Shown one piece after another: positions 1 to 64,000 of a stretch of 64,000 nucleotides of DNA. Within the stretch, counting starts at the first letter, position 1, and each line of letters begins with the position of its first letter. The notes beneath the pieces were generated by a model that did no database searches, was not told the origin of the DNA, and saw only the letters and a program-made list of their open reading frames with translations. The translations under genes were made by a program, and so were the position numbers. The stretch covers positions 23,892,015 through 23,956,014 of the forward strand of contig OZ316893.1 of the NCBI GenBank assembly GCA_973895155.1. Direction: 5' to 3'. The DNA comes from Marsupella aquatica. Its lineage: Eukaryota; Plantae; Marchantiophyta.

Positions 1-1
1 A

Positions 2-1078
2 TTGGAAAAGAGGGTTGCTTTATCATTGAACAGACTAGGTACAGGTAACTACTTGCTTGGTTGTGCTGACCTGTTTGGAATGAGCGAAAGCTTGGCCTGT
101 ATTGTTGTGAGACAATTCTGTCAAGCCGTTTTGAAATACATTCGTCCACTTGTGGTTCCGAAATGGACTTCAAAATCTCTGAAAAATTTAGCAGCCCAGT
201 TTGAAGCTAAGCATGGGTTGCCTTTTATTATGGGAGCCATAGATGGCTCTCATATTCCCATCATTGCCCCTGAGGGGGATCCGGCACCTTTCTATAACAG
301 AAAGGGATTTTATTCTGTCCTCTTGCAAGGCATTGTGGACACGGAAACAACATTTTGGGATTGGGACTTTGGATGGGCGGGTTCTCTACATGACTACACC
401 TTATTTGTAAACTCAGTGATGGGAAGGAAAACTATTAGGGGAGATTTCCGTCCATATAAACTCATAGGTGATGCTGCATATCCCATCCGAACTTGTATGC
501 ATATTCCTTTTAAAGGAACAAAAGAACAACTTGAGCCTTTCAAAGCACATTGGAATTTCATCCAGAGTTCTACCAGAATGTGTGTAGAACGGGCATTTGG
601 AATTTTGAAAGGCAGGTGGCGGATTCTCTTGAGACGCATAGAAATGAAGATTGATCATGTTGCTGACGTGGTCGGAGCATGTATATGTCTGCATAACTTA
701 TGTATTATGCACAAGGATTTCGGAGATGAGCAGCTCGTAGCAAATGCAAAATTGTGGCTGAAGGAGCAATGCCTTGCAAGTTTTGGGGATTTAAGACAAG
801 CTGGGACTATGAAAATGTATGATTATGCACAGGTTGAGGTGAATCGAGCTACAATTGATATGGAAGAGTTCATACGTACAGTTGGATTACCAGACGACAA
901 TGACAATGCTGTGATTGAACTTGCCAATGAAAACTCTGTTCAAGCTTTGAAGAGAGGGGTCACAATGCATGTGGAGCTGGCCAAGACATTGTTTCACCGA
1001 CACTTGCGTGAACAGGTTGAATTACCCGAAGGTGTCTTTGATGATGACACAGACTCTCCGAGCGATGCTGATGAATGA
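2..1078 (+). CDS. PIF/Harbinger (HARBI1-like, DDE_Tnp_4 type) transposase; 5' end outside the window
   Basis: Uninterrupted 358-codon frame with the family catalytic motifs GAIDGSHIPI, FYNRKGFYSVLLQGIVD, GWAGSLHD, LIGDAAYP and RMCVERAFGILKGRW, then ACICLHN and an acidic tail. Confidence 0.95.
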   Translation: MEKRVALSLNRLGTGNYLLGCADLFGMSESLACIVVRQFCQAVLKYIRPLVVPKWTSKSLKNLAAQFEAKHGLPFIMGAIDGSHIPIIAPEGDPAPFYNRKGFYSVLLQGIVDTETTFWDWDFGWAGSLHDYTLFVNSVMGRKTIRGDFRPYKLIGDAAYPIRTCMHIPFKGTKEQLEPFKAHWNFIQSSTRMCVERAFGILKGRWRILLRRIEMKIDHVADVVGACICLHNLCIMHKDFGDEQLVANAKLWLKEQCLASFGDLRQAGTMKMYDYAQVEVNRATIDMEEFIRTVGLPDDNDNAVIELANENSVQALKRGVTMHVELAKTLFHRHLREQVELPEGVFDDDTDSPSDADE

Positions 1079-1928
1079 TTCTAGTAATTTTTAAAATTCT
1101 GTTAGGTCAATTCCCTACGTCCATTGAAGCCATTGTTGTTAGGTCTAGCATTCTGTGAACTGGAAATTTTCGTCCACATAAATGCTGACTTTTTCTATTA
1201 CTCAATCTGTGCAATCGTCTTCTTTCAGAAATTGTGCAAGGAACTCAAATCTCAGTCGAAATGCACAGCATGAATCACAGAAAGCTGAAATTGAAAAGGT
1301 CTTGAAAGGCTCCCATTCTCAAAGTCGAAATTGAGAAGACAAAATGCAGTCCTGATGAGCTCCAATTCTTAAAGTTGAAATTGACAAAAGCAATCTATTC
1401 TCAAAGTCGAAGTTGGAATTGAAATCAATTTCTGGGCTATGGATTGATTTTGCCTATGCTTTGCTATTGCAATTTAAGTAGACAATTTTGCTTGAATGAA
1501 TTTCGCTGATAGTTATACATGTGGAAAGCAAAACGCAGTTCTGAAAATCACCAGTTCAGCAAGTCGAAATTGACAGGGAAAAATCCATTCAAACATGAAA
1601 TTGAAGTTCATATACAGTTCAGAACAGAAATGAGTAAATTCTCACCCGTTCTGTACACATTGTGCAATTCTAGAACAAAAAAGAATGATTAAACTACCAA
1701 AAAGTGAGAGCTTCCAGGAGTCGACCTTTTTTATATTGAATGCCCAATTTCAAGGAACTCACTTGTCCGTAGAATGAAACCTATTAAGCAATTCAAGAGG
1801 ATAGTACAACTCAGTGGGCCGTTTATAGTATTTAAAATATTCTAGGGGGACACCATCATAGCTCACTTCTATAACAGAAGGTTGAGGGACAAAGCATCGC
1901 CTAGGCGCCCACTCATCTGCAACCACAT

Positions 1929-3308
1929 TTACAGTTTGTCAATGAGCCTTGAAATTTCGGATTTGAGCTCTTTGAGAACACCAGTGGTCTCACGAATGTC
2001 TTGTGCCATGCTAGAGGTGTTGCTCACCATCTCACTCATGTACATACTATACGTATCTGAATTGCTTTTTTTGGATGATTTTGTGGACTGAGGGGTAGTG
2101 TTAGCAGGATTACTACCTTGATCTGAACCAGATCCAACCCCACCTTCGGCAGACCCTTGCGCTTCCCCTGGCTCATTCAAGTCAAGGGGACATGGATTGG
2201 GAGTCCCACTAGCATCTCCGTGACACAATTTTCGTACATTGGCCCGGTTGTTGAAGCCTTGATCAATTTCGTCAAAAAATTTACAGGTGATCTTTCGTCC
2301 CTCTCCAAATATGCTGAGGATACGTTTGTCACTGCAATACTGTCTATAAATGGTTTTCCATTTCTTCCTGATTGCCTCAGCTGACTTGTTGAATCCTTCA
2401 CAAGCAGCAATCATTTTCTCTTGTAGTTTCTCCCACATGTGCACACCTGTGTAATCGAGAGAAATCAAGTTATAAAAAATAACAAGTGTGAATACTTGAG
2501 AATGCACGCTCACGGACAAGTTATAAAAAAATACAAGTGAGAATAATTGAGAATGCACGTTCACGGACCTATACATGTGATTTTGACAAGAAAATAGAAA
2601 TTTGAGGATCTGAACCTCACCTTGTTTCTTGGCATTCGTTGAGAACTCCTCATCCATTTCTGAGCGAAATGATATTAGGTGGCTGACTTCTGCATCTGTC
2701 CATCTACTCACTGAGTTTCCATCTTCCCCATCGCCTTCTTCATCACTCAACTCGACAACCTTCTGAGCCTTCTTTGGTTTCTTTGTTGGGGCGGCCTTGG
2801 CAGCCCTCTTTTTCTTTGTGCCCTCACCAGGTATTTTGCCTCCAGTTTCTGTCCTAACAGGCAGCTTCGTGACTTGAGGAGGCTCCTCACTACTAGTAGA
2901 TGCAAATGGACCTGGTGCAGGGCAAGAAAAGAACTGATTACGATGGTCTGGAACAAAAGCTTGTCCTGCAATTCCATGAAATGAACGAAAGCTACTTGGT
3001 GGGGGTTCATTGAGGCAGCGTTGGAATTCCTCATCGGACATGACCAACGGAGGTTGGGACGAAAGTGCATTGAATGAATCTCCCCCCTGATAGCTAGAAA
3101 TTGGTTGTGAATCTTGAACAAAATTGGAGTCGACTTCCATTCGTTGCCTCTGTAGCCTTTCCTGCCATTGCTGAAAAAATGATTGGTTCATCGTGACTGA
3201 TCCCGTGACTGATTGTATAAACTCTATGTAAGGAGAGTGAGATGTGCAATGTGCGCTACTGCTGCACTCTGATGTTGCCGAAGAACATATAGATCTTGTT
3301 CTGGACAT
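1929..3308 (-). CDS. Harbinger accessory Myb/SANT (trihelix-like) DNA-binding protein; exons ~3308-2621 and 2446-1929
   Basis: Myb/SANT pattern RWTDAEVSHLI...VHMWEKL...AEAIRKKWKTIYRQY, a basic NLS-like stretch (KKKRAAKAAPTKKPKK) and a coiled-coil-like C-terminus. A GT..AG intron at 2620-2447 (CAAG|GTGAGG ... ACAG|GTGTG) restores the domain (KKQG-VHMW). Confidence 0.88.
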   Translation of the reverse strand: MSRTRSICSSATSECSSSAHCTSHSPYIEFIQSVTGSVTMNQSFFQQWQERLQRQRMEVDSNFVQDSQPISSYQGGDSFNALSSQPPLVMSDEEFQRCLNEPPPSSFRSFHGIAGQAFVPDHRNQFFSCPAPGPFASTSSEEPPQVTKLPVRTETGGKIPGEGTKKKRAAKAAPTKKPKKAQKVVELSDEEGDGEDGNSVSRWTDAEVSHLISFRSEMDEEFSTNAKKQGEVQILKFLFSCQNHMYRSVNVHSQLFSLVFFYNLSVSVHSQVFTLVIFYNLISLDYTGVHMWEKLQEKMIAACEGFNKSAEAIRKKWKTIYRQYCSDKRILSIFGEGRKITCKFFDEIDQGFNNRANVRKLCHGDASGTPNPCPLDLNEPGEAQGSAEGGVGSGSDQGSNPANTTPQSTKSSKKSNSDTYSMYMSEMVSNTSSMAQDIRETTGVLKELKSEISRLIDKL

Positions 3309-6300
3309 TGGATCGATGTTTTTTGAAATGTTGAATCAAACATTTGAAGTTGGCTCGCAAATTGGGCGCCCTCCTGAATCGCCTGGATAGTCGCTTCTGT
3401 GGGGTCAGAGTTAATGCGAAGTCTGAATATAGCAATGGACCAAACGGACGAAAGAAAAAACCACCCGAGGAGGTGGTCTAAAACTTTGCCCGAACGGCCG
3501 TGACATGTCTGCAAAAACTGGGCCCTACACGGCCCCACTAATGTCCATGTAGGATGGGGATCCTCTGACGGGAAGCGGTCTTGTAAAGTCAAGTGTGGCC
3601 AGTTCTCACGAATGCACGGCTAGGATCACATCTGGGAGACTGGAAAAAAATTGGAACGGCCCCGCGGTCTTGTAAAGCCCCCCTTACACCATTCGTAACC
3701 CTTGTTTGAAGGCTTTTATGAAAGACCGTCGACGCCTTCGCTCATCGGGTGGCGCCATGATTGAGGTGCAGTAGTAGGTGTGTGACTATGGTCTCCAAGA
3801 CATGCACGTTCAAAACATGGTCTGCGGGATCTGCTTCCGGCCGGCCCACGGTTCATTGCAAAGGAATGAACAAGGGAACTGCGATATTTTTTTTTGAGCC
3901 TGTTCCATCGATGGTTAGCAACTTCGCACACGGTACGTTCTCTAGCTCCATATCTCGGCCCTGCATCTGGTCATCTCGACGCGTGATCCTGGTTAAATAG
4001 CCCTCCCACCCTGAAACTCAGTACGTGTGCCGCAGACTTACCGCGAGTGAGCCTGCTCGCTGAAGAGTGAAGAAACGATCTTTCTTCGATGACACATGCT
4101 TGAATTGCTTGCTTCGTGCCGGTGAGTGCTTGCTGATGGTTCTGGGTGACGGCGGCGACTACCAGATCGATAACTTTCGCACAACCTCACCGGGCCTGCA
4201 ATCGGGGTTAGTACGATAAAACATCCTGGAACGAATTGCGTATCATGTCCCCCTAGCGACGTAGTGGTAGAGATTGTTATCAGCAGCTTAGAGTGCTCTA
4301 CCTTGCGGAAGAAGTAATGCGAATTTTGCCGAGCTCTGTGCATAGAGTTAATTTGTAGTAATATTTACTAGTTGTGCCGCATGTTTCGCTGGAGTTCCAC
4401 ATTAGCAGATTCGCTTTGTGATTGATTGGGCTTGTTTCGTTACCTATGTCCATTAATTTGTCCTGGCGCCTCAATTCGGGAAAAGGCGTACTTTTTAAAG
4501 TTTCAGACTTGCAAACTCAAAGTGCGTTGGTTGAACCGTAGTGCTGGTTTTGCTGATCTCGTGGTATTGTACCGGATTGAAAACTGACATTTCCCAATCT
4601 TGATCTGATCCATCCACTCCTGTTCTCCATCCCGAACTTGGTGTTCATTTCCCTCCATTTACCGCAAAACTGGAGATTCTTAATCGGCCACATTCCAGAA
4701 GGCCATTCTTTCTCATGAAACCGTCAACCATGGGCTGAAGCGTGCTCGATGAATGTTTTTACTTTTTCAGAGACCTCGCCTAGTAGAGGAACCGATGCGG
4801 TCACCCTAGCCTCGCCCATTTATTCGATTTCTCGAGCAATTTCTTATGAACGAGGCAAAGTAGGCGTGCTCAAAGGCCCTAGGTAGTATGCGGCCAGGCA
4901 ACACAGAGCCCGAGGTAAAGAAAAAGTTGTACCAGCTGCCTTCTACAGTAAACGATTATGCGGCCCTTTTCTCGAAGGTTGTCATATTATATCCTTTTCC
5001 GATTGTCACGGTACTGTTTTGTAGCTGTCTTGGCACACTTCTCACGCCCCAAACAAAAGTGCCGCTAGGTCTGGAGGGGTCCTACACTTTCGGACATCAT
5101 GCATTCATGCTGGTGGCGAGGCGATGAAGCCGTGAATTCGGTGAATTAGTTTCGATTGGTGCTCCGTGTTTCGGTAGGACCCACCCACTGTGCTTTTGAA
5201 TGGAGGCAAATTCACACACGGAGGGTGAAACAGAGGCAAGGAACAACCCTAGGGAGGTGATTTGCGGCCAGAGTACGACGTCAAATCTTGCTTGTCGTCG
5301 GAAAACGCTGAGGGTGCAGAGAACTTTTCGAATCGCATAACAAAAAATCAGTTCCTGTAAGCAAACTCTAGATAATCGTGCGATAAACGAGCATTAATAT
5401 GAAGATGTCAGCCGACGACTGTAGATGTTTTATGCTAGGTGAACATGTTTCTAAGTTTGACAAATTGGCAAACCATTGTCCTACAATCGGTTGGGAGTTA
5501 TTAGGACCAACGGATTAACGACTCAACTGAGCTTCCTTATAGGTAACGGGAGACGACCGCAGTGTTGTATGTAACTTTCTAGGGAAACCCTGGTGTAGGT
5601 CAATTTTGGGAAATTTTACGCGTACTCGCCGTATCCACCTACGAGGTGAGACCTACAGTACACCTCCGTTCTGAAAGTAAAACATTTGAGGCCAATACCG
5701 AGGGCGGGTCACCGATCAATCCCTGTGACAACTGGAACATAGCAGGGGAGGGTAAAAACTATCGTGCACGGTGACGTAGTGATAAAGAGGAGGAGAAGTC
5801 AATTCTTATTTGTGCAATCCTTATGTACGTGGCGCCTTGTGTGTGAGAGGTTTCTCGGGATTCGTTCTTCAGGGATATTGGGAAGTGTAAATTGGAGCGG
5901 CTAGTGAGTGAGTCGCTACTGCATCAAGTCTCTCTTAGTCTCTTGATTGATCGAAGTGAGCGTTGGAGGGGCGAAGTTTCAACGGAGCCTGTCCTCCTGG
6001 AACGTTAGGCGCCTTGAAACGGCAGTTCAGTGCTTCATACTTTGCGGAGAGGAGCGAACAACGTAAGTCCAAACTGTGGCGTAGGGCACAAACCTTTTGC
6101 TCATCATTTCAATCGAGGGGATTTTCATACTTTGTCCAAAGGACGTCGAGGTAGAGGCTTGGTGTTGTCGCGGATTTATGCCAGAACATCGTCGGTCTTT
6201 TGTCAAATTGTGATCGTTGTCCGCTTTTGTCTTCTGTCGTTCTCACTCGAGGTACGGTGATGGTTAAACATTGTTTCTCTGCTGTTTTGGAAAGAGGATA

Positions 6301-7316
6301 GTCCCGGTGTTAGGCGTTTGATGACTGTCGTAGGAATTTCCTTGTCTCGAGTGTTGTGATGGTGTGATTTTGACACTCGATAGCTTGCAAGCTGGAGATG
6401 TACCTCGTTCCTGTTTTGAAGGGAGGCAGTTCGGGATGTATAATACTTGTACTCATGTCAAATGATTTCTTGGGGACATTTTAAAATGACTTCGGCATCT
6501 CTAGTTTAGTACTCTGGTGAAAGATTCTCCTGTATACACTTTTCGCCACGCAATCCGAATGAGTGCATATCGTAAAGGTGGCGTGGGACAAGTGTTCGAA
6601 GGAGGGTTGTTCTTCAGGCTTTTCCCCCGTCATTCCTTGGTTGACAGGATGTCTTGCAGGCTTTGCTTCCCAAGCCATTGACTGTAGATATCGGGTGCAT
6701 AATCCTCGATCTGTATATTTTTTGCTCTTTAGTGAGCTCTAGTTTAAACGCTAAGCTCGGGAACCCAGTCTGCTGGACTGCAAGAGTCCAATTACTACAG
6801 ATGTCTACCTCCCAGTCGCCCAACGAGGTCTCCATGTCTTCATTTGAACTGGCATGCTTGCCTGAATTCATGCATGCCGTCTCCTTTCCTCGAGGCCTTC
6901 CGGTTTAAGTGTCGGGATTTTGGCCCGAGTGCTTTCCTCTTCCTGTCGCAATTCGGGTGCTCTGAATCTGTTGTGCTTCGGACTTTCAATTCCACTCAAT
7001 GTCTCCCTTGCCCTTGATGGCAGAGCTGGGTCCTTGTGGGCTTTCATGTTCTTTCATCCATCCTCTTCCACTCTTTTTGGGTGGTCCTTCTCTTTGTTTT
7101 CCATATTCTCTGTCCCTTCCTGTCCCTTTGTGATTTGCTACTTGCTGTCTAGAATATTTGGTGTAAAGAACTCGGCAGGCGCATACTTGTGAAGAGGAAA
7201 GATGATTCAGAGACATGCACATGACTTTTTCTGTTCTTCGAGGTATCAGAGTAGGTTTTGAGTAGTACAAATGTTGTATAATTTTTGGATCATTGCCCAC
7301 AGGCGCCGAGCTTCAG

Positions 7317-9310
7317 ATGTACGCGGCTCGCTTAACTAACTTTTTGTCATTTGTTTCGATGTAAAGGACTACTCCATCCATCGCGCTGGCCGGGGTTAGA
7401 GAACCATGCACGGGCGACTGTCTGCAGGGTGCGGAGGCCGCCGATCTCACCCTTGGGAAGCCGTGCTTGTTTCCGCTATCGACGTCTGCTACAGTTGCTC
7501 AAGCGCTTAAAGCTCTCAAGTACAATAAGGATATCGATGTGCTGAGTGTGTGGGTGGAAAGCAGCAGTGCTGAAGGAGGAAGTGTTGCAGAGCAACAAGA
7601 TGGCCTGCCAAAAAGTGGCGGCCGTGCCAGAGATCGGTATCGATGTGGCGGGATGGTCACTACTTCGGACATCATTACATTTCTGGCCAGAGAGGAGAAT
7701 TTGTCAGATTTGGGGGCTGCACTGAGCACCCCTCTCTCTGTTCTGTTCCCTTCACTCTCACAAGGAGTGAAACATGTACACCCTCGTACGAGGTATTTTC
7801 TTCGTTGATATCCAAATCCTTGAATCCTGACATCGCGTCTCCTAAATGGGTCTGTCCATCAATTAGGGCCGATGGATGTGACTTCATGTAGGTTCTTTGT
7901 CTATGAAGGCAATTTTCTCAGCACCGATGGGTAGATGTACGTCAGCGCATAGGGCCATGAGGACCATTTCATTTCCATGGTTTCCCCCGTTGCCTAGACA
8001 AGTGTCCCACGTAATTGGGAGTTTGTTGAATCTGTCACCATACCCAAACTTGTTTTGCCACGTATGTAGAAAATCCGAATTTGAATTCTGATTGTCGTTC
8101 TCAACGCTGGACACGCACAATCATGAGTAGAAGGAAACCCTCTATGGGATTCTAGGTGCTGTAGTGAGGCTAAAGTGCATGTGGGTTTCTTGTCATGTGT
8201 TGTCGAGAATCTTTTTCTTTACCCCTCGGCTTGTCGGCTACGTATACCTCTGTCGTTGCTAGGCGTTTCCTGCTCCTTCTCCACTTTTGATGTTTGTTAT
8301 GCCGACCTCTGATGGTTGCGCGTGGTGGGTGCAGCCTGTGTCAAGCTTTGGACACCATGCTCGATGGCGTGCAGCATTTGGTAGTTCCCATTACTCAGAG
8401 GCTGAAGCAGGGAAAACCGTTGAAGATTCCTGGGCCTCTGTCTGCTAAGGACGTTCCGTCAGGAGACTACTGCTGGATAACTCAGGAGGATGTAGTGAGA
8501 TATTTACTGAGCTCAATTGGAGCGTTCTACCCACTACCAATGATGAGTTTGGAGGAGCTCGGGATGATAAGTACAGACATCATGATGGTGGACATGAACT
8601 CCCCTGCAAGTGTTGCTCTGCCTCTTATACAGCGTGCCTCGCAAGAAATGACGGCTGTGGCGGTAGTGACTGGGTTAGCCCTTGGAGATCGAACTGAATC
8701 CTTGGAGGTGAAATTGCCCAGACTTCTTGGCGACATCTCGACCCAGACCTTGAGAGGATGCAACGAAACCGCTGCTGCAGCTTTAGCAACTCTCTCTGTT
8801 AAGGAGTTTCTCCGGTACATTCACGATGCCGGAGGCCCACCCCAGGACTTGGTTGACAAGGTTTCCAGTGGCTTGCAGGAGAAGGTTCTAAGCAGGTCAG
8901 GCTCCCGGGTTCGTCCTTCATCCCCTGGTTTGGAGGAATTCAACAATTCTAGGCTTGCCAAGCTCTCGCCAATGTCGTCGGCCTCCTCAATGAACGGGGA
9001 ATCTGATATATTAGATGCTATGTCAGACTACTCGTCGTCAGACGAGGATGCACTCCTAGGAACATCACCCGAGCTTCCCTCTCTTGCACTGGCCAAATTG
9101 AATCCCTCTTGCAGTGTACCGCGGGACACAAGAGCCAAAACATTAATTACCTGCAGATCTAATAGCTCTCTGGTGGCCGTCATGGTCCAAACTCTTGCAC
9201 ATCGTGTCAATCACGTATGGGTTACAGATTTGGAGGGAGGCCTTGTAGGTATTGTGACATATGCGGATATGATTGACGTTCTTCTGTCTCAATTGCATTT
9301 CTCGAATTGA
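7317..9310 (+). CDS. CBSX5: CBS domain-containing protein, CBSX5-like; exons ~7367-7792 and 8335-9310, start uncertain
   Basis: Family motifs ADLTLGKP..LSTSATVAQAL, CWITQEDVVRYLL, AAAALATLSV.EF and LVAVMVQTLAHRVNHVWV...LVGIVTYADM. The intron 7793-8334 (AG|GTATTT ... TGCAG|C) keeps the frame (RT-S-LCQAL). Confidence 0.88.
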
Positions 9311-12300
9311 GGATTCAGCCGAGGTTTTACCTGTATCCCTGAGCGTCTTCTGCATATAGACACAGGAGAACTCAGCTAGTTTTGCGAACAGAGTTCTCAT
9401 TGAGAGAACCCGCTGTTGAAATACAGTAGCACTCTTGCTACAGAGGGAGTCTGGTGTCTCAAAATGTGAGAACTAAGAGGAAGGTATCATTTTTGTCTCT
9501 GAAGAGGGGGACTTTCTCAGCCATTGGATACTCGTAAGGCAGGTGTTGGAGTGAAATTCCAAGCTAGCCAGTGACCTTGTGTCCGTCAGCTCCGAAATCC
9601 CCGTATGAATATCTACCTATCTATATATTGGCTTGGGAGGCTTTAGTTTCTCAGAGTGATAAGTGCAATAGTGGCATTCCATAGAATTAAATTTGCGTAC
9701 GTTATGTTGGGAAGATCTGTAGACGGCAAGTGGACACTTTAGCGCCTCTAATATCCCGAGAATAAGTCCAATTACACTTAGCCGTCCTTAGTTTCCAAAG
9801 CATCGTAGAGTAGCAGGTTCCCAGTGTCGTACCTATCCAATCTGTTCCGAATAATCTGTAAAAGGAAGGTTGCTCGCTTGACCGGCCATCCTCGAGTTTA
9901 CAATCAAATGTTTGAAGGCCACGGTTTTGTTTGTTCCTCCTCCACAGTTTGCTATGATTCCAGAAATGGTTGCTAGACTGGTTTTTGTAGATATTGCACT
10001 ACACAAATGATTGTGTATCTGTCCTTTAGTTTGAACATCCGATTGTGTTTTGTCTGTACTTCGTTCTGTGTTACTGGTTCTTTGTTCTTTGGAAGAGAGA
10101 TCGAAGACGTCCAATCTTCAGGAGCCCTCTCCTTTTGTTTGGATACGCTTGGTCATAAGTGAGGAATACGAATGTCCCTCCCGATTCGGGGTTCAGTCAT
10201 CATCTTCAGTCTGCAAGAGGTAATCGTTTGCGTCAAACCATCTGCCCTACTGCTGTTTCCTTGCTCTTGAATTGAAGGTACAAGCTATAATTTGGACACG
10301 ATTTGGAGGAGAATGAATGAAAGTTATCAGCTATAAATGTCCCAAGTTGTGACAGGCTTTTAGTCGTTTCATCCAGTCCTGAGCAGATTGAAGTCGCTTG
10401 TCCTCAAAACTTGTGGAGATCAGGCTCGTTGGGCTGGAGTTTGAGGCTTGCAATTGGAGCTCTTCTCAGTTTGTGGATGGGGATTAGCGATCCAGTTTTC
10501 TGGGTTTGCTCTTCGCCAAAGTTTTGCTATCACAATCAAGAAGACGCTCTGTACACTGTAGAGTCTGTGTGTTACTTGGCTACTGAGGTTCCATGGAATG
10601 TCTGACCAGCCGAATTACTCATGGAGGAGTTGGAGAGTCATAGTGATTGTAAATGTTGATATCTGATCTTACCTGCATCATGGAGGGGTGATAAGGGTAC
10701 ACGTTGGTGAACAGCTGTCACTTCTGTACACGAGTGAAGCACTAGTCTTCCTGGTTTTTTTCCCTTGTCTTCTCCCCTTTATTAGGTCTTCTGCTTTGGG
10801 ATCGTTGTCGAGCTTTTTCTGTCCCTGTGATATATATAAAAAGTACCGTATTCTACTTGTGACCGACATTCTGATTTTCTCATATGTGGTCGTTGCTTTG
10901 GTCGTTGGCTAATACGTATTAGCCAGAAAAGTCGCTGCATATGATATTTTTTGAATTGAACAGCGTCGCTAATACGTGGCCAACTGCGACAGCACGTTGT
11001 CGGGCGGCTTATGGAAGTTACAGGGCTTGCAAAGCAATCTACATTTCATCTAATAAGAATGTAGACCTGATTGTGTGGCCACCGTCGTTTGACCACGTCC
11101 ACTGCCCAGTATCCTTTCTTCCACTACAAGTCCTGTGTTGTTCCTGTGTGTTGTTGTCTTCTGTCTCCACTTTTTTCAAATTTACAACAGTACACGCCTA
11201 CCTCTCTGGTTTCGCCTCTTCCCTCGTTCTTCACTCAGCAGCCCGTGTGCCTCCAGTCCCACCACCGCTCAAATCATATCCTGTGTCTTGCAAGTTACGC
11301 AAGTTACTTTATCGTGTGATCTTTATTATATTTTCAACCATGTTTGTAGTTGGAAGGTAGTGCTCATTCACTTGGTAGGCAAAATTCTTCCCTGACCTAC
11401 GAGTATGGACGACCGGATGGGTGTCAGACAACGGACCTTATAAGTGCTATTTGCAGAGTAAATCATACTGATTGGGTGGACTATAGTCCCTCTTTCTTGG
11501 TTTTTAGGGGTTCCTTTTTCTCACCTTTTTTTATGTCTGGTTTAGTTCACTTGGACCCTCTTTTGTTTGTTCTTTTGTACTCTGTTTGGTCCTTTTCTGT
11601 AAAAAAATTGTTATATATTACACTTTGTGACTCACTTGAATAGAAAAAACTATAGCAATGTCTAAACTTTCAAGGAAACAAAATAGTGGCTTCGTGGGGC
11701 CCACTTGGTGATACTAATGCAGAATTGTATTTAAAGGCAAAACAATTGCTCAAGTGCGCACTGGCGCACATCTCCCATTTCGGTTCAAGGCAACAACTAA
11801 GACAAGTCTTACACATCTCCAATTTCATTTCAAGGCAAAACTAATATTTAAGTCTATACATCGCCACTCTGTCCACTAAAACCACAACTCCCGAAATAAA
11901 ATAAATTACTCTGCACTTAGGATATTCGCTTTGAATGGTAGATATTAACACGGACAGCCAAAAATTGAGATTGACTTGGATCAGATCTTGCTTATCAAAA
12001 TCTGAACTTGAATGGAAGCCCACCAGATTGTAGGGATAGTTTATGAACTAAATATGAAACTATTTGAAAATGGATTAACCTGAGACATACGCCACACCCC
12101 GTTCCAGCCATGAGAAGGGGAATGCCTTGGCATATTCATATGTCGTAAATGTAACCCCCAAATGCCAAATTATTCTCTTCAAGACTGAAAGGGTTTCACT
12201 GGAAAAACATGCACCAGAAGTTGAGGTACGTGTACTCCCAGTAAAACCCAAACAAACACAATTGATGATTTGGGTATTGGTCGTAGGAGCAACATTGTAG

Positions 12301-13609
12301 CTAGTACAGTGCAATATGAAAATACACTTTGCACTGGTGGACTCTGGACTTGGGTGAAACCTCTATCTAACTGTGAGTGTGGTGGTGAGGAAGCCAGGAA
12401 GCGGTCCCGGACTAGTGAAGAGTAACTCTAGGGAAATTCCATTATGCAAAATCGTGGGTAGTCTGGCTAGGATCATGTCTCCAGCCTATACACTATGTCA
12501 GTTCTGGCGAAGAATACGTGCCAATTCAACTCAGCTGTAGAGCCTGTGAACTGAGGTTGGTCTAACTCCTACTATTCGTTCTGCAAACTGGAAAATAGAT
12601 AAATTCATGACAGTTAAGAACAACTAGTTTGCCTTTGACAACTCAGCTATCTTAAACCTTTAAGATTTGAATGAAATAACAATGGGTTGGGGGCCAAAAC
12701 CAAAGATCTCATCATGTGTATTACCTTCTTTTTGTAATGTTTATTATGTTTTCTTTCACTTTGTACATTGTAGTCTCTTCAGCGTAAATTTATTATTTAC
12801 ACAATGACATATTTTGTGCAACATCTTTTACAACAATATCTTTTTTGCAAATGATATCTTTCTTGCAAATGACATGTTTACCCAAACTACATCCTGTAAA
12901 CAATATAGTATGGTGAAAATTGCAAGTTACAATAGTACATACCGCATTGAATCTGCATCTGCCATACTGCAAGAACACAACCAAAGACCCACATTAATTA
13001 CACTTGGTTTGTGGTCACAAATACCTTGTGCTGGCTTCATTGTGTTTTGATAGTCAAAAATATTACAGTAGTACACTACGCATTAAATCTACATCTACAC
13101 TATTTCCAGAGCACAGCACCACTTGGTTTGTGGTGACAAATAGGGTGTCGTGGTTTGTGTTGATAGTATTATACAGTCTATGGTGGATAAGTGCAGTGTG
13201 AATAAGTGCATTCCATGGGTAACTGTAGGGTGGCCATGTCCTCAATAATACACCAAATTCCTTTGTAAATGCACAAAAAATGCATTTCTGTAAGTGCAAG
13301 TTGCCCGTCACTAAATGACAAAACATAAGGACATTTCCATCTACAAGAGTAGAGATGCATTAATCAATTACTGCAACACATATGTTAGAAGCATTTATTG
13401 ATAAGCAACAGACAACTACACATTGTAATTTCATGCACTTATCCAGTTTGAATCATGCAATACAAGGATTCTGGGTATGAGAAGTCAATGCATATGACTT
13501 GACGCAACAGGCACATATGAATAAGTGTAACATGCACATATGATGAAGTGCATAAAGTGGAGAAGTGCAGGCTCTTGGGTGTCTAAACATATTTTTCTTA
13601 TCTCAAAAT

Positions 13610-13885
13610 GTTTTTATCTCCTCCACATCTTTTGCTCTTGTTACAATCTTTTCTCTCCTCAAAACATTTTCTCCTTGACATCTTTTTCTCCTTGATATCT
13701 TTTCTCACCTTGACATATTTTCTCTCCCAACATCTTCTATCACCTTAGTTGTTTTTGCTCTCCTTGACATATTTCTCTCCTTGAAATCTTTTTCTCATCT
13801 CAGCATCTTTGTCTCTCCTCACATCTTTTCTCTCCTCAACATCTGGACATGTTTATCACCTTGACATATTCTGCTCACCTTGACA
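13610..13885. repeat. Degenerate minisatellite, ~18-19 bp unit (CATCTTTTCTCTCCTTGA-like)
   Basis: More than ten visible imperfect units; a reverse-complement array occurs at ~42795-43050. Confidence 0.75.
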
Positions 13886-13934
13886 ACTTGGTGGTCTAAT
13901 CAAGATAAAATAAGCAATACATACCAGCATTTAC

Positions 13935-14062
13935 TTTGGCCACTGCTTGCCATGTAGGATCAGACACCATACCTGAATGGGTCACAAAGTTCTTGTAATG
14001 CCGTCCACCTTCAATCAAAAGGAAAAGAAGCAATGGACCCCCTTAGTCTTGCAAAGCCACCC
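13935..14062. mobile_element. Right terminus of a decayed or non-autonomous Harbinger relative
   Basis: GTCTTGCAAAGCCACCC (14046-14062) followed by TTA matches the 3667-3683 TIR at 15/17 positions. The upstream CCATGTAGGAT...TCTTGTAA also parallels 3545-3588. The left TIR was not found. Confidence 0.65.
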
Positions 14063-14512
14063 TTAATCCTACCTTGCAGTTCCCAAATTTATCATTTTCT
14101 CCCGAACTCCTGCAAATGAATCAGGCCAAATTCTGTAAAGTTTGTATTAGACCTGGAAGATTCTGAAGGGGCACAATAATCTGCCCTCGCAGTCTCAAAG
14201 CTTTTGAACTCCTAAAGGGGCTCTCTACTTCAAGGAGTCCATTCAATAATTGTCAACTGAAGTTCTTAGTCTCCAGGAAGCAGTCTCCGTTGTCGTGCAA
14301 TACATCTTTTTGTAAGAGTGCATACCTTTTCAGTCAGAGACACGAACAGCTCCTCGTACTGTAGACAATTAAGCTAATACTCCAATTCTAATCGATAGAG
14401 AGAAGTCGAGGCAGTCTCTGGAGTTCTCAGGAGGGTTGTTCATTCGTTGGAGAATGCGTGATCCCCTGTCAATGGCGTAGAATCCATGGACACACTATCG
14501 GTGTTGCTATCC

Positions 14513-14781
14513 TTGGGGGGTTGACGATCAAAAATCTTAGGAACCACATGTGATCCAAAATAGGTATTTTTAATAGAAATTAATTACATTTTTAAGAAGC
14601 ATAGGAGGCAAAGAAGGTATTATAAACTCATGTTTATAGAATATTCTCTAATACATATATATTATAAAGTAAAATAGATTATTAATATTAAAAATAGAAA
14701 TTTTCTATATTAAATAGGTATATTTATATTAGGCTAGGATCACACGTGATACCCAAAATATACACTTAGTTAACCCCTTGA
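14513..14781. mobile_element. MITE-sized deletion derivative of the 39985-41947 TIR element (Mutator-like)
   Basis: Ends are TTGGGGGGTTGAC ... GTTAACCCCTTGA. It is flanked by the imperfect 10 bp direct repeats GTTGCTATCC (14503-14512) and GATGCTATCT (14782-14791). The body is reverse-complement similar to 39985-40235 and 41912-41947. Confidence 0.75.
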
Positions 14782-15208
14782 GATGCTATCTTGCCAAATG
14801 ATGCCAAACATAGACAGGTCGTCCATTCCCTTGTCCATTCCAGCACTTTGCTAGTCTTGAGAGATATGCACTGATATTTGTCACATGCAAATGTTCATCA
14901 TGCTTGTCATATTGCAAAGGTCCATATGCGTAAGACCTTGTATTTAGACATGGAGCAGGCAGGCGGTGAGCTAATCCCAGCCCACACATTACACCGTGGA
15001 TTGCAGGCTTAACGGGCACTCACTGTATTTTCAATGATGTGCCGCAACCTCCTTCAATGAGTTGCAAATGACATGATTGTGTTGTATGCTCAAGGATAGC
15101 GTTGCTCCAAAGCCAGACTCCTACCTTCCAAAGTTTGAACAAGATCCTTCATATTTTCCAAACGGAATTCCATCTCGCACAAACACCACACGCAAACCAT
15201 CAGATAGC

Positions 15209-15456
15209 TGTTGGAAATCACCCGTCAGATTGACCACTCATCATCTTGCTAGCTTAGATGTATAGGACATAATCAGCCTTCTCTAGATCTTGCTAGGTTA
15301 GACGTATAGGACATAATCAGTCGCCCTTATATGACAAAATTGTTAGGGCTTTAGCTCCTGGCTGTGAGTCACCCGGGCTGTGGGAATCATGTATAAGAAT
15401 TGGGTCCGTGCGGTTCATTGGATATCTCAATCATTCATATTATGTCATTTCCAACA
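15209..15456 (+). repeat. 5' LTR of the Copia element (248 bp)
   Basis: TGTTGGAAATCACCCGTCAGATTGAC...TTCCAACA; near-identical to 22815-23018 apart from a ~44 bp internal tandem duplication. Confidence 0.95.
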
Positions 15457-15468
15457 TGGTATCAGAGC
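15457..15468 (+). promoter_or_regulatory. Primer-binding site complementary to the 3' end of initiator tRNA-Met
   Basis: TGGTATCAGAGC directly after the 5' LTR's terminal CA; this is the standard plant LTR-retrotransposon PBS. Confidence 0.93.
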
Positions 15469-15693
15469 GATTCTGATTGGGATCTTGTGGTGCAATATGA
15501 TTGGGATCGTGTTGTAAGTTTTGGTAGAGTTCTTTGTTAGATCACTTAGAACACTAGCATGTGCTTGTTTCTTTAGTGTAGAACAAGTATTTACTACCAT
15601 TAACGGTCATCAGGTCATCATTTTTTTGGTTTTTTTGTTTTTGTTGTATCAAACTAACTACTGACTCCCTAGAAATACATAGGAAGTGCGGCA

Positions 15694-16010
15694 ATGGCGG
15701 CCGTCAAAGAAGTTCCAGAGGGTATGAAAGTAGCTGGTTCTTCTAATTATTTTCTTTGGTCTTACAAGTTGATGCAGCTTTTAAGAAGAGAAAGGTTCTG
15801 GGACCTTGTGGACCCTAGCTATTAGAGAGGACTCCACTACAACTGACCAGACTTAAACTCTACAAGATGCATCAACAATACTAGCAGTTGTTGAGGTGCT
15901 ACTGGACAAGCAGTTGAAAGCTCTTGTCATCTTGACATCCACTGTGAAGGATGAAGTTCTTCACCACATCATGGATCTGACGGATCTTGCTATGGCATGG
16001 GCTAGATTTA
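15694..16010 (+). pseudogene. Copia gag N-terminal fragment (frameshifted, truncated)
   Basis: MAAVKEVPEGMKVAGSSNYFLWSYKLMQLLRRERFWDLVDP, then ...KALVILTSTVKDEVLHHIMDLTDLAMAW; this is the typical Copia gag N-terminus. Confidence 0.8.
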
Positions 16011-16779
16011 CCTCAGGGGTTTCACTTCCACAAAAATGGCACATCACGTGCAATGAAAGATATGGTTGTTTTATTGGTTTGAAGAGAAGACTTAAGAATT
16101 TTTGCAAAATAACAATAGGGTCTTTTAAATTCAATTTTGAGACTTATAAGAATATTAGGGTCTTTCTAACTCTCTCTCTTGGATTCATGATGGCTCTCCT
16201 ATTCCTTTGCTATCCGAGCCAAAGAACACCCCTTTCCTAAATTCTCCAAAAAACCTTATTCCCTAAGGTCCCATCTATAAGTCTACCACTCATTCCTTTG
16301 TTATCCGGGCCAAAGGACGCCCCACTACTATGTTTAAGGCACAAAGAGTTTCACAACCTTGAATGATAAACATTGCGGAATGAGGGGAGAGTGCCCCTCA
16401 TCACTTTATTTATAGTGCACACCAAGAGGGCATGGATCAAGTCCAAACACCTGAATGAAGGCCAAGTGGCAAGCATCAAATACCTAAGAGTGTGTTAATA
16501 CTGTTCATAGTTGGTGGAACTACTGTGCATTGGTAGAATTACTGTCATTGGTAAAACTACTATGCGTAAGTGGAATACTGTGCGTTAGTAGAATTACTGT
16601 AGTTGGTAGAACTACTATGCGTAAGTGAAACTACATGGAATTACTATAGTCTGTACACTATAGCTAAAGAAGTTCATAAAGTCTAAATTTAACAATCTAA
16701 CTACTAAACTACTTATATAATCTATAACATATTAAAACAAACAATTTGTTTATATATTAAGAGAAAATCACGACACCAG
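16011..16779. mobile_element. AT-rich non-Copia segment replacing most of gag/protease/integrase; partly related to the interior of the 39985-41947 element
   Basis: 16160-16330 (CTCTTGGATTCATGATGGCTCT, TTCCTTTG(C/T)TATCCG(A/G)GCCAAAG x2) is reverse-complement similar to 40915-41075. It also contains a GGTAGAATTACTGT-type tandem array at ~16500-16660. Boundaries are approximate. Confidence 0.55.
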
Positions 16780-18438
16780 TGCTACAATGCTGATAAGAAG
16801 CGAGTGATCATTTCTCAGGATGTTACTTGCAATGAGCTGCAACTGAGAATCAGCAATCCCATTACCCAGCCCATTGTTCAACTAGAAGATTTTTTCCCTC
16901 AAGACCTGTTCACTTCAGTCCACACAGGAGTCCACACTAACTCCACTCGGCCAGCAACAACCGGTCAACAACCACAAACAACACTGGCACCTGATGACCA
17001 TGGACCAGACAGCTCAGAGCTGGCACCAGCATTGAATGATGCATGCTCTTCCTAACGACCACACTTTCAATTCTCCCCCAATAAGTCCCCAACGATCGCC
17101 TGATACAAGTGTTTCAGCTCCTATTTCCACAACAACACAAGAATGTAGATATCCAGACCGGGAGAGACGCACCAATGTTAGACTTCCTGGGTTTGATGTG
17201 TATATCAATTGGGCCAAAGTTGATGCCTGTAATTGCGAAGTTGAGTATCCTCTTGGAGAAATATAACGTTTACTCAGGCAACTGCTCATCGAGGATGGAC
17301 AGCAGCCATGGATGACAAGATGAGGTTCATTCTAAAGAATGACACTTGGGAACTGGTGCCTTTACCAGTAGGGAAGACAACAATCATGTGTAAATGGGTC
17401 TACAAAATAAAAGTTGGGACTGATAATGTGAAGCTGAAGGTAAGGATTGTAGCTCAAGGCTTTGAACAAAAATGGGGTAATGATTTTGAGGAGACTTTTG
17501 CCCCATTGGTGAAATGGTCTACTCTTAGAGTTCTCACCTTGCTTGCAGTAGCTCTTGGTTGGAAAATCAGTCAGATGAATATCAAAACTACATTCCTTAA
17601 TGATACTCTCAAGGAGATGGTGTTCATGTATCAACCATCCAGCTATGTTGTGAAAGGAAAAGAGTATTGGGTTTGTAGACTCAAGCGGTCATTATATGGT
17701 TTGAAGCAATCACCTAGGGCCTGGTATGAATGCATTGATTCATTTCTCAGGACTAATGGCTGGCAACAAAGTAGTCAAGACTACAATTTATATTTCATCA
17801 AGGAGGGCAAGACAGTGATCATTTTAGTACTCTTATATGTGGATGATGTGTTTTTGACTGGTAACAATGATGAGAATATCCAAGAATTGAAAGATCAGCC
17901 CAAACAGTGGTTTGAAATGACAGACATGGGACAGATCAACACGTACCTAGGAGTTGAGAGTACATTCGTTGCAAGGAGGGAATTGTAATTCATCAAACAA
18001 AGTACACCACAAGCATTCTGCAAGAGTTTGGAATGGAAAACTGCAGGCCTGCACATGTTCCGTTGCCATCGGGAACAAAATTATTTATGGAAACTAGCAC
18101 TCCAGTTACTGATGGCACACGGTATAGGCAAATTGTCGGTAATCTTATTTACCTCACCAATACACAACCTGACATCTCTTATGCTGTTGGGGTGGTGAGT
18201 AGATTTATGGCAAGTTAGGAGGAGCATCTCCAAGCGGTGATGCATATTCTATGGTACATAGGCCACACTGCGACGTATGGAATATTGTACAACAAGGAGA
18301 GTTCACTTCAATCGTTGGACACACTGATTCTGATTGGGGTTCTTGTCCGGAGACCCAACGCTCTACTGGAGGCTACATGTTCCAAGTGGCTCATGGAGCA
18401 ATTACTTGGTCAAGTAAACTGCAGCCCACAGTATTGAG
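16780..18438 (+). pseudogene. Copia pol remnant: integrase C-terminus, reverse transcriptase and RNase H N-part (stops and frameshifts)
   Basis: CYNADKKRVIISQDV; NDTWELVPLP..CKWVYKIK; LKRSLYGLKQSPRAW; LYVDD; TQPDISYAVGVVSRFM; TDSDWG..RSTGGY..ITWSSKLQPTV. Confidence 0.92.
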
Positions 18439-21400
18439 TGTGACACGGGCAACGTGTCACTTGACCGAACCCAGGTCGAAGATTAGGACTTATACGGTCA
18501 TAAGGACCGTAGCCATAGCGTAGAATAGCACGTATAGCCGCCAAGTTGCCATTATGATTAGATTAGGAGTAGGTTAAGATAACCGAATAATTACGAGTTC
18601 AGGAAAGGGATTATTACGCACGACCGAGGTACGGTGGCGGCAGCGGAGTAAAAATCAGTTAGAAGAATCACGCTTGGACCGAGACGCCAACTTCAGCTCG
18701 TTATCAATGACCAAACGGCCTGACCTTCTCACGCTCGGGCTCGTCCGGGCACCCCCATAAGAGAAGAGCCAATGGCACTGCGGGCCATTCGCTCACGTTT
18801 ACCTTTTTGGAATTCACGGACGCTGCCATCCGCTCGCCTTTTTGATTGAATCCAGTCGACCTTTACGAGGAAATTATCGAGGGAGAAGAGCGGAATGTGG
18901 CGAGATTTAGTCTGGACGAGCGAGGCCTCCGCGAAAAAGGACCAGCCAGGTGGGAACGTGGACGCAACGAACCGGAGTACGAGGTTAGTATGACCCTCAC
19001 AACCTTGGGATTTTGGACCTTGTTTGGTGAGGTAGGTGCTAAGTTCTCCGAGACTTACTGGTACTCTTGCCCCGAGAAAGCCGCTTACGAACGAAGGTAC
19101 GCGAAGCTGGTAACCAAGGTAGCACTGGTTAATTGCGAAAGGATAGCCATCACCAGGGATTCTAGCTATAACGAGCTGCGAGACTACATCACCGAACTAT
19201 ATCTCAGCGAGGAAGGGCTTAGATTGGTAGCAGAGGCGATTCTTGAGGTTCCAGCTAAGTTCTTTAATCTGAAGGGCAACCAGCGGCTTACTCAAGCGGA
19301 GTTCGACAAGATTCCGGGGTACCTAGACCAGCAGATCGCAGCCGAAAAGCGCCAAGAAGACATCAGCAGACAACAGGAAGCGGCGCGTAATCTCACGTTC
19401 CTCGGGGAAAGCTCCAATGCCTTCAACTGGGATATGGCTACCCCAGCGCCTCAACCGATGACCACCGGAGTACCGCCGAACCAGTCCCAAGTCCGTCCAG
19501 TAATCAACGCGGAGTGTTCTTCGGGTTCCGAGCGAGCTAGTCCGCAACTCGAACAGCGTCCTTGTAAGCGGTCAAGGACTACGACGGTCCCCGAATCAAC
19601 ACGGACCGACGCCGCGCCTGCACCTGCCCCGGCAAACCCCCCGACCAACCAGACCCGACGGCCCCCGGATAACCCGAAGTCCAACTTATTACAGGTAATC
19701 CGCGTCCCCGAGGTAGTCTGGATCGCGATCAAGAAACTCAAACATGCGGACTATCTCAAGGAGCATCAGTTGGAGCGGTTCGCCCACTTACTATGGAGGC
19801 CGTGCGCCGCCGGGCCGAAGGAGATTTTTGAGTTCATCTCCAATTTTGACACTGATGCGTCGACCACCAAGGTTTCGGGGCAGACCTTATCACTCACGGA
19901 GCATCGGCTAACACAAATTTTTGGCCTACCAACCGGGCCGGTGCCGGTGGAAATCCGAATTCGGGATAAGGAGTATACGCCGTGGCACTTCAAACCCGAG
20001 GGTAAGATGGACAACGGATACAAGCAGGGGGCGTGCACCAACTTAACCTGTATGGAGCGGCTTAACTTCATACAGACTACCCTACACATGATTGAGCCAC
20101 GATCCGAGATTTCCCTCTGCACGATAGTGCAGGTGGAACAGTACAAACGACGAAACTGGGCCCAATTCTTCTACCGAAGATTCTCGGGGGAGCTGAAGCG
20201 GGCTCAGGGTGGTATGGCTATTGGAGGGAAGACTTACTTGGGAAGTCATATCGCCATTATCCTCGCCTGGTACAAGGCACGGCGGGAGGCCAGAGGAAAG
20301 AATACGGCCACCTCAGCCCCGGGTAATGTCACCCCCGCCCCAGAGGAGGCAACCCCGACTACGCGGACTAATGTCCCTCGGACAAACCCCGAGCCGGAAG
20401 CCCCGACTAATACTCCGCAACCGCCCCCTATGGAAATTCCACCGCCTCCTTTCGTTGAGCCTCCGCTACCTGCAGTACAACCACCCCCAATCCCTCCACC
20501 ACCTGAAGAAACCTTCCCCTCCCCAACGCTGACTACGGAGGAGCTCATTGCCCCTGCCGAGGAACCACCGGTACCCGAGAGGATGGAGGACTACCAAGTA
20601 GCCCCGGGGACCATGGCCTACGACCTGGTCCAGAAGTTTAGCCAGACTATGTCTGGGGAGTTGGCGACATACATCGGACAACAAGTCTCGGCGTACTTTC
20701 AGCCAACCTTCTTCATGTTAGAGCACCAACCACGGATCGTCAGCCGCTTGGAAGAAGAACTCATGGCGAAGGGGAATGAGATCGGGCGTCTCCAGATGCT
20801 GGTAGAGCACCTCGAGGAAGAGGCAACGACCCGCCGCGAGGATTTAGTCCGCACTGTCAAACAGAGGGACGGACTAACCCAGGAGTTAAGCGGAGCGCAG
20901 GCCGAACTCAAGAAGCTGGACGACACCGTGCTTCAATTACGCTCAGAATCTTCGGCTCGGGTTACCAGCCTGATCGACCTCAACAAACAATTCCTGCAGG
21001 CAGCACAGCAGGTGGCTAGTCTCTCCGCCGAACGAGATAAATTGCTAGCGCAGGACCAGGTCCATCGCGACGCCATCGACCAGCTCAACTTGGAGGTGGC
21101 GCGGCTCCAGACTGAAGCCGATGAAGCTGCAAACGAGGCGGAGGAAGCATTACGGGACAACAAGGCTTTGCAGGACCGCGTCACCCTGCTCGTCCTCCAG
21201 CGGGGAAAACCTGGGCCCACCTCTGATCAAGGCGGCTCGAGGTCTCGCCCCGACAAGGGGACCAGCCCTGGTCCAACCACTGCACACACGTAAGGGGTAG
21301 TTAGCGAAGGGTAGAAGCAGGCGCCGCGCGAGGCGGTTAAGTCAGCGGCATCTTTTAGTTAGGCGTAACGACAGAATGACTGTCATTAGGCGCCGATTAG

Positions 21401-22275
21401 CGGCAGTAGGAAGAATTAGGGCAGGTCAGTTAGGATCAGCCAACGTAGGATTGAGTCCATCAACGGACTAGAGTTTGTCAGTAGGCTTGGCCGCTGCCAT
21501 TCCGGTTGGCACACTCGTAGTCGACGGTCAACCGGTCAGTGCAGCGCGACCAGTAGTCAGCAGTTAGTTAGTCAGTAGGTAGTACCCCGGAAGGTAGTAT
21601 CCTCCGATTCTCTTCCGCTATGGTAGTATTTAGGCTTCCCCTTCCGCGATGGGAAGCGGGAGAAGGCTTAGTTATCTCAGCAGAAGAAAGGCAAGGCACG
21701 GGGAGTCCCGGCCTGAGTAGGGTCAGAGCGTACCAAGGAGTGAGAGCCAGAGTCGAGCTTGCTGGGCAAGTGCGAGGCAGGGCCTCGTAGAGACTGGGCA
21801 GCGACTACCGTTGGGCCTCTGACCCCCTTTGAAGTCGAGTCAACCATGTAAACTGATGCTTCGCTGAGTAAATGTAGTCTTTTCTCCCTAATGTTTCTGA
21901 GAGTAACTGGTGTTGTGTGTATGCTTTGTCCGGGCAAAGGCGCCATTTTAAGGGACGTACCGGGTGCGGACTAATGGTAGGGATTGCCACTCATTGCATG
22001 TCACAAGTTCCTGTCACGTTGATGGCTTGAAAAGCCCCAAGTCGGGAGTTAGTCCGCGTCACTAACTGAGGGAAAATTCCAGCGGTGGAAAATAAATATA
22101 CCTATGTCAAGTACGAATTATGCGAGTGTTATACCAGTAAGTATAGCGGTTTAGCCCGACTTAGGGCTAATGAAGGTCACTACACACCTCCTTGCCCGAA
22201 CCCTCACCCCTACTGGTGGTCGAGGTCGCACCACGACACTAACCCGGATTTAAGGCCCAGGGTAGGGGTGCGACA
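18439..22275 (+). mobile_element. 3,837 bp TG...CA element with 5 bp TSD nested in the Copia RNase H; best read as a giant solo LTR (Ty3/gypsy-type termini) carrying a long ORF
   Basis: Starts TGTGACACGGG and ends GGGGTGCGACA. The perfect TSD TTGAG lies at 18434-18438 and 22276-22280. Copia RNase H coding sequence resumes immediately after. No second copy of either terminus was seen inside. Orientation is inferred. Confidence 0.88.
18846..21293 (+). CDS. 815-aa retroelement accessory protein: putative plant-transposon-protein/PMD-like central domain, Pro-rich linkers, long C-terminal coiled coil
   Basis: Stop-free 2.4 kb frame. The central segment EFISNF..TKVSGQTLSLTEHRLTQIFGLP...NWAQFF...LGSHIAIIL resembles accessory ORFs of plant gypsy elements (recalled pattern, not searched). 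The C-terminus is heptad-rich. The true start is uncertain: TTG at 18846, first ATG ~18990, upstream TGA at 18843-18845. Confidence 0.8.
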   Translation: MNPVDLYEEIIEGEERNVARFSLDERGLREKGPARWERGRNEPEYEVSMTLTTLGFWTLFGEVGAKFSETYWYSCPEKAAYERRYAKLVTKVALVNCERIAITRDSSYNELRDYITELYLSEEGLRLVAEAILEVPAKFFNLKGNQRLTQAEFDKIPGYLDQQIAAEKRQEDISRQQEAARNLTFLGESSNAFNWDMATPAPQPMTTGVPPNQSQVRPVINAECSSGSERASPQLEQRPCKRSRTTTVPESTRTDAAPAPAPANPPTNQTRRPPDNPKSNLLQVIRVPEVVWIAIKKLKHADYLKEHQLERFAHLLWRPCAAGPKEIFEFISNFDTDASTTKVSGQTLSLTEHRLTQIFGLPTGPVPVEIRIRDKEYTPWHFKPEGKMDNGYKQGACTNLTCMERLNFIQTTLHMIEPRSEISLCTIVQVEQYKRRNWAQFFYRRFSGELKRAQGGMAIGGKTYLGSHIAIILAWYKARREARGKNTATSAPGNVTPAPEEATPTTRTNVPRTNPEPEAPTNTPQPPPMEIPPPPFVEPPLPAVQPPPIPPPPEETFPSPTLTTEELIAPAEEPPVPERMEDYQVAPGTMAYDLVQKFSQTMSGELATYIGQQVSAYFQPTFFMLEHQPRIVSRLEEELMAKGNEIGRLQMLVEHLEEEATTRREDLVRTVKQRDGLTQELSGAQAELKKLDDTVLQLRSESSARVTSLIDLNKQFLQAAQQVASLSAERDKLLAQDQVHRDAIDQLNLEVARLQTEADEAANEAEEALRDNKALQDRVTLLVLQRGKPGPTSDQGGSRSRPDKGTSPGPTTAHT

Positions 22276-22280
22276 TTGAG

Positions 22281-22697
22281 CTCATCTACAAGAACCTGAG
22301 TACAAAACATTGTCTGATGGAGCTAGAGAAGCAGTATGGATAAAGAGACTCATGAAAGAAATTGGAATATAGCAAGACCACGTAATAGTTAGTTACACAG
22401 ATTCACAAATTATGTCTGATATGTCAGAGTCGGTCATTGTCATGAACTGTGATAATCAAACTGGCACACAATCCAGTATTTAATGCTCGCACAAAGCATA
22501 TCAAAATACAACATCATTTTATTAGGGAACGGGTTCTTGAAGGAGAGATCTACTTGCAACATGTTCCCACAGGAGAACAAACAACTGATATTTGGACAAA
22601 ACCTCTACCGAAACCTGCTGAATTCCACAGATCAGCTTTTGGTCTAGTAGACACTAGAATTCTACATCCTGTCTTAGAGCATGATAGCGTAAAGTAG
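22281..22697 (+). pseudogene. Copia RNase H C-terminal remnant
   Basis: EYKTLSDGAREAVW...IKLAHNPVFNARTKHIKIQHHFIRE...VPTGEQTTDIWTKPL; continues the sequence interrupted at 18438. Confidence 0.9.
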
Positions 22698-22814
22698 CAG
22701 AATCTAACTCCTTCCATTTGAGCTCTGAGATCTGAACACTGAGTAATGTTTACAGTGTACAGAATTGTGAACTGTCTAGAAATTAGAGTATGGTCACTGC
22801 CAGTTGAAGGAGGG

Positions 22815-23018
22815 TGTTGGAAATCACCCGTCAGATTGACTTCTCCGGATCTTGCTAGGTTAGACATATAGGACATAATCAGCCACCCTTATATGAGGGA
22901 ATTTTTAGGGCTTTAGCTCCTGGCTGTGAGTCACCCGGGCTGTAGGAATCATGTATAAGAACCGGATCCGTGCAGTTCATTTGATATCTCAATCATTCAC
23001 ATTGTGTCAATTCCAACA
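22815..23018 (+). repeat. 3' LTR of the Copia element (204 bp)
   Basis: Preceded by the polypurine tract 22805-22814; TGTTGGAAATCACCCG...TTCCAACA followed by the TSD ATAGC. Confidence 0.95.
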
Positions 23019-26000
23019 ATAGCTCCAACAATCTACTCATTTTCTCTTATTGGAACTCTTCTCGGTTGGCATTGGATCTCGAGAGAATGCACTGTGAATT
23101 GTTGCAAGTAACTCTTACATCCCAGCTCAAATTCTCGAGCATCCCTGAATTTTTTTGGCATCTTTGACACCCCGCTCAGCTTCACAAGTAGTGCAAGAGT
23201 AGACCAATTACCATGCCCAAATTTTGTAAGATATTGTTCTGATAAGACTCAAAGATGACATTATGACAATGCCGTTGCTCCAATTTGTTGCCATGACAAG
23301 ATTTGGATGGTATTTCTTTTGATTATCACAAACATCAGATAATATGCCACTGGTTGATTTTTTCACCCCAGCAAGAACAGTGGATTCATACCCGAGATTG
23401 AACTATTTCTTCAGTGCATTTCATCAAAGGTGAATTGACGTCAGCATTGCTTTATTTTCTTATCATAGCAAAAACTATTGCAATTCTTCACACCACAGCT
23501 TTTGTCAAGATGCGCTTCTAGTGTTGGTTGCCCATTTTCTTACAATGGCAGCATCTTTTAACCAGAGATTAGCAATATTTGTTTAGATTTTCAGTCCCGT
23601 TTTCAGTACTAGGAGCCTCAATGCCCATTCTTTGAATGATAATGAAATGATGATAAAATCTTTAATGCATGTCATCATTCCACCATATTATATCTTTCTT
23701 TCCATGCACATAAATTTTGGTGAGGCCCTAGAGTCACTCTTTAGAGGTTTCACTCTACAAGCCTAGACCCCAACTCTAGCTTCCTTTCTTACTTTAATTA
23801 AGTAAATAGTGTAGGTGAAGTGCATTCCACCCAATGAACAGGGTGTTGTTGACCTACTTGACAATAACTTAGTAAGCCTCTCATCCGTAAGGAACATCGT
23901 GGCAAGCATTAGCCTGGCCACCTTACAACTATCAGATCATCATATTGTCCATGGTAGAGTACTCAAAATGGAAGATATTCTAAGCATATAGGGGCTACCA
24001 ACACTTTTGTACTAGCGGACATGGACATAAGGATGCTGCCATCTGGCCAATCTCTCTTTGAGGCCCCTCAGCTAATTTGGTTGGTTATTATTTCAACTTT
24101 GATTTTAGCCTAGGAGGGATGTTTTGTTTTTTACTTTTCCATTTTGAAATTAACGCCCTATATGTCTTTATCATTTCTCTCTATGCACACCCTGCGTTCC
24201 ACCTTAATTATTTAGTCCCATTGCAAATGTTTGTATCTTTGTTAAGAAGATTTGGTTGAGTGCAGGGATTGATTGCTTGACCTCCCCACTTTCCAACCAG
24301 GACATCTACCACTGGGATATGCCATACGCTGAGAAATCAGCCCATGATAATATACTTAACCCTTAGCCCGAGCCTCCTTCATGAGTGCACATAGATCAAG
24401 GCACCCTTAACCTTTAGCCTGAGCGTCCTTGATGAGCGCACACAATTCGTGACAGATTGTCGCGCTGTGATGCTCCCACTCAAGTTTTTAATCAATTTCA
24501 TTTTTGATATTATGACCGAGTGTTCATATACTTTCTCAATAAGTTAAAAACAGTACTGCATTATCATTCTCTAAAAGATTAACACTTCAGTCAACAATAA
24601 AATCAAAATTAATAAAAATACTTAACACGTTATCGTAGGGCCCATTAGGGCCCATTTTTCATCCGGCCTTGCCGGCACGAACATTTTTAAAACGGACTTA
24701 ATGCAGAAATTAAGTTAGTCACAAGCACTAAAACGTACAGTACCGTCGTCGACACTTGTTCTTTCGACATACTTTGGGACAAAGTACCGTATGTATAAAT
24801 ATGTATAAATTATCGTGTCTATCCGTTAAGCTGTCATTCGCAAAGTGTAATTAGATGTCCACAATGTGTCAGGACTCATAAGTTCCGATGGGAACCGTGT
24901 ACCAGTCGTTAGTACTGACAGTGCCTATCTCCAGTTTCCAGCTTTCTATCCGTGGCCGCCACCCTGAATTAATGAGCCTCGTAACTCGGGCCATTGCGGT
25001 CATTCCGAATTCCGAAAGATCAGCGCCGTCATTAGATTCAGGAATCGGGATACAGTTTTGCCGCTGAGACGCTGAGTGTATATCGATTGAATGTGACTGT
25101 CCGTGGTTCATCTAGCGACCAGGACACCAGGTCGTATCTCAGATTTCCAAATGAACGATCCTGTTAGAGAGAGTATGCTCGTGTGAACTTACTTTGCAGT
25201 AAGATGCTACTTTTGTAACTGGCGCGGTGTATTATTGTGTTCTCATCAATGTCAAAGTTTTCTAGGGCGAGATATCCTGTAGCGAGTCTCCCAAGTGACG
25301 GCTACATTAGTGCCCTCTCCGAGTTGAGAATTATTTTAATACAAAAGATCTTTAGCAGAGAGTCTCTAGAGACGGCTACATCATTCGTTAGCAATGTAGC
25401 AACTGTAGCGAGTCCCTAATAAGGACTGCAGAGAGATATTGTATCCACCAGATTAGGTACCGTATCTCAACACTCTGTGCGACCATTTCTTGGGACATGA
25501 TATTTGTACACATCAAAGACAGGGTCCCTGCTTCCTTATGGTAAATGGATCCAAGTGGGAGCAGCGGGCTTTGGTGTATTTACGCTCCTTCTAAGCTGCA
25601 GTTGCTCAACGAAAAAGAAAAGTCGAAGAGCTGTAGCGACCCTCGAGTGACGGCTACATCATTATCTTTCGTAGACTATGGGGCACATCGTGTATGTAGC
25701 CCAATGTCCCTAAGTTCCATGTCAACAGCTCTGGTTTAACCCAGAAAATCCTACTGTAATTGTTTTGGCCTCCAATTGTTATAATTGTCTTGGCTTCGGA
25801 AAGCTTCTTTGCATTCAATTCAAGTTCCGAATGTGGCAGTTGAGGGTGGCGAAGTAAGTCGACATAGTACACAGTTAACATGAGATTTCATTTGAATTCA
25901 ATTGCAGCACTGAGTCGAAATGGGTATTGTATGTAAGGTCACCGAGTTTTCATTTGAACTAAATTTCAGTACCGAGTCGACAGGCTTTCGAAAGATCTTT

Positions 26001-26845
26001 CCATGATAACATCGGGCCACCTGATGCCAAAACTTAATGGCTCGGAATACACCCTATTTCTACGATGATGTCAGCCGACAACTTCCGTTACGGAGGTCAC
26101 GGACAGATCTGCTAGTGCAGTGCCAGTTAATATGTCATACTGTAATCACATTATTACGGTACGGGATGCCAGCGACGAGTAGAAACATTGGAATTCGTAA
26201 CTTGCCTCTGTCATTTGCTATAATTTAGTTTCCTCGTGCTCGAAACTGACGTATCGACGAGGATTTTCCATCATTCTTAACAAGATCTTCCATCATAACT
26301 AAGTCCCTGAAATCTCCGTATCCAGGCACTAATTGAAATGAGTCAATGATCGAAAAATTACACCAAATCATGTGAGTTAATGGTTGCTTCTCTTCAAAAA
26401 ATGGAGTAGGGGGATTCATCACACGAAAAGGCAGCACTTACGAGGGGCACAGTAAGAATACTCAGGAAAATATCCAACGCAAAGGTTTGTGACCAAAGAC
26501 AAGACATACAATATTTGCCAAAAAGGCTCTAAAATTCATTGAACGCGATAAATACATGAGGTGCCCCGAAAGGGTGTACAAGATCTCATACGAAGCTAGC
26601 TAAATCTAATCCGCACAGATCGCCCAGAAGCGTGCCACTCCGTTCAAAATAGCAGTTGTAGTAGGGCGATTGATTTCCTAATCGGAATGATTGATCTCCT
26701 TATCGAAGCGTAGCAATCTTTTTCGAGCTAAAAAATCTGATCTACAAGAATTCCCGCAAAATGTCTTGCATAGCTCCGTCAGGAAGGAGCAAAAGAAACT
26801 CGCGCGGCTCACTTATATAATGAAAAAGAGCACATCCGGCCAAAC

Positions 26846-29767
26846 TTATGTTGGAGGAAATAACTTATGGAGATTCCAGGGAAGTCGGTAGAACTCCTCG
26901 TTCCTTGGATCGACACTGAAGTGGTGAAATCTTGACCACCAATGCATACCACGATCTCTGTGAGAAATGGCCATTGTCACAGTATTGTCCAAGAAAGCCG
27001 CCACGAGAAGGGCCACGACCACTTGTGATTCGAATATGACGTTGAAAATGTCATTGAACTGTGCAGCCAACACCCACACATTTATAAAACGTCAGGGCTA
27101 AGGTCAAAACTAAATCATGATCACCGAATGCAAATTTTGGCCATCACCGGTCATCTCGTCAACAGACTTACGTACCCAATGTGCCGACGTGTGTACAGGT
27201 CCCTGACCAGCACTGACAGTGTACGAGTTGAAGTACTCAGGGACAGAAAACGCGAGGTAGAGGGATGTGCCCACAATGAAGAGGTTCCTCGTTGAATTGA
27301 TGTTCGTGAATTGCAGAATGTTTATTCCTGTGGCGGCAACAATTCCCAGAACTATACACAAGACAGCCGCCAACATGGGCAGTGGGATTGAGGCAAATAT
27401 GGCCCCAAATTTACCTGTCAACATAGTGCAATACGTTAGCGAACACTGAAGTGAATTGAACCGTAATGTAGAAAACCCGCAGAGCTCTCCATGCACAAGG
27501 ATCGAGAATACAGGTACGAGTCTAGCAACGTACCAAAGAGGCCAAAAAAGATCATCCACAGTGCACCAACTTGAACTACTCGCCGACTCCCCACCCGTGT
27601 GAGGCCAATGAGCCCAACGTTCTCTCTGCCCATGACATGAGGCATCGCACGCGTCAGCACCATTTCAACGGGTAACAATTCCTCAAGAAATCACGTAACC
27701 TTGGAACCTAAGAAAGGACATACTTACGGCGAAATGGTTGCTCCAGCAGCAGTACCGAACAACCCACCAAAAAGAATTCCAACTCCCTGTGGAGCAGATC
27801 AGAAAATGAGTGAATCACACTTCAGCCGTCACCGTTCCTGAGAAAACACGGAGCAAGAGTTGAATTCCACAAGTACGCTAGACCCATTGGTATTTACCTG
27901 CCAGCCGATACCTCGAGAAATCACATGAGGGGGAGGCGGTGTTGCCCCTGAAAGTCGAGAAGCAGCGTAGAACCCTGCGGTAGACTGGCCGGGGAGAGAA
28001 CAAATCACAAAAGTATCCCAACCAAATTGTTCGATAAAACTGGAATGTTGGAGCTGGAATGCTATATTTAATTTAGTTGCTCGAATTTGAAGGATTGCTC
28101 TCACCTCTGCAAGCGCCGCGATGACCCCAGCCATCATCCCAAACGCATGGCCAGCGTCGAAGGTGGGCGCACCCCACTGCAATGGGTAGGGGACCCTAAC
28201 CCTGCAAGACTCACATTTCTCCACGTTGAGATGAATGGACAGATTACCCAAGAGGGACATTATAGGTAGGAGACAATTTAGTTCACTTCTAGGACGTACC
28301 AAGGGGCGCTGCTGATAAGACCTGCGCGGTTGGTTTGGCAATGCTGTTTGCCTAAGGCAGACGCGTGCTTGTAAGTTCCGCTCACTGTCAGAACGTGCGC
28401 GTATATCCACACAACCCCCAGTCCCAACACTACCGGAAACAGTTCGAAGATATGGAAGTGATGACGGATTTTAATCCGGAGATGCTTGAAGTATTGAGAG
28501 AACACGAAAATGACGATGATGGCCGGAATACCGATCTCAACACATTTTGCAACCTGTGATCAAGACATGCACCAGATCGTCAATCCTAATCTAACATATC
28601 GGTTGAATAGGAACTGCTTTGACTGTGGCATGAAGGATTGGGAATGCTAATCAATGCAGGAGACATGCATACCTGCGAAAATCCGAAGGCGTAAACGCCC
28701 AGCCCGTACAAGGCAACAGTTGGTGCAATTGAAATGGGGCTCAGAAATCTGAACCCAAAGCAGTGAACATGTCTCAGAATGCATGCGGACCTCATACTAT
28801 TCCAAATGGTTTTTGAGAAGTTGCTGAAGAAAGGGAAAACATCACCAGCAACGAATTCAGATACGAACCTGCATGCTATCCCCCAGAGTCCGCTAAAACC
28901 CAGGACTATCTGGAGGGCCGATGACCCAATCAAAGCGCCTTGGATGGCACGTATGGTGTGCAAGAACCTCTGCAAAAAGGTTGCAAGCCGAGGTTCGGAT
29001 GAGCAGCGGACCGAAAAAGTTGGAACGAAAATGAGCTTCACGACAAGTAAGGATATCCGCAAGTATGCATTCTGCACTGAAGATTCACCTCGTGTGGATC
29101 GGTTATAGTAGTAAGACTAGACGAGTTGATAATCGTCAGCGTTGGAATGAAGTAAGCGAATGAGACTCCAGACACCACCGGAAGTCGAGTGCCCACAAAC
29201 GTCTGTATCAACGTGTTGATACCAGACACAAAAAACATCGTCTGAATGACTCGAGCCGTGTCGCCCTGATTCAGATACGAAAATTCTGTTGGTTAACCGC
29301 AGGTGAAACGGACATAGCTGACGTTCAATGAAAGAGCATCTCAGATAACGTCCCAGAGAACGTCCACAGCAGGACAATCTACTCACAGTGTCGCCGCCCA
29401 TCTGAGGAACTAGAAGCAATGCCGAGAAGACAATCGGGAAGAGCAGGACTATGTAGTGCTGGAATCCCAGAAGAATGATTTCGGCTGCAACCAAAACATG
29501 ACAACGTCTTATTTCACAAGTGTAATCGAGAGGTCGTCGCAGGAGCTCCGTGAACTTCCAAACTTCTAATTGGGTACTACGAATCCAAATTGCATGGCGA
29601 TTCAGCGAGGATTCGGACCACGTTGCAGAATCAAAGCAAACTCAGGCGCAGAACTTACGCCAAACGGGATGGTCGTTGATGCAGTATCTCAATCCGGGGA
29701 GCTGCTCCTGGATGGGATGGTGCAGCGGCTCCGTGTCCTGCAGCTGAATTTTGTTGGCCTTCCCCAT
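26846..29767 (-). CDS. NAT: Nucleobase-ascorbate transporter (NAT/NCS2), paralog A; 12 coding exons: 29767-29659, 29484-29387, 29265-29089, 28969-28869, 28748-28673, 28553-28300, 28201-28105, 27984-27898, 27786-27728, 27625-27534, 27414-27176, 27058-26846
   Basis: QEQLPGLRYCIND; TM1 GFQHY; GTRLPVV; PYPLQWGAPTF; NAT signature ENVGLIGLTRVGSRRV; C-terminal DRGMHWW..DPRNEEFYRLP..FPPT. All introns are GT-AG with consistent phases. Confidence 0.95.
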
Positions 29768-32700
29768 TCCTTGAAACGGGACCACGGCCATTTTCGGGTT
29801 CTGCTTCTTCTCTATCACCAATCTCTACAGCGGTCCTAGACCGCGACAACTAGGAATGAAATCCCCCGGAACGCCCGATCGATCCTTCCTGGTGTCTCGA
29901 ACAGCTCCAACTTCAGCAAAACCTCCGAGCATTCCTAGAACAACAATGACCAAACCGAATGGGAGAGTGTCCCGACTCACGTATCGGCCCGACAGACGAT
30001 AAACGCAGCAACAGTCTCCGGTGGAGCAATTCTAATCTTATAAACGCCGCAACTCTAGCGAACACTCTCTCGAGCTCTAGCCCTCACTTCACTGAGTCGA
30101 GTCCCTCAACAGTGGTCGAGACGACACAACAATAGTCAGGTGAAACAACAGTCTCCGAAACGACTGGCAGACAGGACTGTCGATGAATCTCATCAGAATT
30201 CTAGCGTCTGCCACGACAAACCAGCCAGCCAGCCAGACGAAAATCTGACTCGAGAAGCCGGGACGCGCTGTGGAATGGAATGGAGAATAAGCGTCCACTT
30301 TCGCAGAGATTAAAGGCCTTCCGGAGTGTATGCTCATCGTCTACTTGTTCAGTCTCCAGTCTTCTTGAGCGAGCTGAATGCTGAAGACTGCAGACTGCCG
30401 ACGCGCAGGAACACGAAGCAACAGTAAAATTATTGAGCAACGGTCCTCTGACGTAATTACTTTCCTAATTCGGCTGCTAAGCACGTCGCTTTCACCTGTA
30501 CAGTACGTCACGTTAGTAAATCGGCCTTTCCATATTTGGCGGTAGTTCACCGAACTTGAGTACCTGACCGCGGTAACTAACGGAGGACCAGCGTAATTAT
30601 GTTACAAGTGGCGAAAATTCGGTAGATTCCACTTCTCCCAAACGTTTTCGACTCTTTTCATTTTTCTCATTTCACAAAAATTGACCTTAGTAAATTTATA
30701 AATTCTGTGATTAATCGAAGTCATCTCATAAACTCTCAGCCATTAGATTTCCCCAATTGGAGCATCGGGATCATTTTCGTGAGTGAGCGCATATGAAGGT
30801 TGTGTGGGACAAAAGTGAAGACTGGTGGGATTGCATGCTTGGATGCTGCACATAAAATAATGTGTATCTACTTCTCACCGTCAGATATCCATCACCTATA
30901 AGAAATCTAAGTGTTGCAAATAAAAGTGAATGTCCATGTATCCATGATATGTCAAGGCCTAGTCAATGCTTAAAGCAATCTTCCATGCATCCACTCCATG
31001 CCAAAGCATAATTAAATTTATCTCTCTCCTTCAAGTGCGATACATACTTTCGCTTGCTCGCCATCCTATAGAGCCCATACATGTGTAGAGACATTTAGGC
31101 ATGCACAGACCTAATTGCCCCATACAGACTGCACAGACATTTAGGCATGCTCATGTTTTCTTCTGTTGCAATTTTTACTTTTAAAAAACAATGCATCCAC
31201 TTAAAACTAAGTGTTGGGTGCCCTGCTTTGCGTAACTATTTGTAAACCTTATATGACAAAGCTCTTTTGAGGTTTCACAAAATACTCCATAATAGTTTGC
31301 TAGTTTGGCCCAAAACTTTAAGAATTATTTACATTGCACCAACCCAGATGGCTGGATGGTAGTTAGTTTTCAAAATTGCAGCAAGATCAGAAAGATTAGT
31401 TTCAGTGGAGAGACTAAAGCAACAGGTCATAAGACAGACCCACAGTTCTCAGAAAGCATTGAAGTTCAGAACTATCACTACTTTGATTATAAAGACAGCT
31501 TGATAGAAAATGGTTTCTGATCTTGATGGGCAAGTCAAAAATTCCAAGATGGAAAGTAAAGTTTGAAAAATATGACGTATGTTTCCTCATAACAACCTGT
31601 GAGAGAAGGGTTGGCTTGTTGGGGAACCCCACATTGCATATAACAATTACAAATCATTCCACTAGTCCAAAGTGAAAATTAGTTACAATTTTTAGGGTAC
31701 TTATGTATGCTCAATGCCCGTAAGGAAGCATTTGATTTCATTCAACATCACAAAGGGACTAAGAGGAGTTGAATGCTAGAATATATACATTCCACTATTG
31801 ATACTGATGTAAGTACAAAGATTATAAATCAAGTACAGCTAGAATCACATCTACATATGACCCAGTTATTCTATAAGTGGGCCAGTTAGCTCCAGTGGAT
31901 GTAGTGAGTATGTAAAGTCCAAGGTTGTAAAACAAATCTATGCTATGGTGACCAGGTCAGTTTGGGGCTAGCTTGTGCTTGGCTGGCAATGTTTTGAGTG
32001 TGTTAGTGTATGTGTTGGATGATCTAACAGACATCTCCTTGCCAGCAATGGTCCTTGTTGGGACATTGGTCAGCAGACTATCCTCGCTGGTCCCCCTACT
32101 TGACCTCACTTTACTCAGGCAACCAACAGAGGCACATACAAAAGAAAGTGGGGGGAAATGTACCAATCATCCCCCAAGTCATCTCAACCTGCGGCAAACT
32201 ATATATCGTTTAATTGTAAGTTCTAAAATGATATGATTAAGTTTACCCACATAGACTGAAGCTTGTACGCAGTGGATAAGGAAAGAATCTCATCTGGGTT
32301 GCAACTAGGCCAGGGAATTTTGGCACAACTCTTTGTCCCATCCTGTTGCTTGTCTGAGATGATGTTTGTATTTGATTTCCATTCTATTCAAGCATTCTGG
32401 TACACTTGGCAACAATCTAAGCTTTCAATAATACAAGGAATGGTGGGTATGCAACAATCATATTTCAGTAGAAAAAGTATGAGAATATTGGAAGCTTTGT
32501 GTATCCAGCCAAATTTCTGTTCAATAGAAGTCTGACAATTGTACTTCCTTGCTTAAAATCTATCGTTGTGTTTCTTTACAAGTTTCATTGTAGGCTTATG
32601 CTTCTCATTGACAATCCCCCCCTGGTAGTTTGGAGCATTTCCAATTTCTTTAGCCCTCACTTATTATTCAATAGCTACCATATATACATCTACTTCCAGC

Positions 32701-33079
32701 CCAATTTTGCTACAATGGGCACTATCTGGAGTGCTGCAATGTCATTACAAAAGTTTTAAGAGAGAAGGGGTTAAGGGGGTAATGTACTTGCTCACCCAAC
32801 TCATTAAAGATTTGCTAATTCATGAGCTAATTTTCAGGTAAAATTATAGCCAGTGACTTTTGTTGGTCAAAAACTCACAAACTCTAGCCAAGACTAACCA
32901 AGGCTAATGAAAAAGGATAGTCAAACCTAACTAAATTAACTAGTACATGACTTCCTCTACCTGCTGTAGTGCTTGGAGACAATGCACATCAATGCAAAAG
33001 CTTATCAAAACACAAGCAAAAGAAACTGATAATGCTTCAATCTAATTTTGTATAGTGGATACTCAAAACAATATTTCCA

Positions 33080-36000
33080 TTAAGCACTCAAGCTGGCATG
33101 GATGGAAGGAAAAGGGGAGTGTACTGAACCAATCTTGGCATTTGATAAGGGGAGTTGCAAAATGAGGAAAACGTACATTGAGAAGCAAGGGTCACCTAAG
33201 CAAAGAGAGGAAGAACTGCTGCTGCTGCGGGATAAATTATGGGTGCTGAAGACGACCATAATGGAGGAATACTCTGAAAACAAACTTCAAGAGTATGTTG
33301 ACACAGAGGACCTATTACATGCTGCGGAGTTAGAGGAGGCACACAGAGGAAGAAGACTGGCAAGAATTAAATGGTTGGGGGAGGGAGATGAACCCTCTCA
33401 TTTCTATTTTGCAACTGTGAAGGCTAAGAGAGAACAAGAAGTGATGAAGAGTTTGTTACTGGAAGGAGGGTAGACGGTGATTACAGATCCGGTGCACATA
33501 ATGAAGGAGGTGGAACAAACATGTCAGGAATTGTATGCTCGGACTAGGGACCCATGGAGCAGGAGCGTCTGGTCTCACTTAACGAAAGAAGCAGGTTGCT
33601 TGAGCATACTAGGGCAGCACTGACCACAGCACAGATAACTATGCTGGAGAAGTTGCCAACAAACACGGAAAATTAAAGAGGTACTTTGGATGCTCCCAAA
33701 GGACAAGGCTCTTGGACCGGATGGGTTGTCTGCTGAGTATATCAGGCATGCTGGGAATTTTTGCAGCAGGACCTGTTCGCCATGTTTTTACAAGAATTTT
33801 GGTTGACAGGCCAGCTGGCGAGTGGGATAAAGGAAGGGATCATCAAATTCATTCCCAAGAAGGCAGATAAATGGATGCTACAGGACTGGCGGCCACAAAC
33901 CATGCTAAATATAGTATACAAGTTGATTGCCAAAATTCTGGCTTGCAGGCTGATATGTATCCCGCCCCGGCCGATTAGCCCTCAACAGGCAGGATTTATC
34001 CCTGGTCGTAATATATTGGAGAATATATCACTTGCATGGTTGACTTTTGATTGGGTGAAAAATAGGAAGTACGGGAGGAAGTATAAGGAACTCTTTCTTA
34101 AACATGACTTTGAGAAGGCATTTGACCGTGTAGACCAGGGCTACATTTGGGAAACTATGCACTTGCATGCTCGGGATCGGTGGCAATTTCATTAAATTGG
34201 TGTAGGCACTGATGCAACACGCTACATCAAGGACACACTTGAATGGAATGCTTTCAACAGACATTGGGCTCCAACGGGGGGTTAGACAAGGATGCCCCTT
34301 GTCTCCTCTCCTCTTAGTTTGTGATCTCAACACAGCCACTGATGGATTTTATGGACGCAGAACTGGTTGTGGGCAGGCTTGAAAGAATACTAAGAATCTG
34401 TTATCGACTGGTCGTGGATGACTTGGGGATGTTTATCCCAACAAAGGAGAGAAACTTTCAACACGTTATAGAGGTGGTGAAATGCTATGAGTTGGCAACA
34501 GGGGCTCGCCTTAACTTATGGAAATCCATTGTGATACCACTAGCGATGATGATTACGCCATGGTGGCTTAGGGACACTGGTTGTGTGATCAGTGGTAAGG
34601 GGAACTCCAGAAATATCTTGGAGCTCCCCTGGGGTGATCTGAAAATGGAACAACTGCATAGCTACATATTGGATAAAATTGGACAAAGGCTCTCATCTTG
34701 GGCCAACAAGCTGTTGACATTCACAGGCAGAACTCTGCTTATAAGGCACATTCTATAGGCAATACCAATCTGTCACTCAATGTTTCTAAAGGCTTCTAAT
34801 GGGCTGGCAAGGAAAATGACTGCAATATATAGAGATTTTCTGTGGGGGTATAATAGAGAAGGAGGAAGGAGGGTGCCTTTGGTATATATCCTGGGCTCGC
34901 ATTCCTCGTCATAAGGCGAACGGGGGACTTGGAATCAAGAATTTCAGAAACCATTCGAATGCGCTACTGGCCAAATGGTTTATTGGGGCACTGGATTCCT
35001 CCAGATTGGAATGGGCTTGTTTGTTCTCTGCAAATCTGAAACTGATTGGATGGGCCAACTACAAGGTAGTAAGAAGAAACAAATACACGTTTAGGGACAA
35101 GATGTTGCTTTGCTGTCTGAGAACACTGTATGACTAGCATATACGGGTGGGCTCTAGAAGGCACGGGAACTGCTACGGGAAAATTTGATCTTATATATGC
35201 TTCACGGACCGAGTACCAGGAAGATGGGCAATAGGGGACACAATCAGGTGTTTGAAGGGCTTTTAGGCATGGAGCAACAAGGAAAGCCTACCCATTCACC
35301 CACAAAGTCTCGTGACAACAACATTTGGTGTATACAAGATCTTTGGGTGGAGGAGAGACAGGGATGGAGAACGGTGAGCAGGAGATGGGAGAACCTGCAT
35401 GGATTCACATTGGAACACCAAATTTTGGGAAAAAAATTCATGGACGCAGTGGCAAACATCAGGCATTGTGTATGGGGGTATGAACCTGGTCCTAGATGTT
35501 GGTGCTGGCCGGGCAGACTGTCCGGATCCACTGAAGAGTTTGGGAATTCAGAATAGAAGAGCTTATAGGATGATTTGGACTGAGTGCAACGACACCCCCA
35601 ATCTGAACCAAACATGGGGGATATTCAGGACAACTGGGGGCTCGAGTATAGGATGGACTGGTATATGGAGATCTGGTTTGACTATGAACGCTAAGACCTT
35701 TCTATGGAGGATAATAGCATTTGGTTTGTTCTTTGGAGTGAGGGCGATGAAGATAGGTAAAGGAAGTGGTGAGTGCAAGTTGTGCCCCGGGATTCTAGAA
35801 TCCATTCCCCCATCTCTTCATTGAATGTGCACATGCACAAATTAAAATGTTGGGCTTTTATGTGCTAGATGTTTTGATGGTACATTTGCAGATCACTCAG
35901 GTGGTCTGATTGGGTTGATTGATTATGCTATTGGAAGGAATCCCTGTAAGGTAATGAAGTTGTTTATGCTCTACCAGATACTTTGGATGCTGTGGAATGG

Positions 36001-36441
36001 CAGGAATGAGCACATGTTCAAGATAGAGGGAACCAGGAAGTTGGATCTGTGCTTAATACTATCTGAAGTGGCGGGATCATGTCTCAGCGGTGATACTCAC
36101 CCTACCGACTTGCAATAAAAGAACGAGGTTACTTAGGGCCAAAGAGATGATTAATAGGGAAAGGATGCTATGGATCAACCGGAGGGACATCTGGATCACA
36201 TTGGGCTAGAAGTAGATTCTGGCCTGATGATGGTGGCTTGTTGATGATGAGGGTTCTGTCTGTCAATTAGGCATATTGATAGGAAGATGGGCTGCCCCTG
36301 GAAGTACTCGTGCTAGGGACACTTGCACTGTTTGCTCTTTGGCATACTTGCATCCCCTTTTGTGATGCTATTGATTCTGCTTGTTCCCCTTGCCACGGGG
36401 CTTTTGTGGTCCAAATCTATAAAATTAAAATATTTTTCAGG
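33080..36441 (+). mobile_element. 5'-truncated, decayed L1-type LINE (ORF2: RT and C-terminal zinc-binding region)
   Basis: KWLGEGDEPSHFYF, DWRP.TMLNIVYKLIAKILA, QAGFIPGRNI, DFEKAFDRV, GVRQGCPLSP, GRTLLIRHIL, CKLC and LWNGRN, with many stops and frameshifts. A-rich 3' end. 15 bp TSD AAA(A/C)CAATATTTCCA at 33065-33079 and 36442-36456. Confidence 0.92.
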
Positions 36442-36661
36442 AAACCAATATTTCCAGTTTACTCCAGGAGTTTCACATTTGGTATACTATAATGTGAAGG
36501 GATGCGTACACTTAAGCAATGCAAACCATTTAGATGGAAATTAGTGTGGTCTAGGCAAGAAGACTCCGCATATATATATATTGAGTATTGAGCATTTTCC
36601 TTATTGTGTCCTCAAGCACTATAGTGGGGCTAAACTCAACTAGTGATTAAATCTCCATATT

Positions 36662-37315
36662 TTTTATTTTTAAGTAGAGGAGGGGCAGGCCCTATCAATT
36701 AGAAAAGGAGGCAAAAACCACCCAGTCAAATTGAGAGAGCACAAAATCAGGAGGGAGGGTGCCCCTAGGCCCTCCCCCCCCCCCACCACCACATTGGTTG
36801 ACACACAGGACCATCAGAGTCAGACTGACCCTTCAGACTGATGTCCAAATAGTCAACTAGACTAACCATGTTGTAAACGCAACCCATGTACACCACATAT
36901 GATTCATGAAACTAATCTGCCAGCGGTTAACAGTAATGTCCTTATCAGACAGGTCACTAACACGAACAGGCTCATAGAAGTTGCAAGGTCCATCCCGCCA
37001 CTGCTCCAATCCACCAAGATCACTGAGGGGCGGCGGCAAGGGCCAAAAATTCTCAGTGATCATCATTGTTTTCATTAGAGTTGACCTCAGTCCGTCCCCC
37101 CCCCCCCAGTTACCTTGCTGGAGAATGTCTTGCGGCGCTTGAAGGGTCTTCTGAAGTTGATTGCTCTTCTTACTAGTGTTGCTGGTGCTCATCATGATTT
37201 TGAGATGGTGTGCAGTGTTCTTAAGTGTCACCCAAACTGGGATCTTCCCCATGGGATGGTTGAGGCCACTGCATTCCGCTCATTCCAGAAGCCTGTCTTT
37301 AACCTAGGTCCGCTC
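36662..37315 (-). mobile_element. Short 5'-truncated LINE 3' fragment
   Basis: The minus strand encodes FWNERNA, a LINE ORF2 C-terminal WxERN motif. A T-rich tail on + (poly-A on -) lies at ~36661-36672. The 11 bp TSD ATCTCCATATT lies at 36651-36661 and 37316-37326. Confidence 0.75.
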
Positions 37316-40309
37316 ATCTCCATATTCTTTAGCTTAGGTCCACTCAGTTCAAAAGATGAGCCACCCAGTAATTGTCAATTTTGATAATCTGCAAAACAAT
37401 GGAATGACTTCACAATTGAAAAATATTGTAGGGGAGTTGGTTCCTCAATTTAGCAATTTTTTTAGGCCAGCCTTGTAGATTTAGACCCTTCTAGAGATTC
37501 ACTACATTTTCTAAAGGCAATTCAATGATTTGCAGTCTGTACTAACCTTGACATACCTACAAATTGAAACTTAAATACAATAATTAAACTTCAAATTCAG
37601 CCCATTATTAAATAACATAACCCATACTCTTCCAACCACTTAATTAAGATCAGTGGATATCAATGTCATGAACCCCAAGTTGTGAGGATGTGCATGTGAA
37701 TATGATATGAAATCAATTAAATCAAAGGGGTGGAAAACATTTGGACCCATATACTGGTCTTTGGGTGTCCCATTGGTCAATTTCCTATCTAGTCACAGGC
37801 CCCATTATCTAGATTCTAATGATTAATCTAAAATCTAGGAAGATCTAACGCCAAAAACTAATTTCAGAAAATCAACTAAGGAATGTAGTAGCTGACATTC
37901 CCCACTCTGGAAAAATGGAAAAACCTTAAAGATTGCACTGGCAATGGTCATCACATTTGCCATGAAAATAAACACTTGTTGGATTTCAATGAAAGCTAGA
38001 GAAACAAATTACATAATAATTTGAAGTCTATTCTAGAGATCTTCACACCATATTTGTATAGTGCAAACTTTGTCTTAAAAATCTAATCAAATCTTACTAT
38101 ATTTTCACAACAACAAGTTAAGCTTAAGAGCCTATGTCTAGTCAGAGTGAAATCTCTAGAAAATAACTATGGAGTGATACATGGAGTTATGGATGAGAAT
38201 AGAAAATTGGGTTGAGGAAGGGGGTGTGAGTGGAAATGAGTGAATGGGATCAAGTGAGTCTCTGGAAATGGCATGTAAAAATTGCATGTCCTGACCTCTA
38301 TTTACTTTCAAATATATTATTGGTTGAGTGCGGGGGACTTAGTGAGTTTGGGAGCAGCAGCAAGCAGGAATAGAGCTTAATTTGCAACAGGCGTTTATGC
38401 TGCTTTCATTTGATGATGCGCACATCCTGATTTGTTGGGACCTTTAGTAGCTAAGAAGGACAAGCGGGTGTTTAATCTTGAGGCAATGCATGCGTTGTGG
38501 ATAGTGTAGATGCATGTACATGTTTAGGTTTTGAGGTCAAAGACCAACTTTTTGTTGTAGCAAAATCTTTGCATCCCATTTTCTTAGCTGCAATAATGAG
38601 CTCCGTTGATTCAAAGCCCAAATCCAGGCTTGAAATAGAACTTTCGCTTGACAGAGACAAGTGTATTTTTGCATTGAAAGTCACTTACTGTTATGCAAAA
38701 TACCTCACTATTTACATCAGACATGGGTGTGCTTTCTAGATCAAGCTTCGCATTGATCAGATGCAAACTTTTCTCTAAGATCAGCCACAATTGAACCAAC
38801 TAAAACTAAATAGATCCAATCGAGTAATTGAATTAGACAGCCCATTAGGCAGTGATTGAAGACAATAAGAAGATAGAAAAAATGAAGGGCAATATGACAA
38901 GGATCCATGATTGAAGTTGATAAAGGAAGTTGCTTCAATGATTGTATGAGAACCTTGCCATTTTAAACTAGGGGGAGTAGGAAAGCATTGATCTAGAGAT
39001 ATAGAGAATGAAGCGGTTTGGATCATTCATTCCCTAAAGCTGTTTACATGATCATAATAAACACAAGTGGGCAAAAACAATTGATCAAACACTTAATACA
39101 ATTCCAGAAACCCGTCATTTTGATCTGAATTAAATATTGCTAAAGCGAGATAAGCGAACAGGGTACATTTACTGCATATGACAAAAGAATGACCCTAAAT
39201 TCCACTCACTAGTTAAAGGGGGATTCCAAGCACACATTTACATTTGGACCATCAAGATGAATGTGATGCAAGCGGGGAAGCAAATGTTTGCTAAAGGAGG
39301 TGATCATGTGATTTTAGCATGTACAAACATTTATGAACAAAATCCTTGAAATTTCAGAGCCCATACCAAAACTTGGAGCACTGCACAAGCACGGGCATTA
39401 CTAAATGGAGCACATTCCCAATGTATAAATAAATAAATATGACCAGGGCAAAATTGACGTATGACAGTGAGGGGCACTTAGGGTGGAATGCCTGGAGAAG
39501 TATTGTCTGGGGCACAACTCTTAGCTCATATGCCCATTGAACAAACCAAGCTTAGAAGTGTGTCCAAGTTGCTTCAGCACTGGCTCATTTAAGCCTATCA
39601 GTTTGTCAATTGGGCTTAAGGCAAAAGCTTAAATAGAGATGAGAGGCCAAAACATTGAGCATCAAAGTTGGTCAATGGTTGGTGAGGGGGTGCCAGATGT
39701 CCAAAAGCATAGTTATATGAGAGAGAGAGTTGTCCTCATATGGACCTAGGGAGCCATGGGTTCCTCTGTTACAAGTGGTTCAAGTCCAAACCAGAAATAA
39801 TGATACCTTTGCAATCTAAGCTTGTTTGAGAAAATCTAAGGCTCATTGGAAAGTTGTGAATTAGACCTAGCCTTCCATGAACTCCAAATGTTCATTGGGG
39901 TAGAATGGTGCCCTGGCCTGCTATTTGGATGGGCAACTTGTAAAAATGGCTATTGCGCATGCATTGCAAGAACCAAGGATGTCACTGGGAGGTTAACTAA
40001 GTGTATAATTTGAGGTACCATGTGTGATCATGGTCTAATATAAATAGACTTATTTATAAAGACAATAATCTAAGAATATTTTTTATTTTCAATATTAATA
40101 ACTTTTTTTACTTCAAAAATATATATATTAGTGAATATTCTACAAACATGAGTTTATGATACTTTCTTTTGCCTCCTATATTTTTGAAAATTTTAGTTAA
40201 TTTCTATCAAAAATACATATCTTGGATTGCACATTGTCATGATAATTTAATTATTCATGACCACTAAGTATGTTAGTAAGTATATAGGTTATGTTGATAT
40301 TCTTTGATG

Positions 40310-40690
40310 CGCATGCAAGGTAAGCAACTATGCAAGCCACAAGATGCATGCACAAATTATTTAGATACATGTGCAAATTATTTTATTTGCATACAATAGT
40401 CATTTTATGTGCATACATGGTGAGCAAATATGCAAGGTGCATGCACAGTTTATTTTAGATGCATACAAATTATTTTATTTGCATGAATAAACTATTTTAT
40501 GCACATGCAAGATGAGCAAATATGCAAGCCATAAGGTGCATGTACTAGTTGTTTTATGCACATGCAAGCCACAAGGTGCATGCATTAGTTGTTTTATGTG
40601 CATGCAAGGTGAGAAAATATGCAAGTCACAAGGTGCACGCATACACAAATTATTTAGGGTGCATGTATTAGTTATTTTACTTGCATGCAT
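40310..40690. repeat. Degenerate tandem array (TATGCAAGCCACAAGGTGCATGCA...TTATTT) inside the TIR element
   Basis: About five imperfect units rich in TGCA/CATG. Confidence 0.7.
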
Positions 40691-41410
40691 CATTTATTTT
40701 GATTGCAATAATACTTGCACACATTCATATGTTAGATGTGTGCCACTTGGCTTTCATTCAAGCATTTGGGCATAATTTATGCCCTATTGGATTCAGTATA
40801 AATAAAATGGTGAAAGATACTCTTTTTCTCATTATTATATTCTGATAATTTTTGCATTCAAGCGATCTTTTTTTTATCTCTCATTTTTTTTCTATTCTTT
40901 GCCTTATGTATACTGTAGTGGAGCATCCTTTGGGCCGGATAGCAAAAGAATGATTGATAATCTTATATTTAGAACCTTAGGAAACAAGATCTTTTTAGAA
41001 ACTTAGAGGTGGGGCATCTTTTGGCCTGGATAGCAAAAGAACTTAGAGCTATCATGAATCCAAGAGCAAGAGATATCTCTAATCTTCCCCTTTGTAATCT
41101 ATTTTTGATTAGAGTCCATCTTTTAGACAAATCATCCATGAGACAATATTTAATCTATCATTTTAGAGCTCAATTTTCAGCTACTATTATGGGTCTAACG
41201 CCCCAATAGTATACCCAATAGTGTCTTACCGAGAAGAGTGAGAGTGCATTATCTTTGTCCTCTATTAAAGTCATGGATCTAAATGGAGTCTAGAGGACAT
41301 TATTTTCTATTTAATTTTCTCTTGGAGATATTAGGATCATGGGTCATAGAAAAATTAATTTCCGAGAGGTGTTGGTCTACAAGTACGATGAAATAGGGTT
41401 TAATAGTATA

Positions 41411-41755
41411 TGTTGAGCATAGACGACAATCACAACGGCAAGCTCATGAACCATCCAACGCACAAGAGTCAACTCAGAGAGATACGTGGTTCACCTCCAC
41501 ATGAGGCTACGTCCACGGGAACACACACGAGCTTTACTGCACTCTAGGCCGACCGGCCATACCAAGCATCCACAGCGCAAGTTCTCTCTATCTCTCAACT
41601 AGCTTCGTAACAATGAACCTAAGTTCCCACTCTCCAAGCAAACACCGCTTGGTTATAGAGTGTGCACAGCATGACTAACCTAACCAAGTCTGCGACTAAA
41701 GTTAGCCTTAATTATGGTACAATCGTAACTCTAGACCTAAAAGTAAATCCTAACA
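41411..41755 (-). mobile_element. Copia-type solo LTR (345 bp)
   Basis: TGTTGAG...CCTAACA termini; flanks GTATA/ATATA (5 bp TSD, one mismatch). The - strand carries CCCGTGGACGTAGCC...GAACCACGTA, a motif typical of plant Copia LTRs. Confidence 0.75.
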
Positions 41756-42794
41756 ATATATTAGTTTCACTTGAACCTTTTTTAATACATATTATCTTTA
41801 TTTATTAGAGTTATCATTTTGGTTTTAGTGTACGTATAATTTATGGGCATGCAAGATTAACTTCATAAGAGCCAACATGCTCGTACCAAAAAACACAGTT
41901 GACCACCGAGAACGTGGTTTCTAAGATTTTTATAGTCAACCCCCCAAAGAATGCCATGACTTTGTAGCCTGGTTTGCTTTACCAAGGTGGACAAGGAACA
42001 TGGCTTGGGTTAGAAGCCCAATGAGATCATGAGGGGTCTTAGTGCATTTTGCAAATTGTAGCGTTGGGGAGTTGACGTAGCTTTGGCGTTTGAGGACAGG
42101 CTATACGTCTAGGGCTAGTAAGCATGTCCAGGAGGTAGGGGCGGTCAACCAGTGACAAATAGAAAGTGAGAAAGACAGGGCATGCCCAATTTTGTTGCTC
42201 AAAATGGGCAATAGACATCAACCCTTTGTTTCTACTTATGACAAGACTCTATCAGTCTACGAGGTTCTATTGAGCAATTTACAAACAACTATTGAACTTG
42301 AAACAAAACCCAGTTGTCCCTTGATACCTTGAATGGAGTGTTTACATTGGGAATCTCTATGTGTGTGCAGGTCATTGCTGAGACAACTAGTGGAATTTGT
42401 GACTATCAAGCTTGGTGGAATAGGTGTGATTACATATGGGGTTGTCAAGGGAGGTGAAGGAGATAACTAGACTTAATTTATTCAAGTTTTTGTGTTGATG
42501 TAGGGTTGTGCCATGTCCATGTCAGGGAAGAGAGCTTGACTCGTCCAAGAGCTCACCCCCTTCAAATCCTGGACAACAAACAACATTAGTTATGAAGAAA
42601 GTTACAACAACCATGCAACATTGAGTGACAATCCAAACATTGGTTGAGGAAATTGTTGTGTAAAGTTATGATTAAGTGGACTCTCTGGTCATCTCTAGGA
42701 CATGGGTTCCACTTTATGAGCAACTTCCTATTGTAAGATCAAACCTTTTTATGCATACTAGCCCAATGCATGTGCGTTACACAAAACACGTTGA

Positions 42795-43050
42795 GGTGAC
42801 AAAAGATGTCAATGAGAAAAAGAGATGTCAAGGTGAGGAAAAGAAATCAAGATGATAAAAAGTTGTCAAGGATAGAAAAGATTGCAAGGAAGAAAGGGTG
42901 TAAAGATGTCGAGGGTGAGAAAAAGATGTTGTGGTGAGATGAAAATGTCAACTGGAGGTGAGACAAAGGTAAGATATCAAGGTGAAAAGAGATGTTGATG
43001 AGGAGAAAGAGATGTTGAGGTCAGGAAAAGAAGTCCAGGTGAGAAAAAGG
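42795..43050. repeat. Degenerate minisatellite (TCAAGGTGAGAAAAAGATG-like), reverse complement of the 13.6-13.9 kb array
   Basis: Repeated GAGAAAAAGATGT(C/T)(A/G)AG units. Confidence 0.7.
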
Positions 43051-44324
43051 TGCCAACGAGAGACCCTATCAAAGACAATTTCTCATATTCTCACTCATCT
43101 CCAAACTATGAGAATATGAGAAAATTCATGAGTTTTCTCACTTATCTAACTTTTTCACTTCATATTATTATAACCAAGTTGTACTTTGTTAGCTATTCTA
43201 TTTTTGTTTATATTTGTACCCAAGAAAAATTGAAGGATGCAAAAAAGTGTATAGAATAGACTCTCACAATTTTATATGAATTGTTCTTAATTTATTCTTT
43301 GCATCCAAAAGGGAATTATGGGTAGGAAGTAGTCAAGGTCCAAAACAATTGTCATGAAACGAGTGTAGGTGGTGTGCAAGGAGTGCAGGGAGGTGATGTA
43401 TCCTCACCATTGAGACAAAAGAACTGTACCGGGCACACATGTGCGGAGGAGGGACAAGCCACGCACTGTACCCTACAGTCCAAGCGAGCCAGGTGTGGCC
43501 TGTACTTGCCTTGGCCTTGCGAGGAGAGGATCTGTCCTCGCCACCCAGGCCCAGGTTGACCTTCACGGGTAAAGCAGGGGTCAGGACCCTGTCACTTGTC
43601 ACTCCGGACACCTGATCATCCCGACCGCCCGGTCCCGACCCTGCCCTGACCCAACCCCATCCTCGTCCCGCCAGTTTGTATGATAGATTTTGTTGGTTAC
43701 ATGTCAAGGTTATTTGTGTGTTGGAGCTAATGTCATTTCTAGATACAGCTTTTACTAACCTGTCCACAAAACTATCCAATGGTGCTCTCCCTCCCCCTTA
43801 GATGGCTTACCTATTAGACGTACCTAGCGCATGAAGGCAATGCAAATCCATATTACTAAGGTGTCTCCCAAATAAAATTATTATCAACTTCTATAAGGGT
43901 TTCCACATGGCAGGTTGTTACGGGCTAGCCTTAACCCGCTGTGACCCCCCTTGGTCCCCCTTCCCCTTCCCCTTCCTTACTGCATTTTCCTGAATAAAAC
44001 TGAGGCCAAAAGTGTGGGACCTTTGTGATGGGAGTGCAGAGCAAAAATGACATGTTTTGCCCCTCCAGGACCTGAGATTGTGCCATGCAATGGGGAAGGG
44101 GCTGAGGGGGGTCACATTGGGATAAGGCTAGCCACTGGCTGCTTGCTACATGAGAATGAGAACCTCTATACAAGTAAAAACTAAATTAAATACAAAATGT
44201 GGGGTTGATAATTAGTTAAAACTAAATTAAATACAAAATAGGGTGTTGTTAATTAAATTTGATTGCGCAACACTTTAGTAGTTGGATGGTTAGGAAAACA
44301 AGTTAGTGAAGAACTGTTTCTAAA

Positions 44325-44770
44325 TAAGACCCATACCTATCATAGATAGATTTTAGATGGCAACGAGGTTTTTCATGTGTTGCTTGTGTCATTCTTAATA
44401 AGACCCAGCAGTTTGTATGACAGATTTAACTCGCAAGAAGATTTCTCGGTGTCATTTCTAAATAACACCCATCAGTTCGCATGATAGATTTGGCTCGCAA
44501 CAAGATTTTTCGTGCTAGTCTTTTCGTTTCTTGCCAGCCATGATGATTAGGTCTATCGATAAGTCATGGTTATGCAAAAGTGGGACCAAACCGGTCCAGA
44601 GCGTAGCGGTGGGCTAGTTTCCGTTAGAAATTTAGAATGGCAAACTATAGATGTCTAGTGTTAAATTTAGGTTAGAAATTTAGAATGGCAAACTATACAT
44701 GTCTAGTGCTAGAAGGCTTTTCATTATGGCATGCTCATCCAGAACATGATCGAGTTTTTGTCTTGTAGTG
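44325..44770. mobile_element. Possible right end of a CACTA (En/Spm) relic
   Basis: TTTTTGTCTTGTAGTG ending at 44770 (CACTACAAGACAAAAA on -), preceded by ~65 bp and ~50 bp imperfect subterminal repeats. The partner TIR was not found. Confidence 0.4.
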
Positions 44771-45955
44771 ATTCATATGGTTTATAACTTATTTGAATAG
44801 TTCTTCGTCAGCTGGCTCTGTGGTAAAATCCAACGAAGATGCTGGTTATCACAGGTTTATAAACAACAGAATTATACGAGATCATATATCTGAAGATCAA
44901 CTAAATCTAGCATTATGGTGTACTTGGAAGGTCTGGTCGATGACTCACTCCCTGGAAAGAAATTCCCTGGAAAACTCGATAAACTGACATAACGGACAAG
45001 CCACGTGAAATCAAGTGCCTGCAAATGAGAGCAGGCCAAACAATCAAACAAATCCAGTCAACTGTTGCACTGCCTGGTCGTGTTGAAGCAAGGTCCACCC
45101 CTCGAAAACCCTCAAAAGGATCCAACTGTTCACCTCATGGTAGATGCAATCGTTATGAATTTACAAATGAGTGGTCGTCGTGTCTGTGCTCGTGTAGGAG
45201 ATTTCAATTCCATGTACTTTAATCTTAAATATAAACTACCCCAACACACGAAAACCAGTGAACAAATTCAGAGACAATGCAGAACAGTCACCCAGGGCGG
45301 TATTGTTCTCTGCCTAGGACATAAGCGTTATGGGACTTCCGGGGCTACAGAACATTACGGCAGCATTTGACGAGGGAGCTTACACGACAAAGAATTGATT
45401 CACTTTCATACCAACAATTGATACAACAGACTTAGATGTGTCCGAACGGTCAATTAGCAAGATCCAATTATGAAAAAGGTCCGCCCCATTCATTGCTGTT
45501 GGGGAAAACACAATACATCGAACAACTACTGCCTGTGTTCATACATAACTTACCTCTTGTCACTGAGTCTCTGAGGTTTGGAACATGTATAGGAAAAAGA
45601 GCCTCCCTAAAATCTGCCGGCAGCCAATATTAATACTACAAGGCACTACAACCTAGCATTATTGCAACTCGTTGTCAGCCAGGGTTTATATTTTGCCATC
45701 CATTATGAAGCAACCTAAGAGGTGATGATTTGCCTGACCTCTGGAATGTATAATTCTACGAAAGAAAACGGGATGGGAATTTTTTTCTAGTTGATGATTG
45801 AGAAGGAAAGCCTTCCCTAACCTAAGCCTAACGTGTCGTCCTGCCTGGCTGGAATTGCAAGCTCCTAAAGCATTGAAAAAATTGCTTGAAGTTTTAATAA
45901 ACAAGAAGCCAGCTACTCCGGCGGTGGGTGGGTCGGGTCATGTCTCAGAAGTCCT

Positions 45956-48900
45956 TTATGTTGGAGGGAAGTATCTGTGCAAGACGTACGGAAGCTTATA
46001 AAACTCTTCATTTCTCGAGTCCTTAGGGAACTCGTGGAATCTCTCAAACCAATGCATACCCCGATCCTTTGGTGTGATTTGCTTTGATCTCATCGAATTG
46101 TCGAGGATAGACGCAATAATGAGGGCCACGACAGCTCCAGACAAAAAGAACGTGTTGACGATATCATTGAACTGTCACATCCATATCGAGGGCAAGGTTG
46201 TCAAAAAACAGTCCGAAGACCAAGATACAAGACCCATAGATGGAACCAGTCGTGAGAACTTGCACTACTAAGAGGACTAAAGGTGTCCAACTTATGAGAT
46301 TAAAAAAGAAGGAATAAGGCTCACCCAATGTGCTTTCGTGTGGGTAGGATAATAACCAGCGCTTCCCCTATACTGCACGAAGTAGAAAGGTACTGAGAAA
46401 CCCATGTAGATGGCAAAGCCTATAATAAAGAGATTTCGGGTTTTGTTCATGTTGGTGAAGTGAAGCGATGATATACCCACGGCAGCTGCCCCCACAAAAG
46501 CCCAATTCCACAAAATCAGCTGGGATTACCCGGGCCGGTTGTTTCATCAGATGAATATAAGATCGCTTTCAGTACGCTGAAAACCATAAGCTCAACAACA
46601 CGGCAATGGGTCAAAAGTAACAACCTCGTAATCCCTGGAGCTTTACTATTATTATAGATGATATACAGTCCGAGTAGGAACGACTCGCACTTAAACACAC
46701 AGATTCCACGAACACGCAAGCACCCAAACGAAACTAGTCCAAGACTTACCCACGATCCCCAACAGAATGCACAAAAATCCACCAAAGATGGAAACCGGAA
46801 TAGATGCAAAGAATCCTCCAAACTTTCCTGTCACAGAGTCAAGACAAATCCGAGCATAAGTGAATTTCGCAAACGAGATCACCTGCTGATTGTTGAACCT
46901 ATACAGAGAAGAAATTCAGAAACATACCAAAGAACTTCCAATGAGGCCAATATTTTCACTCTCGTTATTCCAATGAGGCCAATATTTTCAGAAACATACC
47001 AGAAACATACCAAATACAAGTAAGAAATTCAGAAACATACCAAAGAGCGAGAAGAAAGCCATCCATGCTGCTGCTATTTGAATAACCCGGCGACTTCCCA
47101 CTCTCGTGATTCCAATGAGGCCAATATTTTCACTGCACACGACACATATCTAAATACTATTGTACAAGGTGACCTGCCGTCGAAAATGACAGCAAAATCT
47201 AAATCTACACCCAACATCAAGACTATTCAGAAGTACATCAGGGCTCACTCCTTACATAGATACAGAGACTCCAGATGCTGTGCCATACACTCCGGCCAAC
47301 AAAACTCCAACGCCCTGAATCCAGAAACAGTGGCAGAGCGTAAGATGAGACAAATAAGACACTAGGGACGAGCATATCATGTTCATGACCAGGTCCAACT
47401 ACTCCTGGAAATATACTTCCCTAAGTGCATGTATTGACAAACGGACTCCAGAACCCCTACAAACGTAATCCCTCTGTGACACATGAGCAGCGTGAAGATG
47501 TTACCCCCCAGCCGATTCCTCGAGATATGACATATGGGGGCGGAGGAGTAGCTCCAGATAGACGGTATGCAGCGTAGAATCCTCCTGTTGACTGCCACAA
47601 TCACGAATGCATTTAAAAAGAGTGCTGCATATTCTCGTCTGCAAGGAACATATTCAAATTCTGTCCCACTATCAACTCAGAATGGAAAATTGGACTCATG
47701 CGTAGTAGAGAAGATCACAACTAACCTCAACCACTGCGACGAGCACGGCAGACATCATCCCGAAAGCATTCCCTGCATCGAACGTTGGTGCTCCCCATTC
47801 GAGAGGATAAGCAAATCTCACCCTGTAGGAATCCAAGACATTTGACATTCATCTCCAGCTTTCTTTGACGGCATGGTCCAAACCACAACGTACAGGCGTA
47901 TGGCATGCTACTGTACAGGAAGACGATCATTGAACATCTGTTCTGAAGTCAAATTTCTTACCATGGAGCAGGTCCAATAGCATCAGCTCGGTCAGTACGG
48001 CAATTCCTTTGTCCGTTACTACTAGCACGATTGTAGGCACCGCTCACGGTGAGAATGTAGCTGTATCCCCAAATAATAGCCAGAGTAAGTAGGATCGGAA
48101 ATAGCTCGAAAATATGGAAGTGCCTCCTAATTTTGACACGCAGGTGCCACAAGTACTGCGTTCACGCAAGAGAAAACGCCACCACAGGAGTATCAATACA
48201 GTGCACATCAGGTATCGAATGGGCTTATTGCATCCAAACGAAAACGAAAAATTCCGCATGCAATTCAATTTGGAAAAAAGCAAGAGGCTTCCATTTCCAG
48301 CGAACCTCATATATTCGTTTCTAAGACTGCACAGGGAAATAGTTAACGTATTATTCACCTGTGAGAAGACGAGAGCAAAGACGATCGTCGGAAGACCAAT
48401 CTCTACACATTTAGCCACCTGCAATCAATAACGGCAGTCATTTAGTTACGACCAAAAACTGGGTTCGGATGAGTAGCATACTGCAGATTGGGCACCACTA
48501 GGAGTACTCCAGACTCCCACAACTGTAATTGACCAGGATACGGACACTGCAGTTCGTTCGACACTCACCCAAAACAAACATGTAGACTTGAAGCCCTGAT
48601 GAAAACCAACCCTGACGACCGCAAACTGTCTGTAAGACGACACGACCAATCATACCAAACGCACAATTGGAAAGCTTACCACGGGGAATCCGTATGGGTA
48701 CAATCCGAGGGCGGTCAATACGACTAACGGTGCAATAGCGATTGGACTTAAAAATCTGCAGCGGCAACACACCTGTATGAGATCAGAGATGTACCAAGTA
48801 TGACAACACCTACTCCCTCTCCTGGACTACCAACCAATTAGTGATGAGATCTAATTCCGAAATTCCCAAGGCACCGGAGTGTTCGTCCTCACCTTGTGAA

Positions 48901-51060
48901 TATCCCCCAGACTCCACTGAATCCCAGCACGATCTGAATACTCGATGCCGCAATCAGAGCTCCTTGGATAGCGCGCATTGTATGTTTGAATCTCTGCAAA
49001 GAACAAAGGACAAGGCGAACACTCTTTGAGCAATTAGGGAACCTCAGGACCGATGGTAGTTCTCAGATGAGGATCCTTTTGCAAATCATTCGCCCCAATG
49101 CGACGGTAACTCTCTTCCTTTCAGCACTACCTGCAGGGAATACGAAATTGAACAGGACACAGCGAGGGCGGTGAACGTACCTCGTGAGGATCGGCGATGG
49201 TTTGCACCGCTGAGGAGTTAATAATGGTCAAAATCGGCACAAGGTATGAGAATGAAACGCTCATAATAACAGGAAGTCGGCTGCCGAGGGTGGTCTGAAT
49301 GAATGTGTTCAATGCCGACACGAACAGAATCGTCTCTAACACCCTTGCTTTGTCGTGCTGAACATCATGCACACACTATTATTAGCTCCTCATAACGGAT
49401 AGGCACGTTGAGATTCCTCGACACTGCGTACAGTAATGGATGTCCTGAACTCGACATGGGCTGGCGCACAAAACAGACAACCTAGATTTCAACAAGAACA
49501 GTCCTGTAGATTTCAACCCAGACAACATTTACCATCGAGGAACACAGACGGGGGGAACGGGGATCACTCCCACGCTTCCAAAATCTGCATTCCACTGCAC
49601 GTCGGGAAACACCCAACCCCCCGTAGCGAGGTAAAGGAGATCCTAAGTTTAGGGTCTCCTTCAGGTAAGCTAAATCACAGATCGTGGAGTGAAAGCTTAC
49701 GTCATCTCCTCCCATCGCTCTCACAATAATGTTGGTGAAGAGAACGATCGTCCCCAGGTTGACGATGTAATGCTGGAAACCAAGAATGACGGCCTCAGCT
49801 GCAAAATGTTAAGGAACCGTCTGTCAGAAACATTGACCGGCTGCTCACAATGCTGGCCTAGAAGTTCAATCCAAGTAACCACAATCCAGGGGGATAGCTC
49901 TAGATTCTAGAGACAGACACTTCAATCTCCAGAACTCTCCGATGAAGCTCCTGTGTCACTTCCGACCAAGCTTACTGGGAATGAGGGTAAATGGCAGCAA
50001 GAACCCAAAGTCATAGACAGGGAAGCTCACGAGATCCTCAGCGCAGAGCAAGAGGCAGTCATTCTTTAAGAGTCCGAACAGATACGTAGTGTCGATTTCA
50101 GCGATTCAGGTCGAGCTCTTTGCTTTCGATGCAACTACCTTGAGTACAGAAAGGACTTTCGACGGTTCAAAGGCTCTACTCCACAAGATGAGCCTGTGGC
50201 CAGGTACCGAAATCTAGACATGCATCGTCACATAATACCACTTCGGTAGACTGGGCTACACAGGGAGCTCAGAAACCCCGTAAGCCGATTTGGGCATACG
50301 TTCTACTTCCCACGGCAAGTACGAACAATCGGTCAAGGCTCCGAAGAAGAGCTACGGGATTGATATTGGTTAGTTTCAATCAAGGTGGGTCCACTGAAGA
50401 TTTCAGGAGACATTGGTGAAATGGTCAATGCGAAGTTTCGTGTTGTATGCAAACCGCTGAATGTGTCACTCTGTACAATGGAATGTGTACCCCATGAGTG
50501 AGGCGGGTCCGACCGTCTAATCAGGAACCGTCAAAGACAAGTCGATAAGCAAAGCTCCTCTGAGCATAAATCAAGCCTTCCCACCACATGCAGGAACTCG
50601 CTCTGTCACACCAACTTGTGATGTAGATGGCAACAATCTCCGTTAGGACCTATTCACCAACAATCATCAGTGAACATCCAACTCACTTTGGAGGGGTTTG
50701 TGTTGGGATTACTAGCTGAGCAAAAGACTGCTCCAGAGATCCGGTCCAGGACATCCGACATTCGGTGTCCTAGACAGATGGCCGATCCGAGTCCTCCGAA
50801 TCGAAAGGTCAGCTCTATCCAGTTCGACATTCAAAACAGGGCGACCAATTATCTCGAGAATTATCTACAAGCTTGACGAACAAACAAGACACTTCGAACA
50901 CCTCCAGATCCGCACTAACCCCCACACAAGAACCTGAGACTGGGACAAAGGGCAGAATCGTACGCCAGACGGGATTATCGTTAATGCAGTATCGAAGCCC
51001 GGGCATCTGCTCTTGGACATCATGATACAGCGGTATCGGCGCTTCCTTCGCCGCCGCCAT
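45956..51060 (-). CDS. NAT: Nucleobase-ascorbate transporter (NAT/NCS2), paralog B; 14 coding exons: 51060-50964, 49798-49701, 49357-49181, 48993-48893, 48755-48680, 48418-48359, 48155-47962, 47822-47726, 47591-47505, 47314-47256, 47132-47041, 46827-46750, 46485-46325, 46171-45956
   Basis: MAAAKEAPIPLYHDVQEQMPGLRYCINDNPVW; GFQHY; GSRLPVI; VAKCVEIGLP; NAT signature ENIGLIGITRVGSRRV; DRGMHWF..DSRNEEFYKLP..FPPT. Internal exon sizes match paralog A (98, 177, 101, 76, 97, 87, 59, 92). Confidence 0.95.
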
Positions 51061-52517
51061 TTTTGCCTCCGCTCTTGATCAGGCCCCTTGCCCTCCCCCT
51101 CCTCTTCAAAATACACCGCTCTGTACAACACCCTCGGTGTGCAACAATCAACCCAAATTCCGGAATTCAACTACAGAGCTGCACTTCACTCCTTTCGACT
51201 CCACATTCCTACAGCTGAGAAGGCTAGAGTCGGTCTCTACAGATTTGGAAGATTGGAACCAAAGACCGCAAGCCAACTCATCAGGCCACTCGACCGATGC
51301 AGCAGCACTCCTTTCATTCTCCCATTCCCCTCCCTCGGAATGGACACAATTGCATCCCAAGCTCTCGACACAAATGGAGTGGGAGTAAAGAAAGCTACGA
51401 GATGCGAAGCAACAACGGACGGAGGAGGAGCGGAATCGGATGCAGAGTAGAGTGGACTAGAGTAGTGGCGTCGGAGGGGTTAGAATTGCGAGAGGGGCAA
51501 GACAACTGTTTGGGAACAGGAATCTCAGGGCCCGAGGCAGCCTGCCTTTAATCTATCACTCCCTCCTCACCAGGCAAGGCAACGCAAGGAGGAAATTGGC
51601 CAACTCGGGAAAGAACGGATGGACGGACACAGAGGTGAAAAGATACCAGTTGAGGTTGAGGTTGTTCTGTGCGGCCTCTCGGAAGTACAACGCGGCAGTA
51701 AAGCGTGCGGAACGCAGGGCAGTGAGGCAGCGAGGCAGCAGGGGCGGGACAGCCTGCCCTACGGTTCTCTAGAAAACGAATTTCATCGCTACAAACCCAG
51801 AGGATACGAGACAGTAGTACTCCTCGATCAGCTCCCCACCCAACCCGGCAATCCGCCCGGCCAGGCCTCCAACGGATCGTTTACGTTGATTGTTGTCTGA
51901 AGCTCGGGAAATGAGCGTGCATCTTCTGGGGAAGACAATTCTGCTGCTTTTCATTTTACTACTCTTCGAAACAGAGATGGATCGTTTTCTGTCCGCACAC
52001 TCAGTGACTCGCGCTACAGTTACAGGAATAGCTGCTTTTTCCATTTCCATGCTTTCCAGATTTTGTGCATGAAACTTCTCTCCGCTGTTTCAGCATCAAC
52101 AATGACCGCGCCGCTCTACTGCTGGTGTCATCACTGTGCGAGTGAGTGCAGTCAAGAGCGTGGCCGGGGCCTGGGGGCTCAGAGAATTATGGAGGTGAGG
52201 GGGAGGTGGGTCACTAGGAATTCTATATTGCCCTCCAACAGCTTTTGTAACATGGGAAAGCTAAAGGTGAGGGGGAGGTGGGCAATTAGGAATTCCATCT
52301 TGCCGTCCAAGAGCTTTTGCAATAGAGCAAAGCTATATGTGTAGGGAGGTGGGAATACCATACTATGGTAGGGCATCTCCAAGCTCAGAATTTGATGGAC
52401 CTTTACATTGTAGGTATGGGTTAGGCCAAGTTCATAGTCCACAACTTTTTGCCAGGAATATTTGTCATATCACCATTAGTCACTGTAGACTATAGTGGAA
52501 TTATTATTTTTAATTAA

Positions 52518-52686
52518 GTAACCTTGTTATATAAAAAAGTTTATGACCAGTCCTTAATGGCCAAAAGCCAAAACCCATCGTCAGTAATTTTGAAACTTTG
52601 AGGTAACCTTGTTATATAAAAAAGTTATGACCAGTCCTTAATGGCCAAAAGCCAAAAGCCATCGTCAGTAATTTTGAAACTTTGAG
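52518..52686. repeat. Near-perfect tandem duplication, 85/84 bp
   Basis: GTAACCTTGTTATATAAAAAAGTT...GAAACTTTGAG at 52518-52602 and 52603-52686, inside a region with GGTGAGGGGGAGGTGGG-type repeats (52194-52790). Confidence 0.9.
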
Positions 52687-54254
52687 ATGCCGCCTCCGAG
52701 AGCTTTTGCACTATGGCAAAGCTGAAGGTGAGTGGGAGGTGGGTAATTAGGAATGCCATATTGTCCTTCAACAGCTTTTGCACCATGGCAATTCTAAAGA
52801 TCAGCGAATTAGGAATGCCATAACTCCCTCCAGTAGGTTTTGCAATATGGCACAGGAGAAAGGGGCAATTGGGGAAAGGAAGTTTCAGTTGTGACATTTT
52901 CTGGCCAAAGGACTACTGTAGTTGACGACAGTCACTCACTGTTCAGATTCAATTGGGCCCCGGTCCATTTCTTTCACGCCCGGGTACAAACCACGGTAAT
53001 TTTAAAGGTTTTACTGTCTTTTTAAAGGTTCTATTAGTTTTTTCTGCCAATGTGGCTACAATGTCACCTTGTGCAAGCGAGAAGATGCTACTGTAGAAGT
53101 ATTTTTAAAAACTTTTCTAGATTAGTTTTTTTATTGTTAGATCTACTTAGATTTAAGGATTCGATTGTGGCTATCGGGTCTCTCGCTAGGTGGGAAGCTG
53201 GCTAATGGAAAACAAACAAAACCTAACCAAATTTTGCCACTAAACAAATCATTGGTCTGCCGTCTATAAGTGCACAATCCTGGGAAAAAGCATCCTATCT
53301 GCATTTAACTAGGTTTGCACGAATTGAGGAGTGCAAAGAGATTGTATTGATTGATGAGAGTATACAGTGCCTTGATATGCAATGGCCCCTCTCCCAGTCC
53401 ACACTCTCATGACTTCTTGCCTAAAATGTACCTCAGTGCCCTAAACATGATCCCTAGTGCAATTTTTACTCTACTTGAAAATGACATGCACTTATCAGTG
53501 AGAATCTGTCCAACGAATTGTGCCTTGCAATTAACCCAGTTTTGCACTTACGGAGTGTGCACTCATCGAGAGCTGACTGTACTACAACAACACGGCCAGA
53601 GAGAGTCAGCAGAGATAGGTACGCTCACAAATTCAGCTCAGCTACAAGCTCAGCTCAGATCTGCTCAATTTGCTGCACAGATCAGCTCTACTGGCTGCAC
53701 TCTGCTGGCTGCAGTGCGTCCTGCAAAAGCCCATTGCAAGGACTTCAATGCCTCACTTCTCGGGCCCCTCCCCCGTCCTGCGCCTTCTCTTCTGTCCTGA
53801 CTCGGCTCTTGGTGGTGCTGGTAGGAGTAGTGTTGTGGTGGGGGCTATTGTCGGTACCTTTTTCAATACTCGTGCCAACGGCCGTGTGCGATGGGAATGC
53901 AGACATGGATTTACCTTACTGTACACTGGCGCAGCCCATTTGGCAAAGGCCGGCCTGCTGAGGTACTGGGGTTCCAGCTGCAGCCAGAGCACACGTGAAT
54001 CCAACCTCCCAAGGCTGGAAGTGTTCCACTCTGGGTAACTGGGTAAGAGCTAAAAAGAGCAGGTAAAAACTAGGACCCTCTTGGGTAAGTGGGTAACAAT
54101 TAAGGGCATCTCCAGTGGCATTGCGGCGGGGAGCTTCTTAAGAGCCCTATTTGTGGCCATGGACAGCCCCAAATCCCCAACGTGCCCCCGCCTGCAAAAA
54201 CTTGCCAAACCCGGCAGGTCGCACACAAAACAGGGATTCTTTTGGTGTTTTGTC

Positions 54255-54402
54255 ATGTAGGGTGAGGTGGCAAGTCACTGTGGTCCAATGCTGGGTAAGG
54301 TGGCGAGTCACTGTGGTCCAACATTGGCCAATGTAGGGTAAGGTGGCGACCCACTATGGTCCAATGTTGGGCCATGTAGGGTAAGGTGAGTCACTGTGGT
54401 CA
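54255..54402. repeat. Tandem array, ~35-40 bp unit, about 4 copies (GGGTAAGGTGGCGAGTCACTGTGGTCCAA)
   Basis: Units directly visible in the sequence. Confidence 0.8.
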
Positions 54403-55187
54403 GATGAAAGTTACCTGTTGTCATCTCTGACAAGTCTAAGCTACACGTTAGCTCTTCTGCAGTTTCAGGATTGCCATTAGATCTAGCGGCTAACCTCCTA
54501 AACAACGAACATAAGTAGTGAATTTTGTCCCAAAATCGCACATTTTCTCTCTGTTGTAGTAGTGCATAACAAAGAGTAAGAATATTGTGAAGTTTCCATC
54601 ACTGACCCGATACCATGTGTGCCCCCAGCCCATCGTTATCCAAACAAATCTTAGGCGTTAGCAACCCCATGTGACCTGTCATCTACGGTCGCTTGCTAGG
54701 CTACTCCAATCATCCTTTGATCATCCTTTGATTCTATAGTGGGTTCGGTAAGCTTTGGGGGGGGGGATTGTCCTAATAAAGGCCACCGTTGACCACCCAA
54801 GGACTTTCATTTTGGACATCTTCCCGGAGGGCATTAACTTACTTCAGTCCCTGTCAGCGATTCATAAACTACAGTAGTGTCTAGACGAAGGCAGAATGCG
54901 CTGCCCATGACTAAATGTGCTTTGCAAAACTGCTCTCCAAATTTTCCGAATTGAAGTTGAATACATATTAAATATAAGTGGTGCTTTGTTCTCCTTTACA
55001 TCCGTTGCTTGACCCCACTCACTCTTATGATACGGTGCAAGGTTTCTGTGAGTCCCTTTCCCATGTGTTTGGTTTTTCCATCCCAATAGCAGAGTGGGTT
55101 CTCTAATAGGGTAACGTCTTGGTTAGAGGGCATTGTGGGATCTAGTGTCCCCAAAATGACAGAGTTAGTCCAAGTTCACTTTACTTG

Positions 55188-55429
55188 ACACAATGCAGAA
55201 CTTGGTTTAGTCCAAGTTTGAGGAAACCATAAGTGACTTGCAAGTTTAGGAAGGAATTATGCAATGGCCCATCAATCTAGGCTGTGGAACGCAAAATAAC
55301 AATTTCACACTATTGCTTGACTAACTTCAGCAAGTTCACTTTGTTTGTTTTTTTCCAAAACTCATTGTAATTTATGCAAGTCACTTATGGTTTCCTCAAA
55401 CTTGGACTAAACCAAGTTCTGCATTGTGT
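55188..55429. repeat. Perfect 55 bp inverted repeat with 132 bp spacer (foldback, MITE-like)
   Basis: 55188-55242 ACACAATGCAGAACTTGG...GTGACTTGCA is the exact reverse complement of 55375-55429. Confidence 0.9.
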
Positions 55430-56985
55430 AAAGTGAAGAGCCAAAAATCTAGTAACACCCTTTTTCCAATGCATTGTGTACTATTCCCTAACACACCCTT
55501 TAGCCCAAGTTTTGAGTCACTATTATTGCCCATAATGCTGCCTTAACACTCATTATCCGTTTCAAGCTGATCAACCTATTATTTCCGATTCTTTTCTCAT
55601 TTCTTCGCACTTAACACCTACTCAAATTTCAAGCAAATAAAGCTTTTACTATCTTTTCCAAGAGACAAGTAGACGATAAATCTCAAGCCACTGTACCTCG
55701 TGTTCCATTGAGTACAGAAAATTACAAGGAGGAACATCATGAGGCGCCATAAAGTCCAGCAGTCACTTGGAGCCCAACTAAAATAAGTGGGTGTAATTCC
55801 ATACATATTGCAATTCATCTCCCAAATGCTAGCCCCTGGGAATAAAAGTACTTCGCACATACAGTACAGTACATCATCCGTAAAATGGACAATTAATTAA
55901 CACTGTACTCAAAATAGCATTTCCTTAATTATTTGGTTTGCTATTATTAATCTGATTCCTTCGTATCTCCAACGAGGGTGACTTTTTCAATTTGGACGGA
56001 CAGAAAGAATAGATTTCCAACGGTTGCCTGATTTCAAATTCTGACTGAAGACAATACGGTACGTTCCGAAGTGGGTATCCCACACTGACGTAAATATACC
56101 CTCCAGATACGGTCTCACCAGGCTTCTGGCTTCCGGAAGGACCGGAACCCAGGACGCATAGAACGCCCGGGTTACTTTACGCATCTCTTTATTACTCTCG
56201 TACTTACGCCTGCTACCACGGTAAGTAAAGTTCAGAACGGAACTGCGCGTCTGATAATTAATATTAATCCGTTCACGGAAGGGTGGATTTGACCGTCCAT
56301 CTGAAAATCCGACGGTGCGTGCGTGAACAATGTTTGGAATGCCTTCTCAAATAACTCAGTCTCTTAATCTAAACATTTGTTACTGCGGTAATCATAAGAT
56401 GTACGGAGCGAGGGCTGCTAGTTCTGCATTTTGTTGAGTGGCAAAGTATAAGAACACTAAATTGACTGAGCAAAGAGGGTCTAGATGGCCCATATGGTGT
56501 GTCCAGGCATTCGGCCCATGCCAAGGGCAATTCAAGGGGCAAAAGGGAAGACAGCCAGGCAAAAGATGAGTTGATTGCCTGAAATCCACAGGGCGTTTCA
56601 TGGGGCCCAGACAAAAAGCATGGGCCTTGACTCAAGCCCGCAATGGGCCTGCTGCCACAACCGGTGCAAGGCCCATTTGCAGATGCTTCTTGTGACTCTA
56701 TAATGTCCCACACATGCTCGCGATGGCTGGGGTAATGGTTTCTCAATTAACCACACTCTTTACAGTACTTAGCCTCACACACTCTGTTTACTATGAAGTT
56801 AAATTTGAGGTGGGTGATTATAATTAGCGTGTGACACTAATATGGTATAGTGTCACATGCATGAAAATAGTGATAGTGTTATTTGTAAGAAAATTCTAGG
56901 GTTACCCCTAATTAGTGTGTGTGAGATTAATTGTTGCTGCACTAAATATTGTAAGGGATTAGAGATCCTATCAGTTCGAAGACTA

Positions 56986-57226
56986 CAACTCAATAATTGT
57001 GTTACATTGTCTACTATTGAGGTTGAGTGGTTGAGTACATGGTTGTTTGAAAAATAACCAAGGAGTTGATCTGGCTATGAAAATTGGTGAGTGATGTGGG
57101 TCTTTAGTTTCTATCAATTGGAAGATGGCAACTCAATATTGTGTTACATTGTCTACTATTGAGGTTGAGTGGTTGAGTACATGGAAACAACCAAGGAGCT
57201 GATCTGAATATAGAGATTGGTGAGTG
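56986..57226. repeat. Tandem duplication, ~143 bp period (second copy partial)
   Basis: CAACTCAATA(A)TTGTGTTACATTGTCTACTATTGAGGTTGAGTGGTTGAGTACATGG at 56986 and 57129. Confidence 0.85.
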
Positions 57227-59934
57227 AACTGTGTCCGGTGCTATCGTGTGACAACCAAAGTGCATTGCATCTGGTAAAGAACCCTATGTGTATATGGGAT
57301 TCACATAACTAATGAAAGAACCTGAATTGGATGTGTTTTGCTACAAGTGCTTAGCACTTATGCTAGAGTAGAAGGGAACAACCAGAATGAGACAACTTTG
57401 AGTTCCCAACACTCTCATGTGAGTTTCATGAATCTATCTTTGTCAGTGCAAGAACTTATGCATACTACTTAACAAGAGTGATAACCTTTCATTTCACCCC
57501 ATTCTTTAGCAGATAACTCCGTTGAGGGAGAGGTTTTACCTCTGAAGGGGTCCCATACAGTGAGTTTGGTGGACTGGTGTCCCCCAGGCCACCGTAGCTC
57601 TCTCCATAGGTCAGGTAGAAATTTCAAAGTGATGACTGATATGGCTTAGCAGTGTTTAGGTAACACTAACCGTTCATGGGATCATTTTCTGGAACCTTAG
57701 CAGCTCAATAATCCCTTCCAAGTGTTAAATAGTTTATTTAGCTCCTTGTCCTAGACTGGTTATCCGTAAGCTTCAACCTCAGTGCCCACCCAGCTTGGGC
57801 ACCCCACCTTTGGTCTTAGCTGGGTCTCACTCCTCCCCAGGGTCTCCCCTCTTTGTATTCTCTTTCAAATAATCTAATTCATTGATATCTTTGGAGACAA
57901 TAAGTGATTTGGTGGAATCCTAAGTGCCTTACAAATCACTTGCCAATGAGATAATTGGGCTCAAAAACGAGTAAAAATTGTCGTGGAATGACAATGTGAA
58001 TGTCAGGGGGAGTGCTTTGATCAATGGAACCCTCTGACTCAAATTAGTACTGGGACCCCCATCTTACACTGGATCTGCCTTGTAAGACCAAGCTCCAAAG
58101 AGTCAGCCAACGACAAGTTGATAACTTACTTACTCTGCAAACAGCGCGGATCAACGTGCAAAGCAATATCTCTGAATTTTTCGAAATTCTAAAAAGAGTC
58201 CTCCAAAGAAAGGGACGGTACCGTACCCTGAAACCATTTTGGCACCGGCGGCTACGACTGATTCAGCTATTGACCGACCCTTAGAAAGATTTATTTTCTC
58301 CAGCGAATTGGCAGTGAAGTCTGACGGGATATAATCACCCGCCGATTTCTTAGGATCGACGGACGATGAAGGGCCAGCACTCTGGTGATATGCACATCGA
58401 AGTCGGTACGGTAATTAAATGGGAGGAACATAAGGAAATAATTATGGAGGAGCTGCAAGCACAACGGGAATCTCTGTGCCACGCCATGCCAGGCCAGTTG
58501 AGCCTAATTATTTACACTTTCCAATTTACATGGTTCTTGTAGTTAGTCTCACCAAATTACACTCCTTTTACGGTGGTCCGGTAAGGCTTTGTGGGTACTT
58601 GTGACTATTTTCACCAAAGCAAAATACTTCTTGTTTTGAAGATAGATTCCATTCTAGAATATAGTAAATAAATGCAAATCATTTGAATAACAGAGCCAAA
58701 AGGTATGAAATACTTGGACCACTTTTGGAGGTGATGTAAATTCTAGACAATACATAGTACCATTTTTTGGGCCCACTGCATGAATGCCATGTAATGCCAT
58801 GTAGGATAGGTAGGCACCATACCTGCTGGGCTCCCAAGTTCTCATGAGCCAAACTACAGCCCTTTTCACTCAGTATAGTGTCCATAGTTAATCTCAAAGG
58901 GAATAAAAGAATAAATGGGCTTCTTTAAAACATAGGGAGTTCTCTTGTTTGGAAGAAGGGGACCAGCCTTGTCAATACTTGTGAAGCAAAGGAACACACA
59001 ACACCAAAAGGCACTTGGCGGAGGTATAAACCCCCGTGAAAGGAACCAAAGCCACACTTACAGTAGTCGGGCCCTCTTTAAACCACCGGCCATATAAAAG
59101 GCGGAGTATCCGAAACTTATCACTTTTTCACATTCCTCTCCTCTACCCTGAGACTTTGCTTCACAATTTTGGGAAAAAGTACTAAAAATGGTTGAAAACT
59201 TTGTAGCCACATTTTTGTCTTGGCTAGTGACGGTTTTAAGTTGTGAGGCAGGCCCTATGATCCTAACTCTCAATAAGTTAAACCAGCTGTGTCTTACAAT
59301 GGGCCAGCTGAGTATGTATGGTAGTCCAGGAATACATATATATGGAAGAATTTGCAGAAAATACAAATTTTCTGCAAGCCAGTGGCGTAGTGGCTCACCT
59401 TTTCAATTCACTTACTTTTTAGAATTAGAGCTGTCAAAGTACTTTATGATGTCAAGGGGGTGGTCCACGAGTCTTGGTATCTACCCCATTATGTGTGCCT
59501 GTATCGTGCTAAGATTCTTGCAACCTACAAGAGTAGTGTAGTTGTTTGTCAACTTTGACTTTGTTGTATCATTGTTGATTTTCAGGTTCATATTTGTGGA
59601 TCACAAGAGTGATCGAGGACAATGGTCCTACAAGACGATGTGGTAAGCATCACCATGAGCATCTTTATTTATGCGCAAATGTCATTGGACGACGGGAGGG
59701 AGGAAAAGGGGCGCAGTGAGCCAAAGAGGACAGAGATTATTAGGAAATGGCATAAATGAGTTCTGGCCGTATTCCCTTCTCAATGTCACTTATCCAACTT
59801 TCACACACCTTTATCAAATTACCTTGCCTAATCACCTGAATTTGGTCATGGTGGGGGGGGGGGGGGGGGGGGAGATGTATTCCCTTCTCATTGTTCACTT
59901 ATCTCCAACATCTAAGTGTAACTAGAGATGTTTT

Positions 59935-60744
59935 AACCCCACTTTTGCGGGATTATGTGTGTTAACTCTGCTCAAATCCAAAAAATTATAAGCTAGAGGC
60001 ATCTGAACCCCACTTATGGGGGGATGTGTGTGAAAAATCATAGGATGGAGGCAAGTGTCAAACCGGGCACCTGCGTCACCCCACTCTTTCACTCTCAACC
60101 CCAATTTTGTGGGATTATGTGTGTTTAACTGTGCTCAAACCAAAAAACTTATAAGTGTCACTAAAGGCATCTGAACCCCACTTCTGGGGGGATGTGTGTG
60201 AAAAAGCATAGGATGGAGGCAACTGTCAAACCGGGCACCTGCGTCGCCCCACTCTTGCGCTCTCAACCCCAATTTTGTGGGATTATGTGTGTTTAACCCT
60301 GCTCAAATCAAAAAACTTATTATTATTATTATTATTATAAAAGGGGGGGGGGGGGGTGGAGACCCTTCAATAACAGGCAGGGGAGCAACAGCCACCCGAG
60401 CAAGGAAAACAAAGAAAGGCCCAACACCCGAAGCCACAAACGGCCAACGGAAAACCAAAACTATTCGGGCCAGGGAACCCGGAACCACCACCTGAAGTTG
60501 ACATCAAAGTCATCACCGTAAGTAAAGGTCCTATTCTGTTTGTCCAAAGTGCAAATCCTCCTCCTGTCCTGTGTGCTTCTAGCAGTGTCCAACCTAGTCA
60601 TTAAGTTAGTGTTTTCAGTGAATCAAAACACTTATAAGTATCACTAGAGGCATCTGAACCCCACTTTTGGGGGATGTGTGTGAAAAAACATGGGATGGAG
60701 GCAACTGTCTAACCAGGCACCTGCTTCGCCCCACTCTTGCGCTC
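59935..60744. repeat. Satellite-like tandem repeat, ~162-168 bp unit x3; third unit interrupted by an insertion
   Basis: Units start at ~59935, 60097 and 60265 (AACCCCA.TTTTG.GGGATTATGTGTG...GGCATCTGAACCCCACTT...GGCACCTGC). Confidence 0.9.
60321..60620 (-). mobile_element. 300 bp non-LTR retroposed fragment with (TAA)n tail
   Basis: (TAT)n run followed by a G-run on +; 15 bp TSD AATCAAAA(A/C)ACTTAT at 60306-60320 and 60621-60635. The satellite unit resumes after the TSD. Confidence 0.82.
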
Positions 60745-62122
60745 ACCGTTAGCCCATGGCCTGCAACAGTGCATGGGCAGTACTTCTTAAGTATTTATTT
60801 TTATGTTTTGGGCAACCTAGCAAGGGCAAGAGAGAGGGTTTAATGTGGATCCCAGGAAATTAGACAAGTTTCTCAAAAACCATGCAAGTGCTTAGGGCCA
60901 ATTTCTTCAAGGCTCCATACACTCGAGTTGGGCCGTAGACGGAAATGATAATCGCTCTGCTTTCTCAGGCAGCAGCCCGACTCGACTCGCAGGGGACAGT
61001 CCAAATGACTTTCCAAGGACTCATCACTTTCCACGGACTCATCTCGCTCCATGAAGCAAGGGACTACCTTATCGTAGCTGGGTCAGGATGGCGGAAGGAA
61101 CGGAGTAGAAAGAGGAAAAGAATTGACACAGGCATTGATTGATTATCATTGACGTGGTTGTACGCAAGCAAGACTCGCGGGAAACACGGAATCGTGGACT
61201 GTCACCCACCTGAACAGGAAGAAGAACGAAAATAAGGGAGATAGGTTCCATCAAGGCGTGGCCGCCGTGACGTCAAGAGAGCGAAGCTTCCACAAGAACT
61301 ACCGCTGATCAGGGCCAAAAAGATCAAAAACGGAGGAAAGATTTCCGTAGCTCTAAACAACAACGCCAATAGGATTTAGGTGAAACCGAACGAATTATGT
61401 TTCAAACTTTACTGGCTTCGCTGAAAGCTAGCATTCAACATGGCTGGAACAACGCCACATTTGCTCACACCCTAGCATGGCAGGACTGAGTTTTGGTTGA
61501 TGGAAACAAATTTGTCATTGCTTACACAAGACGTAGGATTCATTCGAGATGTGATTTAAATGTGAGATTGGAAATTTAAAGACAAGGAGAGTGAGGAATG
61601 TGGGCGTTCTGGCCTATATTTGCATATAGTTTTACTACCGACGCTCTGTGTTGAACCATCAGCTTATTTGTCACCTGCGTCGTTGCATACCACATAGTCC
61701 AAGACTGTTGTGAGATCATAAGGACCTTCTCGACATCTTCGCGTCGTGGCAACCTTTGAGACGATGTGCATAACAATTCTTTCCAATTCAATACACACCA
61801 CGACGTCACTCGTTCAACTTCAACCGCTTGTATCTCAGGTGATCAGAGATGCTTCCTGTTTCTGAATCATCATGTTCCGCGCGTATGGTGATTGCGCAAA
61901 TCCACAGCAATCCGGCAAGACTGAGAAACTTGGCAGAGCTGAAAGGACCAGGAAACTGTGAAGATCGATGAAAATTTGAACTAACTGACGATCTGACGTT
62001 CTTTGAACTCCTGCCAATTCCGTTCATTGCAAAAAGGTATGGAATCCTGGGACATTGTAAGGATGTAGTCTTATTTTATTTGAAATTGTGAGTGCTGCCA
62101 GTAACCAACAGACTTTTTTCTT

Positions 62123-62860
62123 TTAGTTGAGTCGATGCACTGGAGCACATCGGGCTTCTTTAGGGCTGAATTCGATCTTTCCTTCCTCGTACCGCCGTGT
62201 GTGTTCACGTGCATTACATATGGGCTTTGATTCTCGTGCGACACAGCTATTCTTGACCTTGCTTAGAGCGGGAAAGGAATCCACTTCTGAGCATTGAGCA
62301 AGGGGGAAGGAACGAACTGCTCTCCTTGCCTGTGGGAAGGATGGAGGGACATTGCATGCCTCGAGTGGAAAACCAAACTGCCGCTTAACTCTTGGGAAAT
62401 GGGTCGCGTTAGCTTGCTTCATTCTCCTCGACCGAAGAACTGTGTCAGAGGTCTTCATTCGTGTTAGGCGAGCAAGAATCAGAAGATTACATTCTCGTTT
62501 GCTTCGTGCCGGAAACAAACTTTGTGTCCCTAGCGCAACTACACATGATTGCGCTCTTCGCGCCAGGATCGAATTGCTTGTTGTAGCGAAATTGGTTGCT
62601 TCATCCTCCTCGGAAAGCCCAGTGTGATGATGGTGTCGGACAGCAATGGACTTTGGTTGCAGGCTTGTTGCGAAATTGGGTGCTTCAAGCTCCTTGGAAA
62701 GTGGAGTGTGATGATGGTGTTCGACTGCTGTTTCATGTTGCATTTTCTTGCCTCGAAAAGTACACATGACATTTGCCCAAGTACAAAAGGAGCGAATCTG
62801 GAGACAAAAGGAGCGAAGGGGACAAAGTAAGGAGCCAAATAGAGCCCGACACATCCCCAA
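62123..62860 (-). other. 245-codon ORF of unknown status
   Basis: The longest unexplained ORF in the window. It has an in-frame duplication (HHHHTxLSxExEAxNFAT x2) and recurring FP motifs, but no recognised domain. Confidence 0.25.
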
Positions 62861-63467
62861 AGAAACTAAAACATTTGCGAGTACTGAACTGATGCCTCTG
62901 TGAAGCTCACGAGTACATTGTAAATGAGGGTCGCGAAAGAGTAATTTGTCAAAGAGTCCCTAAAACCAAGGGCCTTGGCCCTTAATATATGGAATCAGTA
63001 GTGGAACACACACCCACTATGATCTGAGAAAGGAGGCCTCCCTCAGTACATGCAATAAACTAGAGGATAGTGCCACCCTCATTACATGCACACACCCTCT
63101 GTTTGAAGAACTGGTTGAGGAACTGGTTGAAGAAATAGTGGATAGGGCCATTGCTCTACACAAAAGACCACACACGACTGTGGCATGTTTGCTATTGCTT
63201 GTTTTCCCATCAGAAAGCAAAGGTAGAGTTGTAGCATTGGAACGGGGTTGCTAGTTAGCCTCATGTGTACTCTCACAGATCATAAGTTTTGCATCATTCT
63301 CAAATCCACATTCACTGTTCAGGGATGATATTTTTCACTCAAATGACATCTGTCTTTGTATGGATGCTTTGATGTATTTGCTTGGGGTCCGTCAAGAAAC
63401 ATGTTTCATTTTGGAGGTCCATCAAGCATATGTCTCTCAATAGTTGAAATCAAACATTCCTTTGTCA

Positions 63468-63796
63468 GTTGGCCATGGGATGAGCCTTGAACCAAGAGGT
63501 CCCAGGCTCAATCTCCCCCCCCCCCCCCCCCCCGTCTCCACACAAGGGGTGTGGAGAGTATGTGTGCCTATGTGTGGGTGTAATGGTGGGAGTCCTGGTT
63601 TCTCGTCAATCACTAACTGGTCCGCTTTTGGGCCCTGGTCCAACCCTCTCTCCTTCCTGGTCTGGGCCTGTCAGATCCCTTGGTATTGTGCCTTTGTGGC
63701 TACCCTACATAGAATCACATGCTCCAGTGCGAAATGTTCTTCCCGTGTTGGATGGGTCTGCTTTCGGCTTTCAAGGCAAAAAATTAAAAAAACAAA
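63468..63796 (+). mobile_element. 329 bp 5'-truncated non-LTR (LINE/SINE) insertion
   Basis: A-rich tail at 63778-63796; perfect 17 bp TSD CAAACATTCCTTTGTCA at 63451-63467 and 63797-63813. Confidence 0.82.
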
Positions 63797-64000
63797 CAAA
63801 CATTCCTTTGTCATCAAAATCCTAAGCCAAAGTGTGATGGTCAATCTGAGCATTACCATCACAAGATCTGAAAGCTCTGCCTGGACTCTTTTTGAGCCAC
63901 AAGATGGTCTCTGATTATTGTCTGGGCTGGTGGCAGAGTTAGAGAATAGCCAACTCTTACTCAAAAGCCTTATTGTAATTGGGTGTTCACTGAACCCAAT

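Follow-up and report, generated by a model that had tools for sequence, protein, structure and literature searches.

A 3,837 bp unit that interrupts a decayed Ty1/copia element of Marsupella aquatica is, with somewhat better than even confidence, a solo LTR left by a Ty3/gypsy-type retrotransposon of high copy number that carries an accessory plant-mobile-domain (PMD)-coiled-coil gene inside its 3.8-kb LTR. The parent retrotransposon probably belonged to a liverwort. The gene in the LTR is intact, and its product is predicted to be a DNA-binding protein with a PMD/VANC fold and a coiled coil. The assignment to gypsy is made from this type of cargo, not from a reverse transcriptase (RT). The features of the unit and of the surrounding window, i.e. 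the whole stretch of 64,000 nucleotides analyzed, are compiled in Table 1.

Table 1. Features of the unit, its open reading frame and the host element (positions in the window)
Feature	Position	Strand	Basis
Ty1/copia element, decayed, interrupted by the unit	15209..23018	+	LTRs, PBS, RT, own TSD
Left target-site duplication TTGAG	18434..18438	.	exact 5-bp TSD; single copy at empty site
High-copy TG..CA unit, probably a solo LTR	18439..22275	.	TSD, depth, right-end junctions
Upstream non-coding part, CpG-rich	18439..18989	+	o/e 1.25 over 18439-18845
Left-terminal hairpin (8-bp perfect stem including the end sequence, loop of 5 nt)	18440..18460	.	stem search
Stop-to-stop open frame, 815 codons	18846..21293	+	ORF list, shuffles
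Likely coding sequence, 767 aa, first in-frame ATG 18990	18990..21293	+	relatives' starts
N-terminal helical domain, aa 1-140, common to relatives, no named family	18990..19409	+	protein comparison
Basic core domain (aa 229-440) with a predicted VANC21/PMD-like fold	19674..20309	+	predicted structure
Proline-rich disordered linker, 33% Pro	20310..20609	+	composition
Long helix / coiled coil, aa 541-737	20610..21200	+	prediction
Downstream non-coding part, 982 bp	21294..22275	+	unit end vs ORF end
Same-strand AGTTAG / YAGTWRG motif cluster, partly within a 15-bp tandem pair	21299..21579	+	motif count
Right-end stem, 22225-22232 pairing perfectly with 22267-22274	22225..22274	.	stem search
Right target-site duplication TTGAG	22276..22280	.	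exact 5-bp TSD

The unit has the termini TGTGACAC and GTGCGACA (inverted match 6/8) and is flanked by a target-site duplication (TSD); the coordinates, length, termini and TSD given in an earlier note on this DNA were rechecked and are all correct. The end signature by itself is weak evidence for an insertion. In the 64-kb window, 740 pairs of TSD and TG..CA ends occur at a spacing of 3-5 kb, and 3 of them also pass TGT..ACA plus the 6/8 match. The insertion is real, since contig depth jumps at both unit borders in public sequencing runs and contigs linking both Copia flanks across a single TTGAG, the empty site, were found in all four runs. Thus, an older Copia element has received an insertion of the integrase type (TG..CA ends, TSD of 5 bp), and both the integrase footprint and the split of the Copia RNase H region proposed in the earlier note hold up. 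The interrupted element has LTRs (15209-15456 and 22815-23018) that are about 90% identical, a PBS at 15457, RT at 17245-17988 and its own TSD, ATAGC.

In a BLASTN search of the unit against the 64-kb window (word 7, E<=10), neither terminus was repeated internally and no second copy was found, while a repeat search of the unit gave just short, weak repeats. Short terminal direct repeats, which the earlier note had named as the sign of an ordinary non-autonomous element, were not detected by either method. Neither a PBS-like motif nor a purine run followed by TG was present on either strand of the unit, and a scan for gag, protease, RT and integrase motifs gave none but the four-letter string TDAS, twice in the ORF frame; with these searches, the reported absence of repeated termini, PBS and such motifs is upheld. 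TDAS was rejected as a sign of RNase H, the predicted structure having no RNase H fold. TRIM, LARD and TR-GAG elements are characterized by a direct repeat at either terminus together with a PBS and a PPT, all of which the unit lacks. Ginger-like and other TIR DNA transposons encode a DDE transposase and are bounded by terminal inverted repeats; in the unit, the terminal match is 6/8 and neither a DDE fold nor a corresponding Pfam match was found. Rfam gave one chance-level match in the window, located outside the unit, and a profile search of the 64-kb window found no second member of the ORF protein family.

Summed contig depth over the unit was 121-1,232x the flank median, depth not being equal to copy number. 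The median depth of the ORF was equal to or higher than that of both non-coding ends in each of the four runs, unlike that of an internal gene between separate LTRs, so the ORF belongs to the repeated unit, without an LTR pair around it. Other copies, in sets of 10, 9, 7 and 2 contigs, end at the same right-hand position, 22275, and continue into unrelated flanks; right-flank agreement was 0.45, 0.45 and 0.48 in the first three contig sets, compared to 0.43-0.46 expected for random flanks. Sharp borders, varied right flanks and the depth of the ORF confirm the earlier view of an ORF inside a bounded unit without an LTR pair, and a one-off internal deletion, considered in the same note as a possible origin, was not found, given that ORF depth does not fall below end depth in any of the four runs. 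Indels among copies avoid the ORF: among 12 of the 26 indels listed, one lay in the coding part, although this part makes up 60% of the unit (p about 0.0003, or 0.002 when the indels are merged into 10 sites).

Copies with internal deletions are numerous (78 joints), which would suit a rearranged or non-autonomous Tat/Athila-like derivative, in which outer LTR halves surround an ordinary internal extra ORF and which was then amplified. The cargo would suit it as well, having the layout of the internal PMD-coiled-coil extra ORFs described in PMC4408406. This origin is nevertheless unlikely, as judged from the missing internal terminus repeat, PBS and purine tract followed by TG, from ends that are not deeper than the ORF, and from the loose ends, none of which leads toward a gag-pol junction among 24 of 1,244 listed. 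The properties observed are those of a solo LTR: TG..CA ends with a short inverted match, a TSD of 4-6 bp confirmed by the empty site, no internal PBS, PPT, gag, pol or terminal direct repeats, and the same ends in many copies elsewhere (right-end contigs; depth step at both borders).

Scans of viral contigs, metagenome contigs and prokaryote genomes revealed no complete parent element in which gag-pol lies between a PBS and a PPT. No RNA data set containing this DNA was listed, which is uninformative as to expression. Loose ends at the right terminus, the only one covered, showed no PBS- or PPT-like continuation, where identical junctions could collapse into few contigs and joins with short overlaps could be missed. 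The missing parent would be explained by an LTR-less single-gene cassette with its own protective gene, moved whole by an LTR-type integrase in trans, perhaps via end hairpins. Right-end junctions that all look mutually unrelated are consistent with such a cassette, as are the relatives of the ORF protein, which are located on contigs of at most 7.5 kb (Logan, ENA, JGI), show no pol domain where scanned with Pfam and gave no family-pol fusion in a weak search of longer proteins. At each end of the unit, the terminal sequence recurs in perfect inverted form over 8 bp, a rare feature (69 of 63,940 window positions for inverted copies of this type). However, the inner arm of the right-end stem differs among copies, short contigs are normal for repeats, and most copies of an element with long LTRs are expected to be solo LTRs. 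Moreover, without PBS and PPT, we know of no way in which the linear DNA substrate of the integrase would be made. A cassette is therefore an improbable account of the unit, and a new mobile class, comprising LTR-less one-gene cassettes with hairpin ends in hundreds of copies, a borrowed integrase, a VANC-like protein and putative binding sites, is distinctly unlikely. The LTR is favored over the cassette because gypsy extra ORFs are known to have both this layout, a PMD plus a coiled coil, and the PMD/VANC fold predicted here.

The stop-free frame of 815 codons compares to a mean of 154 and a maximum of 262 in 200 shuffles. The gene is likely to comprise 767 codons (60% of the unit), since position 18990 holds the first ATG in frame and is where relatives begin, and since other copies have a 2-base insertion at 18932, upstream of this ATG. 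Hence, of the 815-codon gene previously reported to cover about 64% of the unit, the stop-free frame stands and the gene length does not; the roughly 1 kb of non-coding DNA described 3' of the ORF is borne out. The protein consists of a helical N-terminal domain, the core, a proline linker and a coiled coil. Pfam gave no PMD, DUF1985, Athila or Transposase_28/32 match to it, while Atlas gave leads to PMD and DUF1985 clusters (0.85-0.86; DUF1985 0.85, 13% of the cluster). The N-terminal domain had no Atlas match, and a second look by structure search returned just ferritin-like helical bundles (Z 5-6). In a viral structure library, no match to the ORF protein was found at E<=0.001.

The core (model with pLDDT 93 and pTM 0.90) is predicted to have the PMD/VANC fold, as in gypsy extra ORFs. 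VANC21 of VANDAL21 (PDB 9lnj/9lnk) was the only match with Z>=5 among 48,161 chains (Z 8.1, rmsd 4.5, 199/212 residues; next match Z 2.3). Foldseek gave a probability of 0.99 and a TM of 0.55 for the same pair at E 0.029 (>0.001); sequence identity is 9-10%, and a Z of 8 is near a commonly met level. The sole solved fold match thus being a Mutator-family protein, the unit could also be a DNA transposon, either Ginger-like or VANDAL/Mutator-like but devoid of TIRs, which became non-autonomous and retained nothing but a vanC-type gene. Mutator TSDs are roughly 9 bp long, whereas the empty site defines a TSD of exactly 5 bp here, and the ends are TG..CA with an inverted match of just 6/8 and no TIR. 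Gypsy elements carry the same fold (PMC5418596), and a DNA transposon is very improbable. VANC and PMD have a common fold (PMC13547354; bioRxiv 2024.09.27.615353). A shared fold by itself is no proof of function. The combination of a PMD/VANC-type fold with a C-terminal coiled coil, as in gypsy extra ORFs, is predicted for the ORF protein; from VANC factors it departs in lacking a Pfam match to DUF1985, for which there is an Atlas lead only, and in not being encoded by a VANDAL/Mutator element.

An index-free search yielded 36 protein relatives (E<=0.001, identity 24-40%), whereas word-index protein searches returned none. One relative could be aligned from the N-terminal domain through the coiled coil (E 1e-47). 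Calypogeia fissa is the named source of 9 of the 30 representatives looked up, with no other species named; by its sequences, the protein family is unnamed and appears linked to liverworts. A Transposase_32 match was seen in one of the 36 relatives, below the cut-off (E 2e-5). Two near-identical Calypogeia copies with neighboring accessions share six private changes and the same break. They were rejected as support for an LTR pair, because the accession numbering (N,C..C,N), on which the orientation is based, suggests inverted rather than direct copies.

The upstream non-coding part of the unit is likely the promoter region of the ORF. CpG o/e is 0.7-1.2 in the unit compared to 0.2-0.5 in Copia, which may reflect merely youth or composition. 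TATA and poly(A) motifs gave an ambiguous signal for the LTR orientation. The non-coding parts of the unit contain AGTTAG 8 times and the ORF does not contain it (family-wise p 0.014 among 6-mers); with 5-mers (p 0.61) and 7-mers (p 0.44) in the same test, the signal is modest, and the degenerate pattern YAGTWRG was picked after the AGTTAG result. The cluster represents candidate binding sites. In PMC5735166, the targets of VANC are described as motifs beginning with (Y)AGT throughout, which are densely arrayed on the same strand of non-coding DNA.

For a solo LTR, a complete LTR-gag-pol-LTR element would have inserted here, and LTR-LTR recombination would then have left one LTR between the TSD copies. 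The gene may have entered the LTR by a shift of the PPT past a 3' extra ORF, enlarging U3. An ORF antisense to the element RNA is slightly preferred, because its own poly(A) site then would not cut the genomic RNA. The gene may serve to bind and protect the element's own DNA. By analogy with VANC and VANDAL, it is conceivable, at less than even confidence, that the protein forms oligomers by means of its coiled coil and counters silencing by binding to the AGTTAG-like cluster of the LTR that encodes it; each solo LTR would therefore retain both factor and target. Taken as a whole, the proposal of a retrotransposon with an anti-silencing factor encoded in its own LTR is a doubtful, tentative one.

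A gene is cargo that such end-repeats normally lack. MMTV sag is a gene within a retroviral LTR, and the TRIM Cassandra has a 5S RNA within its LTR; as in these, the gene of the unit would be present in each LTR copy. Products and hosts are unrelated, however, and the 767-aa protein of the unit is a predicted chromatin factor. Plant genomes purge their retrotransposons mainly by forming solo LTRs, and an LTR holding a gene would leave a working gene at each purge. Plant LTRs reach about 5 kb in non-chromovirus Ty3/gypsy elements (PMC6317226). The unit resembles the solo LTRs of such elements in its TG..CA ends, 5-bp TSD, missing internal repeat and gag/pol, size and high copy number, but 60% of it is an intact, indel-depleted gene, and it is known without its parent element.

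VANC21 of VANDAL21 is similar in the predicted core fold and the coiled coil and possibly in the same-strand cluster of short motifs in adjoining non-coding DNA (PMC5735166). It differs in sequence (9-10% identity), in the DUF1985 match and in its Mutator carrier as opposed to an LTR-type one, and the activity of the unit's protein is a predicted one. VANC proteins are regarded as specific to dicots (PMC13547354). Among gypsy elements, those of the Tat group typically have extra ORFs of the PMD-plus-coiled-coil type (PMC4408406); in this paper and in PMC7264820, PMC11963269 and PMC11728184, such ORFs are assigned to Tat lineages III-V (Ogre), with Transposase_28 in Retand and ORF1/Transposase_32 in Athila. 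The protein of the unit resembles theirs in its predicted globular PMD-like core, in its C-terminal coiled coil and in being encoded by an LTR-type element, and one relative weakly matches Transposase_32. Unlike these ORFs, which lie in the internal region, that of the unit is located inside an integrase-bounded TG..CA unit and not between PBS and PPT; in addition, its protein has a further N-terminal domain, misses the Pfam models and belongs to a liverwort-linked family. The role of plant gypsy extra ORFs is treated as an open question in PMC7264820 and PMC11963269, and with a VANC21-like fold predicted beside a cluster of candidate motifs, a role in anti-silencing becomes directly testable. 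A PMD/VANC-fold protein of an LTR-type element in a liverwort bears on the origin of the domain from gypsy elements or host genes (PMC5418596). In PMC4408406, no extra ORFs are reported for moss and lycophyte Tat-like elements and they are first placed in gymnosperms; a liverwort ORF with the predicted PMD/VANC fold would predate this proposed origin.

The insertion of 3,837 bp with a TTGAG target site duplication (TSD) claimed in the earlier note (hereafter the unit) is real, since a single TTGAG joining both Copia flanks, i.e. the empty site, was found in contigs of all four public sequencing runs (4/4) and the summed contig depth steps up at both unit borders. TTGAG is present on both flanks of the unit, which has a GC content of 55% compared to approximately 41% in the flanks. 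On its own, the end signature arises readily by chance: the window contains 740 TSD plus TG..CA pairs at 3-5 kb, three of them under a stricter rule (TGT..ACA plus 6/8). The insertion bears the footprint typical of an LTR integrase, and a DNA transposon as the source of the unit is regarded as very improbable. In the interrupted Ty1/copia element (Copia), RVT_2 was identified upstream of the unit (Pfam, E 4e-59); the split segment is, judging by its motifs, presumably the RNase H region, and the split fragment gave no match in Pfam.

Positions of the unit, the interrupted Copia and other features in the window
Feature	Position	Remarks
Host Ty1/copia, decayed but complete	15209-23018	own TSD ATAGC; both LTRs and PBS
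Copia LTRs	15209-15456 and 22815-23018	~90% identical; internal duplication of ~45 bp in the 5' LTR, not in the 3' LTR
Copia PBS	15457	
Unit	18439-22275	5' terminus TGTGACAC, 3' terminus GTGCGACA
Open frame of the unit	18846-21293	
Second Copia remnant	40719-41075	inverted fragments, ~75% like Copia 16167-16495
Broken LINE-like RT and zf-RVT frames	33737-35824	RVT_1 E 9e-13
Nucleobase-ascorbate transporter-like gene, intron-containing	27110-29641 (-)	Xan_ur_permease E 6e-12
Likely paralogue of the transporter-like gene	~47500-49000	20 kb off, 76% matches
Two more TGT..ACA plus 5-bp repeat pairs	33727-38723 and 55692-60390	probably chance
Degenerate tandem or dispersed repeat arrays	59935-60744, 52190-52855, 40300-40700, 13587-13888	

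Within the unit, neither a terminal direct repeat, short ones included, nor a PBS, a PPT-plus-TG or a gag/pol motif was found by window self-comparison and motif scans, as the earlier note had stated for internal end repeats, PBS and gag/pol motifs. That the unit is a rearranged non-autonomous derivative is considered unlikely.

That the unit is a high-copy repeat is evident. Part of it is present in six of the seven listed runs and at least half of its words in three, under four coded organism labels, of which A and B are not independent (contigs common in length and place). The run with the best coverage may stem from the source of the window itself. Its median depth was 273x, 1,232x, 121x and 179x the flank median in four runs, a depth ratio not equal to copy number. 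In 4/4 runs the ORF depth was at least that of both non-coding ends; the ORF therefore travels with the ends as part of a bounded unit and is not flanked by LTRs that exist separately in greater numbers. Similarity to other copies ends at 22275 on the right side, where these continue into unrelated DNA (10, 9, 7 and 2 contigs), with a flank agreement of 0.45, 0.45, 0.48 and 0.58, respectively; random flanks are expected to give 0.43, 0.44 and 0.46 for n=10, 9 and 7. The right-end contigs contain no common PBS- or PPT-like continuation beyond 22275, but full-length elements may exist all the same, because identical junctions are collapsed into few contigs. Scans of viral contigs, metagenome contigs and prokaryote genomes revealed no full-length parent element. 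A stand-alone cassette moved in trans has a low probability.

The frame is stop-free over 815 codons (shuffled-sequence maximum 262), so that the gene described earlier is indeed open, while 815 is a stop-to-stop count; the protein is likely 767 aa long, because no in-frame ATG precedes the one at 18990 and relatives start at the same place. Among indels between copies (12 of the 26 listed rows), one is in the coding part (p ~0.0003, copies related), a sign of selection tempered by the kinship of the copies. An index-free protein search yielded 36 relatives at E<=0.001 (best E 1e-27); one of them (P0040) aligns over N-domain (aa 1-140), core (aa 229-440) and coiled coil (27% identity, E 1e-47). 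The liverwort Calypogeia fissa, the sole species named, is the source of 9 of the 30 representatives looked up, which makes a liverwort the probable host. Pfam gave nothing beyond coiled-coil noise for the 767-aa protein and a Transposase_32 match below cut-off in 1 of the 36 relatives. Four C. fissa relatives (P0009, P0049, P0050 and P0051; CAM6101869/870 and CAM6101879/880) represent two near-identical broken gene copies, ten accessions apart, with six private changes and one break in common. Such sharing could be expected of an LTR pair, but the accession order suggests inverted orientation, so that these copies give no support to the LTR reading. Two divergent family members (P0047 and P0031; CAM6086213 and CAM6086215) are also neighbours.

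In the full-length model, two domains (N-domain and core) are confident; two linkers are disordered, and the C-terminus forms a long helix. For the core modelled alone (pLDDT 93, pTM 0.90), DNA-bound VANC21, the anti-silencing protein of the VANDAL21 transposon, was the only match with Z>=5 among 48,161 solved chains (Z 8.1, rmsd 4.5, 199/212 residues, 9% identity; next Z 2.3) and ranked first in Foldseek (prob 0.99, TM 0.55, E 0.029). The predicted shared fold is no proof of function, and an anti-silencing role is a tentative possibility. The core is basic (32 K/R vs 20 D/E); nuclear signals could be provided by short clusters of basic residues.

AGTTAG occurs eight times outside the ORF and not inside, seven copies being on one strand and five within 280 bp 3' of the stop (family-wise p 0.014 for 6-mers; 5- and 7-mers not significant). 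Since VANC targets are described in the sections of PMC5735166 compared as arrays of closely spaced motifs on the same strand of non-coding DNA, this cluster is a lead to a candidate VANC-type target. CpG o/e is not depleted in the unit (0.7-1.2) in contrast to Copia (0.2-0.5), which is compatible with escape from methylation or simply youth. Both unit ends have a perfect 8-bp inverted self-copy close by (background 69 of 63,940 window positions), and the inner arm of the right-end stem is variable among copies. Some retroviruses are known to have a stem at their U5 end.

Single TG..CA units between TSDs ordinarily arise by LTR-LTR recombination. Given this, the integrase footprint, the length of plant LTRs and the Tat-like cargo, the unit is probably a solo LTR from a gypsy family in which the LTR has taken up the family's extra ORF. 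Recombination would have left a single LTR between the TSD copies, and the ORF likely came to lie in the LTR when the plus-strand priming site shifted. An ORF antisense to the element's RNA is slightly preferred over sense, based on a poly(A) argument and on analogy with Retand-type ORFs in the parts of PMC7264820 and PMC11963269 considered.

No case of an ORF inside a plant LTR was found in the open-licence literature searched; one of the searches listed nothing but a review on MMTV and a rice gene without relation to the question. Tat-like, Athila, Phygy and Tekay-labelled elements are documented in liverworts by PMC13468544 and PMC12885004, the portions of which compared here do not mention extra ORFs inside LTRs. 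Plant extra ORFs are placed in the internal region in the published descriptions compared here. The relevant part of PMC11728184 describes 5' extra ORFs for Tekay and 3' ones for Athila. Plant LTRs reach approximately 5 kb (excerpt of PMC6317226), and the protein of the unit has the same layout of plant mobile domain (PMD) plus coiled coil as the Tat extra ORFs in the section of PMC4408406 compared.
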